In this document: piece by piece, positions 1 to 47,547 of the stretch
Position numbering within the stretch: the stretch's first letter is position 1
How the letters are laid out: each line of letters starts with the position of its first letter
DNA from: Candidatus Woesebacteria bacterium
Lineage (GTDB): Bacteria > Patescibacteriota > Microgenomatia > UBA8517
Assembly (NCBI GenBank): GCA_030699485.1
Contig: JAUYMM010000026.1
Coordinates: 1 to 47,547 of the forward strand
Direction of reading: 5' to 3'
DNA length: 47,547 nucleotides
Notes under the pieces: generated by a model
Told to the model about the DNA's origin: nothing
The model's database searches: none
What the model saw: the letters and a program-made list of their open reading frames with translations, nothing else
Made by a program: the position numbers and the translations under genes

Positions 1-1
1 A

Positions 2-1057
2 AGAAATGTAATAGAGAAAAGAGTTAATCTTTTTGGTGTTTCCGAAAGTAGTGTTCAAACATCAGAATTTGAAGGTAAAAGTAGAATTATTGTTGAACTT
101 CCTGGAATAAATGATCCCAAAGAAGCATCAAGTCTTATTGGTCAAACAGCTCAACTTTTATTTGCAGAAGTTATTGAAACAACCGAGGCTTCTCCTTCTT
201 CACAAATAACTCCTACAGATTTAACAGGGGCAGACCTAAAATCAGCGGCTACTGTATTTGATCAAAATACGGGTAAACCTTCAATTTCCATCGAATTTAC
301 TGAAGAAGGTTCAAAAAAGTTTGAGGAAATCACTGGCAGAAATATTGGCAAACCCGTCGTGATTATTTTAGATAATGATATTGTGTCTTCTCCTCAAGTA
401 AATGAAAAAATAATTGGAGGTAAAGCACAAATTTCAGGAAGTTTTACTGTGGAAGAAGCAAATAAACTTGAAGTTCAGCTTAATGCTGGAGCTCTCCCTG
501 TACCTGTCAAATTAGTTGAGGAAAAAACAGTTGGTGCAACATTGGGAGCAGATTCCGTCAACAAAAGTATCAAGGCAGGTGTTATTGGTATTATCATGGT
601 TTCTCTCTTTATGATTTTAGTTTACGGCAAGTACGGGGTAATTGCCGATATTGCACTTATAATTTTTGGACTAATTACACTTGCTATATATAAATTAGTT
701 CCAATAACATTAACTCTTCCAGGAATTGCAGGATTTTTATTGTCTGTTGGTATGGCAGTTGATAGTAATATATTAATTTTTGAAAGATTAAAAGAAGAAA
801 TGAAAAACAGACCAATGAAAACAGCTCTTGAAGTTTCATTTGGTAGGGCATGGGATTCTATAAGAGATGCTAATGTAGCAACACTTGTAACAGCCTTTAT
901 ACTAGCTAATCCTTTAGACTGGAGTTTCTTGCATGTTTCAGGCCCAGTTCGAGGTTTTGCAATTACACTTGCCCTAGGTATTGCGATATCATTATTTACT
1001 GGCATTGTTGTAACAAGAAATTTAATGAGATTATTCTTTAGGGAGGATAAAATATGA
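2..1057 (+). CDS. secD: protein translocase subunit SecD (5' partial, frame open from window edge)
   Basis: Frame 2 reads RNVIEKRVNLFGVSESSVQTSEFEGKSRIIVELPGINDP from nt 2. Track ORF 359..1057 is its C-terminal part, with a multi-TM region and MAVDSNILIFERLKEE. ATGA overlap with secF. Confidence 0.9.
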   Translation, partial: RNVIEKRVNLFGVSESSVQTSEFEGKSRIIVELPGINDPKEASSLIGQTAQLLFAEVIETTEASPSSQITPTDLTGADLKSAATVFDQNTGKPSISIEFTEEGSKKFEEITGRNIGKPVVIILDNDIVSSPQVNEKIIGGKAQISGSFTVEEANKLEVQLNAGALPVPVKLVEEKTVGATLGADSVNKSIKAGVIGIIMVSLFMILVYGKYGVIADIALIIFGLITLAIYKLVPITLTLPGIAGFLLSVGMAVDSNILIFERLKEEMKNRPMKTALEVSFGRAWDSIRDANVATLVTAFILANPLDWSFLHVSGPVRGFAITLALGIAISLFTGIVVTRNLMRLFFREDKI

Positions 1058-1857
1058 TTTTGTGGATGAAATATAGATTTATTTATTTTGCAGTTTCTGC
1101 AATATTTTTGAGTGCTGGAATATTTAGCTTAGTAAAATGGGGTTTAAACCTTGGAATTGATTTTACGGGTGGGGTTATTACAGAATACCAACTTCCAAAT
1201 GGTGAAATTAAAAATGAAAAATATGGAGTTAAATCTGAAGAAGAAATAAATAAAATTAGAGAAGATATTAAAAAATTAAATGCTAAAGAGTTAAGATTTG
1301 AAACAGTAGGTCCTTCGATAGGTCCAGAACTTGTTAAAAAAACATTCTTTGCTCTGGGTACATCTGCACTTCTTATTCTTTTTTGGGTAGCAATTCAATT
1401 TAAAAGTGTTAAGTTTGGAGTTTCTGCGATTTTAGCCATGATTCATGATTCATTAATTTTAGTTGGAGGATTTTCTCTTTTGGGTCATTTTGTAGGTGTT
1501 GAAATTGATTTTCTTTTTGTTACTGCAGTATTAACAATTCTTTCTTTTTCAGTTCACGATACAATTGTTGTCTATGACAGAATTCGTGAAAAACAGAAAA
1601 AATATGATCCAATTTTAGGTAGTGATATTAATAAAATTGCAAACAGTGCTTTAACTGAGACAATGGTTAGAAGTCTTAATAATTCATTTACGATTGTCTT
1701 TATGTTATTAGCTTTAGTTTTACTAGGAGGTGATACAATCAAATGGTTTGCAGTAGCACTTCTGATCGGGACGATCTCAGGAACCTATTCATCTCCCTTT
1801 GTTGCAGTTCCAATCCTAGTCACTTGGGAAGAATTAGAAAAGAAGTTTAAGAAATAA
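1054..1857 (+). CDS. secF: protein translocase subunit SecF
   Basis: GIDFTGG motif after an N-terminal TM helix, SecF-type TM bundle, translationally coupled to secD. Confidence 0.9.
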   Translation: MILWMKYRFIYFAVSAIFLSAGIFSLVKWGLNLGIDFTGGVITEYQLPNGEIKNEKYGVKSEEEINKIREDIKKLNAKELRFETVGPSIGPELVKKTFFALGTSALLILFWVAIQFKSVKFGVSAILAMIHDSLILVGGFSLLGHFVGVEIDFLFVTAVLTILSFSVHDTIVVYDRIREKQKKYDPILGSDINKIANSALTETMVRSLNNSFTIVFMLLALVLLGGDTIKWFAVALLIGTISGTYSSPFVAVPILVTWEELEKKFKK

Positions 1858-2004
1858 AAGTAATTCAACCTGGGAATCCTAGTGTTATCGTCCGAGTAAT
1901 TGAAGAAAAATCCCCCATATTCAATTTTTTTGGATATAGACCACCAATCAATTCAGGTCGAAGGTTGGGTTTGGGTGGAAATACAAAAGTTAAATAATTA
2001 GTGT

Positions 2005-2301
2005 TCAGAGTGGTTCGAATTTAAGAATCAATTTTGAATTTAATGCTTCAGCAATTCTATTTAGAAATGAAAACGATGGATTACCAGACATAGTTTCAAC
2101 TTTTGAAACCGCAGCTTGAGATGTTTTAAGTTTTTTAGCAAGGGATCTTTGAGAGACTTTTTTGGATAGTCTTATTCTGATTAGGCTATCAGCCAACAAA
2201 TAACCAGCTTCAGACTTTTCCCACTCTCTTTTAAACTTAGGGTTTTTAAGTCTTTTCTCCAAATCATCTTCAAATGTGTATAGTCTTAATTTATTGTTCA
2301 T
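2005..2301 (-). CDS. XRE-family HTH antitoxin (HigA-like)
   Basis: 98 aa. HTH segment SQRSLAKKLKTSQAAVSKVE. Directly downstream of a Gp49/RelE-like toxin gene (toxin-first HigBA order). Confidence 0.75.
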   Translation of the reverse strand: MNNKLRLYTFEDDLEKRLKNPKFKREWEKSEAGYLLADSLIRIRLSKKVSQRSLAKKLKTSQAAVSKVETMSGNPSFSFLNRIAEALNSKLILKFEPL

Positions 2302-2336
2302 ATAAACAATGATATCATAAATGATATCATTGTCAA
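2302..2336 (-). promoter_or_regulatory. internal promoter plus palindromic operator for the antitoxin gene
   Basis: Minus strand reads cTTGACA-16 nt-TATCAT-tgtttat-ATG. The -35 (plus strand 2331..2336) contains the toxin stop codon. Perfect inverted repeat ACAATGATATCAT-AA-ATGATATCATTGT at 2306..2333 covers the spacer and -10. Confidence 0.5.
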
Positions 2337-2686
2337 GAGTCTAGATAAGTTGATTTCCAAATTTTAAATCTTTGCATAGCAATTTTAAGTTCTTTATATG
2401 GGGTTTTATTTTTTCTTTTAATAAATCCATGTAGTATTAGCACGTGACCTTTAAATACGACAGCATAAATCAATCTGATACTATCTTTACCTAAAATTCT
2501 AATTTCCCAAAGTGGTGTACCAGATAATTTTTTAACATCAGGTATGGGTTTGATTAATCCATGCACTCTTATGTGCATAAAATCACGTCCTATCTTGGCT
2601 TGTTGTTTTTCAGTGAGTGAATTCAAAAATTTATCTATTTGATTTTCTCCATTTAAACTTGTGTAGTAATATATTTTTGTCACCAA
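2333..2686 (-). CDS. type II toxin, RelE/HigB (phage Gp49-like) family
   Basis: 117 aa. KKLSGTPLWEIRILGKDSIRLIYAV...ILHGFIKRKNKTP pattern typical of Gp49-like RelE/ParE toxins. TTG or GTG start overlaps the cca stop. Confidence 0.7.
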   Translation of the reverse strand: MVTKIYYYTSLNGENQIDKFLNSLTEKQQAKIGRDFMHIRVHGLIKPIPDVKKLSGTPLWEIRILGKDSIRLIYAVVFKGHVLILHGFIKRKNKTPYKELKIAMQRFKIWKSTYLDS

Positions 2687-4017
2687 ATTTTATTTAATTC
2701 TGTTAATAGCGCTTTTTTTTCATTTTCAATCTTTTTTTCAACTACTTTATTAAATAATTTTTCTAATATTTCACCAACTTTTGGCCCAGCTGGAATATCT
2801 AATTCTTCCATTACATCGCGACCACTAATTTTTAGATCCTTAATACTAAATGGTTGTTTTTGAACTTCAACAAGTCTCTTTTTAAATTCTTCAAGACGCC
2901 AGCTTGTTTCTCTTGCACCCCCACCCAATCTATCTGCAACACGAAGATCTAACATGTCTTGTACATATTCAAGTCCTACGTTTGTAATAAATCTACGAAT
3001 GGCTGAGTCTGTCTGATTTTCATCAACAGTAAATTGGTGAAATCTAACAAGTTTTACAAGTTTTTCTCTTTCTCTGGTGGAAAACTTGAATCTTTCTGCT
3101 AAATTTTCTGCAATTCTTGTCGACACCATTTCGTGGTTATAGAAAGTAATTACACCCGTAGGAAGTTTTTTAAACGTTTGAGGTTTTCCAATATCATGTA
3201 CTAAAGTTGCAAATCTTGTAATTGGGTCGATTGATTTACATTCTTTTAGTGACATTAGTAGGTGTTGCCCAACATCATAAATATGATGTCTACTGGGGGA
3301 TTTTTGTTCTACTCCAAAACACTTAGTAAGTTCAGGTAATATTTCTTGCATTAAACCAGTTTCTTTAAGATGAAGAATTCCAGTGTAGGGATTATCACTT
3401 TTCAAAATTTTAAATAATTCATCTTTAACTCTTTCTTTGGCAATTTTATTAATAAGTGTTGAATTTCTTTGGATTGCTTCAAAAGTTTCCTCTTCAATTT
3501 TAAAGTTTAATTCTCCTGCAATTCTAACTGCCCTCATCATTCTGAGTGCATCTTCATTAAATCGTTTGTTTGCATCCCCTACTGCTCTTACTATTTTATT
3601 ATCTAAATCTTTTTGTCCTTCATATAAATCAATGATCTTTTTATCATCTATTGCTAGTGCATTGAATGTAAAATCGCGCCTCTCAAGATCTTCTTTTAGA
3701 GTTTTCCCCCATGAAATTTTATCTGGTCTTCTAAAATCTCTATAACCATGTTCAGTTCTAAATGTTGTTATCTCAAATGGTTTATCATATCCTTCAACAG
3801 TTAAACCAACTGTCCCATAGATGTTGTCACAAAAACCATCGGGGTATATTTTTAATATTTCTTCTGGAGTTGCATTGGTTGTAAAATCCCAGTCACTAAC
3901 TATTTTACCCATTAGAATATCTCTAACTGCTCCACCAACTACATATATTTCATACTTGTTGGCCTGAAATTTTGTAAGTATTTTTTCAACTTCAATGGGA
4001 AGTTCAAAGGTAGTCAT
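2680..4017 (-). CDS. cca: CCA-adding tRNA nucleotidyltransferase with HD domain
   Basis: GGAVRD head-domain motif, DWDFTT, and C-terminal HD motif LVHDIGKP. Confidence 0.85.
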   Translation of the reverse strand: MTTFELPIEVEKILTKFQANKYEIYVVGGAVRDILMGKIVSDWDFTTNATPEEILKIYPDGFCDNIYGTVGLTVEGYDKPFEITTFRTEHGYRDFRRPDKISWGKTLKEDLERRDFTFNALAIDDKKIIDLYEGQKDLDNKIVRAVGDANKRFNEDALRMMRAVRIAGELNFKIEEETFEAIQRNSTLINKIAKERVKDELFKILKSDNPYTGILHLKETGLMQEILPELTKCFGVEQKSPSRHHIYDVGQHLLMSLKECKSIDPITRFATLVHDIGKPQTFKKLPTGVITFYNHEMVSTRIAENLAERFKFSTREREKLVKLVRFHQFTVDENQTDSAIRRFITNVGLEYVQDMLDLRVADRLGGGARETSWRLEEFKKRLVEVQKQPFSIKDLKISGRDVMEELDIPAGPKVGEILEKLFNKVVEKKIENEKKALLTELNKIW

Positions 4018-4019
4018 AT

Positions 4020-5618
4020 ATGTTATTATATCAGAGTATGAAGTGGAAAATATTAAACAAACGCAGAAAAGAAATAATAAAAAGTCTTTTTGAAAATAGA
4101 AATCTTAAAACAAAAAAAGAAATAGATGATTTTTTAGAGCCTAAAAATCCTGAAAATATAAAGATAGAAGATTTAAATATTAAAAAAGAGTCAGTTAAAA
4201 AAATTTTAGGAAGACTTAAAATTGCTAAAGAAAAAAAAGAAAAGATAGTAGTTTTTGGTGATTACGATGCAGATGGAATATGTGCTACAGCCATTCTTTG
4301 GGAAACTCTTTATAAATTAGGTTTTGACGCCATGCCCTATATTCCTGATAGGTTTGAAGAGGGATATGGTATCAAGGCTTCTAGCCTTGCAAATTCAAAA
4401 CTCAAAAATTTAAATCCAAAATTAATTATCACCGTTGATAATGGTATTGTTGCTTACGATGCGATTAAAGAAGCCAAAAAAAGAAAAATTGATGTAATAG
4501 TTGTCGATCATCATACAAAAGGCAAACTAGTCCCTAGTCCCTATTGCCTTCATTCTACGTTAGTCTGTGGATCAGCACTTGCTTGGTTTTTGTCAAAAGA
4601 ACTTGGAATAAAAGATGGTTTAGATCTTGTAGCTCTAGGTACAGTTGCAGATCAAATGCCACTTTTGGGAATTAATAGATCTTTGGTTAAGTTTGGATTA
4701 CTAGAATTATTAAAAACTAAAAAGGTTGGGCTTCAAACATTATTTAAAGACTTAAAGTTAGATAATATAGGTACATATGAAGTTGGATATTTAATTGCAC
4801 CAAGAATTAATGCAATGGGGCGTCTAGCTAATGCCACTGACTCCCTAAGATTTTTATGTACTAGAGACTTAAAAAAGGCAAATGACTTAAATAAACTTTT
4901 AAATGAAACAAATAGCAAAAGGCAAAAAATTGTTGATGAAGTACTAACGAAAGTCCTGAAACAAGTTCAGGGTAATGATAAAATTATTGTAATCTCTGGT
5001 AAGTACCATGAGGGAGTTATTGGACTTGCATCAGGAAAAATAACTGAAAAATTTTACAGACCATCAATAGTTTTGTCTGAAAACAAAGATACATCAAAAG
5101 CTTCTGCAAGATCTATTTTTGGATTTAATATAATAGAAGCAATTAAAGAAACAGGGTTAATTATAGAAGGTGGAGGACACCCAATGGCGGCAGGATTTTC
5201 AATTGAAACAAATAAGATATCAGATTTCAGATTTAAGATAAACGAATTATCTAAAAATAAATTAACAGACGAAATATTAGAAAAGAAATTATATATAGAT
5301 TTAGAAATAAGCTTTGATCAAATAACTAAAGAATTAGTTGAAGAGATAAAAAAGTTTGGCCCCGTAGGGGTGGGCAACGCCCAACCGACATTTGTGAGTA
5401 AAAATGTAGAAATTAAAGAAATAAAAAAAGTTGGGCAAGAAGGTAAACATTTAAAATTAAAATTATCTCAAAATGGAATAGTTTTTGATGCAATTTGGTT
5501 TAATAATAATCAATCACCAATAATCAATAACCAATACAATATAGTTTATGAGATAGACGAAAATATTTGGAATAATAAAACTTCAATACAACTAAAAATA
5601 AGAGATATTAAAATTTAA
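4020..5618 (+). CDS. recJ: single-stranded-DNA-specific exonuclease RecJ
   Basis: DHH family motifs VFGDYDADGICA and VVDHH, plus DHHA1 motif GGGHPMAAG. The start could instead be the ATG at 4038. Confidence 0.85.
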   Translation: MLLYQSMKWKILNKRRKEIIKSLFENRNLKTKKEIDDFLEPKNPENIKIEDLNIKKESVKKILGRLKIAKEKKEKIVVFGDYDADGICATAILWETLYKLGFDAMPYIPDRFEEGYGIKASSLANSKLKNLNPKLIITVDNGIVAYDAIKEAKKRKIDVIVVDHHTKGKLVPSPYCLHSTLVCGSALAWFLSKELGIKDGLDLVALGTVADQMPLLGINRSLVKFGLLELLKTKKVGLQTLFKDLKLDNIGTYEVGYLIAPRINAMGRLANATDSLRFLCTRDLKKANDLNKLLNETNSKRQKIVDEVLTKVLKQVQGNDKIIVISGKYHEGVIGLASGKITEKFYRPSIVLSENKDTSKASARSIFGFNIIEAIKETGLIIEGGGHPMAAGFSIETNKISDFRFKINELSKNKLTDEILEKKLYIDLEISFDQITKELVEEIKKFGPVGVGNAQPTFVSKNVEIKEIKKVGQEGKHLKLKLSQNGIVFDAIWFNNNQSPIINNQYNIVYEIDENIWNNKTSIQLKIRDIKI

Positions 5619-5628
5619 AATAACTCCA

Positions 5629-5678
5629 CCCCACAAAACAACATCAGCGATTGCTGAAAATCTTTGTTGTTTTGGGGG
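5629..5678. terminator. long imperfect hairpin between convergent recJ and the small Cys-rich ORF
   Basis: CCCCACAAAACAACA ... TGTTGTTTTGGGGG with inner TCAGC/GCTGA stem. No clean U-tract, so its function as a terminator is uncertain. Confidence 0.3.
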
Positions 5679-5737
5679 ATGAAGGATTAAGAATGGAGCG
5701 GACATTTGTCTGCAAAAAAAGACTGTGCCCGCAATAA

Positions 5738-5896
5738 TTAGATGCCTGTCGATTCTACAGCTTCTGCTGAATGTTCTGATAAGCATTCTTCACATTGAAT
5801 GGGTGCTCCATCAGGAACATATTCAAAAACTTCAATCGTGTTTTGACAAGTGCATCCAGGCTCTGTGCAACCACATAAAATAATTTTTTTACTCAT
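5738..5896 (-). CDS. 52-aa Cys-rich zinc-binding protein, bacterial metallothionein (SmtA/BmtA)-like (not in ORF track)
   Basis: Hand translation: MSKKIILCGCTEPGCTCQNTIEVFEYVPDGAPIQCEECLSEHSAEAVESTGI. AAGGAG lies 8 nt upstream of the ATG (minus strand gaaAAGGAGatctctagATG). Pattern CxCx4CxC...Cx2Cx3H. Confidence 0.6.
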   Translation of the reverse strand: MSKKIILCGCTEPGCTCQNTIEVFEYVPDGAPIQCEECLSEHSAEAVESTGI

Positions 5897-5983
5897 CTAG
5901 AGATCTCCTTTTCTGAAAAATTTTGATCACAAAACATTTTTGCTTTGTGGGCCATTTTTTTTCAGAAAATATGTCAAAGGACT

Positions 5984-6091
5984 AAAAAAACCTCTTTTGT
6001 TTAAAGAGGTTTGTCATTATTCACCAACAAAACAAACCTCTTCAAGTAAAGAGATTAATAATTGTCTTGACTAAACATAAAGATTTCATGT
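5984..6091 (-). ncRNA. candidate ~110-nt small RNA (promoter and intrinsic terminator, no convincing ORF)
   Basis: Minus-strand TTGACA (plus 6121..6126), 17 nt, TAAACT (plus 6098..6103). Ends in hairpin AAACCTCTTT/AAAGAGGTTT (5988..6012) followed by a 7-U run on the minus strand. Contains two CCUCUU/AAGAGG hairpins. Confidence 0.3.
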
Positions 6092-6119
6092 GTTAGTAGT
6101 TTAAAAAAAGATATGAGTC

Positions 6120-6148
6120 TTGTCAAGCGTCAAATATAATGGTATTAT
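6120..6148 (+). promoter_or_regulatory. sigma70-like promoter of the T-box leader
   Basis: TTGTCA (6120..6125), 17 nt, TATTAT (6143..6148). Confidence 0.45.
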
Positions 6149-6154
6149 TATTTT

Positions 6155-6330
6155 AATAGCTTTGACGGTACAAACATACCTGAGCTGAAAGAAGAAATCT
6201 TTTAAAAAGAAATTAGAACTTTTCGGAGTTGTCCGTAAAACAATAAAATTAAGTTAAAACAAGGATGGCACCGCGAGATACCTCGCTCCTGTTTCGCAAT
6301 TTTTGCGAGATGGAAGCGAGTAATTTTTTG
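6155..6330 (+). promoter_or_regulatory. T-box riboswitch leader (tRNA-sensing transcription attenuator)
   Basis: AACAAGGATGGCACCGCG (6259..6276) matches the T-box consensus at 14/18. Antiterminator: A1 AGGA 6262-6265 / TCCT 6287-6290, 7-nt bulge UGGCACC 6266-6272, A2 GCGAG 6273-6277 / CTCGC 6282-6286. A competing terminator helix follows. Confidence 0.8.
6282..6329 (+). terminator. T-box terminator helix with U-tract
   Basis: CTCGCTCC (6282-6289) pairs with GGAAGCGAG (6312-6320). Inner stem TCGCAA/TTGCGA, followed by TAATTTTTT. Confidence 0.75.
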
Positions 6331-6337
6331 TTTAAAA

Positions 6338-6823
6338 ATGGATTATCATATTACAGTTAGTAAAATAATTAACCTTTTAAAGGAGAATGATCTATGGTTT
6401 GAAACTTTTGAACATGAGGCAGTCAGAACAAGCGAAGAAGCGGCAAAAACAAGAACAGGATATTCACTTAAACAAGGAGCTAAAGCATTAATTGTTAGGG
6501 TAAAAAAATCTTCTGAGAAATATTTTGCAATGCTTGTTGTTCCAGCAGATCAGAAATTTGATAATGTAAAAGTTAAAAAGCTATTAACTGCTAAAGACAT
6601 TCGTTTTGCGACTCGAGAAGAGGTAAAAGAAATAACAGGTGGTATAGATTTCGGTGGAGTTCCGCCGTTTGGAAATATATTTGGACTTAAAGTTATATCT
6701 GATCCTAGTTTGTTTAGTAATGAAAAAATAGTATTTAACGCTGGAGACAGAAGATTTTCGATAGCAATGATGTCAAAAGATTATAAAATGCTTGTTAAAC
6801 CAGAAATCAAGAACATTATATAA
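6338..6823 (+). CDS. YbaK/ProX-type aminoacyl-tRNA trans-editing deacylase domain protein
   Basis: 161 aa. Single YbaK/EbsC-like domain (GAKALIVRVKK..., GGVPPFG, VFNAGDRRFSIAM). Confidence 0.7.
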   Translation: MDYHITVSKIINLLKENDLWFETFEHEAVRTSEEAAKTRTGYSLKQGAKALIVRVKKSSEKYFAMLVVPADQKFDNVKVKKLLTAKDIRFATREEVKEITGGIDFGGVPPFGNIFGLKVISDPSLFSNEKIVFNAGDRRFSIAMMSKDYKMLVKPEIKNII

Positions 6824-6825
6824 AC

Positions 6826-7074
6826 ATGTTAGAATACGGGAATTTATTGTTAGACGATGAAACTATTAAAAGGTTTTGTAGGGAGTGGAAAAATAAGAAA
6901 GGCCCAAAAAATATGAAGGCTTTGACTACTAAAATTGGTGACAGGATATATGTTGGTACTGAAGAACCAACTGGAAATAAATATATTGACGAACAGTTAC
7001 TATATAGTGGTGATATAATTTTGACAAACGAAATGGGAGATGATTTAAAGAAGAAAAAGAAAGTTAAAAAGTAG
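6826..7074 (+). CDS. hypothetical protein (82 aa, Lys-rich C-terminal tail)
   Basis: ORF packed between the ybaK-like gene and aspS. No recognisable motif. Confidence 0.5.
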   Translation: MLEYGNLLLDDETIKRFCREWKNKKGPKNMKALTTKIGDRIYVGTEEPTGNKYIDEQLLYSGDIILTNEMGDDLKKKKKVKK

Positions 7075-7088
7075 TATTATATATAGAT

Positions 7089-8474
7089 ATGCAAAGAACT
7101 TTAGTTAGTGAGTCAACAAAAAAAATAGGAGAAACAGTTACTTTAAAAGGTTGGGTAAATACTATTCGTGATCATGGAAAAATAACTTTTATAGATCTAA
7201 GGGACAGAACTGGATTTATTCAATGTGTTGGTAAAAATTTGGAGAAAGTAACTACTGAAAGTGTTGTTGAAATAACAGGTAAGGTTGTTGAAAGGCCTGA
7301 AAAATTAATAAATCCTAATATTGAGACAGGAAAAGTCGAATTACAAATTGAAAAATTAAAAATATTTTCACTAGCTAGTGAACTTCCATTGCCAATTGAT
7401 ACAGACGGTTATGATATTGATGAAAATGTAAGAAACAAGTTTAGATATCTTGATTTAAGAAGACCTAGGATGAATAAAAATATTAGAATTAGATCTAAAG
7501 TTACACAATTTTTAAGAAACTATTTAATAAACTTAGACTTTATAGAAATTGAAACCCCAATATTAACTAAAACTACTCCAGAAGGAGCAAGAGATTTTTT
7601 GGTCCCTTCAAGATTACAACAAGGAAAATTTTATGCTCTTCCACAATCTCCTCAACAATATAAACAGCTATTAATGGTTGCAGGAATGGAAAGATACTTT
7701 CAATTTGCAAGATGTTTTAGAGATGAAGATCCAAGAAGTGACAGAGCCTATGGTGAATTTACACAACTTGATATGGAAATGTCTTTTGTAGAACAGAATG
7801 ATATTTTAGATTTAACTGAAAAAATGTTTTCGAAGTTAGTCGCTGAAATTTTTCCAGAGAAACAAATTCAAAAATCCCCATGGCCCAGAATTTCACATAA
7901 TGAGGCAGTAAAAAAGTATGGAAATGATAAACCAGATTTAAGAAAAAATAAAAATGATCCAAATGAACTAGCCTTTTGTTGGATTGTTGATTTTCCACTT
8001 TTTGTCGAGCAGTCAAAGGATGATTTTTTCCATGGTTCAGGAACAGCAAAATGGGCACCATCTCATCATATGTTTACTTCTCCTCATCCTGATGACATAA
8101 AACATTTGGAAACCAACCCAGAAAAAGTCAGAGGTTTGCAACATGATATGGTTTTAAATGGTCTTGAAGTTGGTGGAGGAAGTATTAGAATAAGCGATCC
8201 AAAAATACAAGAAAAAATATTTAAACTTATTGGTTTTTCAGAAGAACAAAGAGATCAATTTAGTCACATGTTAACTGCCTTTACCTACGGCGTTCCGCCA
8301 CATGGTGGAATAGCACCGGGTCTTGACAGGTTTATGATGGCAATTTTAGGAGAGCCTTCAGTTCGTGAAGTAATGGCCTATCCAACTTCATCATCTGGTC
8401 AGACATCAGTTTTAGATGCTCCAAGCGTTGCTTCAGATGGTCAATTAAAAGAACTTGGAATTAAAGTAAAATGA
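7089..8474 (+). CDS. aspS: aspartate--tRNA ligase, short form lacking the bacterial GAD insertion
   Basis: N-terminal OB fold. Class II motifs FRDEDPRSDRAYGEFTQLDMEMSF, GGGSIRI and GLDRFMM. Only 461 aa. Confidence 0.9.
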   Translation: MQRTLVSESTKKIGETVTLKGWVNTIRDHGKITFIDLRDRTGFIQCVGKNLEKVTTESVVEITGKVVERPEKLINPNIETGKVELQIEKLKIFSLASELPLPIDTDGYDIDENVRNKFRYLDLRRPRMNKNIRIRSKVTQFLRNYLINLDFIEIETPILTKTTPEGARDFLVPSRLQQGKFYALPQSPQQYKQLLMVAGMERYFQFARCFRDEDPRSDRAYGEFTQLDMEMSFVEQNDILDLTEKMFSKLVAEIFPEKQIQKSPWPRISHNEAVKKYGNDKPDLRKNKNDPNELAFCWIVDFPLFVEQSKDDFFHGSGTAKWAPSHHMFTSPHPDDIKHLETNPEKVRGLQHDMVLNGLEVGGGSIRISDPKIQEKIFKLIGFSEEQRDQFSHMLTAFTYGVPPHGGIAPGLDRFMMAILGEPSVREVMAYPTSSSGQTSVLDAPSVASDGQLKELGIKVK

Positions 8475-9400
8475 GACTAAAGGTAAAAAAAACTGATCTT
8501 TTGTATTTATCTCTTTTATCTTTTATTTTAGTTTCTACGACAGCAATCTCATTAAATAGTGGATTTGATAATATTGTTACATATATATATCCTTCAAAAA
8601 ATAAGGCATATTCTGATCTACCAGTTTTAAAAGATACAGCTAAATATCCTATTCTTTCTGCCCAATCTGTCATGGCGGTTGATTTAACATCAGGTGTTAC
8701 TTTATATGAGAAAGATCCAAACAAAGCACTTCTTCCTGCCTCAACAACAAAAATAGTTACTGCTTTAGTGGCACTTGATACTTATGAACCAGAACAAGTC
8801 TTAAAAGTTGGTAAGGTAGCTGTAGAAGGTCAAAAAATGGGCTTAATAACAGGAGAAGAAATTAAATTCATTGATTTATTAAATGGTCTATTAATTTATT
8901 CTGCGAATGATGCTGCAGAAGTTTTAGCCTCAAATCATCCCGGAGAGAGAGATTTATTTATTGCCTTGATGAATAAAAAAGTAAAAGATTTGGGATTAAA
9001 TAATACTCATTTCGGAAACCCAACTGGTCTTGATAACGGAGCGCAATATTCTACCACACGTGATTTAGTCGTAGTTGCCAAATATTCAATGGAAAATCCA
9101 ACTTTTGCAGAAATTGTAGGAACTAAAGAAAAAATTGTTAAAAGTGTGGATGGTAAATATACGCACAGGCTTGTTAACATTAATAAATTATTAGGAAGCG
9201 TTGATGGTGTCAAAGGAGTTAAGACTGGTTGGACTGAAAATGCAAGAGAAAATCTAGTTGTTTATGTTGAAAGAAATAATAGAAAAGTAATGACTGTGGT
9301 CCTCGGCAGTTCTGATAGATTTGGAGAAACTGAAGAATTAATTGAATGGATATACCAAAATTATATTTGGGAAAAAATTACTCCCCGTAGTAATCAGTAA
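8471..9400 (+). CDS. D-alanyl-D-alanine carboxypeptidase (S11, PBP5/6-like)
   Basis: SxxK (ASTTKIV), SxN (SANDAA) and KTG (KTGWT) motifs, with an N-terminal signal or anchor. Confidence 0.85.
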   Translation: MRLKVKKTDLLYLSLLSFILVSTTAISLNSGFDNIVTYIYPSKNKAYSDLPVLKDTAKYPILSAQSVMAVDLTSGVTLYEKDPNKALLPASTTKIVTALVALDTYEPEQVLKVGKVAVEGQKMGLITGEEIKFIDLLNGLLIYSANDAAEVLASNHPGERDLFIALMNKKVKDLGLNNTHFGNPTGLDNGAQYSTTRDLVVVAKYSMENPTFAEIVGTKEKIVKSVDGKYTHRLVNINKLLGSVDGVKGVKTGWTENARENLVVYVERNNRKVMTVVLGSSDRFGETEELIEWIYQNYIWEKITPRSNQ

Positions 9401-10427
9401 CAACTGCTGGTATATAACCTACAAAATTTTTATCTCCCTCAAAGACAAAAACAGGCTGTAAAAATTCAGTATACATACCTGCATCATAGTAAGCTAAATA
9501 AACTTTTCTAATTTTTATACTTTCACCTTCTGCAGTAGTTCCTAAAGATGCTGGATAATAATTACCTGATGAAAATTCTTGCCAAACAATATCAGCGGTT
9601 TTTATTGGATATGTTGCCATCTGCGTTTCATCAACTGGAAAATAATGATATTCTCCTGCAACAACTTCCTTACCTCTTTCTTTAACACCACTTACCATGA
9701 ACCAGACATTTCCTTTTCCTGTTGTTTGAGTAACAGTTGGGAGATTATCGTAATTTTTTCTAAATAAGTCGACACGAATTATATTTGCATCTGATAATGA
9801 ATTGGCTGGTATAAAATCACCTGATTCTGTTTTTAAATAATTATGTTCAAACCTGCCTCCTTCTAAATCGTCAGGATATAAATTTGCACCTGAAAGAAGC
9901 GATTTAATACTATTTCTAGCAATTTCCGGAAGAGGTGGTTTAACAGAAATTGGAGATGGGTCAACATTTAAATCATAACTAAGTGAAAATGATCCTGTAA
10001 TAATATTTGTTTCCATGGTTGATGGAGAAGTTTTGTGATAAAACTTGTATAAAGATTCTGTTAATTGTTGAGCTTCAATATTAAAACCCAATCTATTTGC
10101 CCTGTCTTGTGCAAAATCAAGAGAGAGAAGGTTTGAAGGTTGTTTTGGCATGAAAAAAACCTTTAATTGATCAGGGAATTGTGGTAATCCACCCTCAGCA
10201 GTTTCTAAAGAAAAGTTTAACACTGGCTTTTGTTTTTCTGGAAATGGCAATGTAGTTAATTTCCCAAAAGAAACAGTTGGAGGGACAGGTGGTGGTGGAA
10301 ATACTTTTTTATAAATAACTATTCCAGTTAAAATAATTCCACGAAGGATAATAAATATAATTATAGAATATATAAAATAACGAATCCCTTTTCTAGATAT
10401 TATTGAAGCTTCAGTCAATGTTGTCAT
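9378..10427 (-). CDS. hypothetical N-terminally anchored extracytoplasmic protein
   Basis: 349 aa. One N-terminal TM helix followed by a PPPPVPP linker. No recognised domain. Confidence 0.6.
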   Translation of the reverse strand: MTTLTEASIISRKGIRYFIYSIIIFIILRGIILTGIVIYKKVFPPPPVPPTVSFGKLTTLPFPEKQKPVLNFSLETAEGGLPQFPDQLKVFFMPKQPSNLLSLDFAQDRANRLGFNIEAQQLTESLYKFYHKTSPSTMETNIITGSFSLSYDLNVDPSPISVKPPLPEIARNSIKSLLSGANLYPDDLEGGRFEHNYLKTESGDFIPANSLSDANIIRVDLFRKNYDNLPTVTQTTGKGNVWFMVSGVKERGKEVVAGEYHYFPVDETQMATYPIKTADIVWQEFSSGNYYPASLGTTAEGESIKIRKVYLAYYDAGMYTEFLQPVFVFEGDKNFVGYIPAVVTDYYGE

Positions 10428-10445
10428 GATATAATTAATATTACC

Positions 10446-11732
10446 ATGAGAACTCGATTTGCTCCAAGCCCAACAGGATTTTTACATATAGGTAGTCTAC
10501 GGACTGCACTTTATGCTTATCTATTAGCTAAAAATAAAAAAGGTGATTTTATATTACGTATTGAAGATACCGATCAAAAAAGAGAGGTAGAAGGATCAGT
10601 TGATGCAATTTGTGATACTTTAAAGAAATTTGGAATTGAATGGAATGAATATTACGTGCAGAGTATTCGGCACAAAAGTGGAATATATAAAAAAGCAGCC
10701 GAGAAATTAATTTTAAATGGCCATGCCTTTTATTGTCAGTGTAAACCTAAAAATGCAAAAATAGAAGGTTTCTCAAATATTTTACGTGACCCATGTAGAA
10801 ATCTTGAACTTACATCAGGTGCAATTAAACTTAGGGTACCAGATAACAAAATAGTTAAATACAAAGATTTTGTACACAAAAAAGAAATTTCTTGGAATAC
10901 AGACACCATATATGATGCAACTTTACTAAAATCAGATGGTTTTCCCACATATCATTTAGCAGCTATGACTGATGATATTGAGATGAAGATAACTCATATT
11001 TTAAGAGGTCATGATTGGCTTCCATCTACTCCTGTGCATCTTTTAGTATTTGAATATCTTGGAGGAAAAACACCTGAGATTGGGCATCTAACGGATATAA
11101 TGTCTGCTGAAACTGGAAAAAAACTATCTAAGAGAAGAGATTCAGTTTTTGTAGAAAACTTTCTTGAGGAAGGATATTTACCCGAAGCGTTACTTAATTT
11201 TATTCTTCTTTTGGGCTGGGCTCCAAAGGACAATAGAGAATTATATTCATTAGAAGAAATGGTTACACATTTTGATATTAATGGTTTTCAAGATGCAAAC
11301 CCAAGATTTTTTAGAGAAAAGTTAGATTGGTTTAATGGTCAGTATATTCGTAAATTATCAATTGATTCTTTATTGGAAAAATTAAAATTAGACAAGACTG
11401 CAAAAAATAAAGCTATTGTTAAATTACTACAAGACCGAATAGAAAAGCTTTCAGATTTTAACTCACTTGCTAAATTTTTCTTTGATAGACCAAAAGTTGA
11501 CACAAAGCTATTTGGAGAAAAATACAAAGAACATCTCAAAAAAGCAATCGAAGGTATTAAAAGTAATAGAGACTTAATGGAAGTGGTAAAAGAAAATGAT
11601 TTTAAAACAGGAAATTTTTTCATGAGTTTAAGAATTGCAGTAACTGGCATGAAATTTACCCCACCCATAAATGAATCGATAGAAATATTAGGAAAGGAAG
11701 AAACAATAGTAAGACTAAAAAGTTTAATATAA
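10446..11732 (+). CDS. gltX: glutamate--tRNA ligase (short, 428 aa)
   Basis: PSPTGFLHIGSLRTAL (HIGH) and KLSKR (KMSKS). Confidence 0.9.
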   Translation: MRTRFAPSPTGFLHIGSLRTALYAYLLAKNKKGDFILRIEDTDQKREVEGSVDAICDTLKKFGIEWNEYYVQSIRHKSGIYKKAAEKLILNGHAFYCQCKPKNAKIEGFSNILRDPCRNLELTSGAIKLRVPDNKIVKYKDFVHKKEISWNTDTIYDATLLKSDGFPTYHLAAMTDDIEMKITHILRGHDWLPSTPVHLLVFEYLGGKTPEIGHLTDIMSAETGKKLSKRRDSVFVENFLEEGYLPEALLNFILLLGWAPKDNRELYSLEEMVTHFDINGFQDANPRFFREKLDWFNGQYIRKLSIDSLLEKLKLDKTAKNKAIVKLLQDRIEKLSDFNSLAKFFFDRPKVDTKLFGEKYKEHLKKAIEGIKSNRDLMEVVKENDFKTGNFFMSLRIAVTGMKFTPPINESIEILGKEETIVRLKSLI

Positions 11733-12664
11733 TGCAAAAGACTGCCAATAGTAATTTTCGAGATTTATTAAAGTTAAAAAGTATTGAAACAAAGCTTCAC
11801 TTTGAAAAAAAATATCCTCATGCCCACAAATATTTTCTAGAAAAAGGTTTGGAGTTAGGTAAATTAAGACAACATAGTGCCAAATTAATTTCTGCTGGTG
11901 CTTTAACTGGAACACTTTTGCTTTCTCCACCCACGGGAGTGGGGCAATTACCTACATCAACAGAAATTGTAAGAGATATAAGTGAGCTTGGAAATAAAGA
12001 AGGTAATGAACTTCCACAAAAAGAATTGATAGAAAGTTTAAAAGTTATGTTACCAAGTGAAGTTAGGCCTCTAGCTCGTGATGAAGAAAAGAGATTAGAA
12101 CAAATGATAAAAGACATGACTAGTATACCTGCAAAAGCAGCACTTGAAGGGGAACATTTAAATACCAGTTATGGTTATATTGGAGCAGAACAACATTTAA
12201 AAAGATATCCAGGTGACATTTTAGAAAATCATGGACCATATTATAAAGAGGGCATGGCTCCAGGTCTTGGTGCGTGGGGATATTTTAGTAAATCAAAAGC
12301 TGATTTGACTCTCAATTTGATTGAAAATGAAAAATGGTATGCAGTTGTTCAAACTTTATATCTTTCCGATTGGTCTGAGCGTCAACCATATCTTAAGAAT
12401 TGGTATAAATATAGAAAAGTAATGATTGTTAATACTAAAAATGGTAATGCAGTAGTTGCTGCAATTGCAGATAGTGGACCTGCTGCTTTTACTGGAAAAC
12501 ATTTTGGAGGTAGCCCTGAAGTGATGGAGTACCTCGGCGGGGCTAGATATAAAAAAGGTGCCGTACTTCTTTTCTTTGTTGACGATCCAGAAAATACTAT
12601 CAAACTTGGTCCTGTAAAGTATAATAAATTAAACGCAACTGAAGGGAGTCTAATACAAATATGA
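11732..12664 (+). CDS. hypothetical secreted protein, possibly with a C-terminal RlpA/DPBB-like fold
   Basis: N-terminal hydrophobic segment. C-terminal VMIVNTKNGNAVVAAIADSGPAAF resembles double-psi beta-barrel lytic domains (weak). Confidence 0.5.
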   Translation: MQKTANSNFRDLLKLKSIETKLHFEKKYPHAHKYFLEKGLELGKLRQHSAKLISAGALTGTLLLSPPTGVGQLPTSTEIVRDISELGNKEGNELPQKELIESLKVMLPSEVRPLARDEEKRLEQMIKDMTSIPAKAALEGEHLNTSYGYIGAEQHLKRYPGDILENHGPYYKEGMAPGLGAWGYFSKSKADLTLNLIENEKWYAVVQTLYLSDWSERQPYLKNWYKYRKVMIVNTKNGNAVVAAIADSGPAAFTGKHFGGSPEVMEYLGGARYKKGAVLLFFVDDPENTIKLGPVKYNKLNATEGSLIQI

Positions 12665-12966
12665 GTATCTTATTCTACGATCATTTAGTTGTTATCAAAG
12701 GTCTTGATAAAAAGATCAAAAAATATACATCATCAAATGATGAGATGCAGGAACTTTGGTTTTACGTTGAAGAATTAATTCATCATAGAGTTTTGGATTG
12801 TTGTCTTGGTAATTTACCCCAAGAACACCATCATGAATTTTTAGAAATGTTCCATAATCATCCACATGACACGGGTTTACTAGGTTATCTAAATGAAAAA
12901 ATAGGAAAAGATGTTGAAAAACTTATAAAGGCAGAAATGAAAAAATTATCAAATGAACTTCAGTAA
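12661..12966 (+). CDS. hypothetical His-rich small protein
   Basis: 101 aa with QEHHHEFLEMFHNHPHD. Overlaps both neighbouring genes. Confidence 0.5.
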   Translation: MSILFYDHLVVIKGLDKKIKKYTSSNDEMQELWFYVEELIHHRVLDCCLGNLPQEHHHEFLEMFHNHPHDTGLLGYLNEKIGKDVEKLIKAEMKKLSNELQ

Positions 12967-13213
12967 TTATGGAGGCCTAATCTGGACAAATCATGCGCTT
13001 TCAAAGCTCACTGAAAGGGGAATTAAACAGGGTGACGCTTGGGCTGTTTGGAATCGTCCAGAACAAAGTAGATATTCAAAAACCCAAGGAGCTTGGATTT
13101 ATTACAAAACTTGGGGGGACACCAGAATAGAAGTTGTGGCAAAACAGGATATTAACAAAAAATGGATAATACTTTCTGTTTGGAGTAAACAAGTTCTTGT
13201 TAAACAAAAGTAA
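12953..13213 (+). CDS. DUF4258-like small protein (possible toxin-like domain)
   Basis: 86 aa. WTNHALSKLTERGIKQGD resembles the H-A-x-x-R-x-x-ERGI start of DUF4258 proteins. Weak, from memory. Confidence 0.45.
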   Translation: MNFSNYGGLIWTNHALSKLTERGIKQGDAWAVWNRPEQSRYSKTQGAWIYYKTWGDTRIEVVAKQDINKKWIILSVWSKQVLVKQK

Positions 13214-14423
13214 TTGCAGTGCCTGTTTTGTCTGCTCTTCCAGTTCTTCCGATTCTATGAATATATGTATCATAACTTTCTGGTGCTTCATAGTTTATGA
13301 CATGGCTGACATTTGGTATATCAAGTCCACGAGAGGCTACATCAGTTGCAATTAAGATGTTTATGTTTGTTCTTTTGAATTTATCAAGGGTCTTTAGCCT
13401 TTGGCTTTGTCTTTTGTTACCATGAATGGCATCAGCTCTAAAACCTCTCATTACAAGTTCATCAGAAAGTTTTTGTACACCATGTTTGGTTCTGGCAAAG
13501 ATCAAAACTTTATCAAATTCCTCTCTATTTAAAAGATCATGAAGTTGTTCAATTTTTTTGTGTGGGCTATCAATCCTTACTACTTCTTGTTTAACATTGA
13601 CTGCAGTTTCTCTAGTTTTAACAGAAATTGTTACAGGATTATTTACAAAAGCGTTTAAAACACCTCTAACTTTTCCATCAATTGTAGCTGAGAAAAATAG
13701 TGATTGCCGTTCTTTTGGAAGTAGTGAAATCATATACTCTATATCTTTAAGAAATCCAATATCAACCATATGATCTGCTTCATCAAGAACAACTGATTTA
13801 CAATCACCTAAGTATAAAGTTCTTGAATCTACATGATCTAAAAGTCTTCCAGGTGTTCCAATTATAAAACTGGGATTTCTTCTTAATTCTTGTTTTTGTC
13901 TATTAATATTTTCTCCACCAATACAAAGTGCTGAATAAATATTTAATCCTTTTGAAAAAAGATAAAATTCATCTCTAATTTGACTTGCAAGCTCACGGGT
14001 AGGAGCCACTATTAAAACTTTTTCATTCCTGTTTTTAATTACTTTATCTAAAAGTGGGATTAAAAAGGCTGCTGTTTTTCCAGTACCAGTGTTAGCAATA
14101 CCAATTAAATCTCGTCCATTTAAAATTTCTGGGATTGATTGGTCTTGAATTGGTGTAGTTGCACCATAATTTCTATCTAATACATTTTGTTTTAATTTAG
14201 AATCAATATTAAAATCAGAAAAAGAATGTTTTGAAACATAAATTTCTGGGGTAACATTGATATTTTCATTATTTTGAGCATTTATTACATTTGTTGGATC
14301 AAAAGATCTGACAACTCTGCCACCTCTTTGTCCAAATCTATTTCCCAAAGCACGAAAATTAGTGCCCGAGCGAGAACCGCCACGACCACCACCACGAAAA
14401 CTTCTGTTAAACTTTTTATACAT
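13200..14423 (-). CDS. DEAD-box ATP-dependent RNA helicase with N-terminal RGG-rich tail
   Basis: TGTGKTAAF, DEAD, SAT and HRIGRTGRA motifs. N-terminal RGGGRGGSRSG...RGGR. Confidence 0.9.
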   Translation of the reverse strand: MYKKFNRSFRGGGRGGSRSGTNFRALGNRFGQRGGRVVRSFDPTNVINAQNNENINVTPEIYVSKHSFSDFNIDSKLKQNVLDRNYGATTPIQDQSIPEILNGRDLIGIANTGTGKTAAFLIPLLDKVIKNRNEKVLIVAPTRELASQIRDEFYLFSKGLNIYSALCIGGENINRQKQELRRNPSFIIGTPGRLLDHVDSRTLYLGDCKSVVLDEADHMVDIGFLKDIEYMISLLPKERQSLFFSATIDGKVRGVLNAFVNNPVTISVKTRETAVNVKQEVVRIDSPHKKIEQLHDLLNREEFDKVLIFARTKHGVQKLSDELVMRGFRADAIHGNKRQSQRLKTLDKFKRTNINILIATDVASRGLDIPNVSHVINYEAPESYDTYIHRIGRTGRADKTGTAITFV

Positions 14424-14505
14424 TTTATTAAAAGAAAGATTGGAGAAACCCTGAAGTAAAATTAATAATTACAACTAGTCTCTCACATATCGGCTAGCCG
14501 ATATT

Positions 14506-14757
14506 TCATATCGATATTGAGATTATAACTTCCTTTTGTCCTTTTGTCAATTTTTTAATTTTAGCCTCTCTTTTTAATGCCTCGCTTCTTGTTTGATAAT
14601 TTTTAGTATGGACTAATTTAAAGCTATCAAAGACCTTCATGTATTTAGCAGATCTTTTTCCTTTCTCACGGTGTTCTTTTAATCGTTTTTCCAAATTATT
14701 GCTAATCCCCGTATATAAAGTGTTTTTGGAAGTTCGTAATATATAAACTGTATACAT
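14506..14757 (-). CDS. GIY-YIG nuclease superfamily small protein
   Basis: YTVYILRT...LYTGISNNLEKRLKEH motif, 83 aa. Confidence 0.8.
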   Translation of the reverse strand: MYTVYILRTSKNTLYTGISNNLEKRLKEHREKGKRSAKYMKVFDSFKLVHTKNYQTRSEALKREAKIKKLTKGQKEVIISISI

Positions 14758-15725
14758 TATTTAAGTAGTTTTAATGCTTCTTCTATAGATTTTGTTTCCA
14801 TAAGTTTAGATCTTAATTTATTTGCTCCGTTAAAGTTATTAATATACATTTTAAAGAATTTTTTCACAGTTTCATAACTGGTTACTTTATCGTTTGAATA
14901 TCCACTATCACATAATTTTAGATGTTTAATTAATATTTTTTTTGATTCTTCAAACGAATGTTCTTTGACTTTTTTTTCAAATACCCAAGGGTTTGAAAAT
15001 ATTCCTCGACCTATCATTATTCCATCAACATGAGACTCCTTAACCCTTTTTAGAGCCTCTTTATAGCTTTTTACGTCTCCATTGCCTATGATAATTGTAC
15101 TAGGTGAAATATCATCCTTAATCTTTACAGCTTTTTCAATTTCTTTCCAGTTTGCAGGTATATCTGACATTTGTTTAGAAGTTCTACCATGAACAGTTAA
15201 TGCATCTATTTTTTGTTCGAGTAAAAAAGTAATCCATTCTTCTGTTACTACTTCTTTGAATCCAATTCTAGTTTTCACACTAATGGGTAACTTTTTTGAT
15301 CCTTTTTTTGTAGCTTCAATTATTTCTTTTGCAAGTGGATGATTGTTAATTAAAGCAGAGCAAGCTCCAATTTTAACAACTGCACGATCAGGGCAACCCA
15401 TATTAATATCAATTCCATCAAAACCAAGTTTTTCAATTAGTTTTGCAGTTTTATAATAATTTTCAGGTTTTAGTCCCCAAATTTGAGCTACAATTGGTTT
15501 TTGTTCTTTACTAAATTTAAATCTAGGTATAGTTTTTTCCAAACCCAATGAATTTAGGGCTTCTACATTTGTAAATTCAGTGAACAATACATCAGGTTTT
15601 GGTAAATAGTTTGCAACAATTTCTCTAAAAATATAATCAGTCACCCCTTCCATTGGAGCAAGAACAGTAAATGGCCTTGGTAGTTTTCGCCAAAAATTGG
15701 TGGTATTAATTGTTTTAATACTCAT
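14757..15725 (-). CDS. dus: tRNA-dihydrouridine synthase
   Basis: LAPMEGVTD and DINMGCP (catalytic Cys), TIM-barrel Dus pattern. Confidence 0.85.
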   Translation of the reverse strand: MSIKTINTTNFWRKLPRPFTVLAPMEGVTDYIFREIVANYLPKPDVLFTEFTNVEALNSLGLEKTIPRFKFSKEQKPIVAQIWGLKPENYYKTAKLIEKLGFDGIDINMGCPDRAVVKIGACSALINNHPLAKEIIEATKKGSKKLPISVKTRIGFKEVVTEEWITFLLEQKIDALTVHGRTSKQMSDIPANWKEIEKAVKIKDDISPSTIIIGNGDVKSYKEALKRVKESHVDGIMIGRGIFSNPWVFEKKVKEHSFEESKKILIKHLKLCDSGYSNDKVTSYETVKKFFKMYINNFNGANKLRSKLMETKSIEEALKLLK

Positions 15726-15921
15726 TTAAAAGTTTTTCATCTATAGCGTTTTTTATTTTTTTTATGGCTACACAACCTTCACACATTGATCTCACTAAAT
15801 CGTCGAACCCTCTTTCTTCTCTTCCAGTAATTATCGTTGCACGATTTATATCTGCTTGAAAGCTATCGCGATTCTGCAATGCTTTAAAAATTATACAATC
15901 TTTTTCACAGCTTCTTTCCAT
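15715..15921 (-). CDS. hypothetical small Cys4 protein
   Basis: 68 aa with Cx3C (C5, C9) and CxxC (C46, C49). Sits between pyrB and dus on the same strand. Confidence 0.45.
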   Translation of the reverse strand: MERSCEKDCIIFKALQNRDSFQADINRATIITGREERGFDDLVRSMCEGCVAIKKIKNAIDEKLLNEY

Positions 15922-16009
15922 ATTATAAAAACAATCTCCTCGTTGCCGTCAACAGTGAATACATCAGTATAGATCTTGCGTACCATTTCTTATATTGTAA
16001 ATTATTATT

Positions 16010-17053
16010 TTAGGTTGGTAGTTTACCTAATACTCCTGCCAATAATGTCATTCTTACATATAGGCCATTCTTCATTTGCCTGAAATAGGCCGCATTTTTA
16101 GTATAAGTATCAACTTCTTTGGAAATCTCACCAACCCTAGGAAGTGGATGCATTATTGTCAGGGAGTCTTTTCCGGCATGTAGAGTTTCCGGCGTAACAA
16201 TATAAAGACTTTTTACAGATTCATAAAGAATAGGATCACTAAATCTTTCTTTTTGCACACGTGTAACATAAAGCACGTCTGTTTCTCCTAATACTTCAGA
16301 TAAATTTTTGTGTTCCGATTGTTGCACACCCTTAACTGCTAGTTCTTGAATAATTTCAGGTGGCATTCTCAAAATTTCGGGTGAAACATAATTAAGCTTA
16401 ACGTCATAAAGAGAAAGAAGCCTTGCCAAAGAATGAACTGTTCTTCCATGTTTCATATCACCCAACATGGTCACAGTAAGTCCATCTACCTTTCCTTGTT
16501 CTTTTCTGACTGTTACATAGTCTAGTAGTGCTTGGGTTGGATGCTCCCCAATACCATCGCCAGCATTTATTAACGGTATAGAAGTTGCCTCTGCGGCTAT
16601 TGCAGCTGAACCTGTTTCGGGGTGACGTAGGACAATAACATCCGCATATTGTTCGAGTGTGCGAACTGTGTCCTGTAAATCTTCACCTTTTGTAACAGAT
16701 GAGTATTCAACTCCATTTATAGGAATTACGCTTCCAGCCAATCTTTCCATTGCAGCTGTAAATGAAGATGAAGTTCGTGTTGATGGTTCGTAGAAAAGAT
16801 TTGCTAATATTTTTCTACTTAAAAAATCAGTTTTATAGCCTTTACTTGCAATCTCAGCCATTTCTAAACTCCAATCAAAAATATTATCAAGGGTTTTTGT
16901 ATCAAATTGCTGAATGGAAAGTATATCCTTACCCTTAAGGTTTCCGTTCAAGTGTTCTGCGGAATGATTAAGAGTATCTGTACCTCTTTGGTTTGCGCTT
17001 AAATCTACATTCATCCTCTGCAATAGAATATTCTCAATAAGTCTCCATGTCAA
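16010..17053 (-). CDS. pyrB: aspartate carbamoyltransferase catalytic chain
   Basis: FYEPSTRTSSSF, HPTQALLD, RVQKERF and HPLPR motifs. The track start is TTG at 17053; ATG at 17014 is an alternative. Confidence 0.85.
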   Translation of the reverse strand: MTWRLIENILLQRMNVDLSANQRGTDTLNHSAEHLNGNLKGKDILSIQQFDTKTLDNIFDWSLEMAEIASKGYKTDFLSRKILANLFYEPSTRTSSSFTAAMERLAGSVIPINGVEYSSVTKGEDLQDTVRTLEQYADVIVLRHPETGSAAIAAEATSIPLINAGDGIGEHPTQALLDYVTVRKEQGKVDGLTVTMLGDMKHGRTVHSLARLLSLYDVKLNYVSPEILRMPPEIIQELAVKGVQQSEHKNLSEVLGETDVLYVTRVQKERFSDPILYESVKSLYIVTPETLHAGKDSLTIMHPLPRVGEISKEVDTYTKNAAYFRQMKNGLYVRMTLLAGVLGKLPT

Positions 17054-17095
17054 TATCAGCTTTTATCTCTTTTGTTAACTTTTCTATGTGTTAAG

Positions 17096-17122
17096 CGGTA
17101 ACTGGGGTGTTTTGCTTGGCTG
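17096..17122 (+). repeat. 27-bp direct repeat, distal copy (att-like)
   Basis: CGGTAACTGGGGTGTTTTGCTTGGCTG. 26/27 identical to 28005..28031. Confidence 0.9.
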
Positions 17123-17268
17123 AGCATCTCGGTCTGCCCCCATTCTATCATTATAACTCGTGTCCCACCTCAAGGCTAAATGAGACAAATGGGACACTAT
17201 AAAAAGGAATTATCTCAAAAACTACTGATATATTTTGTTATGGTGTTATTTAGTGATAAACTTGGGCC

Positions 17269-18348
17269 ATGGCAAAAATAGAAACGGAAGTTTGGCCAAT
17301 AGAAACAAAAAAGTATATAGAACACGCCTTAAATTTCAATTCGGAAGAAATGCGCCTACGTGAATTAGCAATATCTGAAGTTCCAGATGGTGCGATAGAT
17401 ATGCATACTCATATGGGACTGGCTTCATATTCAGCTGGTATGGATCCAGTATTTCTATCTCGTTTGGTATCAATTTACCCATATTTTTCATATGAAGATC
17501 ATTTGAAGGTGCGGTCAGCTCTTTGGGATAATCGGAAAGATGTTAGACAGGTTGTTTTTACCTTTCCACTTAGAGGAATAGATTTCAGAGCAGGTAATCA
17601 ATATATTGAAAAGATATGTGCAAAGGACGAAGCACTCATTCCATTTTTGACTGGTGATCCTTACGACAATAGGTACACATTGTCACAATTAGATAACCCG
17701 AATTGGAAAGGACTAAAGATGTATTCCAAATTAATGTGGGAGGAAGTTCATAGAATAGTCGACTTTTTTCCTTGGCCAGTTCTTGAGAAAACCAATGATT
17801 TAGGATTGCCGATAACACTTCACTTGCCTCACAATTTGATGTGGGATATTGATGAGCTTGTAGACCTAGCAAGAAGATATGAGAATATGACTTTTCTTAT
17901 TGCTCATTTTGGTATTGCTCGAGGAAATAGAGAGGAAATAAATCGAGCAATAGCAATGACAGAAGATTCCCCCAATATTGTATATGAGACTTCTTTTTAT
18001 GTGCTACCTGAAGTTATATCTGAAGCTTTGCGTAGAGTAGGCCCGCAAAGAATAGTATATGGATCGGATAGACCATTAGACCTAGTAAGAGCTAAGTTTG
18101 TTTTCGGCCAGAATGGTGAGGAGAGACTTATAACAGATTACCCCTACCATTGGGTAAACAAAAAGGAACAAGATAGTCTTCGTACAAAAATTGTCGTCGA
18201 CCCAAGCGAAATTCCTAATATCTATTTCACCTCGTTATTTGCTTTGTTAGACGCTATCAAAGAAGTTTATCCTTCTTTTCAAGAACAACTTAGTGTTAAG
18301 CAAACTATTTTTGTAGATAATCCCAGTAGAATTTTAAAATTACTTTGA
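17269..18348 (+). CDS. metal-dependent TIM-barrel amidohydrolase-2 family protein
   Basis: IDMHTHMG (HxH), LHLPH, AHFG and YGSDRP motifs. Confidence 0.7.
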   Translation: MAKIETEVWPIETKKYIEHALNFNSEEMRLRELAISEVPDGAIDMHTHMGLASYSAGMDPVFLSRLVSIYPYFSYEDHLKVRSALWDNRKDVRQVVFTFPLRGIDFRAGNQYIEKICAKDEALIPFLTGDPYDNRYTLSQLDNPNWKGLKMYSKLMWEEVHRIVDFFPWPVLEKTNDLGLPITLHLPHNLMWDIDELVDLARRYENMTFLIAHFGIARGNREEINRAIAMTEDSPNIVYETSFYVLPEVISEALRRVGPQRIVYGSDRPLDLVRAKFVFGQNGEERLITDYPYHWVNKKEQDSLRTKIVVDPSEIPNIYFTSLFALLDAIKEVYPSFQEQLSVKQTIFVDNPSRILKLL

Positions 18349-18552
18349 AATTTCTAAAACCTGAGCTGATAACATGGAACTGACGCAAACCAGAAAACAT
18401 AAATTCTAATAGCCGGTACGTTGGGGACTCTGTAGCTACAATATTTTACCCAATTCATATCATAGATCATAATAGTAGTGTTACCCGTAAATTTAATTAA
18501 GATTTTAGAGCTTGATGTTGTAGACTTTAAATTCTAAACTATAGCTAGAAAA

Positions 18553-19500
18553 ATGAAATTGACGGTTGATAAAATCCTAAAAAACTCGGATATAAGGAAA
18601 CTAGGTTATATAAAAATCTGCAAACCCTTAGACCTAGGACTCGAGAGCCGAAACTTCCTATTAATTACTCCCTCTAACAAATACGTACTTAAATCTTATA
18701 AAAATACTTTATTAAATGAAGTCATTTTTGAAACCTCAATCCTTAGCCATTTAAAACGTTTCAACAATAAGTTCCCTTCGCCCATCAGAAAGGTTTTTTA
18801 TATTAACTCTTTACCGTGTGTTCTCTACACATTCATTGAGGGGCGTGGCCTCGTGCCACATGATATTAATATCTCTACGTTACAAAAGGTAGCAGAGTTA
18901 CAGGCATTAATACATAAAAACTTAGTCAATTTCATACCAGATGGTAACAGGGAAAGATTCTCAATATTTGATCTAAGTTTTGTAGACGACTTTAGATGCG
19001 ATTGCTCGAGAGAGGATACATTGCTCATTAAAAATTGTAGAGATTGGCTAGTAACAAGACTGAATAGATTTAAAAGAAGTAATTTCCCCAAATCAATAAT
19101 ACATGAAGATTTGGAGATGGAGAACATTCTTGTCGATAGAAAGGGAGATGTCAAATTTATTGATTTTGGTGAATCGCATAGGGCTGAAGTGGTAAGTGAT
19201 ATAGCAATTACTATAAAGGAGTTAATTGTAAACAATTATGGAACTAACACCAACAATCTTATTGGAGCATATTTAGACGCATATGAGGTAAATAATCCGG
19301 TTCTGAATGTAGTGCAGCTTAAAGTGTTATATACTTTATTTGTTAGAAGAGGCTTGTTTATGTTTTCATATTTTCTAAATAAGCAAGCTAAAAATAAAGA
19401 TCTATTTTTGAGCAGAAGAATCAAAATAGAAAGGAAGACACTCAAATTATTGTTGTTACCTAACGATTTAGAACAAAAAATAATTAGTTTTAAATTATGA
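18553..19500 (+). CDS. APH/choline-kinase-family small-molecule kinase
   Basis: Brenner motif IIHEDLEMENILV and KFIDFGES. Confidence 0.75.
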   Translation: MKLTVDKILKNSDIRKLGYIKICKPLDLGLESRNFLLITPSNKYVLKSYKNTLLNEVIFETSILSHLKRFNNKFPSPIRKVFYINSLPCVLYTFIEGRGLVPHDINISTLQKVAELQALIHKNLVNFIPDGNRERFSIFDLSFVDDFRCDCSREDTLLIKNCRDWLVTRLNRFKRSNFPKSIIHEDLEMENILVDRKGDVKFIDFGESHRAEVVSDIAITIKELIVNNYGTNTNNLIGAYLDAYEVNNPVLNVVQLKVLYTLFVRRGLFMFSYFLNKQAKNKDLFLSRRIKIERKTLKLLLLPNDLEQKIISFKL

Positions 19501-20510
19501 CTAGACTTAAAAAGAACGCAAAAGTTGGCCTAACACTAATGAAAATTGCCCCCTTTCATATCGGGCATAAGTATTTGCTAGACACCGCCCTACACGAAGT
19601 TGATCACTTAATTGCTGTTATTTATGATTGTCCAAATTTAACAGATATTCCCCTAAATGTTAGAGCAGGTTGGATCAGAAAACTTTATCCTCAAGTTGAA
19701 GTGATTGAGGGTTGGGATGCTCCAAATCAACATGAAGATACTTCTGAAGTGAAAAGAATGCAGGAACAGTATATAGCTGGTGTGTTAAAAGGTAGGAAAA
19801 TTACTCATTTTGTTTCATCCGAATATTATGGGGAACACATGAGCAAGTTTTTAAATGCAATTAATTTTATTATTGATATGGACAGGAAAAAACTGCAAAT
19901 ATCTTCAACAATGATTAGAAGTAATCTTTATAAATATAGAAAGTTTATCCCAACAATCGTCTTGAAAGATCTTTTAACAAAAGTGGTTATCCTAGGTGCT
20001 CCTAGCAATGAAAATGAAAAGATTGTTAAAGAAGTTTCTCGTAGACTTGAAACAAACTGTTTTCCAGATATATCTGTAAAACACCTTTCTCAGAATAACT
20101 CTATTAAACCTAGTCGAGAGCTAGACTTTATAGACATAGCACAAAAAAGAAATATCCAAAGATCTAATGAGAAAATTATCCACGATGCTAATGAGTCAAT
20201 AATTTATAGCTCCTCAATTCTTATGGATTATATATTATCAATGACTGTGAACAGAAAATACGATCAAAAATTACACGATCTTGCAAGAGAAGAAATATCA
20301 AACTATGATTTAGTATTTGTAAATTCAGATAAAACAAATATTATCAGTAAAAATTATGGAATTGAAAACACTTACATAAATAATCAGCTTTTTGGAAATT
20401 TGGTTGAAATGAAGATTCCTTATACATTATTAAAAGGTAATTTCGAACAAAAGGTGCAAACAATCGTTAATAAAGTTAAAATAGACATCAAATCTAAGAA
20501 AAAAATCTAA
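19497..20510 (+). CDS. NadR-like nucleotidyltransferase (HxGH cytidylyl/adenylyltransferase fold) with degenerate C-terminal P-loop domain
   Basis: PFHIGHKYLL and ISSTMIR motifs. C-terminal VVILGAPSNENEK lacks the GK[ST] of a Walker A. ATGA overlap with the kinase gene. Confidence 0.65.
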   Translation: MTRLKKNAKVGLTLMKIAPFHIGHKYLLDTALHEVDHLIAVIYDCPNLTDIPLNVRAGWIRKLYPQVEVIEGWDAPNQHEDTSEVKRMQEQYIAGVLKGRKITHFVSSEYYGEHMSKFLNAINFIIDMDRKKLQISSTMIRSNLYKYRKFIPTIVLKDLLTKVVILGAPSNENEKIVKEVSRRLETNCFPDISVKHLSQNNSIKPSRELDFIDIAQKRNIQRSNEKIIHDANESIIYSSSILMDYILSMTVNRKYDQKLHDLAREEISNYDLVFVNSDKTNIISKNYGIENTYINNQLFGNLVEMKIPYTLLKGNFEQKVQTIVNKVKIDIKSKKKI

Positions 20511-20512
20511 AA

Positions 20513-21703
20513 ATGAATTATTTAAGTGGTGGGGTAAACTCACCCATACCTATTCCTAAAAATTTCCCAAATAATATTATTGCTGGGGAGGGTCCTTACG
20601 TAATAGACAAAAATGGTCAAAAATACATAGATATGTGGATGGGTTATGGTGCTCTTTTGTTTGGACACGCAGATAAGGAAATTATTCAAACGACTAGTAA
20701 GTGTTTAAAAAATGGCTGGTTCTTTTCATATCAAACTAAAATAGAGAAAGATTTTTCATCTGTTTTACACGATCTGATCCCTTGTGCGGAGAGAGTGCGT
20801 TTTGCTACCACAGGATCTGATGCTGTGGCTTATGCAATACGTGCAGCACGAGCTTACACTTCTAGGGATATGGTCTTATCTGTCGTTGGTGGATACCACG
20901 GAGTCCATGAAGCAATGATAGCAAGTGAAGGTATAGCTTTTAAAAATAAACCAGATTTAGTTCATTTTAATAACACCAAAGAATCAATAAAAGCCATAAA
21001 AACCAAAAAATATGCATGTATGATATTGGAGCCAATAATGGCAAATTCGGGTTGTACTCCACCATTACCAGGTTATCTACAGGCACTGCGAAAAGCATGT
21101 GATGAAACTAATACTGTTTTAATTTTTGATGAAGTGGTAACAGGATTTAGAATTAATCTAGGTGGTGCTCAGAAGAAATATGGTGTAACACCCGATTTAT
21201 CAACGTTTTCTAAAGCTATTGCGTGTGGATTACCCTTATCTGTCGTGTGCGGAAAGGTATCGATCTTGGATAAATTTATTCCTACGGGTAATGTTTTTTT
21301 TGCTGGAACTTTTAATGCCCACCCCCTTTCTTTGGCAGTTGGTACTCTCGTAATTGAAATGCTTAGGGATGGTAAAATACACTCTCGGATCACTAAATTG
21401 GGAAATCGGTTGAGATCTTTTATTTCAAATTCTATTAATAAGTATGATCTTAATGCTTGTGTTCAGGGTACTGATTCAATGTTAACAGTAGCTTTTGGTT
21501 GTAAAGATTTTGTTCATGGTATCAGTAATGAAAAGTTCAATCAAAAAACTTATGATATATTTGTTAAGAAAATGGCTGAGAGGAAAATATTGTTTCCTCC
21601 ACTACCAACAGAAACTGTTTTTCTATCCCCAGTACATGAAGCGGTGATTGAAAAAATAGAAAAAGCATTTGATGAAGTTTTTTTGGAAATAAAAAATTTG
21701 TGA
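20513..21703 (+). CDS. class III PLP aminotransferase, glutamate-1-semialdehyde aminomutase (HemL)-like
   Basis: GGVNSP start, DEVVTGFR, and PLP-Lys context TFSKAIACG. Confidence 0.75.
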   Translation: MNYLSGGVNSPIPIPKNFPNNIIAGEGPYVIDKNGQKYIDMWMGYGALLFGHADKEIIQTTSKCLKNGWFFSYQTKIEKDFSSVLHDLIPCAERVRFATTGSDAVAYAIRAARAYTSRDMVLSVVGGYHGVHEAMIASEGIAFKNKPDLVHFNNTKESIKAIKTKKYACMILEPIMANSGCTPPLPGYLQALRKACDETNTVLIFDEVVTGFRINLGGAQKKYGVTPDLSTFSKAIACGLPLSVVCGKVSILDKFIPTGNVFFAGTFNAHPLSLAVGTLVIEMLRDGKIHSRITKLGNRLRSFISNSINKYDLNACVQGTDSMLTVAFGCKDFVHGISNEKFNQKTYDIFVKKMAERKILFPPLPTETVFLSPVHEAVIEKIEKAFDEVFLEIKNL

Positions 21704-21712
21704 TAAATATCT

Positions 21713-22936
21713 ATGGATAATCAAAAACTAAAAATATTGAAAGATCTTAATAAAACAATAGAGCTTGCTAAAGGTACAAAACTCTATAAGAATAAAAAAC
21801 TCCATAAATTAAATTCACTAACTGAACTGTCAAAATTACCATTTACCTCAAAAGAAGATTTAAGGGATTCTTATCCATACGGAGGACTTGCTGTTCCACA
21901 AAGTGAAATTATAGAAGCTCATACGACATCTGGCACAACAGGTAAACCTACTCTTTCTTTTTTTACGAAAAAAGATCTCGCAGAAGGGTCCAAAGCTATT
22001 TCTGAAGCTTGGAGAACTTTTGGAATTAATAAAAAAAGCAAAGTAATGTTTATCATGAGTTATGGTTTATATAGTGGAGCGGCGTTGAATACTTATGCTA
22101 TCCAGAGTATAGGAGCATTTGTTTTACCATCTGGTATACAACCTGTTTTGACTCAATTAAACTTCATGGTTGATTTTGAAATTGATACCATAATAGCTAC
22201 CCCAGGTTATTTACTCTACCTCTATCAATGGATGAAAACAAATAAATTCGACCGCTCAAAACTTAAGTTAATAAGAGCAATTGCTGCTGGAGAAGTTTAT
22301 TCAAATGATATTCGAGAGGATATAGAAAATAAACTTCAAATAAAAGTTTTCGATCATTATGGTTTGTGTGAAGTAAATACAGGAATAGCATATGAGTGTA
22401 CAGAAAGAAAGGGGTTACATGTAATAGATGACTATGTTATTCCGGAAGTTGTTGATCCAAAAACCAATAAGGTTTTACCTGTTGGGGAATATGGTGAACT
22501 AGTCTTCACGAGTTTAAGAAAAGATGCATCACCAATAATTCGATACAGAACAAAAGACATTACCTGTATCATGCCTGGGAAATGCCCTTGTGGAAGAAGT
22601 AGAATAAGAATTGGTCGGATCAAATCAAGAATTGGTGAAACATTATTTATCAAAGGTTTAAAAATTGACCCATATGAATTAAGAGATTTTGTAAGAAAAT
22701 ACTTAGGCTCAAAGCTTTTTGCGGGTGATATTCAAATTATTATCAAAGAAAACGATATTAAATTCATACCAAAAATTCTAATGACTTTTGTTAAAAATGA
22801 TCCAAAAGTTTTGAGGAATCTCCAGCTAAAAATTTATGAGTTTACAAAGGTGAAATTTCAGGTTAAAAATGTTCCGCAAGAATTCTTTAACAGAGAAAAA
22901 AATAATAAAGTTAAATTTATCGTTCATGAAAAATAG
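21713..22936 (+). CDS. adenylate-forming enzyme, PaaK / CapK / F390-synthetase / LuxE-like
   Basis: HTTSGTTGKPT AMP-binding motif, ~400 aa short ANL architecture. Confidence 0.75.
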   Translation: MDNQKLKILKDLNKTIELAKGTKLYKNKKLHKLNSLTELSKLPFTSKEDLRDSYPYGGLAVPQSEIIEAHTTSGTTGKPTLSFFTKKDLAEGSKAISEAWRTFGINKKSKVMFIMSYGLYSGAALNTYAIQSIGAFVLPSGIQPVLTQLNFMVDFEIDTIIATPGYLLYLYQWMKTNKFDRSKLKLIRAIAAGEVYSNDIREDIENKLQIKVFDHYGLCEVNTGIAYECTERKGLHVIDDYVIPEVVDPKTNKVLPVGEYGELVFTSLRKDASPIIRYRTKDITCIMPGKCPCGRSRIRIGRIKSRIGETLFIKGLKIDPYELRDFVRKYLGSKLFAGDIQIIIKENDIKFIPKILMTFVKNDPKVLRNLQLKIYEFTKVKFQVKNVPQEFFNREKNNKVKFIVHEK

Positions 22937-24113
22937 ACAAAACGAAATATCAAGTTTGTGCAAAGATTTGCTTAATTGGATTAAGAAGAATAAAAATGCT
23001 TTATTACTCTTGAATAGTAAATGTTCTCAAGATACTGAATTTAGTATGAGTAATGATTTTGATTTTGTCTGTTCTGTACTAGAGTCATTTTATAAAAATA
23101 ATCTTCATTTATTTAATCAAAGACTTAAACCTAAGGGAAAGGTGATAATAATTCTTTCTTACAACGAACCTATGACTATGTCCATAATTCCAGTTTTAAA
23201 CGCTTTAGTTGCAGGTAACAAACTTACAGTAAGGCCCAGTTCTCGCGGTCGAGATATATTTAATTATATTTGGCGCGAAAGTGGAATAATTGATAAATAC
23301 AAACTTGATTTAAAAATTCGGGAACAAGATAGTTTATCAGACGCAGAGCTTAAAAATACTCAAGCTTTATATTTTTTTGGAGGATATAAAAATGCAAAAA
23401 AGATGTCTATTTTGTGTTCGAAGTATTTTATAGAGTTTTATCCACAAATTGAAGCTGCAGATTTCAAGATTATCAAATATGATCATTCTGAAAATTTTGA
23501 TATAAAACAAGATGTTGAAACAACTTTGAACGAAGCGTTTTCCCATAACGGTCAATCTTGCCAAAGAGTTCAAGGAGTTTTTGTTGCAGAAAGAGACTAT
23601 AAAAAATATTCAGATAACATGTTAACTAGTTTTAATAAATTTTGCCATTCCTCAGAAATAAAAAATTATATATCAGAAAATTTAGATGTTGATAAGAAGA
23701 TTATTAAATCTACAATTCTTGAAATTTCAAAATCAAAACCTATGAAAATAATAAAAGCCCCTACTAAATTAGGATTGCCAATATTAGTCCTTGATCCCAA
23801 TCCTGCAAGTATTTTTGTTCAGTCAGCGTACTTTTTACCAGTTATATGGATAGCAAAGTATTCGTCTGAGAAGGAACTTCTTGAATATATCGGATTACGT
23901 CAATTTCATCTAGGAATAAATATTCAGTCAGACAATGAAGATTTCATTTCTAGAATTATCTCAAACACCAATTATACGAGATATACTGTTAATACTGATC
24001 ATTCAAGAGTTAGACCAGAAGAGGGGTGGGGAGGAACATGGCCAAGTGGCTACACTGGTTATAGAAGTTGGATTGAACTTTTTTCTTATCCCTACGAAAT
24101 TATTAGGAAGTGA
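22926..24113 (+). CDS. aldehyde dehydrogenase superfamily protein, LuxC-type acyl-CoA/acyl-adenylate reductase-like
   Basis: Catalytic Cys context HNGQSCQRVQGVFV. Start taken at ATG 22926 (MKNRQNE), an 11-nt overlap with the upstream gene; the track start is 22869. Confidence 0.6.
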   Translation: MKNRQNEISSLCKDLLNWIKKNKNALLLLNSKCSQDTEFSMSNDFDFVCSVLESFYKNNLHLFNQRLKPKGKVIIILSYNEPMTMSIIPVLNALVAGNKLTVRPSSRGRDIFNYIWRESGIIDKYKLDLKIREQDSLSDAELKNTQALYFFGGYKNAKKMSILCSKYFIEFYPQIEAADFKIIKYDHSENFDIKQDVETTLNEAFSHNGQSCQRVQGVFVAERDYKKYSDNMLTSFNKFCHSSEIKNYISENLDVDKKIIKSTILEISKSKPMKIIKAPTKLGLPILVLDPNPASIFVQSAYFLPVIWIAKYSSEKELLEYIGLRQFHLGINIQSDNEDFISRIISNTNYTRYTVNTDHSRVRPEEGWGGTWPSGYTGYRSWIELFSYPYEIIRK

Positions 24114-24135
24114 TTTCACTAATCTGAACGCTTTA

Positions 24136-25416
24136 TTATTTCCCAGAAGTAATTTTTAACATATTAAGTGATCTTTTTCCTAATCTAATGATAAAATGAC
24201 TGTTTTTATCTAACTTAACATTCTCTGTTTTTGGATCAATTGCTACACCGTTAATATAAAAGCCGTCTTGTTCGATTAACTTTTTTACACTAGTTTTACT
24301 TTTGGCTAGATTTGTTTCAACGAGTAGACCAATTAAGGTTTTAATGCTTATATCACCAGGTTCTAACTGGCGACTTAGTATTGACTTAGGAGCTTCCATT
24401 TTTTGAACTGTTTTTTGGAAGAATTTAGCAGCTTGATCGGCTGCATCTTCACCATCATATAGTTTAACAATCTCATGAGCCAGCACTTTTTTAAGTTCGA
24501 TTGCATCAGCAGTTCCTTCGTGCAGTTCTTTTGTGGCTTTTTTTACAAATTCCATTGGAAAACGAGTAGCACACTCCATATATACAGGAATCAACGAATC
24601 GGAAATTTTCATCAATTGAACATATTTTATTTCAGGCTTATCGTTAATCCAGATACAATTACCTTTGCTTGTACTCATTTTGTCTCCGTCTAAACCAATC
24701 AATAGTAGTGTGGTCATATAATCCTGTGGAGGCATTCCGAATGCTTTTTGTACATCCCTTCCTTTTGTAAGATTGTATGTTTGATCGGTTCCTCCCAACT
24801 CAACATCTGCCTTAATCTTGACAGAATCATATGCCTGAAGTAGAGGATAAAAGGCCTCAGTAAAAGATACACTATCTCCACGTTTTATTCTTTTAGCAAA
24901 ATTGTCTCTTCCGGAGGCCTCTTGTAGGGTTTGGCATGAAGTAAGTTTTAATAGAGTCTGTAGAGATATATTTTTTAGCCAATCAGCATTATGAACAAGT
25001 TCTAGTTTGGAAGTATCAAGAATTCTCGAGAACTGATTCATGTAATCTTTGATATTTTCAGCTATCTGTTGGGGAGTTAATCCTTTTCTTGCTCCAGGTT
25101 TATCTGAAGTGTCTCCTACTTGAGCTGTACCATCTCCGATAATTATAACTATTTGATGACCTAGATCTTGAAATTCCTTTAATTTTAAAAGAGTGGCTCC
25201 TCTGCCAACATGAAGCCTCGAGCCTGTTGGATCAATCCCAAGTTTAACTCTTAAAACAGTGTCTGGATCAAGTAGTCTTTCTCGTAAATGTTGACTATCA
25301 GCCACTTCAACCACACCCCTTGTCAAGAGCTCGTCTACTCTTTGTTCCAGTTCTTTACCTCTACTTATTTCACCCATACCTTCTTTATTATATGATATTA
25401 ATGTTTCTTCGTTCAT
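24136..25416 (-). CDS. tyrS: tyrosine--tRNA ligase with C-terminal S4-like domain
   Basis: GIDPTGSRLHVGRG (HIGH variant), IIIGDGTAQVGD, KMSTSKG. Confidence 0.9.
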   Translation of the reverse strand: MNEETLISYNKEGMGEISRGKELEQRVDELLTRGVVEVADSQHLRERLLDPDTVLRVKLGIDPTGSRLHVGRGATLLKLKEFQDLGHQIVIIIGDGTAQVGDTSDKPGARKGLTPQQIAENIKDYMNQFSRILDTSKLELVHNADWLKNISLQTLLKLTSCQTLQEASGRDNFAKRIKRGDSVSFTEAFYPLLQAYDSVKIKADVELGGTDQTYNLTKGRDVQKAFGMPPQDYMTTLLLIGLDGDKMSTSKGNCIWINDKPEIKYVQLMKISDSLIPVYMECATRFPMEFVKKATKELHEGTADAIELKKVLAHEIVKLYDGEDAADQAAKFFQKTVQKMEAPKSILSRQLEPGDISIKTLIGLLVETNLAKSKTSVKKLIEQDGFYINGVAIDPKTENVKLDKNSHFIIRLGKRSLNMLKITSGK

Positions 25417-25520
25417 ACAACTGACATTTTTGAGTATTTATACTTCCATTAATTGTCTTATGGGTATTTTAACAAAAATTATTACTATATGCTACAATCG
25501 ATTCGTTCACATCAAATAAT

Positions 25521-26831
25521 ATGAAAGAAAATGGTCACCCAACTTTATCTGAAAGGGCCTTACTTTTTCCTGATAATCCGATCAGAGGATTAGAAGAACT
25601 TGCTATTCAGACAAGAGCAAAGGGTGTAGAAGTAATACCATTAAACATTGGATCTCCTGATACAACAACTCCAGAAGTGGTCTTATCAGCAATTAAACAG
25701 TTTGTAGATAAAAGTGTAAATATTGGTTATGGGCCTTCCTCTGGGGATTCTGAATTAATTAAGAAAAGATCTTTTTTTTATAAAGATCGATTGAATATAG
25801 ATATTAGTCCTAAAAATATCTTGATTACTCAAGGAGCAAGTGAAGCTTTAGAGTTGGCTATTTTCTCAGTGGCTAATCCCGGTGACGAAATAATAGTGAT
25901 TGAGCCTTTTTTTCCGAACTATAAAGCAATTGCTGAGAAATTTAATGTTGGGTTACGTGGTGTTACCACAAGAATAGAAGATGGTTTCCATGTTATTAAA
26001 GCTGGAGAATCACGAGAAGAATCACTAAAAAGAATCGATGAAGCTGTTAATTCGAGAACTAAGGCTATCCTTTGGAGTTCTCCAAGTAACCCGACAGGAG
26101 CTGTTTATGGAAAAAGTGAATTGGAACTATTGTATACAATTGCCAATAAACATAATTTATTTTTGATAGCCGATGAAGTTTATCGTCTTCTTATATTTAA
26201 TGAAGGAGTTAAATCAAACGGCGTTGTAAGATCACCATCAATTTTTGATATTGTTCCTCAATCAGATAGAGCAAGGGTAATAGGTATCGACAGTTCTTCT
26301 AAGGAGATATCTTTTTGTGGTGGTAGGATAGGTTATCTTATTGTAGATGAATCGTTATCTCCAACAATATTGAAAAATGCCTCAATAAGGGCATGCCCAG
26401 CTATTTTATCACAAGAAGCTGTGAAAGAAATAGTTAATGTAACCCCTGATTATTTTTCTGGCAACCAGGAAGAATTAAAGAAAAGACGCGATTTTCTACA
26501 TCAAGAATTATCTAATATGAAAAATCTGGGAGTGTCAGTATCTTCAAATCCACCGGAAGGCGCCTTTTATATAATTGTTGATTTGGGAAAACAAATATCG
26601 GCTGAAAAATTCTGTAAGTGGCTTTTGACTGATTTCACCGAAGAAAATGGTAGCAATGAAACAGTTTTACTTACACCAATGAGGATGAACACAGGAGGAT
26701 TTTATTTAGACAAAAATACGGGTACTAGCCAAATAAGAATAGCATACGTAAGAAAAATGGATGAGCTAGTTAAAGGAATAGACATTCTCAAATTGGCTTT
26801 AGAAATATATTTAAAAAAAGAAGTTTCTTAA
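25521..26831 (+). CDS. class I/II PLP aminotransferase (aspartate/aromatic type)
   Basis: SPSNPTGAV and SSSKEISFCGGRIGY (PLP Lys and Arg). Confidence 0.8.
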   Translation: MKENGHPTLSERALLFPDNPIRGLEELAIQTRAKGVEVIPLNIGSPDTTTPEVVLSAIKQFVDKSVNIGYGPSSGDSELIKKRSFFYKDRLNIDISPKNILITQGASEALELAIFSVANPGDEIIVIEPFFPNYKAIAEKFNVGLRGVTTRIEDGFHVIKAGESREESLKRIDEAVNSRTKAILWSSPSNPTGAVYGKSELELLYTIANKHNLFLIADEVYRLLIFNEGVKSNGVVRSPSIFDIVPQSDRARVIGIDSSSKEISFCGGRIGYLIVDESLSPTILKNASIRACPAILSQEAVKEIVNVTPDYFSGNQEELKKRRDFLHQELSNMKNLGVSVSSNPPEGAFYIIVDLGKQISAEKFCKWLLTDFTEENGSNETVLLTPMRMNTGGFYLDKNTGTSQIRIAYVRKMDELVKGIDILKLALEIYLKKEVS

Positions 26832-27000
26832 ATTACTAATAGGGGGAGTAGGTTTTATCTTTCATGCTTTTGGTAGATATAATACATCATTTATTATATG
26901 TTTCACACAATCGTCTTACTCATAAGACCAATCCCATTTAGGTTCGTCAACTTCTTCTATCTTAAAAACTAGCATCCCGACCATGGTAAAAAGAATTGCT

Positions 27001-27525
27001 TTAATCATGGGTAAATTCACTAAATCTTTCAGTTAGTCTTTCATAAATTTCTTCCTTACCAATTATTGGTTTAGATGATTCAAGAAAATATTTGAATTTG
27101 TCTATTAGATGTTTGTGCAACTCATTTTCTGTTAGATGATAGAAATAGCTGTTATCAATAAAGTCAGCGGCTTTGATAACAACAGCATCTTTTCCAAAAT
27201 TTATCGCTTTATCAACCTCTTCTTTATCTCTTTCATCTCTGTTTATAATCGAGGCATCAAAGGTTAATATTTGTACAATATCTGCAATTTTTTGTCTTTC
27301 TATTTCATCAATACCTAATACTACCAACACTGCATTAACAGTACCACTGCCTTCTGTGTCAAGCAGGGGGTAAGTGTGTGCCCCAGTTGGTTCAGTTGAG
27401 TCTTGTACTTTATGCAAACATCCTCTTAACTGACCAGTTACACAGTCAATTGCCTTAATACCAAATTTTACTTTTAAGGTGTTTTGGTCTTTGAGTGTTC
27501 CATAAAATGAAAAACTTTCTTTCAT
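27001..27525 (-). CDS. hypothetical protein with N-terminal GGCT/AIG2-like (gamma-glutamylcyclotransferase fold) region
   Basis: FYGTLK...YPLLDTEGSGTVNAVLVVL resembles the YGTL / YP / V-x-G pattern of the family. C-terminal half unknown. Confidence 0.45.
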   Translation of the reverse strand: MKESFSFYGTLKDQNTLKVKFGIKAIDCVTGQLRGCLHKVQDSTEPTGAHTYPLLDTEGSGTVNAVLVVLGIDEIERQKIADIVQILTFDASIINRDERDKEEVDKAINFGKDAVVIKAADFIDNSYFYHLTENELHKHLIDKFKYFLESSKPIIGKEEIYERLTERFSEFTHD

Positions 27526-27897
27526 AATTAATGTTAATTGTTAATATTATAAGATATTGAACGAATTTTGGCAAATTCCTACACAAGCCAAAGAACAAGG
27601 AAAAATCTACAGGTAGTTACTGAAAAAGGAACGAGAAGGTTCTGGACCAGATCTAAATGATAGGAAATTAAGGTGATCAATGTACCCGCTTTTGTTTCCC
27701 ATTAAATGACTTATTCGTCAACAGAAAAATTGAATTTCCGTTATTTCTTCAAAACAGTACGATTACATAATTAAGAGTACATTAGCGTATTACAGGATGA
27801 TTTGGTCCGAATCCCATGTTGGGGATAGAAAAGGGATTCTAACGCCGACCTGGGTATCCAGCGACCATTTTATCTTAAATTTATCCCTATAACTTGC

Positions 27898-27917
27898 AAA
27901 AAAGGCCTGTTTCAGGC
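27898..27917 (-). terminator. intrinsic terminator about 110 nt downstream of tRNA-Gln
   Basis: Minus strand reads GCCTG-AAA-CAGGC-C-TTTTTT. Confidence 0.45.
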
Positions 27918-28004
27918 ATTTCTCCGGACTATGAGTGTGTGGTACGAGAGTCTGACTATAAAAATAGCGGTTTTGGAGGTGTTATTGGGCTATTCTAGGC
28001 ACCA

Positions 28005-28031
28005 CGGTAACTGGGGTGCTTTGCTTGGCTG
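28005..28031 (+). repeat. 27-bp direct repeat, tRNA-proximal copy (att-like)
   Basis: CGGTAACTGGGGTGCTTTGCTTGGCTG. The last 6 nt are the complement of tRNA-Gln positions 71-76 (CAGCCA). Confidence 0.9.
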
Positions 28032-28099
28032 GGGGACAGGGATTTGCACCCCAATAGGCAGATCCAGAATCTGCAGTCCTACTGTTAGACGATCCCCCA
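28026..28099 (-). tRNA. tRNA-Gln (anticodon CUG), CCA encoded
   Basis: Hand fold: acceptor TGGGGGA/TCCCCCA, D arm GTCT-AACAGTA-GGAC, anticodon arm GCAGA-TTCTGGA-TCTGC, variable loop CTAT, T arm TGGGG-TGCAAAT-CCCTG, then G73 and CCA. U1-A72 and G73 are typical of bacterial tRNA-Gln. Confidence 0.75.
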
Positions 28100-28115
28100 A
28101 GATAATATGCGTATT

Positions 28116-28454
28116 TTACACTAATTTGGGTAAGAAGAGAAAAAATCCAACAACAACTGATGCAATAGCACTAAGAAGAACTACTGCTGATGAAATGTCT
28201 TTAATAACTCTGGCTTCTTCTGAAATTTCCTTTGAGTTCATATCTACTAATTTTTCAACCATTGTATTTACTAATTCTGAAACAATTACAAAAAAAATTG
28301 TTAAAATTAAAATTGATAATTCTACTTTTGTAAATTTTAAATAAATTGCTAAAAATATGGCAATTATTGAAGCTAAAAAATGAAATCTTAAGTTTGGTTC
28401 AGATTTTAAAGCATCGTGAATTCCATTAAAAGCAAACTTAAAACTTTTTTGCAT
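28116..28454 (-). CDS. dgkA: diacylglycerol/undecaprenol kinase (DgkA family)
   Basis: 112 aa, 3 TM helices, SELVNTMVE motif. Confidence 0.85.
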   Translation of the reverse strand: MQKSFKFAFNGIHDALKSEPNLRFHFLASIIAIFLAIYLKFTKVELSILILTIFFVIVSELVNTMVEKLVDMNSKEISEEARVIKDISSAVVLLSAIASVVVGFFLFLPKLV

Positions 28455-28481
28455 ACTTTAATTAGTATATCATTAAATAAG

Positions 28482-28934
28482 ATGATTACATTTTTGGCAA
28501 GTATTTTAATATGGCTAATGTTTTTTGGTTTAATTGTTCTTTGGATAATTGATGGAAAAATTAAAAAAGAAACAGTAATCCACGCTATCTTTTCTTGTTT
28601 TTTGGCTTGGGTGGTAACAGAAGCAATTAAAGCTTTTTTCCCAACATTAAGACCATTTCAAGTTCAGGATTTAGTACCATTAACACTAACGATTCCTGGA
28701 GATGGTGCATTTCCTTCAACTCATACCGCAATTGCTTTTGCGTTATCGATAACAATATTTAAACATGACAAAAAAATTGGAGTTTTATATCTTGTAATGG
28801 CAGGGCTTGTAGGTATTGCAAGAATCATAGCCCATGTCCATTATCCTATTGATATTATGGCTGGAGCAGTCATTGGAGTTGTTATTTCAGGCTTGACATC
28901 TAGCAAACACTTTGTTAGACTGCTAAATCGATGA
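28482..28934 (+). CDS. PAP2-family phosphatase (undecaprenyl-diphosphatase-like)
   Basis: KAFFPTLRP, PSTHT and HYPIDIMAG motifs. Start moved to ATG 28482 to avoid overlap with the divergent dgkA. Confidence 0.8.
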   Translation: MITFLASILIWLMFFGLIVLWIIDGKIKKETVIHAIFSCFLAWVVTEAIKAFFPTLRPFQVQDLVPLTLTIPGDGAFPSTHTAIAFALSITIFKHDKKIGVLYLVMAGLVGIARIIAHVHYPIDIMAGAVIGVVISGLTSSKHFVRLLNR

Positions 28935-31291
28935 GAACAGTACCAATAATACCAATTAGAGGCTCAGTAGTTTTTCCCCATACGGATACCTTGTTGTCCT
29001 TTGCACGTTCAAAATCTGTCACTGCGGCAGATGAAGCTTTTACCAAAGATAGGTTGGTTGCAATTTTCACTCAAAAAGATTCAAGAATTGGAGATCCTGA
29101 AAAAGAAGACCTTTTTGAAATAGGAACTATTGCAACAATTACTCAAATGATGTCTGTTGAAGATGGTGTTCATGCTTTAGTTAGGGGTCAGGCAAGAGTT
29201 AGACTTTCAGAAATAGTTTCAAGAGCTCCTTTTTTGGTTGGGACTGTTGAAGAACTACCTGATATTGTAGATGAATCATCAGAAGTAATTGCATTATCAA
29301 GAAATTTAGCAGAAACATTTAAAAAGGCACTTATGTTAGGTAAGACTGTTGAAATAATTTCTGTTGTTAAATTAATTTCTGAGACTTCAAATCCGTCAGA
29401 ATTAACTGATCAAATTGCTACAGTTTTAGATATTAAACCAATTGAAAAACAAGAAATACTTTCTACTTTTCCATTAATTTCAAGAATGAAAAAAGTTCAC
29501 GAACTTCTTTCAAAGGAAATAACTATTTTAGAAATTGAAAAAACCATATCATCAAAAACTCAAGAACAGTTTGATGAAATTATGAAGAAAAATATTCTTC
29601 GTGAGAGGAAAAAGGCAATTAACAAAGAATTAGGAGAAGCTGATGAAAAAGAGGGAGAAGTAGGTTCTGAAGAAGTAAAAGAATACAAGAAAAAAATAGC
29701 TGATGCCAAAATGCCTAAAGAAGTGGAAGAAAAAGCTTTAAAAGAACTTAATAAATTATCAAAGATGAGCTCTTTTAATCCTGAATCAGGTTTTTTAAGA
29801 AATTATTTAGATTGGCTCTGTGAAGTTCCTTGGAGTGTTGTCAGTCCTAATAATGTATCTATTAAAAAAGCAGGCAAGGTAATGGAAAAAAGGCATTATG
29901 GATTAGATAAGACAAAGACGAGAATACTGGAATATCTTTCTGTTATGAAACTTTTGGAAGAAAGAAAAAAGAAAGGCAAGGATAGTAATTTTCAACCAAC
30001 AATATTATGTTTTATTGGTCCTCCTGGAGTTGGGAAAACTTCAATTGGAAGAGCAATAGCTGAAGCAATGGGAAGAAAATTTGCGAGAATATCTTTAGGT
30101 GGTATACGAGATGAGGCAGAAATAAGGGGTCACAGAAGAACATATGTAGGAGCACTTCCTGGAAGAATTATTCAAGGAATTAAAACTGCGGGAACCCGAA
30201 ATCCTATATTTATGTTGGATGAAATTGATAAAGTTGGAGCAGATTTTAGAGGTGATCCAAGCTCAGCTCTTCTTGAAGCTCTTGACCCTGAACAAAATAA
30301 AGAATTTTCAGACCACTACCTAGAAGTAAACTTTGATTTATCTGATGTCTTTTTTATAGCAACAGGTAATGTACTAGACACTATTCCATCTGCACTTAAA
30401 GATAGAATGGAAGTAATACAATTTGCAGGTTATACAGAAGAAGAAAAATTTGAGATTGCAAATAGATTTATTTGGCCAAAACAACTTAAAAATCATGGGC
30501 TTGAAGACTCTAAAATTAAAGTTACTGATAAAGCCTTAAAGTTAATTATTTCTCGTTACACAAGAGAGTCGGGCGTAAGAAATTTAGAAAGAAATTTAGC
30601 TACAGTGTTAAGAAAGATTGCAAGACTTGTTGCAGAAAAAAAGAAATATCCGCGAATAATTAAAGAAAAACAAATAAGACAATACTTAGGATCCAATAAG
30701 TTTTCATCTTTAATTGCCGAGAAGAAAAATGAAATTGGAATGTCAACAGGACTTGCCGTAACCTCAGTGGGTGGAGAGATTTTATTTATTGAAATTTCTT
30801 TAATGCCAGGAAAAGGCAGACTTACATTAACGGGGCAATTAGGAGATGTTATGAAAGAATCAGCACAGGCTGCATTTACTTGGACAAGATCAAATTATAA
30901 ACTTTTAGGATTAAAACCAGATTTTTCTGCAAAATTAGATGTCCATATACATGTTCCTGAAGGAGCAGTACCTAAAGATGGACCATCCGCTGGAACTGCA
31001 ATAACAACAGCACTTGTATCTGCACTTACAAAAACTCCCGTTAAAAGAGAGGTTGGAATGACTGGAGAAATTACACTTCGCGGTAATGTTATGGAAATTG
31101 GAGGAGTTAAAGAAAAAACAATTGCAGGTCATAGAGCAGGATTAAAAACAATAGTTCTGCCTAAAGAAAATCAAAAAGATATGGAAGATGTGCCAGAAAA
31201 AGTTAAAAAAGATATTAATTTTGTCTTTGCAGAAAAAATTGAAGATGCTTTAAAAGTTGCCCTCACCAAATGGCCAATTGTGGTAAAATAA
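28931..31291 (+). CDS. lon: ATP-dependent Lon protease
   Basis: N-terminal LON domain, GPPGVGKTS Walker A, PKDGPSAG catalytic Ser. Confidence 0.95.
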   Translation: MRTVPIIPIRGSVVFPHTDTLLSFARSKSVTAADEAFTKDRLVAIFTQKDSRIGDPEKEDLFEIGTIATITQMMSVEDGVHALVRGQARVRLSEIVSRAPFLVGTVEELPDIVDESSEVIALSRNLAETFKKALMLGKTVEIISVVKLISETSNPSELTDQIATVLDIKPIEKQEILSTFPLISRMKKVHELLSKEITILEIEKTISSKTQEQFDEIMKKNILRERKKAINKELGEADEKEGEVGSEEVKEYKKKIADAKMPKEVEEKALKELNKLSKMSSFNPESGFLRNYLDWLCEVPWSVVSPNNVSIKKAGKVMEKRHYGLDKTKTRILEYLSVMKLLEERKKKGKDSNFQPTILCFIGPPGVGKTSIGRAIAEAMGRKFARISLGGIRDEAEIRGHRRTYVGALPGRIIQGIKTAGTRNPIFMLDEIDKVGADFRGDPSSALLEALDPEQNKEFSDHYLEVNFDLSDVFFIATGNVLDTIPSALKDRMEVIQFAGYTEEEKFEIANRFIWPKQLKNHGLEDSKIKVTDKALKLIISRYTRESGVRNLERNLATVLRKIARLVAEKKKYPRIIKEKQIRQYLGSNKFSSLIAEKKNEIGMSTGLAVTSVGGEILFIEISLMPGKGRLTLTGQLGDVMKESAQAAFTWTRSNYKLLGLKPDFSAKLDVHIHVPEGAVPKDGPSAGTAITTALVSALTKTPVKREVGMTGEITLRGNVMEIGGVKEKTIAGHRAGLKTIVLPKENQKDMEDVPEKVKKDINFVFAEKIEDALKVALTKWPIVVK

Positions 31292-31298
31292 CCTCATT

Positions 31299-31372
31299 GA
31301 CCCCATCGTCTAGTGGTCTAGGACACTTGGTTCTCATCCAAGAGATCGTGAGTCCGAATCTCACTGGGGTCA
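31299..31372 (+). tRNA. tRNA-Glu (anticodon CUC), CCA not encoded
   Basis: Hand fold: acceptor GACCCCA/TGGGGTC, D region TCGTCTAGTGGTCTAGGAC, anticodon arm CTTGG-TTCTCAT-CCAAG, T arm GTGAG-TCCGAAT-CTCAC, discriminator A. Confidence 0.85.
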
Positions 31373-31419
31373 CAAAATCAAAATAGAATAAAAAGTCCTA
31401 CTTTACGACTAAATTGCAG

Positions 31420-31445
31420 GGTCAGACCCTGCAATGTCTAGGTTT
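31420..31445. repeat. 26-nt palindromic element, copy 1 (intergenic)
   Basis: AAATTGCAGGGTCAGACCCTGCAATG. Core is 11+1+11 perfect palindrome ATTGCAGGGTC-A-GACCCTGCAAT. Identical to 38960..38985. Confidence 0.9.
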
Positions 31446-31512
31446 ATCCGTAGCTATATTTTACTTCAAATGGGTATTAAAAGATGACCGAAATAATGAT
31501 AGTATATAGATA

Positions 31513-32160
31513 ATGATTAAATCAAAAGCTTGGAATTGGAACATAGCTTCTGCCCCACAATGGGAAGAACCAGCGCCGGAAGTCTTTCCACTTTTAAGAA
31601 GGTGGCAAAAACAAGGCTTTAAGAAGTTATTAGATTTGGGTTGCGGTATTGGAAGACACTCGATATTATTTTCGGAAAATAACTTTGAGGTTGATGCTTG
31701 CGACCTTTCAGCAGAGGGCATTGATAAACTTAATATACTAGCTACAAAAAACAGTTTAAGTATGTCTACAAAAGTTTGCGATATGCTTTCCCTTCCTTAT
31801 AGCGATAAAACATTCGATTGTCTAATTGCTTTCCACGCCATTTACCATTCCGACGATGAAGGTATTCAAAAAACCATAAGTGAAATTAAAAGGATATTAA
31901 AAAGTGGTGGAGAAGCTTTTATAACTTTTAATTCAAAAAATAATTCCGCTTTCAAAAATCCTGATAACAAGCATTTATCTGATAGCACGATTGTAAAAAT
32001 ACAAGGTCACGAAGCAGGTATTCCACATTACTATGCCAGTAAGCAGGATGTCGAAAATTTACTTAAAGATTTTGAAATAATTGAATTTTCTTATAAAGAA
32101 GAATACTTGTTAGACCAAGATTATACTGGCGCTCATTACTATGTTCTCTTAAAAAAATGA
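31513..32160 (+). CDS. class I SAM-dependent methyltransferase
   Basis: LLDLGCGIGRHS motif I, 215 aa. Confidence 0.8.
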   Translation: MIKSKAWNWNIASAPQWEEPAPEVFPLLRRWQKQGFKKLLDLGCGIGRHSILFSENNFEVDACDLSAEGIDKLNILATKNSLSMSTKVCDMLSLPYSDKTFDCLIAFHAIYHSDDEGIQKTISEIKRILKSGGEAFITFNSKNNSAFKNPDNKHLSDSTIVKIQGHEAGIPHYYASKQDVENLLKDFEIIEFSYKEEYLLDQDYTGAHYYVLLKK

Positions 32161-32241
32161 GTGCGAGTTACTGTCACGGTAATTTGTTAGGCACCCGTTG
32201 TTTCTAAATTCACTGAATGGTTTTGATATACTCTGAATTAG

Positions 32242-32270
32242 TTGACTTTTGGAAGTAACAGAGTTAAGAT
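32242..32270 (+). promoter_or_regulatory. sigma70-like promoter of the greA leader
   Basis: TTGACT (32242..32247), 17 nt, TAAGAT (32265..32270). Confidence 0.45.
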
Positions 32271-32339
32271 AAACACCTAATATGAATATTTTTTCCAACA
32301 AATATATTAAAATCAGCCTTATTAAGGCTATTTAATTTG

Positions 32340-32392
32340 TTGGGAGAACTATTTATTAAATCTCTCCCAAGTTAAGGGGAGATTATTTTTTT
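32340..32392 (+). promoter_or_regulatory. greA leader with mutually exclusive hairpins (attenuator-like)
   Basis: TTGGGAGA (32340-47) pairs with TCTCCCAA (32363-70). Alternatively TCTCCC (32363-68) pairs with GGGAGA (32377-82), followed by TTATTTTTTT ending 7 nt before the greA ATG. Confidence 0.4.
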
Positions 32393-32398
32393 GCAATC

Positions 32399-32860
32399 AT
32401 GACAAAACAAATACAACTTACAGAAAAAGGATTTGAAGCACTTAAAAAAGAGCTTGAAAGGTTATTGAAAGTCAAGCGACCAGCTTTGGTTGATAGGCTA
32501 TCTAATGCTCGTTCCCAAGGAGATCTTTCTGAAAATTCTGATTATCAAAATGCAAAAGAAGAGTTAGAATTTTTGCAAGGAAGAATAGAAGAACTTCAAT
32601 TAGTAATTAAAAATGCAAAAGTAGTTAAAGATACTAATAATGGAAACAATGTCGGAGTTGGTACAAAAGTTACAGTGCGTGTTAATGGAGTTAAAAATAC
32701 TTTTGAAATAGTTGGTGAATGGGAAGCAGATATGACAAATAAAAAAATTAGTCATGCTTCACCGTTAGGGTCAGCTTTGGTTGGTAAAAAAGTTGGTGAA
32801 AAATTTGAAGTTACGGCTCCCGTAGGCAAGATATTATATGAAGTGGTTGCTATAGACTAA
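32399..32860 (+). CDS. greA: transcription elongation factor GreA
   Basis: Coiled-coil N-terminus with GDLSENSDYQNAKEE, and a C-terminal FKBP-like domain. Confidence 0.9.
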   Translation: MTKQIQLTEKGFEALKKELERLLKVKRPALVDRLSNARSQGDLSENSDYQNAKEELEFLQGRIEELQLVIKNAKVVKDTNNGNNVGVGTKVTVRVNGVKNTFEIVGEWEADMTNKKISHASPLGSALVGKKVGEKFEVTAPVGKILYEVVAID

Positions 32861-32883
32861 CACTCGCCATATAATTACTTCAA

Positions 32884-34332
32884 ATGGAAGAAACAAAAAA
32901 TGTTCGTGAAGAAAGACTTGAAAAATTAAATAAACTCAAAGAACTTGGAATTGATCCTTATCCTTCAAAAATAACACTTAGTGGAAAACACATTTCAGTT
33001 ACAACTGCTCGTGATCTGATGGACAAAAAAGTTTTGGTTGCTGGAAGAATTTGGTCAATTAGAGTTCACGGTGGGGTAACATTTGCCGATTTAAAAGATG
33101 GATCAGGTCTAATTCAATTATTTTTTCAGAAAAAAGTACTTAATGATAAATATAATATCTTAAAATTAATTGATACTGGAGATTTTTTAGCAGTTTCAGG
33201 AACAGTAATTAAAACTCAAGCAGGTGAAATATCAATACTTGTAGATGATTTTCAAATTTTATCTAAATCAATTAGACAACTTCCTAGTATTTGGTATGGG
33301 TTAAAAGATACTGAAGAAAGATATAGACAACGATATGTTGATCTATTATTAAATGATGAATTAAAAGAATTATTCAAGAAAAAATCAGTTTTTTGGAATA
33401 GTATGAGGCAATTTTTGATTGAGAAAGGATTTTTAGAAGTTGAGACTCCAGTTTTGGAAAATACGGTAGGCGGAGCAGATGCAAATCCATTTACTACTCA
33501 CCACGGGGCATTAGATATTGATTTATATTTAAGAATTTCAATGGGTGAACTTTGGCAAAAAAGATTAATGGTTGCAGGATTTGATAAAACTTTTGAAATT
33601 GGAAGACAATTTAGAAATGAAGGGTTAAGTCGTGAGCATCTTCAAGATTATACTCAAATGGAATTTTATTGGGGTTATGCTAATTATGAAGACTCTATGG
33701 CTTTAGTTGAGGAAATGTATAAATTTGTAGCAAAAGAAACCTTTGGGAAATTAAAATTTGAAATAGCGGGAAAGAAAGTTGATTTAGAAGGAAAATGGAA
33801 AAAAATTGATTATACAGAAACTATAAAAGAAAAAACTAGAACCGATATTGTTATTGCTACAGAGAAAGAACTAAAAGAAAAATTAAAATCATTAGAAATA
33901 AAATATGACAATAATATAACAAAAGCAAGACTTATAGACATACTTTGGAAGCATGTCAGAAAAGAAATTGTTGGACCAGTGTTTTTAATAGGTCATCCAG
34001 TTGAAGTGTCTCCACTTGCCAAAAGAATGATTGATAAACCAAATAATGTTGAAAGATATCAAGTAATAATTGCAGGCAGTGAGATGGGTAATGGTTATTC
34101 AGAACTTAATGATCCAATTGATCAAGCAGAAAGATTTGAAGAACAACAAAAACTTCGAGATGAAGGAGATCCTGAAGCTCAAATGAATGACTGGGATTTT
34201 GTAAGAGCATTAGAATATGGTATGCCTCCTGTTTCTGGATTCGGGGTTTCAGAAAGACTTTTTTCTTTCCTTGTTGACAAACCTATTAAAGAAACTGTAT
34301 TATTTCCTTTATTAAGACCTGAAAAAATATGA
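32884..34332 (+). CDS. lysS: lysine--tRNA ligase (class II)
   Basis: OB fold plus FRNEGLSREHLQDYTQMEFY and GFGVSERL motifs. Confidence 0.9.
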   Translation: MEETKNVREERLEKLNKLKELGIDPYPSKITLSGKHISVTTARDLMDKKVLVAGRIWSIRVHGGVTFADLKDGSGLIQLFFQKKVLNDKYNILKLIDTGDFLAVSGTVIKTQAGEISILVDDFQILSKSIRQLPSIWYGLKDTEERYRQRYVDLLLNDELKELFKKKSVFWNSMRQFLIEKGFLEVETPVLENTVGGADANPFTTHHGALDIDLYLRISMGELWQKRLMVAGFDKTFEIGRQFRNEGLSREHLQDYTQMEFYWGYANYEDSMALVEEMYKFVAKETFGKLKFEIAGKKVDLEGKWKKIDYTETIKEKTRTDIVIATEKELKEKLKSLEIKYDNNITKARLIDILWKHVRKEIVGPVFLIGHPVEVSPLAKRMIDKPNNVERYQVIIAGSEMGNGYSELNDPIDQAERFEEQQKLRDEGDPEAQMNDWDFVRALEYGMPPVSGFGVSERLFSFLVDKPIKETVLFPLLRPEKI

Positions 34333-34634
34333 AATTAATTAAAGCGAAGATTTTAACTGCTGAACAAGCAAAAGAAAAGATTCTAGGAATTCGAATGGGA
34401 ATGATTCATTGTGCAATTGAATCAGTTGCAGTTTCAATATTGGCTTTACTTTTATTTATTGGAGCACCATCAGTTTTTCCAGAAATAATTAATCCTTATC
34501 TTCCATCTTCTTTAAAAATTATGCAAGCAATTGTTGCTGTCCCTGCAATTTTATGGATACTAACAATTTTATGGAATGCATTTAATTATTTTAGAATCTA
34601 TAAACTTCAAAAATCACTCTCATCTAAAAAATGA
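34329..34634 (+). CDS. hypothetical small membrane protein (2-3 TM)
   Basis: Hydrophobic segments. Coupled by 4-nt overlaps to lysS and the HD gene. Confidence 0.55.
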   Translation: MKLIKAKILTAEQAKEKILGIRMGMIHCAIESVAVSILALLLFIGAPSVFPEIINPYLPSSLKIMQAIVAVPAILWILTILWNAFNYFRIYKLQKSLSSKK

Positions 34635-35188
34635 TTTCTAGGGAAGATGCATTTAATTTAGTTACTTCTTGGACAGAAAACAAAAATTTGATTAAACATA
34701 TGTTTGCTGTTGAAGCTGTAATGGGAGGATTGGCTAAGTATTTTGGTGAGGATGAGAGTCTATGGAAGGTAGTTGGTTTGATCCATGATGCTGATTATGA
34801 GAAATATCCAGATAAACACCCCAAAGTTTTAATTCATGAATTGGAAAAAAGACAAGAAGATCCAATAATAATTAATGCAATTAAATCTCATGCTTGGAAT
34901 TACAATGGAATGGATCAGATACCTAAAACAAAATTAGAGTGGAGTTTGTATTGCTGTGACGAGTTAACTGGATTAATAGTAGCTGTAGCGCTGATTCGTC
35001 CTGAACGAAAATTATCAGCTGTAACAGTTGATAATGTTTTGTCCAAATGGAAAAAGTTAGATTTTGCAAAAGGAGTGGAAAGAGGAAATATTGAAAAGTG
35101 TGAAGAAAAATTAGGAATTAAACTACCTGATTTTATCCAAATTGTATTAACTTCAATGCAAAATATTTCTGAAGATTTAGGACTTTAA
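34631..35188 (+). CDS. HD-domain phosphohydrolase
   Basis: H...HDADYEKYPDKHP metal-binding pattern. Confidence 0.7.
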   Translation: MISREDAFNLVTSWTENKNLIKHMFAVEAVMGGLAKYFGEDESLWKVVGLIHDADYEKYPDKHPKVLIHELEKRQEDPIIINAIKSHAWNYNGMDQIPKTKLEWSLYCCDELTGLIVAVALIRPERKLSAVTVDNVLSKWKKLDFAKGVERGNIEKCEEKLGIKLPDFIQIVLTSMQNISEDLGL

Positions 35189-35452
35189 TTAATTTCCACG
35201 GTCACTTGCTTCACGGATAGATTCTACAATTCTTTTATGGCCAAGATATTTTAAAAGAGTTTTGGCATATTTTTTAGCTTTTACTTCACCAGTAACAACC
35301 TCACATGTTTCGATTGGAAAAGTATGAGCGAATTTTTGTCCAGTATCGTTCAGTACTACAATTTTTTCTCTGCCAGTCATTCTTTCGATAAAATTTGCTC
35401 GTTTACAAACAAAGCCATATGCTGCACATTTATCACAATTTTCTATTGACAT
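35189..35452 (-). CDS. hypothetical protein (87 aa)
   Basis: ORF fills the gap exactly. No recognised motif beyond a CxxC at residues 6-9. Confidence 0.5.
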   Translation of the reverse strand: MSIENCDKCAAYGFVCKRANFIERMTGREKIVVLNDTGQKFAHTFPIETCEVVTGEVKAKKYAKTLLKYLGHKRIVESIREASDRGN

Positions 35453-35491
35453 GGCTGTATTATAATTCTTTTTGCGGTATAATCAAGATGT

Positions 35492-36727
35492 ATGTTAGAT
35501 ATTAAATTTATTAGGGAAAATGTTGACTTGGTAAAAAAAGCCACAAAAGACAAGGCTTTTGATGAAACTGTTGTGGATAAACTTATAAAGGTAGATGAAA
35601 ACAGAAGAAAATTAATTCAAGAAACTGAAGAATTACGTGCAAAAAGAAACAAACTAACAAAAGATGATATTGATGAAGGTAAAAAACTCAAAGTAGGAGT
35701 AAAAGAAGTTGAGAAAAAATTAAAAGTGGTCGAAGAAGAATATAATGAACTTTTATGGAAAGTTCCAAATATTTCATCACCAAAAACCCCAATTGGAAAA
35801 AATGAAAAGGATAATGTTGAAATTAAAAAGTGGGGTATTCCAACCAAATTTTCTTTTAATCCAAAAGACCATTTAGAATTAGGAAAAAATCTTGGAATTT
35901 TAGATTTTGAAGCAGGATCAAAAGTTACAGGTTCCCAGTTTTATTTTCTATATGGCGACGGAGCGATGCTTGAGTTAGCTCTTACTCAATATGTCTTTGA
36001 AAAATTATCAAATCAAGGTTTTCTACCTGTAATCACCCCAGACCTTGCGAAATCTAGATATTACTTAGGTACTGGCTATGCCCCAAAAGGTGATGAAGCA
36101 CAAACATATACAATAGAAAATGAGGATTTAGGGCTAATTGCAACAGCGGAAATAACATTAGCAGGAAGTCATGCAGATGAAATCATTCCAGAAAGTATAT
36201 TACCTTTAAAATATGTTGGTTATTCTCATTGTTTTAGACAAGAAGCAGGATCATATGGAAAATATTCAAAAGGATTATATAGAGTTCATCAATTTTCAAA
36301 AACAGAAATGTTTATTTATAGTAAGCCTGAAGATTCGGACAGCTTGCATGAATATATTTTACAAATGGAAGAAGAAATATATCAGGAATTGGAATTACCG
36401 TACAGAGTTCTTGAAATGTGTACAGCAGATCTTGGTGCAATGGCTGCAAGAAAATTTGATATTGAAGTTTGGATGCCAGGACGTGATGATTATGGTGAAG
36501 TTACCTCTACCTCAAACTGTACGGACTATCAAGCAAGAAATTTAAACATAAAATATAAAAAGAAAAATGGAGAGACAGAATATGTTCACATGTTAAATGG
36601 AACTGCTGTTGTAATGTCTCGTGTCCCAATTGCAATTTTGGAAAATTATCAGAATGAAGATGGATCAGTAAATATCCCCAAAGTTCTTCAAAAATGGATG
36701 GGGAAAGAAAAAATTGAAGTTAAATGA
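35492..36727 (+). CDS. serS: serine--tRNA ligase
   Basis: N-terminal coiled coil, FRQEAGSYGK, GTAVVMSRVPIAILEN. Confidence 0.9.
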   Translation: MLDIKFIRENVDLVKKATKDKAFDETVVDKLIKVDENRRKLIQETEELRAKRNKLTKDDIDEGKKLKVGVKEVEKKLKVVEEEYNELLWKVPNISSPKTPIGKNEKDNVEIKKWGIPTKFSFNPKDHLELGKNLGILDFEAGSKVTGSQFYFLYGDGAMLELALTQYVFEKLSNQGFLPVITPDLAKSRYYLGTGYAPKGDEAQTYTIENEDLGLIATAEITLAGSHADEIIPESILPLKYVGYSHCFRQEAGSYGKYSKGLYRVHQFSKTEMFIYSKPEDSDSLHEYILQMEEEIYQELELPYRVLEMCTADLGAMAARKFDIEVWMPGRDDYGEVTSTSNCTDYQARNLNIKYKKKNGETEYVHMLNGTAVVMSRVPIAILENYQNEDGSVNIPKVLQKWMGKEKIEVK

Positions 36728-38517
36728 AATTTTTAAAATCTGAATTTATTCGAACTTATAATGTTACAAAGTGGGTACTTTCTATATATTTTAAGAATTA
36801 CCCTATTTTAGTATCTGTTTTTATTACAACTGAACTTGTATTAGCACTGGGTAATTTGTTAAATGCATATATTATTGCTTTGGTAACAGATAAAGCAATT
36901 CAGGTTGCTCAATCAGGGGCAGTAAAAATCATCGACTTTATACCGATAATAGCTTTGATCATTGGATTATATATATTTTTGGAAACTTTAAGAATCATTA
37001 ATAGATATGTTTGGAGAATGATTTCATATAAAGATATGTTTTTACTTCGAAAAATGCTTGCGGAAAGGCTTGCTTTCTTGGGGATTCAGAATTTGGAAAA
37101 ACCTGAAATATCTAATAAGTCACAAAGATTTAGTGAAGAGATGGGTAATATCTCTGGAAATTTACAAACTATTATAGGCATCTTTTCTAGTTTCTTTGCA
37201 TTCATCTCCGCTGGAATAGTTTTGATAAATACAATTCCGTTTGTTGCAATGATGTTTACTGTGACAATGATTTTCAAACTAATAGTTAATCAAAAATATA
37301 TTAGACAACTTTGGGTAGTAAATAGGGATTCTACAGAGGAAAGAAGAAAGACGTATTCTTCGCTAAATACTTTATCAAACCCCTCGTCTCTAAAAGAACT
37401 TATACTTTCTCAAGGAACTAGGTATCTACATACTAAAACCAATAATTATATTGATTGGGTTGTTGGTAAGGTTTCAGATATTAGGAAAAAGTGGTCGTCA
37501 TGGCAGTTTATAAATTTAATATTAGACTCTACTGTTTTTGGATATGGAATAATCATAATTTTACAGAGACTGGTTGAAAAAATTATTAGTATTGGTCAGC
37601 TAACATTTGAGATTAGATCATTAAGAATATTTTCTGATTCCTTTAGTAATTTTACAGGTAATATTGTAAGTTTGCGAGAAAATACAGTTAGAATTGGTGA
37701 TGTCATGGAGTTATTTACTGAATATGACACGGAAAAAGATGGTGAGGTGAAATTGAAAACTATTGCTCCTTCAATTTCATTTTCTAATGTTTCGTTTAAA
37801 TATCCAAATTCAGATAAATTGATATTTAAAGGTATTGAATTAAACATCAAACCAGGAGAGAAAATTGCGATAGTAGGAGAAAATGGAGCAGGTAAAACAA
37901 CTCTTGTAAAATTAATCTGTAGAATTTACAGGGTATCCGGCGGTGAAATAAATTTAAATAATATAAATATAAATGAAGTTAAGATTTCTACATGGTATAA
38001 AAATTTAGCGATTCTTTTCCAAGATTATACACAGTACATGCATTTGACTGTAAAAGAAAATATCGAAATTGATAGTATAGATAAAACAACAACTACCGAA
38101 TCTATATTAAGATCGTTAAAAAAAGCTGATGCAGAATTTTCTATAAAATATAAAAACGGTATTGACCAAATTTTAAGTGAAAGGTATAAAGATGGAATAA
38201 GACCATCAACAGGACAATGGCAAAAGATTGCAATTGCAAGAGTTTTCCATCGTGATTCACCTGTTTTAATTTTAGATGAACCAACTGCTTCAATTGATGC
38301 AGTAGCTGAAGCTGCAATTTTTGATAATATTTATAAATTTGCAAAGGATAAAACAGTTATTATTATTTCTCATAGATTTTCAACAGTTAGAAATGCAGAT
38401 AGAATAATAGTGTTAGATAAAGGGAAAATTGTTGAACAGGGAAGTCATGATGATTTATTAAAAAATGATGGAAAATATGCACACGCTTTTAAACTTCAGG
38501 CAAAAGGATATCAATAA
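36724..38517 (+). CDS. ABC transporter, fused permease/ATPase (MsbA-like exporter)
   Basis: Six-TM N-terminal half, GENGAGKTT Walker A, STGQWQ signature, LILDEPTAS Walker B. Confidence 0.85.
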   Translation: MKFLKSEFIRTYNVTKWVLSIYFKNYPILVSVFITTELVLALGNLLNAYIIALVTDKAIQVAQSGAVKIIDFIPIIALIIGLYIFLETLRIINRYVWRMISYKDMFLLRKMLAERLAFLGIQNLEKPEISNKSQRFSEEMGNISGNLQTIIGIFSSFFAFISAGIVLINTIPFVAMMFTVTMIFKLIVNQKYIRQLWVVNRDSTEERRKTYSSLNTLSNPSSLKELILSQGTRYLHTKTNNYIDWVVGKVSDIRKKWSSWQFINLILDSTVFGYGIIIILQRLVEKIISIGQLTFEIRSLRIFSDSFSNFTGNIVSLRENTVRIGDVMELFTEYDTEKDGEVKLKTIAPSISFSNVSFKYPNSDKLIFKGIELNIKPGEKIAIVGENGAGKTTLVKLICRIYRVSGGEINLNNININEVKISTWYKNLAILFQDYTQYMHLTVKENIEIDSIDKTTTTESILRSLKKADAEFSIKYKNGIDQILSERYKDGIRPSTGQWQKIAIARVFHRDSPVLILDEPTASIDAVAEAAIFDNIYKFAKDKTVIIISHRFSTVRNADRIIVLDKGKIVEQGSHDDLLKNDGKYAHAFKLQAKGYQ

Positions 38518-38520
38518 CAC

Positions 38521-39129
38521 ATGTTAGGAACTAAAATTTTGGAAGAGAGGGAATCAAAATATAATGGGCATTTAAAAGTTGTTAAGACTTTGGGAATGGG
38601 GACTTATATTCAAGCTCGTGGGTTTACCCCGATTAAATCGGGGCTAACACAATCTGGTGGTATCGTTGAGACGATATGGAAATCTACACTAAAACAAATT
38701 AAAGATAACTGCGAGAACATACTAATATTAGGTTTGGGTGGTGGAACACTTGCAAAATTACTTAGGAAAAAATATCCAAAGGCAAAAATAACAGGGGTGG
38801 AAATAGATCCAATTATGATTGAACTTGGTAATAAATATTTGGATTTAGATAAATATAATATTGATATTAAAATAATTGATGCATTTGATTTTTTGAAAAA
38901 AAACAAGCAAAAATACGATTTAATGATAGTGGACACATACCTAGGAGACAAAGTGGTAGAAATTGCAGGGTCAGACCCTGCAATGGGCGAAATCACGGTA
39001 TTTAATAGACTGTATTTTGGTGATAAAAGACCAGACACTGTTCGATTTGGAAATAACCTAGAAAAAATATTCAAAAAAGTTACATGGTTTTACCCTGAAG
39101 CAAACCTCATGTTCATTTGTGAGACGTAA
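38521..39129 (+). CDS. spermidine-synthase-like SAM-dependent methyltransferase fold protein
   Basis: ILILGLGGGTLAKLL...ITGVEIDP...MIVDTY pattern. Confidence 0.65.
   Translation: MLGTKILEERESKYNGHLKVVKTLGMGTYIQARGFTPIKSGLTQSGGIVETIWKSTLKQIKDNCENILILGLGGGTLAKLLRKKYPKAKITGVEIDPIMIELGNKYLDLDKYNIDIKIIDAFDFLKKNKQKYDLMIVDTYLGDKVVEIAGSDPAMGEITVFNRLYFGDKRPDTVRFGNNLEKIFKKVTWFYPEANLMFICET
38960..38985. repeat. 26-nt palindromic element, copy 2 (in frame inside a CDS)
   Basis: Identical to 31420..31445. Encodes (E)IAGSDPAM(G) within 38521..39129. Confidence 0.9.
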
Positions 39130-39152
39130 ACTGTTAGAATATATGTTCAAGT

Positions 39153-41795
39153 ATGTTTAAAAACTTATTCAAATTTTTAGATTTAAATCAAAGAGAGGTT
39201 GATAAATTAAGTAAAACTGTTGCCTTAATCAATGCTTCTGAATCAAAGTTCAAAAAAACAAAGTTAGAAGACTTTGGCAAAGAAACTGATAAGCTAAAAA
39301 AGTTAGTTTCTAGTGACCAACAACTAGAGTCTGTCCTTCCTTCTGCATTTGCCTTAGCTCGTGAAGCTTCCTTACGAGTTTTAGGGCAACGACATTATGA
39401 TGTTCAATTAATGGCAGCCGTGGCTCTTTTTGAAGGTAAAATAGTTGAACAAAAAACAGGTGAAGGTAAAACATTATCAGCAGTTCCTGCATTATATTTA
39501 AGGGCATTAAGTGGCAAAGGAGTACATCTTGTTACGGTCAACGACTTTTTAGCAAGACTTGGAGCAGGTTGGAATGCACCAATTTTTGAGAAACTAGGAT
39601 TAACTGTTGGCGTTATAACACAAGAAAATAAATCTTTTACGTACGACAGTACGTTTATTGATAACACTCATGGTGATGAAAGACTGGCCCATTTAAAACC
39701 ATGTAGTAGAAAAGAAGCATATGCGGCCGATATCACATATGGAACAAATAATGAATTTGGTTTTGATTACTTAAGAGACAACATGGTACAAAGTTTAGGT
39801 GAAATGGTTCAACGAGAACATTATTTCTCAATCGTTGACGAAGTTGATTCAATCTTAATTGATGAAGCAAGAACTCCTCTTATAATTTCAGCACCAGACA
39901 CTGAACCAACTCAAAAGTATTATCAATTTGCTCAAATTGTAGATAAGTTACAGCTTGATACAGATTTTAAAATTGACGAGAAAGCAAAAAGTGCTTCTTT
40001 AACTGAAACTGGAATTAGTAAAGTTGAGAAGATACTTGGTGTAGATAATTTATATGAAAAAGATTTTGAAAGTATTCACCATATTGAAAATGCTCTACGT
40101 GCCAGAAGCCTTTATCTAAAAGATAGAGATTATGTAGTTAATGATAATGGAGTAACAATAGTTGACGAATTTACAGGAAGACTTATGGTTGGTAGAAGAT
40201 GGAGTGATGGTTTACATCAAGCAGTTGAGGCAAAAGAAGGTGTGGTAATTCAACAAGAAAGTAAAACTTTAGCAACCATTTCATTTCAAAATTACTTCAG
40301 AATGTATGAACATTTGTCAGGTATGACAGGAACTGCAGTTACTGAAGCTGAAGAGTTTAAAAAAATATACAAACTTGACGTTGTAGCAATTCCAACAAAC
40401 AGGGAAAATGTCAGAATTGATGAAGGAGATTTAATTTACAAAACGCTTTCAGGAAAATATAGTGCAATTGTAAATGATATAGAAGAAAAATATAAAAGTG
40501 GACAGCCAGTTTTGATTGGTACTACTTCAATAGATAAAAACGTAATAATTTCTGATCTTTTAAAAAGGAGAAAAATTCCACACAACGTATTAAATGCTAA
40601 AAACCATGAAAGGGAAGCTGAAATTATAGCCAATGCAGGAAAACTTAAAGCTATAACAGTTGCAACTAATATGGCTGGTCGTGGTGTTGACATTATTTTA
40701 GGTGGAGCAGTGCCTGAATTAAAAAAAGATGTTGAAAAGTGGGAGAGAGCTCATCACGATGTCATAAATGTTGGAGGACTTCATGTTGTTGGAACTGAAA
40801 GACATGAATCAAGAAGAATTGACAATCAGTTAAGAGGGCGTGCAGGAAGGCAAGGAGATCCTGGTTCATCGAAGTTTTATCTTTCTTTAGAGGATGATTT
40901 AATGAGAATTTTTGGAGGAGAACAAATAAAATCATTGATGGATAAATTATCAATTCCTGATGATCAGCCGATTGAAAATTCACTAGTAAGTAAAGCTATA
41001 GAACAATCACAAGTTAAAGTTGAAGGATTCCATTTTGATACTAGAAAAAGATTGGTGGAATTTGATGATGTTGCCAATCAACAAAGAGAAATTATATATA
41101 AGTTAAGAAGAAAAGTTTTAGAAAGTACCAATCTAAAAGATGAGATATCAGAAAAATTAGGTATTCATGCAGGGAGAATAACACAAAGTGAAGTAGAGAG
41201 AGTTGATTTTGATTCGGTAGTGGCTGGATTTTTAGAAGTTATACCTTTTGATCCTGATTCAACAAAGAAGTTTAAATTGGAACTTAAAAAAAGAGAAACT
41301 CCACAAGCAGTAGAAGAATTTATTGAAAAAGTTTTTTCTGATATGTATAAATCAAGAGAAGAGCAGGTGGGGCCTGAAACTATGCGTCAAATTGAAAAGT
41401 ATGCATATTTAGGATCAATTGATCATCATTGGATTGAGCACATTGATACAATTGATGATTTAAGGGGTGCAATTGGGTTACGTGCCTATGGCCAACGCGA
41501 TCCATTAGTTGAATTTAAAGGTGAAGCATATGAGATGTTTGAGAATTTAAATATTAGAATTAATGAAGAAATAGCAAGAAGAATTTTTAGAATTGGAGTA
41601 TCAGAGAAACCACAAGAAATACCAGTTAATTTAATGAGAGAAAATGTTGATACAAAAGACGGAACTGGATTGTCCGAATCACCGTCCACTGTTCACGGTT
41701 CACAGTCCACTGCGACCAAACTTGGTCGCAACGACCCATGTTTTTGTGGAAGTGGTAAAAAATGGAAACACTGTCACTATCCAAAAGTTGGGTAA
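39153..41795 (+). CDS. secA: preprotein translocase ATPase SecA
   Basis: TGEGKT, DEVDSILIDEARTPLIIS, C-terminal zinc finger CFCGSGKKWKHCH. Confidence 0.95.
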   Translation: MFKNLFKFLDLNQREVDKLSKTVALINASESKFKKTKLEDFGKETDKLKKLVSSDQQLESVLPSAFALAREASLRVLGQRHYDVQLMAAVALFEGKIVEQKTGEGKTLSAVPALYLRALSGKGVHLVTVNDFLARLGAGWNAPIFEKLGLTVGVITQENKSFTYDSTFIDNTHGDERLAHLKPCSRKEAYAADITYGTNNEFGFDYLRDNMVQSLGEMVQREHYFSIVDEVDSILIDEARTPLIISAPDTEPTQKYYQFAQIVDKLQLDTDFKIDEKAKSASLTETGISKVEKILGVDNLYEKDFESIHHIENALRARSLYLKDRDYVVNDNGVTIVDEFTGRLMVGRRWSDGLHQAVEAKEGVVIQQESKTLATISFQNYFRMYEHLSGMTGTAVTEAEEFKKIYKLDVVAIPTNRENVRIDEGDLIYKTLSGKYSAIVNDIEEKYKSGQPVLIGTTSIDKNVIISDLLKRRKIPHNVLNAKNHEREAEIIANAGKLKAITVATNMAGRGVDIILGGAVPELKKDVEKWERAHHDVINVGGLHVVGTERHESRRIDNQLRGRAGRQGDPGSSKFYLSLEDDLMRIFGGEQIKSLMDKLSIPDDQPIENSLVSKAIEQSQVKVEGFHFDTRKRLVEFDDVANQQREIIYKLRRKVLESTNLKDEISEKLGIHAGRITQSEVERVDFDSVVAGFLEVIPFDPDSTKKFKLELKKRETPQAVEEFIEKVFSDMYKSREEQVGPETMRQIEKYAYLGSIDHHWIEHIDTIDDLRGAIGLRAYGQRDPLVEFKGEAYEMFENLNIRINEEIARRIFRIGVSEKPQEIPVNLMRENVDTKDGTGLSESPSTVHGSQSTATKLGRNDPCFCGSGKKWKHCHYPKVG
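41733..41791 (+). repeat. 59-bp direct repeat copy 1 (secA 3' end)
   Basis: 58/59 identical to 42603..42661, with a 55-nt exact core. Confidence 0.95.
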
Positions 41796-41799
41796 AATT

Positions 41800-42549
41800 A
41801 TGATTAAAAAAATTAATTTCAATAATTCTAAAGGAGACAAGTTGGTTGGGGCTCTTCATGTTTCAAAAAAGTCAATGAAAAAGGCAGTAATAATAGCTCA
41901 CGGATTTACTTCAAACAAAGATCGCCCTCGACACATAAAATTGGCTCAAACCCTTTCTAACGAAGGTATAGCTGCGTTTCGAATTGATTTTGGTGGTTCT
42001 GGAGAAAGTTCTGACAGAAAAATAACAATAAAAGCGGAGATTGACGATTTGTTGTCTGCAATCAATTTATTGAAAGAAATGGATTATTCTAAGGTAGGGG
42101 TTCTTGGCGAAAGTCTGGGGGGAATTGTAGCTCTTGAGGCATATAATTCAGACATAAAAGCAATGGTTCTTTGGGCACCCGTTACTATATCGAGAGATAA
42201 ATATAAAGATTTAACAGATGAACAGATAAATGATGTTAAAATAAAAGGTTTTTATATTAGAAATAAAGATGATAGAAAATTTAAAATACCAAATGAGTAT
42301 TTAGAAGAGTTGAAAAAGATCAATAGAGAACAAGTATTAGATAAGGTTAATATCCCAGTTATGATAGTTCATGGAACTGCTGATGATTTAATTCCTCTAA
42401 AGGACTCACAAGAGGCAATTAACTTACTTCCTAAAGGATCAAAATTGGAAGTGATTGATAATTGGGAACATGGAGATCATAAAATGGATGAAAGTATGGA
42501 TATTATAATCCCAAAAACAGTAAATTGGTTTAAAACACATCTCAAATGA
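41800..42549 (+). CDS. alpha/beta hydrolase (serine hydrolase)
   Basis: GESLGG nucleophile elbow, HG oxyanion region (IIAHGFTS), C-terminal D and H. Start taken at ATG 41800 (MIKKINF). The track ORF start at 41644 lies inside secA. Confidence 0.8.
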   Translation: MIKKINFNNSKGDKLVGALHVSKKSMKKAVIIAHGFTSNKDRPRHIKLAQTLSNEGIAAFRIDFGGSGESSDRKITIKAEIDDLLSAINLLKEMDYSKVGVLGESLGGIVALEAYNSDIKAMVLWAPVTISRDKYKDLTDEQINDVKIKGFYIRNKDDRKFKIPNEYLEELKKINREQVLDKVNIPVMIVHGTADDLIPLKDSQEAINLLPKGSKLEVIDNWEHGDHKMDESMDIIIPKTVNWFKTHLK

Positions 42550-42665
42550 AACTATTTTTCAAAAACAGGTTCAAAGAACTTGATTATGATACTGAGCAAA
42601 CTGACACATGTTTTTGTGGAAGTGGTAAAAAATGGAAACACTGTCACTATCCAAAAGTTGGATGA
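42546..42665 (+). CDS. 39-aa SEC-C motif zinc-finger mini-protein (not in ORF track)
   Basis: Hand translation: MKLFFKNRFKELDYDTEQTDTCFCGSGKKWKHCHYPKVG. The ATG overlaps the hydrolase stop (ATGA) and its own stop overlaps the next gene's ATG (ATGA). Confidence 0.45.
   Translation: MKLFFKNRFKELDYDTEQTDTCFCGSGKKWKHCHYPKVG
42603..42661 (+). repeat. 59-bp direct repeat copy 2
   Basis: See 41733..41791. Confidence 0.95.
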
Positions 42666-43120
42666 TAGCTATGAAAACAATTAATACAATTCAGTTATCT
42701 AATAGTTTTATTAAATTATTAGAATCCTTAAATGAAAACGATTTAAAAATACAAGTCAATGACAATTGGACGGTAAAAGATGTAATTACTCATTTAGTAG
42801 ATTGGGAAGAAGAATCTACAAAGCAGTTACCCTTGTCTTGGAAATTTCATAAAAAACCATGGTTTATGACAAACAATGATGATTTCAAAGATTTTAACTC
42901 CGAATCTCTTAAAAAATATAAAAACATGTCAAAAAAGCAACTAATTTCAGAATGGAAAAAATGGCAGTCTTTATTGCAAAAAGAAATTGACAAGATTGGT
43001 GAAGAAAAATTAAGGTCAGATTACGATTTTTTTGAGTGGGTATTTGATGAAGGAGGGCAGAATCATTATTTTGAGCATTATGATCAAATTATGAAAGCAT
43101 TAATTTATAAAAACAAATAG
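42662..43120 (+). CDS. DinB/ClbS-like four-helix-bundle protein
   Basis: WTVKDVITHLVDWEEES pattern. Start taken at ATG 42662 or 42671; the track start 42632 lies inside the repeat. Confidence 0.6.
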   Translation: MIAMKTINTIQLSNSFIKLLESLNENDLKIQVNDNWTVKDVITHLVDWEEESTKQLPLSWKFHKKPWFMTNNDDFKDFNSESLKKYKNMSKKQLISEWKKWQSLLQKEIDKIGEEKLRSDYDFFEWVFDEGGQNHYFEHYDQIMKALIYKNK

Positions 43121-43155
43121 TTGACTTCGGTGATAATTCGTATTATTGTTAATTA

Positions 43156-43953
43156 ATGGCTGATACTCAAATAGCATTGTTCAGAAACAAGGGAATTAGA
43201 AAAACTACATATAAAGGAGAATGGTACTTTGTAATAATTGATATTATTTCCGCCCTGACTGATTCAGTTCAACCTTCTGGATATATAAAAGATATGCGTA
43301 GAAGAGATCCAGAATTGTCCAAAGGGTGGGGGCAAATTGCCACCCCCCTTTTGATAAATACAACTGGTGGCAAACAGAAGATGAATTGTGCTTCAACTGA
43401 AAGTATTTTGAGAATTATTCAGTCAGTACCTTCACAAAAGGCAGAACCAATGAAAAGATGGCTTGCCAAGGTCGGATTTGAAAGAATACAAGAAATTGAA
43501 GACCCAGAACTTGCAACAAAAAGAACAAGATATTTATATAAAGCAAAGGGATATCCTGATTCTTGGATAGAAAAAAGAATGCGTGGAATTATAATTCGTG
43601 AAGAATTAACAAATGAATGGAAAAGTAGAGGAATTGAAAAAGATTTAGATTACAAAATATTAACTTCTGAGATTTCAAAAGCTACATTTGGAGTAACACC
43701 GAGTCAATATAAAAAGTTGAAAGGCTTAAAACGTCAAAACTTGCGTGATCATATGGATGATTTTGAATTAATTTTTACAATGCTTGGGGAAAGATCAACG
43801 ACTGAGATACATAAAGTTGAAGATTCAAAGGGATTTACAAAACTTAAAAAAGATGCAGAAGAAGGTGGAGAAATTGCAGGAGTTGCAAGAAGAAAATTGG
43901 AAAAAAGAATAAAAAGATCAATCGTTACAAAACAAAACTTCCTTCCAAAATAA
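43156..43953 (+). CDS. BRO-N domain protein (phage antirepressor / DinD-like)
   Basis: FRNKGIRKTTYKGEWYFVIIDIISAL N-terminal BRO-N-like pattern. C-terminal RMRGIIIREELTNEW. Confidence 0.6.
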   Translation: MADTQIALFRNKGIRKTTYKGEWYFVIIDIISALTDSVQPSGYIKDMRRRDPELSKGWGQIATPLLINTTGGKQKMNCASTESILRIIQSVPSQKAEPMKRWLAKVGFERIQEIEDPELATKRTRYLYKAKGYPDSWIEKRMRGIIIREELTNEWKSRGIEKDLDYKILTSEISKATFGVTPSQYKKLKGLKRQNLRDHMDDFELIFTMLGERSTTEIHKVEDSKGFTKLKKDAEEGGEIAGVARRKLEKRIKRSIVTKQNFLPK

Positions 43954-43977
43954 TATTTTTTTGTGGTAGTATAAGCA

Positions 43978-44502
43978 ATGCAAGAAGAAAACAAATTTAA
44001 TATATTTTCATTTTTGGGCTATTTCGTAGTTGTTGGTGTTGTTTCCTATGGTCTTATTTATTTTTTAAAAAGTAAAGTAGTTGAAATAGCTCCACAAAAT
44101 GTTTCTGCTATTGCAGAAAGTACCCCAATAGTGGAAAATATTGCTACAGAAAGTAGTAAACCCATGGAACAAGACGTAACAGAATTAAAAATAGAGGATT
44201 TAGTAGTTGGAACTGGTGCAGAAGCTGTTTCTGGGAAATTAATTACTGTTAACTATACAGGTACATTAATTGATGGAACTAAGTTTGATTCCAGTAAAGA
44301 TAGAGGCGAACCATTTGAATTTACCTTAGGAGCAGGTCAAGTAATTCAGGGCTGGGATCAAGGATTTGCTGGCATGAAGATTGGTGGAAAAAGAAAATTA
44401 ATAATTCCATCTAGTTTAGGATATGGTGAACAAGGTGCAGGAGGCATAATTCCTCCAAATGCAACCTTAATTTTTGAAGTTGAGCTACTTGGTGTTAAGT
44501 AA
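43978..44502 (+). CDS. membrane-anchored FKBP-type peptidyl-prolyl isomerase
   Basis: N-terminal TM helix. [16 protein letters not shown]...[10 protein letters not shown]. Confidence 0.9.
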
Positions 44503-44523
44503 TTATTTGTGATATCATTAAAT

Positions 44524-45084
44524 ATGTCAAAGAAAATGGTAGTTGTTGAAGAGGTTGTAGAAGAGGTAAAAACTCCAGTTGTTGAATCTAAACCAGAACC
44601 TGAAATGGTTGTTGAAGAAGAAAAATCAAGTTATTTATGGATTATAATCCCAACAGCTCTTTTAGTTGGAGCATTAGTTGGAGGATTAATTACATACTTT
44701 TCAGGAATATCAAAACTCCCAGAAACAAATTCTTCTCCATCGACAGTTGCTAGTATTTCCCCTGAAGCAAGCGCTACGCCAGAACCAAAGGTTGAAGTGG
44801 ATAGAAGTAAGATATTATTGCAGGTATTAAATGGTAGTGGAACATCAGGTTTTGCAGGAAAAGCAAAAACTTATTTGGAAGGATTAGGCTATAAAGATGT
44901 TATGGCAGGAAACGCAGTAACATCAGATTTTACTGATACTGTCATATCTGTTAAGGATAGTAAAAAAGAATTATTAGAAATTATTAAAACAGATTTGTCT
45001 AAAAATTATAAAGTAGCAGAAAAAACAGAAACACTTTCAGCTTCAAGTAAATATGATTTTGTAATAACATTGGGTAGTAAATGA
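44524..45084 (+). CDS. LytR_C domain membrane protein
   Basis: One TM helix, a Pro/Ser/Thr linker, then LQVLNGSGTSGFAGKAKTYLEGLGY. The track start is GTG at 44509. Confidence 0.7.
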   Translation: MSKKMVVVEEVVEEVKTPVVESKPEPEMVVEEEKSSYLWIIIPTALLVGALVGGLITYFSGISKLPETNSSPSTVASISPEASATPEPKVEVDRSKILLQVLNGSGTSGFAGKAKTYLEGLGYKDVMAGNAVTSDFTDTVISVKDSKKELLEIIKTDLSKNYKVAEKTETLSASSKYDFVITLGSK

Positions 45085-46130
45085 AACTTCCCGAGCTTCC
45101 AGTTTTCTTTCCTGATGCAACACGTGGACTAATTAAATCGTTAGATACTAGTGATATTGAAAGTACTAAGACAAAAGGGATTTTAGTTAATACATACCAT
45201 TTATACAAAGATTTAGGAATTGATTATATTAAAGCCCGTGGAGGCATAAAAAAATTTATGAATTGGAAAGGATTTGTAATATCTGATTCTGGAGGATTTC
45301 AAGTAGGAAGCCTAATCAAAATGAATCCTTCAGCAGGCTACGTAACAAACAAAGGTGTAATGTTTAAACCAGTTGGAGAGAAAAGAGTTTTATTAACCCC
45401 TGAAAAATCAATTGAGTTTCAAATGAATTTAGGGTCTGACATGGTTGTGGCTTTAGATGATTTTACTGATCCAAAGGCAACATATGAGGAAGCAAAAATT
45501 TCAGTTGATAGAACGATTCTTTGGGCAAAAAGGAGTAAAGAAGAATTTGATCGAATTTGTTCAACCATAAAGCATATAGCATATAGCAAACCTCTAATCT
45601 TAGGTGTTGTTCAAGGTGGTTTTTTCCAAGATTTAAGAAAATATTGTTGTGAAGAACTTGTAAAAATTGGTTTTGATGGATTTGGTTACGGAGGCTGGCC
45701 AATTAATGATGATAAGACTTTTGATTATGAATCTGCTAAGACAATAGCTGACAATACACCTAAAGGATATTTATTATATGGACTAGGTATTGGGATGCCT
45801 GATGAAATTGTTAACTTAGTAAAACTGGGCTATACAATTTTTGATTGTGTACTCCCAACAAGAGATGCAAGACATGGTAGAGCATATGTATATAAAGATG
45901 ATCTTTTAAAATATGAATTTTTAGATCTTACGAAAGGGAAAATGATGGATGATGATAGACCTTTATCAACATTGTGCGACTGTTTAACATGTAAAAGATA
46001 TACTAGAAGTTATATTGCACATTTATTTAGAGTCAAAGACTTTACAGCAGGTAGATTATTAACCATTCATAACCTCCGTTTCTATTCAATGTTGATGGAA
46101 AAATTAAAAGGACTTGACAAACCACTATGA
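45081..46130 (+). CDS. tgt: tRNA-guanine transglycosylase (queuine tRNA-ribosyltransferase family)
   Basis: DSGGFQV and zinc site CDCLTCKRYTRSYIAHL. Confidence 0.85.
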   Translation: MKLPELPVFFPDATRGLIKSLDTSDIESTKTKGILVNTYHLYKDLGIDYIKARGGIKKFMNWKGFVISDSGGFQVGSLIKMNPSAGYVTNKGVMFKPVGEKRVLLTPEKSIEFQMNLGSDMVVALDDFTDPKATYEEAKISVDRTILWAKRSKEEFDRICSTIKHIAYSKPLILGVVQGGFFQDLRKYCCEELVKIGFDGFGYGGWPINDDKTFDYESAKTIADNTPKGYLLYGLGIGMPDEIVNLVKLGYTIFDCVLPTRDARHGRAYVYKDDLLKYEFLDLTKGKMMDDDRPLSTLCDCLTCKRYTRSYIAHLFRVKDFTAGRLLTIHNLRFYSMLMEKLKGLDKPL

Positions 46131-46155
46131 TTATAGGTATACTCGGCCGACTAGC

Positions 46156-46782
46156 ATGGAAGATCAATCAACACAGAGTGAAGTAGCACAACAAGGTCCA
46201 CCTCAGGCCTCAAGTTTTCATTCGCCTACAAAATCTAAGAGTTCAAGTTCAAAATGGGTAATTATTTTTATAGGTCTTTTAATACTTGGAGTTGCAGGAA
46301 TATTTTTCTTTACTAAATCAAGTAGTGAGGCCATACCTTCTCCAACACCTTCATTTGGAGTAGTTCCAATAGAAGAAAATATGGAAGAATCAACACCTCT
46401 TCCAACAACATCTCCAGAACCAATTAATAAAGAAAAGGTTTCAATTGAAGTTTTAAATGGTACAGGAATATCAGGTGAAGCAAAACTATTATCTGATAAA
46501 TTAAAAGCATTGGGATATTCTAATATAACAGCAGGAAATGCTTCCTCAACAGATAACACTGAAGCTACAGTTACTTTTTCTAAAACTTTATCCCAGTCAA
46601 CTCAAGATGAAATTAAAAAAGAGTTAGATAGTTTTTATAAAACAGTAAATGTAAAAACATCTTCAACTCAAAAATCAGACATAGTAGTAGTTACAGGTTT
46701 AAGAGGAAACCAAACAGCCAAACCTACTTCTTCTGCAACGCCGTCTGCTTCCCCATCGGCTACACCTACAACAAACCCATAA
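46156..46782 (+). CDS. LytR_C domain membrane protein (paralog of 44524..45084)
   Basis: One TM helix, a low-complexity linker, then IEVLNGTGISGEAKLLSDKLKALGY. The track start is TTG at 46114. Confidence 0.7.
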   Translation: MEDQSTQSEVAQQGPPQASSFHSPTKSKSSSSKWVIIFIGLLILGVAGIFFFTKSSSEAIPSPTPSFGVVPIEENMEESTPLPTTSPEPINKEKVSIEVLNGTGISGEAKLLSDKLKALGYSNITAGNASSTDNTEATVTFSKTLSQSTQDEIKKELDSFYKTVNVKTSSTQKSDIVVVTGLRGNQTAKPTSSATPSASPSATPTTNP

Positions 46783-46802
46783 AACTAGTATATAATTAGT
46801 AC

Positions 46803-47240
46803 ATGCAAAATGTTATCTCGTTTTTTACTAATCTTTCTGTCGCGCCTGTTTATATAAAAGCTGGCATTATTGTAGTGTTACTTTTTCTTTTGGTTATATC
46901 TTTAGCCGTTGTTAGAAAATATTTTGTAATATCCTCACTTAAGGGCGTATTTGTGGGTCTTTTTTTTGGGTTTTTACTAGCTCTATTTTTAGAAGGATTT
47001 TTATTAATAGCAGGAAAAACAGCAGTAACTGAGTTATTAGGTTGGAAAGATGCACCAAAACCAATTAAAACAGCACTTGACATGGGCCATGAGAAACTTG
47101 TTAATGTCTTAGGTGTAAGTGATCAAATTCCACAGTCATATGCTTCTATTGATCCAACAATAGATGATGCAGTAAATACTCTCCAAAATCTAGATCCTAC
47201 TGAAATTTCAAAAATTAAGGCTATAATATGCACCCCATGA
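46803..47240 (+). CDS. hypothetical membrane protein (2 TM)
   Basis: Two long hydrophobic helices. No recognised motif. Confidence 0.55.
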   Translation: MQNVISFFTNLSVAPVYIKAGIIVVLLFLLVISLAVVRKYFVISSLKGVFVGLFFGFLLALFLEGFLLIAGKTAVTELLGWKDAPKPIKTALDMGHEKLVNVLGVSDQIPQSYASIDPTIDDAVNTLQNLDPTEISKIKAIICTP

Positions 47241-47262
47241 TTACAAATGTTCACATAATACT

Positions 47263-47547
47263 ATGATAGAAGAGCTAAATGAAAAGTTGAAAAACTTGAA
47301 GGTTTCCTTGGATATTCCCAAAAAAGAGTTGGAATTAAAAAAACTGGAAAGTTTATCAACAGATCCAAAACTTTGGGATGATCAGGATAACGCCAAAATG
47401 GTTTTGCAAAATCTGTCAAACTTAAAAGATGAACTTGATGAAATTAAAGATGTTTCAGATACTCTTGAAATTTTAAATGAAGTTGAAGATACTAAAGAAC
47501 TAAATAAATTAGTAAAACAGATTTCAAAACTTGAACTCAAATCATAT
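47263..47547 (+). CDS. prfB: peptide chain release factor 2, N-terminal part (3' partial)
   Basis: MIEELNEKLKNLKVSLDIPKKELELKKLESLSTDPKLWDDQDNA matches the RF2 N-terminal helical domain pattern. The frame stays open to the window edge. Confidence 0.75.
   Translation, partial: MIEELNEKLKNLKVSLDIPKKELELKKLESLSTDPKLWDDQDNAKMVLQNLSNLKDELDEIKDVSDTLEILNEVEDTKELNKLVKQISKLELKSY

Follow-up and report, generated by a model that had tools for sequence, protein, structure and literature searches.

Islands and prophages that target tRNA genes, inserted by tyrosine integrases and built up by tandem accretion, are recognized by direct repeats in the orientation of the tRNA, one of which overlaps the tRNA 3' end, by variable content downstream, by formal attL, attR and attP configurations and by tandem junction copies behind one tRNA. 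Integron cassette arrays (attI/attC) line up short unrelated ORFs, each followed by a conserved module, in one orientation from a fixed anchor. The sequence behind a tRNA can itself be a source of RNA; e.g. 3'ETS-leuZ of E. coli is reportedly an sRNA from the tRNA 3' external transcribed spacer. REP/BIME elements and MITEs occur in several intergenic copies per locus, often just after stop codons. Features of all of these are seen at a locus beside tRNA-Gln(CUG) of a bacterium of the Woesebacteria (Patescibacteria), for which one contig of the MAG was covered, or at similar loci of related genomes; the whole stretch analysed, 47,547 nt, is referred to here as the window. A sequence-only reading had taken two 27-bp repeats in it as the att-like scars of an island integrated at the tRNA gene. 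We lean, without great confidence, toward a different account, i.e. that the 27-mer, designated O, heads a family of conserved non-coding modules of the Woesebacteria/Microgenomates and does not mark where a foreign island was inserted. The features on which the argument turns are as follows.

15708..28027, no strand: 12.3-kb segment missing from the closest relative, L004 (blastn)
16010..17014, minus: pyrB, aspartate carbamoyltransferase, standing alone (TIGR00670, 345.7 bits against a cut-off of 237)
17025..17053, minus: predicted sigma-70-like promoter of pyrB, TTGACA-17-TATTCT, downstream of the distal O
17096..17122, minus: distal 27-mer O, after P and without a QX body
17117..17208, minus: P module, ~90 nt, non-coding, with the end ...GCTCAGCCA, directly 5' of the distal O in the minus-strand sense (alignment)
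17269..26831, plus (TyrRS minus): eight-gene block (Pfam, NCBIfam; order kept in L122, L124 and L130), comprising amidohydrolase_2, APH-type kinase, NadR-like NMN adenylyltransferase/kinase, class-III aminotransferase, PaaK-like ligase, aldehyde-dehydrogenase-like protein, TyrRS and class I/II aminotransferase
27001..27525, minus: 174-aa ORF (hyp174) between QX and the block, with no Pfam or NCBIfam match
27788..28004, minus: QX, conserved non-coding element continuing from O (alignments; nhmmer)
27905..27917, minus: terminator-like hairpin GCCTGAAACAGGC with a T-run in QX, ~115 nt after the tRNA
28005..28031, minus: proximal 27-mer O, the last 6 nt of tRNA-Gln and the first 21 nt of a conserved trailer element
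28026..28099, minus: tRNA-Gln(CUG), CCA encoded (ARAGORN; Rfam tRNA, 46.9 bits)

The repeats themselves are real. On the plus strand CGGTAACTGGGGTG[T/C]TTTGCTTGGCTG occurs at 17096-17122 and 28005-28031 with 26 of 27 positions identical, and no further match turns up in the window with up to three mismatches permitted; chance similarity of two 27-mers is ruled out by the absence of any such match in 100 shuffles (0 expected). ARAGORN and Rfam agree in placing tRNA-Gln at 28026-28099, so that the proximal copy consists, as had been read, of CAGCCA from the 3' end of the tRNA and 21 nt of adjoining trailer. Similarity between the two sites ends abruptly at both edges of the 27-mer. A longer homology, or a deleted pseudo-tRNA at the distal site, was rejected because only 27 nt align and the distal flank is the P module; the weak T-arm likeness formerly noted there belongs to this conserved ~90-nt module of many related genomes. 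The sole difference between the window copies falls at a position occupied by G in the remaining 27-mers of the comparison, except in a divergent P-side copy of L111. The two are each other's nearest neighbours, differing at 1 of 27 positions and at 4 or more from the 27-mer of any other genome, and within-genome pairs in L120 and L111 differ at 7 and 8 positions. On the basis of their common private substitutions, and of one difference as against at least four, we infer that the two window copies have probably exchanged sequence recently.

An independent Logan assembly of SRR13727534 recovers, at 100% identity, pyrB-O-P (L003, equivalent to 15822-17202) and P-block-QX-O-half tRNA (L001, equivalent to 17178-28057). 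It is interrupted within P (17178-17202) and within the tRNA (28057), so that only the deposited contig supplies the two joins by which the 10.9 kb comes to lie between the repeats. A contig misjoined at the conserved P module and within the tRNA, such that the 10.9 kb did not truly lie between the repeats, would account for these breaks and for the ending inside P of contigs L002 and L122 from other samples. However, the immediate context of each repeat is recovered at 100% identity, the window P is an ordinary full-length family member, and a 27-mer with a mismatch is shorter than typical assembly k-mers; such an artefact is scarcely credible.

The 10,882 bp between the copies hold nine ORFs and no recombinase domain, in agreement with the sequence-only reading. 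Eight of these genes form a block that retains its order at 78-90% nt identity in L122, L124 and L130, each time in a different neighbourhood from which tRNA-Gln and the 27-mer are both absent. The ninth, hyp174, is not beside the block in these three genomes and has no homology to the ORFs after QX in L010 and L111. The block has its limits at 17174 and 26831, not at the repeats, and the 5' half of P (to 17174) accompanies it in L130. Identities of TyrRS homologues grade 88, 87, 84, 81 ... 50% and drop in step with those of Lon, which argues for vertical descent; the tyrS of the block is probably the true gene. Tetranucleotide z-scores inside the segment (-1.0 to +0.6) are ordinary. Neither the foreign composition nor the foreign cargo expected of an island is seen, and relatives keep the same gene order without the repeats. 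The 10.9 kb is a mosaic of mostly resident chromosomal genes, made up of the tyrS-containing block and one orphan ORF.

The closest relative, L004, is ~86% identical in nucleotide sequence and collinear with the window apart from the 12.3-kb indel; by blastn L004 6559-9075 corresponds to window 13200-15707 and L004 9076-12356 to window 28028-31287. Its tRNA-Gln is 94% identical to that of the window, has neither CCA nor trailer, and abuts with its 3' end directly on the start codon of Dus; no copy of the 27-mer is present. An empty site with tRNA-Gln next to pyrB had been predicted in relatives, but the 12.3 kb gone from L004 (window 15708-28027) take in pyrB and the distal repeat as well, and the predicted junction was therefore not seen. 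The short Dus N-terminus is common to L004, L005 and L006, so that the Dus junction of the window is the derived state. These comparisons support the view that the DNA 3' of tRNA-Gln is an insertion or replacement relative to L004, and that CCA plus trailer are not the native 3' flank of tRNA-Gln among close relatives. The gap between Dus and tRNA-Gln ranges from 14 nt (L004) through 1.3 kb (L006) and 2.5 kb (L005) to 12.3 kb (window), and the content of the interval between tRNA-Gln and the Dus/GIY-YIG/helicase backbone differs in every lineage examined. In other Woesebacteria the tRNA-Gln 3' flank is a hot spot with large serine recombinases, toxin-antitoxin and defence-like genes.

At the other end of the segment, the likeliest start codon of pyrB is the ATG at 17014 and not the TTG at 17053, which places the distal repeat 81 nt upstream of the gene instead of the 43 nt first given. 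The promoter-like site is common to the pyrB genes of relatives. Homology with the upstream region of pyrB in L128/L129 starts only at 17065, so that P-O is not the native pyrB leader, a candidate also rejected on the grounds that relatives' pyrB genes are without P-O. These genes are found in pyr operons or other contexts that include neither P nor O, and never adjoin tRNA-Gln.

The order tRNA-Gln or P, then O, then QX is recurrent in about 20 other loci. O always follows ...CAGCCA, supplied either by the tRNA-Gln 3' end or by the ~90-nt P, and is normally followed by the C-rich QX of 110-245 nt; the modules are all in the tRNA orientation and lie between tRNA-Gln and the Dus/GIY-YIG/helicase backbone. 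Proximal-type O is kept after tRNA-Gln in at least 12 other loci. The window has a complete tRNA-Gln-O-QX and, 10.9 kb downstream, P-O without the QX body, an incomplete form also present in L109 (where it lies behind a tRNA-Gln that has no O) and L111. Contiguous P-O-QX is found in L117, L105, L120 and L107. Two junctions per array are likewise seen in L120, L107 and L111, the first two having one tRNA-driven and one P-driven copy each. Most ORFs of these arrays have no relation from one genome to the next, and MntA/HepT, an AEP-TOTE primase-helicase, bAvd and a GP30.3/NADAR-like protein are among them; cassettes shared between arrays of different genomes were sought, and essentially none exist beyond the backbone genes. 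The outcomes that the sequence-only reading had named as refuting it count against a classic island, and the 27-mer, for its part, recurs as a module-family member in these loci.

QX (nhmmer E 1e-90) is 75-86% identical to copies from genomes whose Lon is only 67% identical. It follows tRNA-Gln-CCA in L008, L010, L081 and 12 metagenome loci, and in the first three no second repeat copy occurs in the 2-4 kb examined past tRNA-Gln-O-QX. On the tRNA strand the window QX is rich in C (33%) and poor in G (16%), against a genomic GC of 32%, a strand asymmetry maintained in 15 of 17 copies (C 27-37%, G 13-19%), and it carries an anti-Shine-Dalgarno-like ACACCUCC. Its hairpin is predicted from a four-sequence alignment with one compensatory change, and a strict scan for such a terminator-like site is passed by only 3 of 17 copies; consensus folding and covariation of QX are essentially nil (-1.2 kcal/mol). 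With Rfam, no model except that of the tRNAs reached threshold in the window; tRNAs were again the only matches in 27450-28120 at E up to 10, and nothing but tRNAs was matched in L117, L105, L109, L106 and L112 at E up to 1, whether for QX, P or P-O-QX. Protein coding on either strand was rejected, the substitutions lacking three-periodicity and the antisense ORF being unconserved by inspection. A phage origin was also rejected (the O pattern gave 21 matches on IMG/VR, none with QX, and there was one weak partial nhmmer match, E 1.6), as was a conserved gene downstream of QX, since the adjoining ORFs are unrelated between loci. QX is most likely transcribed as a putative tRNA-Gln 3'-trailer RNA. 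It shares with the tRNA 3'ETS sRNAs its start at the tRNA 3' end, its single-stranded character and, in some copies, a terminator-like hairpin; unlike them it is much longer, also stands behind the non-tRNA P and belongs to no Rfam family.

P is represented by 33 copies in the compared loci (nhmmer), each of which has the orientation of tRNA-Gln and, in every locus where tRNA-Gln is in view, follows it; ~1.5 Mb of other loci have about 10 copies. Partial copies also directly follow the stop codons of unrelated small ORFs, and no consensus structure was found (RNAalifold, 0 pairs across 29 copies). In its several intergenic copies per locus, many of them just after stop codons, P is reminiscent of REP/BIME elements and MITEs, but it is kept across Microgenomates families and not within one species, clusters downstream of tRNA-Gln and lacks a palindromic fold. 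As in integrons, short unrelated ORFs, a toxin-antitoxin pair among them, have a conserved ~45-90-nt module directly behind each, all in one orientation beside a fixed anchor. The comparison is likewise incomplete: there is no IntI-type integrase or other tyrosine recombinase here, P has neither an attC-like imperfect hairpin nor covariation, and a GTTRRRY core is absent. Nor does O resemble dif (~11-bp arms with dyad symmetry around a 6-bp spacer), as by inspection O sequences have no dyad beyond GTGCAC and the window O lacks even that. A literature search on CPR integrons/integrative elements and the "TOTE conflict system" found nothing relevant.

Formally the window layout is attL...attR, and the repeats are direct and one of them overlaps the tRNA 3' end as in tRNA-targeting islands, though with only 6 nt of the tRNA included. 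Such islands carry an integrase, whereas none was found in any locus here: Pfam on all window ORFs from 13.2 to 34.3 kb gave no recombinase domain, jackhmmer (with an XerD seed and an L007 serine recombinase seed) gave none in the window or in any O/P/QX locus, up to ~14 kb each, and no recombinase is among the best 25 Pfam families listed for 88 array ORFs. A classic horizontally acquired island at tRNA-Gln whose integrase was later lost would explain the direct repeats, one of them at the tRNA 3' end, and the absence of the region from the closest relative. It is nevertheless very improbable, because the cargo has descended vertically and is unremarkable in composition, its gene order is kept in relatives that have no repeats, and the empty-site boundaries differ from the repeats; a site made up of tRNA, one repeat and the pyrB flank was not found, and the "arms" P and QX are conserved multi-copy modules. 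What survives of the proposed integration is the reality of the repeats, their recent common origin and the insertion relative to L004; the empty site, the cargo and the block ends do not match it. A discrete integrase-less element, mobilised in trans and site-specific at the 27-bp core, would take tRNA-Gln-O-QX as attL, the P-O-pyrB flank as attR and P-O-QX as attP. All three of these configurations do exist across genomes, the identity block ends sharply in the window, and CCA+O+QX replaces the native tRNA flank and is patchy at similar relatedness (L113 with, L004-L007 without). The eight-gene block is found in four neighbourhoods across four related genomes, and large serine recombinases adjoin or lie near tRNA-Gln in L007 and L013, while L025 has one no more than 1.5 kb away. 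But the block limits do not match the repeats, relatives have the block without O or QX (L122 and L130 without hyp174), the segment holds the vertically inherited tyrS, and the empty site of L004 also removes pyrB and the distal repeat. The attB form, tRNA-Gln-O without QX, was found in none of the loci compared, and the attP-like P-O-QX of L117, L105, L120 and L107 sits inside chromosomal-looking arrays. Partial P copies after unrelated stop codons are also unlike a unique att arm, and this element is unlikely.

O could instead be an RNA signal in which no recombination took part, for instance a site of processing or the 5' head of an sRNA from the tRNA-Gln 3' trailer, the two window copies being alike through a common lineage-specific factor or through gene conversion before truncation of the second QX. 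QX is strand-asymmetric, unstructured and highly conserved, carries the anti-Shine-Dalgarno-like motif and in some copies has a terminator about 115 nt after the tRNA (27917-27905 in the window), O adjoins the tRNA in at least 12 loci, and L120 and L107 have both a tRNA-driven and a P-driven copy. The distal mismatch, at a position otherwise invariant except in the L111 P-side copy, is as expected of a relic. However, the 7-8 differences within the pairs of other genomes mean that co-evolution of O copies is not general, and a 27-nt tract with unrelated sequence around it falls short of what ordinary gene conversion needs; we regard this account as rather unlikely. Under the conserved-module account that we favour, in the simplest event a tRNA-Gln-O site and a P-O-QX site would have crossed over reciprocally at O, through a trans-acting recombinase or through host recombination while the hot spot was being rebuilt. 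A bolder and doubtful proposal is that of an undescribed integrase-less cassette shuffling at tRNA-Gln, in which P-O-QX units would be recombination modules, P mimicking the tRNA 3' end, and toxin-antitoxin, defence and even core blocks such as that with tyrS would move in and out of the hypervariable interval; the driver might be a recombinase encoded elsewhere or the conserved GIY-YIG and helicase genes with which the array ends.

Had the segment been accepted as an island, an essential tRNA synthetase would, together with a resident operon, have been assigned to a "mobile element"; direct repeats at a tRNA are insufficient without an empty site and cargo phylogeny. Two strongly conserved and uncatalogued non-coding modules flag a hypervariable stretch next to tRNA-Gln in CPR bacteria of ultra-small size. 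A QX that is indeed a trailer-derived RNA would be a candidate regulatory RNA, of which this phylum has, to our knowledge, hardly any. Should O, P and QX prove to be recombination sites, the reshuffling of accessory genes in tiny genomes without local integrases would be explained.

The 27-nt direct repeat found at tRNA-Gln and upstream of pyrB forms the common head of two members of a conserved family of modules associated with the tRNA-Gln flank. Its existence, first claimed from the sequence alone, is upheld: CGGTAACTGGGGTG[T/C]TTTGCTTGGCTG occurs twice on the plus strand with 26/27 identity, no further match is found in the 47.5 kb at up to 3 mismatches (0 expected from shuffles), and when the two sites are aligned likeness breaks off sharply at either edge of the 27-mer. 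The overlap with the tRNA-Gln 3' end also holds, since the gene encodes its CCA and the proximal copy consists of CAGCCA plus 21 nt of trailer. The principal features are as follows.

16010-17014: pyrB, a true aspartate carbamoyltransferase
17096-17122, plus strand: distal copy of the repeat
17208-17117, minus sense: module P, ~90 nt, conserved, ending ...GGTCTAGACC...GCTCAGCC(A)
17269-26831: block of eight genes, including tyrS
28005-28031, plus strand: proximal copy of the repeat
28026-28099, minus strand: tRNA-Gln(CUG), CCA encoded

Nine ORFs lie between the copies, and eight bear enzyme-type assignments, in keeping with the mostly enzymatic content proposed earlier: an amidohydrolase, an APH-type kinase, a NadR-like NMN adenylyltransferase/kinase, a class-III aminotransferase, a PaaK-like ligase, an aldehyde-dehydrogenase-like protein, a true tyrS and a class I/II aminotransferase; the ninth is an orphan of 174 aa. 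None of the nine has a recombinase domain, again as claimed. Two other details of the sequence-only reading require revision. The 43 nt given between the distal repeat and pyrB becomes 81 nt because pyrB probably starts at 17014, with a TTGACA-17-TATTCT site in the interval, and the flank inside the distal repeat that had been described as only weakly resembling a tRNA T-arm is module P.

About 245 nt of trailer following the tRNA-Gln of the window are kept at 75-86% identity in three genomes (L008, L010 and L081) in which Lon is only 67% identical. This conserved trailer element is designated QX, and O denotes its first 27 nt, CAGCCA included. When metagenomes were scanned with a degenerate pattern of O, 17 loci came up, of which 15 carry QX, either long (~245 nt) or short (~110 nt). 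Read on the tRNA strand, QX is rich in C and poor in G (C 27-37% and G 13-19% in 15/17 copies; genome GC 32%) and contains ACACCTCC; it displays essentially no consensus fold, no three-periodicity and no Rfam family match. A terminator-like hairpin is found ~115 nt past the tRNA in the window, L117 and L111. In L081 (4400-4592, the same region as L108) there are two tandem tRNA-Gln(CUG) genes separated by 49 nt, the upstream one without CCA and the downstream one with CCA and a shortened D-arm, followed by O-QX.

What precedes O is either the 3' end of a tRNA-Gln (CUG or UUG isoacceptor) or P. nhmmer detected 33 copies of P in the loci examined, often several per locus, and in every array with tRNA-Gln in view they lie downstream of it on the same strand; the 3' half of P alone is repeated a few nt past the stop codons of small, unrelated ORFs, and P has no consensus structure. 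Contiguous P-O-QX occurs in L117, L105, L120 and L107; in the window, L109 and L111, P-O has no recognisable QX after it; and P followed by neither O nor QX is also present. The P-O of L109 directly follows an MntA/HepT toxin-antitoxin pair that itself follows a tRNA-Gln without CCA and O. As in the window, a tRNA-O-QX and a P-type junction share one array, 1.7-12 kb apart, in L120, L107 and L111; the 12 kb of L111 encode ArgRS, a radical-SAM enzyme, an LD-carboxypeptidase and methyltransferases, with no integrase.

Most of the variation among 19 copies of O falls at seven positions, and the two window copies agree at 7/7, among them states that no other genome shows (AGCAAA; ...CAGTTACCG). 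Their sole difference falls where every other 27-mer compared has G, save the divergent P-side copy of L111. Because the window copies are mutual nearest neighbours (1 difference, versus 4 or more from every other copy) and identity falls from 96% to background directly outside O, the comparison points to a recent exchange confined to O in the window lineage. Within-genome pairs elsewhere differ at 7 (L120) or 8 (L111) positions.

Loci anchored on Lon place the window in a Woesebacteria genome (Microgenomates, Patescibacteria). The nearest relative, L004 (Lon identity 96%), is collinear with the window at ~86% nucleotide identity; Lon identity is 81-84% in L005, L006 and L007 and ~65% in many others. 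The L004 gene order is helicase, GIY-YIG, Dus, tRNA-Gln, DAGK, PAP2, Lon, with 6 nt from the tRNA-Gln end to the Dus start codon and neither CCA nor 27-mer. The 12.3 kb at 15708-28027 of the window, comprising small ORFs, pyrB, the nine genes and both copies of the repeat, lack a counterpart there. Thus the predicted empty site joining pyrB to tRNA-Gln was not seen in relatives: L004 joins Dus to tRNA-Gln, and its gap takes in pyrB and the distal repeat. A short Dus N-terminus is common to L004, L005 and L006, and the window Dus junction is therefore the derived state. In L005 and L006 other DNA fills the space between Dus and tRNA-Gln (YceG in both, and an HD protein as well in L005). Since flank content differs among the window, L004, L005 and L006, the tRNA-Gln flank is a hot spot. 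The stand-alone 83-aa GIY-YIG nuclease gene (window 14506-14757) has homologues in L004-L006, L081, L109 and L111 and, usually with a DEAD-box helicase, marks the distal boundary of the variable interval in most of the genomes compared.

Independent evidence for the flank as an integration hot spot is provided by large serine recombinases on the 3' side of tRNA-Gln in three Woesebacteria in which the O-QX trailer is absent.

L007, 854-2377: adjoining or close to tRNA-Gln
L013, 7565-8104: adjoining or close to tRNA-Gln
L025, 4224-5600: within 1.5 kb of tRNA-Gln

Neither the window nor any O/P/QX locus yielded a tyrosine or serine recombinase, a statement limited, for the 88 array ORFs scanned with Pfam, to the best 25 families listed. 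The genes of the arrays are otherwise unrelated from genome to genome. They include an AEP-TOTE primase-helicase fusion (L008 1003-3195), the diversity-generating retroelement accessory bAvd (L010 721-1209), the MntA/HepT pair (L109 3424-4045) and a phage GP30.3/NADAR-like protein (L120 5980-6510), and because of such genes the interval behaves like a small defence/accessory island.

Between the window repeats the DNA is a patchwork of resident genes. The order of the eight-gene block is kept in three relatives at 78-90% nucleotide identity, beside xseAB (L122/L123), between M20 and S9 peptidases (L124) or between a membrane protein and a SerRS homologue (L130), with no tRNA-Gln, O or QX beside it. 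Homology ends with the stop codon that closes the last aminotransferase gene (26831) and, for L130, at 17174, neither of them at the repeats; the orphan ORF and the trailer element lie outside. TyrRS identities are graded (88, 87, 87, 84, 81 ... 64, 56, then ~50%) and run parallel to the Lon series, which indicates vertical inheritance of tyrS. Together with this series, L122/L123, L124 and L130 supply the outcome named beforehand as contrary to an island, relatives with the same gene order, vertical cargo and no repeats. Nor does composition mark foreign cargo, tetranucleotides being ordinary within the segment and only the pyrB/amidohydrolase stretch mildly deviant. The neighbourhood of the block is a different one in each of four related genomes, and for the block amidohydrolase 5.8 billion proteins contain just 9 homologues at E<=1e-60. 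Genes for de novo pyrimidine synthesis are uncommon in Patescibacteria. The window pyrB is solitary, without pyrC/D/F in its vicinity, and shares 66-70% identity with Chloroflexi/Anaerolineae enzymes; in relatives pyrB lies in pyr operons (pyrB-pyrF-x-pyrC(-pyrD) in the related Woesebacteria L125-L127) or other contexts, without the 27-mer upstream. The window gene looks like an inter-phylum acquisition.

The window is an entire NCBI MAG contig of 47,547 nt. The Logan assembly of SRR13727534 reproduces 15822-17202 and 17178-28057 at 100% identity and is interrupted within P and within tRNA-Gln; contigs of other samples likewise terminate within P. Thus the immediate context of each repeat is independently confirmed, and the two links placing 10.9 kb between them are not so confirmed.

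Elsewhere in the window, a 59-nt direct repeat (58/59; 41733-41791 and 42603-42661) duplicates the secA 3' end (SEC-C motif) 870 nt downstream, with an alpha/beta-hydrolase ORF (within 41644-42549) between the copies. As one segment of L004 and of L007 matches both copies, this looks like an insertion at the 3' end of secA with target duplication, and as an insertion footprint it is cleaner than the tRNA-Gln/pyrB pair. A perfect 26-nt repeat with a palindrome (AAATTGCAGGGTCAGACCCTGCAATG) lies at 31411-31436 and 38960-38985, one copy 38 nt past tRNA-Glu; the tRNA-Glu strand in L004, L005 and L007 is opposite to that in the window, and collinearity with L004 is interrupted at 31287-32261.

The proposal of site-specific integration at tRNA-Gln thus survives in part. 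The hot spot, the recent exchange and the att-like topology speak for it; an island as such, a matching empty site and foreign cargo were not found. A reciprocal crossover at O would yield tRNA-O-QX ... P-O-flank, an outcome that the contiguous P-O-QX of other loci fits, and the topological intuition was reasonable because this layout is the one expected. The lack of an attB form and a recombinase, the multiple copies of P and the vertically inherited cargo speak against an island acquired and later decayed; neither the presence/absence polymorphism nor the limits of the block match the repeats.

Within the scope of Rfam and the literature searches, the P, O and QX modules are undescribed. In an alternative reading, O-QX may be a transcribed trailer RNA of tRNA-Gln for which P may serve as a second entry point, in which case the distal O would be the relic head of a second copy.

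Follow-up and report, generated by a model that had tools for sequence, protein, structure and literature searches.

Several described systems place a specific aminoacyl-tRNA synthetase (aaRS), or enzymes of carboxylate and aldehyde chemistry, within operons of small-molecule metabolism. For example, the clusters for the aaRS inhibitors agrocin 84, mupirocin, indolmycin, and albomycin carry copies of the target enzymes LeuRS, IleRS, TrpRS, and SerRS, respectively. The tyrS-tdcA-tyrP tyramine operon of lactic acid bacteria holds tyrS within tyrosine-related metabolism. In E. coli and Pseudomonas, the paa/fea genes convert phenylethylamine or tyramine through phenylacetaldehyde and phenylacetate to phenylacetyl-CoA, and such arylacetyl-CoA catabolism uses an amine oxidase or transaminase, the aldehyde dehydrogenase FeaB/StyD, and PaaK. 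The N-acyl-protected biosynthesis of arginine and lysine depends on ArgB/C/D/E and LysZ/Y/J/K, respectively. The tiarins have added a further aaRS-inhibitor cluster with a copy of the target aaRS (bioRxiv 10.64898/2025.12.02.691738). LuxC-LuxE-type chemistry leads from the acid through acyl-AMP and a thioester to the aldehyde, and LuxC lacks the Asn and Glu residues of the aldehyde dehydrogenases (ALDHs) (PMC9157457). In HemL, Arg32 of the substrate loop forms a hydrogen bond with the bound diamine intermediate (PMC7338781).

In this study, we analyzed 47,547 nucleotides (the window) of a contig from a Candidatus Woesebacteria (Patescibacteria) MAG. None of the cassette proteins found there reached an NCBIfam equivalog cut-off, and literature searches returned no published description of the system, so that the sequence-only reading was right to see no named pathway in it. 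Because the genes are conserved yet match no described pathway, we believe that the cassette probably acts on a new small molecule. It probably makes or breaks down a nucleotide-bearing, possibly tyrosine-related compound.

Gene Order and Conservation

All six open reading frames of the region were present on the plus strand. An Amidohydro_2-family gene (17269–18348, 359 aa) is followed, after a 204-nt spacer, by a block of five genes. The block is opened by an APH-fold (eukaryotic-like) kinase, APHk (18553–19500, 315 aa), and continues with a NadR-derived adenylyltransferase, NadRl (19497–20510, 337 aa), a HemL-derived class-III PLP aminotransferase, AT3 (20513–21703, 396 aa), a PaaK-type adenylate-forming ligase, LIG (21713–22936, 407 aa), and a divergent ALDH-superfamily enzyme (22926–24113, 395 aa). 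The junctions reported in the sequence-only reading were confirmed: APHk and NadRl share an ATGA overlap (19497–19500), the NadRl-AT3 and AT3-LIG gaps are 2 nt (20511–20512) and 9 nt (21704–21712), respectively, and LIG overlaps ALDH by 11 nt when ALDH starts at ATG 22926. From the longest open start (22869) the overlap would be 68 nt; the start at 22926 is the public gene call (395 aa) and agrees with the length of all homologues. The GC content of the cassette (0.30–0.36) is similar to that of the remaining window.

The six families proposed earlier were borne out by Pfam and NCBIfam, with Amidohydro_2 at 2e-17, APH at 3.7e-19 for APHk, NadR NMNAT (TIGR01526) at 6e-21 for NadRl, HemL at 1e-94 for AT3, PaaK at 4e-73 for LIG, and Aldedh at 3e-17 for ALDH. 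Comparison of 67 loci, representing 45 lineages, showed that the five-gene order and the near-zero spacers are identical in 17 independent lineages. Because order and spacers repeat in this way, the packing is not a product of chance, and the earlier view of the five genes as a unit was upheld by this neighborhood comparison. APHk, NadRl, AT3, LIG, and ALDH are a conserved unit across the sample, and we read the cassette as an accessory operon that has been shuffled horizontally among the ultra-small prokaryotes of the Patescibacteria and DPANN.

The Ligase and Aldehyde Dehydrogenase Core

LIG lies directly upstream of ALDH in 55 of 56 loci, with a median overlap of 23 nt, and the two are the invariant, obligate core of the cassette. 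LIG matched PaaK in the PDB (6e-62), and the NCBIfam PaaK models gave 246 and 239 bits, below their cut-offs of 700 and 646, respectively. The SGTTG P-loop, DHYGLCEVNTGI, and IRYRTxD were conserved across 39 members, as were C-terminal lysines near residue 400, the proposed A10 equivalent, which belong to a C-terminal sequence past the PaaK-aligned core. The invariant residues of ALDH include Cys212, Asn80, and Glu176, the last being a candidate general base proposed from position alone. Foldseek with the AF2 model of ALDH (pLDDT 87) returned generic ALDHs at 14–18% identity, the best matches being aminoaldehyde and betaine-aldehyde dehydrogenases. The ALDH family comprises approximately 102 clusters and occurs only in Patescibacteria and DPANN.

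The core resembles LuxC-LuxE and the carboxylic-acid reductases in that the gene of a PaaK/ANL-lineage ligase adjoins that of an ALDH-superfamily enzyme with a catalytic cysteine. The LuxC/LuxE-like label given before nevertheless fails in detail. LIG keeps its lysine-bearing C-terminal sequence and lacks the C-terminal cysteine motif of the LuxE type, and ALDH, unlike LuxC, keeps Asn80 and the invariant Glu176, scored 17 bits against a LuxC cut-off of 21 in Pfam, and did not find LuxC among its top 50 structural matches. Because these two residues are kept as in the hydrolytic oxidizing ALDHs, oxidation is equally compatible with the enzyme. We would favor the reductive direction, from acid to aldehyde. 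PaaK-type ligases are not known to activate alpha-amino acids.

Kinase, Adenylyltransferase, and Aminotransferase

The best NCBIfam match of APHk was the homoserine kinase model PRK05231 at 67 bits, so far under the cut-off of 271 that orthology to homoserine kinase is ruled out. The beta3 Lys, the catalytic loop IHEDLxxxNI, and FIDFG were conserved in 14 family members, and a PDB search found no close solved structure. The median spacer between APHk and NadRl was −4 nt (21 loci).

NadRl matched NMNAT/NadR structures in the PDB (4.7e-15). All 16 locus members have kept HxGH and ISSTxxR and have lost Walker A. When 51 P-loop-less homologues were compared with 68 P-loop-bearing ones, the N-domain consensus was common to both, whereas the C-domain consensus was lost. 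NadRl is therefore predicted to combine an intact NMNAT-type domain with a degenerate, dead ribosylnicotinamide-kinase-like (RNK-like) domain. The true NadR relatives adjoin PnuC; NadRl is 36–40% identical to them over the full length, retains essentially all of their conserved NMNAT-domain residues, and follows the same two-step logic of kinase and then adenylyltransferase. It differs from them in the loss of Walker A and most conserved RNK residues, in the separate APH-fold kinase tied to it by gene overlap, and in having no HTH family in Pfam, the NCBIfam NadR match beginning at profile position 61. PnuC was not found in any locus. The P-loop-less subfamily is apparently confined to this cassette. 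It adjoins the LIG/ALDH core where examined (locus maps; L072/L073), and most of its 51 members are on contigs that agree in length with those of the ALDH hits. Because the NMNAT residues are kept, NadRl more probably adenylylates an NMN-like ribotide from the adjacent kinase than the amine of AT3, and the single chain of transamination, phosphorylation, and nucleotidylylation suggested earlier remains speculative. NadRl may even be a plain NAD maker unconnected to the amine.

AT3 matched Aminotran_3 (1.7e-48) and, in the PDB, glutamate-1-semialdehyde aminomutase (GSAM, 2.9e-62). It scored 318 and 312 bits with the HemL models, under their cut-offs of 398 and 527, respectively, and 242 bits with GntE of guanitoxin biosynthesis. 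In fold, overall sequence, the Schiff-base (PLP) Lys, and the Glu406 equivalent, AT3 is like HemL and GntE. It differs in the substrate loop, which reads NSPIPIP against NSPVRAF in HemL and has Pro at the position of Arg32 in 18 of 18 members, in its sub-cut-off scores, and in having no tetrapyrrole or guanitoxin genes nearby.

The accessory genes form two mutually exclusive modules, either APHk, NadRl, and AT3 or a Pol-beta nucleotidyltransferase and an Fe-alcohol dehydrogenase (Fe-ADH). Among the 45 lineages, AT3 never occurred with Fe-ADH, NadRl never with the Pol-beta enzyme, and NadRl never without AT3 (17 lineages with the full trio). In one locus (L054), the trio is separated from the core by TyrRS plus approximately 2.3 kb beyond it. 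Three unrelated proteins of the adenylyl-transfer type were found, no two of them at one locus, namely NadRl, U258 with its Pol-beta fold (G..DxD..E motif, PF01909 at 4e-6), and a divergent class-Ic aaRS-like protein of 350 aa. The locus maps showed no transporter or transferase conserved in the cluster.

Linkage to Tyrosyl-tRNA Synthetase

In the window, the ALDH gene and a tyrosyl-tRNA synthetase (TyrRS) gene (24136–25416, minus strand, 426 aa) converge, with 22 nt between them; the product of the latter has tRNA-synt_1b (4e-61), an S4-like C-terminal domain, and a TyrRS match in the PDB (2e-64). TyrRS was present at 48 of 67 loci, in 35 of 45 lineages, and at 13 of the 14 loci with long flanks; no other partner of the LIG/ALDH core is as constant. 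Its position varies in the locus maps between upstream, mid-operon, downstream, and convergent. In most co-directional cases (14 + 5 loci) there is a 4-nt overlap between TyrRS and the gene that follows, which suggests that TyrRS is often translationally coupled with cassette genes. On a Woesearchaeota (DPANN) contig, the first gene of the cluster encodes a TyrRS of archaeal type (424 bits against a cut-off of 220). The core was absent from four sampled TyrRS loci of cassette-less genomes. The TyrRS gene lay outside the coordinates of the sequence-only reading, so the main linkage was missed there.

Like the aaRS-inhibitor clusters, the cassette has a specific aaRS among variable small-molecule enzymes, a conserved core with variable tailoring, adenylyl-transfer chemistry, and, in four lineages, an S66 peptidase. 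However, its TyrRS resembles the ordinary enzyme of its lineage and has not been inherited together with the core (Spearman 0.24); between the window and L022, for example, LIG is 84% identical but TyrRS 31%. No signature separating core-linked from unlinked TyrRS copies was found. The cassette also has no exporter, and its hosts are symbionts of approximately 1 Mb rather than classical producers.

Proposed Pathway and Alternatives

We speculated that the cassette converts a probably tyrosine-related acid through its aldehyde to an amine or alcohol and combines this with nucleotide chemistry to give a nucleotide-bearing product, and we would assign this reading a probability of roughly 35%. 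LIG would adenylate a carboxylic acid, LIG and ALDH together would convert acid and aldehyde into each other, and the aldehyde would be handed to one of the two finishing modules. In the window, AT3 would convert the aldehyde to a primary amine, while APHk, standing in for the dead kinase domain of NadRl, would phosphorylate before NadRl adenylylates. In other lineages, Fe-ADH would yield the alcohol, and the Pol-beta-fold nucleotidyltransferase would take the place of NadRl. The route from carboxylate through aldehyde to amine, put forward from the sequence before, is still the most economical chemistry. Given the nucleotide chemistry of both modules, the product would most likely be derived from the reduced acid and carry a linked AMP or ADP; and because TyrRS is the only constant non-enzymatic theme, the acid would most likely be tyrosine or a tyrosine-derived aryl acid. 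Gene order, conservation, modularity, the kept and lost catalytic residues, and the linkage to TyrRS are observed and speak for this reading; we infer the direction, substrate, and product of the pathway, as well as the sharing of AT3's molecule by APHk and NadRl. The separate inheritance of TyrRS, the lack of a conserved transporter or transferase, the aldolase of L002, the compatibility of ALDH with oxidation, the likeness of NadRl to a true NMN adenylyltransferase, and the absence of known alpha-amino acid activation by PaaK-type ligases count against it.

The same enzymes could instead form a catabolic, energy-conserving funnel, in which an amine (AT3), an alcohol (Fe-ADH), or the 4-hydroxy-2-oxo acid of L002 (DmpG-type aldolase) gives an aldehyde, ALDH oxidizes it, and LIG activates the acid or, in reverse, makes ATP from acyl-CoA, AMP, and PPi. 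The convergence of three aldehyde-linked enzymes on one core fits this, as do the Cys/Asn set of ALDH with an invariant Glu at the expected general-base position, its aminoaldehyde and betaine-aldehyde dehydrogenase matches, and the conserved lysines of the C-terminal extension of LIG. The amine-to-aldehyde enzyme, ALDH, and PaaK-type ligase also recall the phenylethylamine/tyramine route, where the logic from amine through aldehyde and arylacetate to CoA ester is established for PaaK pathways, and a tyrS embedded in tyrosine-related metabolism has a precedent in the tdc operon. Yet the cassette has no paa ring-degradation genes, tyrosine decarboxylase, or antiporter, and its kinase and nucleotidyltransferases have no counterpart in those systems. 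The funnel accounts neither for the kinase and the three alternative proteins of nucleotidyltransferase type nor for the TyrRS coupling, the locus maps show no acyl-CoA-using enzyme in any locus, and AMP-forming ligases seldom run toward ATP synthesis, so we regard it as rather unlikely. Similarly doubtful is a composite of separate units, with APHk and NadRl serving nicotinamide-riboside-type NAD salvage, AT3, LIG, and ALDH an aldehyde pathway, and tyrS lending co-expression with a constitutive essential gene. Mixed functions are common in patescibacterial operons, the trio of L054 is detached from the core, and the NMNAT-domain consensus of NadRl is near-identical to that of the PnuC-linked NadR of Paenibacillus and Bacteroidales. 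Against it stand the absence of PnuC from the loci, the location of P-loop-less NadRl beside the core where examined and never without AT3, and the different nucleotidyltransferase that Fe-ADH lineages carry instead; hitch-hiking would also leave TyrRS as a constant hub, archaeon included, unexplained.

One form of the sequence-only reading starts from a small hydroxy or amino acid, which would pass through reduction, transamination, phosphorylation, and nucleotidylylation to a CDP- or ADP-activated amino alcohol serving as an envelope or lipid head group, as in the Kennedy or LicA/LicC pathways; we consider this improbable. Although a choline/ethanolamine/homoserine-kinase-like fold does adjoin a cytidylyltransferase-superfamily enzyme, NadRl is of the NadR type and not of the CCT/ECT/TagD type. 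Small polar aldehydes are the usual substrates of Fe-ADH and DmpG-type enzymes, and three loci have acyltransferase and phosphatase genes after ALDH, but the locus maps show no LicD or CDP-alcohol phosphatidyltransferase in any locus. An amine made from a plain acid would have no hydroxyl to phosphorylate, and the TyrRS coupling is again unexplained. In a tRNA-independent C5 route, LIG and ALDH would make glutamate-1-semialdehyde from glutamate for isomerization by AT3 to 5-aminolevulinate; HemL is indeed the top-scoring family for AT3, and there is a formal analogy to aaRS, reductase, and HemL. This route is effectively refuted by the Pro in place of the substrate-binding Arg32 of GSAM, and AT3 is also below both HemL cut-offs, is swapped for Fe-ADH in other lineages, and has no tetrapyrrole genes in any locus map. 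The N-acyl route of arginine and lysine shares carboxylate activation, reduction to a semialdehyde, class-III transamination, and deprotection by a hydrolase (M20 or other). The cassette differs in activating by an ANL ligase instead of a kinase, in an ALDH-type instead of an ArgC-type reductase, in only sporadic hydrolases, and in its extra kinase and nucleotidyltransferase.

Amidohydrolase and Sporadic Neighbors

The amidohydrolase has an HxH motif (DMHTHMG) and a C-terminal GSDRP in its translation, and is predicted to be a member of a metal hydrolase or decarboxylase family; it had no PDB sequence match. It had been counted as a step of the cassette. The gene was at the locus in only 5 of 45 lineages, and in L068, a genome without the cassette, an orthologue that shares 57% identity with the L024 copy adjoins TyrRS; the amidohydrolase is a loose neighbor and not a regular member. 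Some loci carry M20 or Amidohydro_2 genes. The L002 lineage carries a DmpG-type aldolase, and such enzymes usually handle small aliphatic aldehydes. The S66 peptidase of four lineages belongs to the LdcA/MccF family, and the genes after ALDH in three loci encode a PlsC-type acyltransferase and a HAD phosphatase.

Composition of the Cassette

In this study, the cassette was found to be built on a mobile core of two genes, a PaaK-type ligase (LIG) and an ALDH-family protein (ALDH), which occupies a near-obligatory site beside the tyrosyl-tRNA synthetase (TyrRS) gene tyrS. The partners of the core are aldehyde-handling enzymes (an aminotransferase or an alcohol dehydrogenase) and nucleotide-transfer proteins of three unrelated kinds. 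A sequence-only reading of this DNA had proposed a six-enzyme cassette, and the ORF listing of the window confirmed six ORFs at its positions, all on the + strand: an amidohydrolase gene (17269-18348), the kinase APHk (18553-19500), the NadR-derived adenylyltransferase NadRl (19497-20510), the HemL-derived aminotransferase AT3 (20513-21703), LIG (21713-22936) and ALDH (22926-24113). When the junctions were checked on the sequence, APHk and NadRl shared an ATGA at 19497-19500, and gaps of 2 nt and 9 nt separated NadRl from AT3 and AT3 from LIG, respectively. The LIG/ALDH overlap is 11 nt, given an ALDH start at ATG 22926; this start is the public gene call (395 aa) and agrees with all homologues, and the ORF is open already from 22869. 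The 3' end of the amidohydrolase gene lies 204 nt from the APHk gene, and the GC content of the cassette (0.30-0.36) is the same as that of the window. An antisense ORF of 136 aa at 18825-19235 (-), entirely within the APHk gene, is almost certainly a by-product of the mechanical ORF listing and not a gene. On the minus strand 5' of the amidohydrolase gene, the translations read as a GIY-YIG-like small protein (14506-14757), a dihydrouridine-synthase-like protein (14757-15725) and an aspartate-carbamoyltransferase-like protein with a TTG start (16010-17053).

The families named in the sequence-only reading all agreed with the Pfam and NCBIfam scans. The amidohydrolase matched Amidohydro_2 (Pfam, 2e-17). 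APHk matched APH (3.7e-19) and scored 67.1 for homoserine kinase PRK05231 (cut-off 271) and 25.9 for APH(3') (cut-off 205). NadRl matched TIGR01526 (6e-21; 75 against a cut-off of 341), and AT3 matched Aminotran_3 (1.7e-48) and the HemL models PRK00062 (317.7 against 398) and TIGR00713 (311.7 against 527.3). The scores of LIG, which matched PaaK (4e-73), were 246.4 and 239.3 against cut-offs of 700 and 646.3, respectively, and ALDH matched Aldedh (3e-17) and LuxC PF05893 (17.1 against 21). The curated equivalog cut-offs of NCBIfam were reached by none of the proteins, and therefore they belong to known superfamilies as divergent members and are not orthologous to any named enzyme. A PDB sequence search gave no match for the amidohydrolase and only marginal protein-kinase matches for APHk. 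APHk has the APH fold, with the catalytic loop IHEDLxxxNI and FIDFG conserved; its AF2 model, made without an alignment, had a pLDDT of 31 and was unusable.

Conservation of the Cassette in Other Genomes

In a set of 5.8 billion proteins, the members of the ALDH family fall into 102 clusters at 90% identity, so the family is small; those with names are from Patescibacteria (Woese-, Blackburn-, Taylor- and Berkelbacteria), apart from one of Woesearchaeota. The family alignment (A1) was scanned against GTDB genomes, giving 14 loci, and against JGI metagenomes, giving 47 loci, and contigs encoding individual matches were also looked up. The 66 loci obtained and the window make a total of 67, which represent 45 ALDH lineages at 90% identity. 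Many of the loci come from the groundwater sites Hainich ('Hain-H4x/H5x' contigs) and Rifle. The comparison loci are all metagenomic contigs with heuristic ORF calls; their ORFs were clustered by all-against-all BLASTP and mapped, with membership set by BLASTP thresholds.

LIG was directly 5' of ALDH in 55 of the 56 loci with sufficient upstream sequence, the sole exception being a short contig (L065), and the median overlap of the two genes was 23 nt. The full order APHk-NadRl-AT3-LIG-ALDH was found in 17 lineages with successive median spacers of -4, +1, +9 and -23 nt. Conserved co-localisation in other genomes, whose absence would have counted against the cassette, is therefore clear for these five genes, in the same order and with near-zero spacers. 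The amidohydrolase, proposed as the sixth member, did not hold up, since only 5 of the 45 lineages have it. Its gene is on the opposite strand in L024, a locus related to the window, and an orthologue that shares 57% identity with the copy of L024 adjoins TyrRS on a 297-kb contig (L068) with no LIG or ALDH nearby. We treated the amidohydrolase as a loose neighbour of the cassette.

Linkage to the Tyrosyl-tRNA Synthetase Gene

Full-length TyrRS was the third most widespread protein cluster across the locus neighbourhoods. In the window, tyrS (24136-25416, -) is convergent with ALDH across a 22-nt spacer, and its product matched tRNA-synt_1b (4e-61), has an S4-like C-terminus and matched TyrRS structures in the PDB (2e-64). 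TyrRS was present in 48 of the 67 loci (35/45 lineages). Among the 14 loci whose flanks exceed 7 kb upstream and 1.6 kb downstream, 13 have it; L007, the one well-covered locus that lacks it, may therefore be a decaying or relocated copy. At 4729-7587 of L007, an IS481-family transposase adjoins the cassette and the NadRl gene is frameshifted and split into two ORFs. The position of TyrRS varied: it is the first gene in some loci (TyrRS-kinase-... or TyrRS-U258-..., U258 being a 258-aa Pol-beta-fold protein), lies between AT3 and LIG in L005, L030 and L047, and is elsewhere 3' of ALDH or convergent with it. When co-directional, it mostly overlapped the next gene by 4 nt (U258 in 14 loci, the kinase in 5). 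In the Woesearchaeota contigs, an archaeal-type TyrRS heads the cluster (NF006330, 424 bits against a cut-off of 220). No other housekeeping family recurred in the clustered neighbourhoods as TyrRS does. Four TyrRS loci served as controls; their genomes encode a TyrRS with 45-50% identity to that of the window, and none of the four had LIG or ALDH within 7-8 kb. The explanation that TyrRS flanks are always variable islands was rejected, because two of these four loci were flanked by plain housekeeping genes.

The linked TyrRS proteins comprised at least five divergent sequence types in addition to the archaeal type. The type of the window has HVGR in place of HIGH and KMSTS in place of KMSKS; among 6,268 homologues, the same motifs recurred in ordinary TyrRS, including those of Shapirobacteria and of other Woesebacteria. 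The Spearman correlation of pairwise identities was 0.59 for ALDH and LIG and 0.24 for ALDH and TyrRS, and between the window and locus L022 the identity was 82% for ALDH, 84% for LIG and 31% for TyrRS, which indicates that TyrRS was not co-inherited with the core. A comparison of 12 linked with 4 unlinked TyrRS of type i gave no convincing separating residues. A dedicated or resistant TyrRS paralogue was thus not supported: the motifs are the ordinary patescibacterial HxGR and KMS[ST]S, with no linked-specific residue. Read most simply, the linked gene would be the working TyrRS of each lineage, and a mobile core would repeatedly have been selected to sit beside tyrS.

A scan at Rfam gathering thresholds found no T-box or riboswitch upstream of the operon or tyrS in the window and five loci, only tRNAs. 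No tRNA-Tyr was found near the loci, the tRNAs of the window being tRNA-Gln and tRNA-Glu, and a promoter and terminator scan gave no excess over the shuffled expectation.

Two variants of the TyrRS region were also observed. Locus L061 carries two different full-length TyrRS genes in tandem (674-1978 and 2250-3566), of types iii and iv, roughly 40% identical as judged from other members of these types; they are followed by U258, a transposase-like gene, an Fe-dependent alcohol dehydrogenase (Fe-ADH), LIG and ALDH. In L003 (11278-12330), L009, L046 and L048, a very divergent class-Ic aaRS-like protein of 350 aa is encoded between ALDH and TyrRS. It has the motifs HVGT and KMGKS and no anticodon-binding domain, and its best matches were archaeal TrpRS (1e-4) and archaeal-type TyrRS.

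Alternative Accessory Modules

Across the 45 lineages, the accessory genes formed alternative sets that were never mixed. Set A, the type of the window, consists of APHk, NadRl and AT3 and was found in 17 lineages. Set B consists of U258 and Fe-ADH, both present in 10 lineages. In set C, which the Parcubacteria locus L012 and the archaeal loci carry, there are in addition a RibA-type GTP cyclohydrolase II (154 bits; cut-off 148), an M20 hydrolase and, as a second kinase, an APH/choline-kinase-like one. As a single sequence, U258 had no Pfam match; its alignment carries a Pol-beta nucleotidyltransferase signature with G39, D51xD53 and E82 invariant, and 6 of 14 members matched PF01909 or PF18765 (best E-value 4e-6). 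In the Blackburnbacteria locus L002, the region upstream of LIG (5596-8773) encodes a Pol-beta nucleotidyltransferase distinct from U258, a DmpG-type 4-hydroxy-2-oxovalerate aldolase (230 bits against a cut-off of 229) and a D-2-hydroxyacid dehydrogenase, with a 61-codon AT3 gene remnant. The well-covered lineages thus all pair the core with a protein of adenylyl-transfer type, which may be NadR-like, Pol-beta or class-Ic aaRS-like; this includes L007, which has no tyrS nearby. Most of these lineages also have an aldehyde-handling enzyme.

A two-component system was a recurrent neighbour in 6 lineages, and so was an S66 LdcA/MccF-family peptidase in 4. In L072 (6588-8697), L038 (3077-5186) and L020 (2001-3662), a histidine kinase gene lies just 5' of a set-A cassette, followed in L038 and L072 by a receiver-domain protein. 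In L012, three histidine kinase genes come after ALDH, one of them with a 7-TM N-terminus. The S66 peptidase is encoded beside the cassette in L020 (11398-12384), L072 (16485-17516), L012 (2625-3650) and L038 (12974-14005), and the three copies scanned (L020, L072 and L012) were divergent, with 42-113 bits against an LdcA cut-off of 378.

Sequence Features of the Cassette Proteins

AT3 aligned over its full length with GSAM structures (2.9e-62) and shares with HemL the PLP Schiff-base lysine (STFSKAI) and the Glu406 equivalent (PTETVFLS), both kept in all members. In GSAM, the loop Ser29-Pro30-Val31-Arg32 forms hydrogen bonds with the diaminovalerate intermediate and Arg32 contacts the substrate (PMC7338781). 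The loop of AT3 is NSPIPIP, that is, Ser-Pro-Ile-Pro, with Arg32 changed to Pro in 18 of 18 cassette members. AT3 is the best-conserved cassette protein, with about 60% identity between distant lineages. The loop change together with the retained catalytic residues therefore indicates a HemL-derived enzyme that binds its substrate differently from HemL. By analogy with GntE, AT3 is most likely a plain aldehyde/primary-amine transaminase. Its identity as HemL was rejected, with both HemL cut-offs missed and the substrate-loop arginine lost, and owing to this loss a tRNA-independent ALA route is effectively refuted.

NadRl is a hypothetical protein in the public annotation. Its nearest relatives outside the candidate phyla, from Paenibacillus, cyanobacteria and Bacteroidales, share 36-40% identity with it from end to end (E about 1e-65) and are annotated as NadR or AAA ATPase. 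Two NadR relatives that were looked up are both directly 3' of PnuC, one also with an NrtR-like regulator, which is the neighbourhood of classical nicotinamide-riboside salvage. When 119 homologues were split by the Walker A motif into 51 of the cassette type, without it, and 68 P-loop-bearing NadR, the NMNAT-domain consensus (GLxLxKxAPFHxGH, IPLNxRAxW, VIEGWDAPN, THFxSSEYYGxHMS) was almost wholly common to both. The NMNAT domain of NadRl has HxGH and ISSTxxR, as in NadR, whereas its RNK domain in the window reads GAPSNENEK against GAPSTGKTT in NadR. The P-loop was absent in 16 of 16 locus NadRl proteins and in the 51 database homologues, and most of the conserved kinase-domain residues are gone. 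Most cassette-type NadRl proteins lie on contigs equal in length to those of ALDH matches, and P0247, the largest apparent exception, sits in a full cassette with TyrRS. No HTH family, such as trifunctional NadR has at its N-terminus, was found in NadRl by the Pfam scan, the TIGR01526 match beginning at profile position 61. These features suggest that the adenylyltransferase half may still handle an NMN-like phosphorylated substrate, and that the overlapping APHk, with its conserved catalytic motifs, has probably replaced the dead kinase domain of NadRl. The substrate may be either plain nicotinamide riboside or a modified riboside. PnuC-linked NAD salvage was rejected, since no PnuC-like sequence was found in the window or any sampled locus.

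LIG has many identities to PaaK structures along the N-terminal domain (6e-62) and conserves the ANL motifs P-loop, A5 and A8. We propose that conserved C-terminal lysines near residue 400 are the A10 equivalent. LIG shares the ANL core and fold with PaaK but misses the equivalog cut-offs and the paa-operon context, no paa genes being present in the map of any locus. Tyr136, Phe141 and Ala147, which we take to be the aryl-pocket positions of PaaK1, align in LIG with Met, Tyr and an invariant Asn. The AF2 model of ALDH (pLDDT 87) resembled in Foldseek aminoaldehyde and betaine-aldehyde dehydrogenases, ALDH2 and ALDH3 at 14-18% identity, and LuxC was absent from the top 50 results. In the family alignment, Cys212, Asn80 and Glu176 are invariant and the second ALDH glutamate (EEIFGP) is replaced.

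Published work shows LuxE to lack the C-terminal subdomain and to bear an acyl-accepting Cys motif at its C-terminus, and LuxC to be without the catalytic Asn and Glu of ALDH (PMC9157457). LIG has about 63 residues past the PaaK-aligned core and no C-terminal Cys, and was taken to keep the subdomain that LuxE lacks. The likeness of these two proteins to LuxC and LuxE, as first read, was thus not sustained: the PF05893 score is below its cut-off, Asn80 and Glu176 are kept, the LuxE Cys is missing and structural similarity did not point to LuxC. Membership of LuxCE was rejected, and LIG and ALDH may still work like a carboxylate reductase.

Proposed Pathway and Alternatives

We believe that the core would convert an acid to an aldehyde in the reductive direction, and that the aldehyde would then become an amine or alcohol that is phosphorylated or adenylylated, the two finishing modules being alternative sinks for one aldehyde. 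The reductive direction is favoured because every gene of set B would then be used in one line. With the coupling to TyrRS taken as the sole available clue, we infer that the substrate is tyrosine or a tyrosine-derived aryl acid, and the latter fits the PaaK ancestry of LIG. To this whole picture, tyrosine-related reduction followed by nucleotide chemistry, we give a probability of about 35%. A catabolic aldehyde funnel would run the core oxidatively, and the Cys/Asn/Glu set of ALDH is equally that expected of an oxidising enzyme; however, this direction leaves an activated acid with no consuming enzyme in the cluster, and we regard the funnel as somewhat improbable. The NMN-type conservation of NadRl would suit a mosaic in which an NAD-salvage pair is joined to an unrelated aldehyde pathway, and PnuC is absent; the mosaic appears rather doubtful. 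The sequence-only reading had suggested synthesis of an activated amine or amino-alcohol, for example a head group. The kinase and nucleotidyltransferase are indeed shared with Kennedy/Lic-type activation, but the families that recur across the 67 loci include no LicD or CDP-alcohol transferase, so the head-group transferase of that system is missing and this model is quite unlikely. A known anti-phage defence system was also rejected, because PADLOC gave only generic kinase-loop matches for APHk and nothing for the other seven proteins.

A further possibility is that the product of the operon is a non-hydrolysable tyrosyl-adenylate mimic, for instance tyrosinol-AMP, a textbook aminoalkyl-adenylate inhibitor of TyrRS. 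In set B, LIG would convert tyrosine to an activated ester, ALDH would reduce it to tyrosinal, Fe-ADH would give tyrosinol and the ANT-like nucleotidyltransferase would form tyrosinol-AMP, so that all genes of the Fe-ADH/Pol-beta version fit a single linear route; the window version would make a related amine-linked nucleotide conjugate. The linked tyrS would act as the target-linked partner for dosage or immunity. The enzyme MccF confers immunity to microcin C by cleaving aminoacyl-adenylate mimics, and the sporadic S66 (MccF-family), M20 and Amidohydro_2 hydrolases and the kinases would suit self-protection or prodrug processing. An aaRS gene near a biosynthetic cluster is an accepted pointer to an aaRS inhibitor (bioRxiv 10.64898/2025.12.02.691738). 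The cassette shares with such clusters a target-type aaRS inside the cluster (TyrRS, 35/45 lineages, often translationally coupled). In contrast, their extra divergent resistant aaRS travels with the cluster, whereas the linked TyrRS looks ordinary and its phylogeny is not congruent with the core (Spearman 0.24). The NMN-type NadRl and the absence of exporters also speak against a mimic, which we consider unlikely. If it were true, ultra-small episymbionts would carry a translation-targeting antimetabolite or a TyrRS-directed regulator.

Novelty and Significance

Literature searches found no published description of this cluster and nothing on the DVU_1553 ligase family. The earlier statement that the combination matches no named pathway was borne out by the lack of an equivalog-level gene match, a PADLOC match or a literature description. 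Familiar enzyme families and single chemical steps make up the system, but the gene combination, the interchangeable non-homologous modules and the tyrS coupling across bacteria and archaea are unfamiliar. The coupling to one aaRS gene is unusual and, to our knowledge, is otherwise known mainly from aaRS-inhibitor clusters and a tyramine operon. The genomes of Patescibacteria and DPANN archaea are very small and encode hardly any biosynthesis. A five- to six-gene accessory pathway has been kept, shuffled and exchanged in about 45 lineages of two domains, and so must matter for their lifestyle. From these uncultured symbionts, the cassette might yield a new nucleotide-linked metabolite, be it an antimetabolite, a cofactor analogue or a signal. 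It might also reveal a new HemL-like function, an APH-fold kinase that substitutes for the dead kinase domain of NadR, or a rule by which aaRS-linked operons of candidate phyla could be mined in general. If its role is ordinary catabolism, the sparse metabolic maps drawn for these organisms would gain an energy source.

Other Genes around the Loci

Directly 3' of ALDH in L006 (5673-7746), with a 14-nt overlap, a 260-aa protein without a family comes first, followed by a PduO-type Cob_adeno_trans protein and an NTPase_I-T (ITPase/XTPase) protein; the recognisable genes here are all nucleotide-handling. A PlsC-type acyltransferase and a HAD phosphatase follow ALDH in L008 (11159-12428), L012 (11268-12642) and L051, which represent two lineages at 90% ALDH identity.

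The window is unusually rich in aaRS genes. Besides TyrRS, it encodes two class-II Asp/Asn/Lys-type enzymes, one GluRS-type enzyme and SerRS (7089-8474, 10446-11732, 32884-34332 and 35492-36727), and a Lon protease is encoded at 28931-31291. Just past TyrRS, at 25521-26831 (+), is a class I/II aminotransferase of 436 aa, which could be an aromatic aminotransferase; the same cluster (c62) follows TyrRS in L024, and it was found in only these two loci. In L068 (6733-16148), whose genome has no cassette, TyrRS is flanked by the amidohydrolase orthologue and then two Nudix genes. A further block there contains radical-SAM/SPASM, DegT-type aminotransferase, APH/choline-kinase-like and PHP-like genes, and it may be a second kind of TyrRS-adjacent accessory set.
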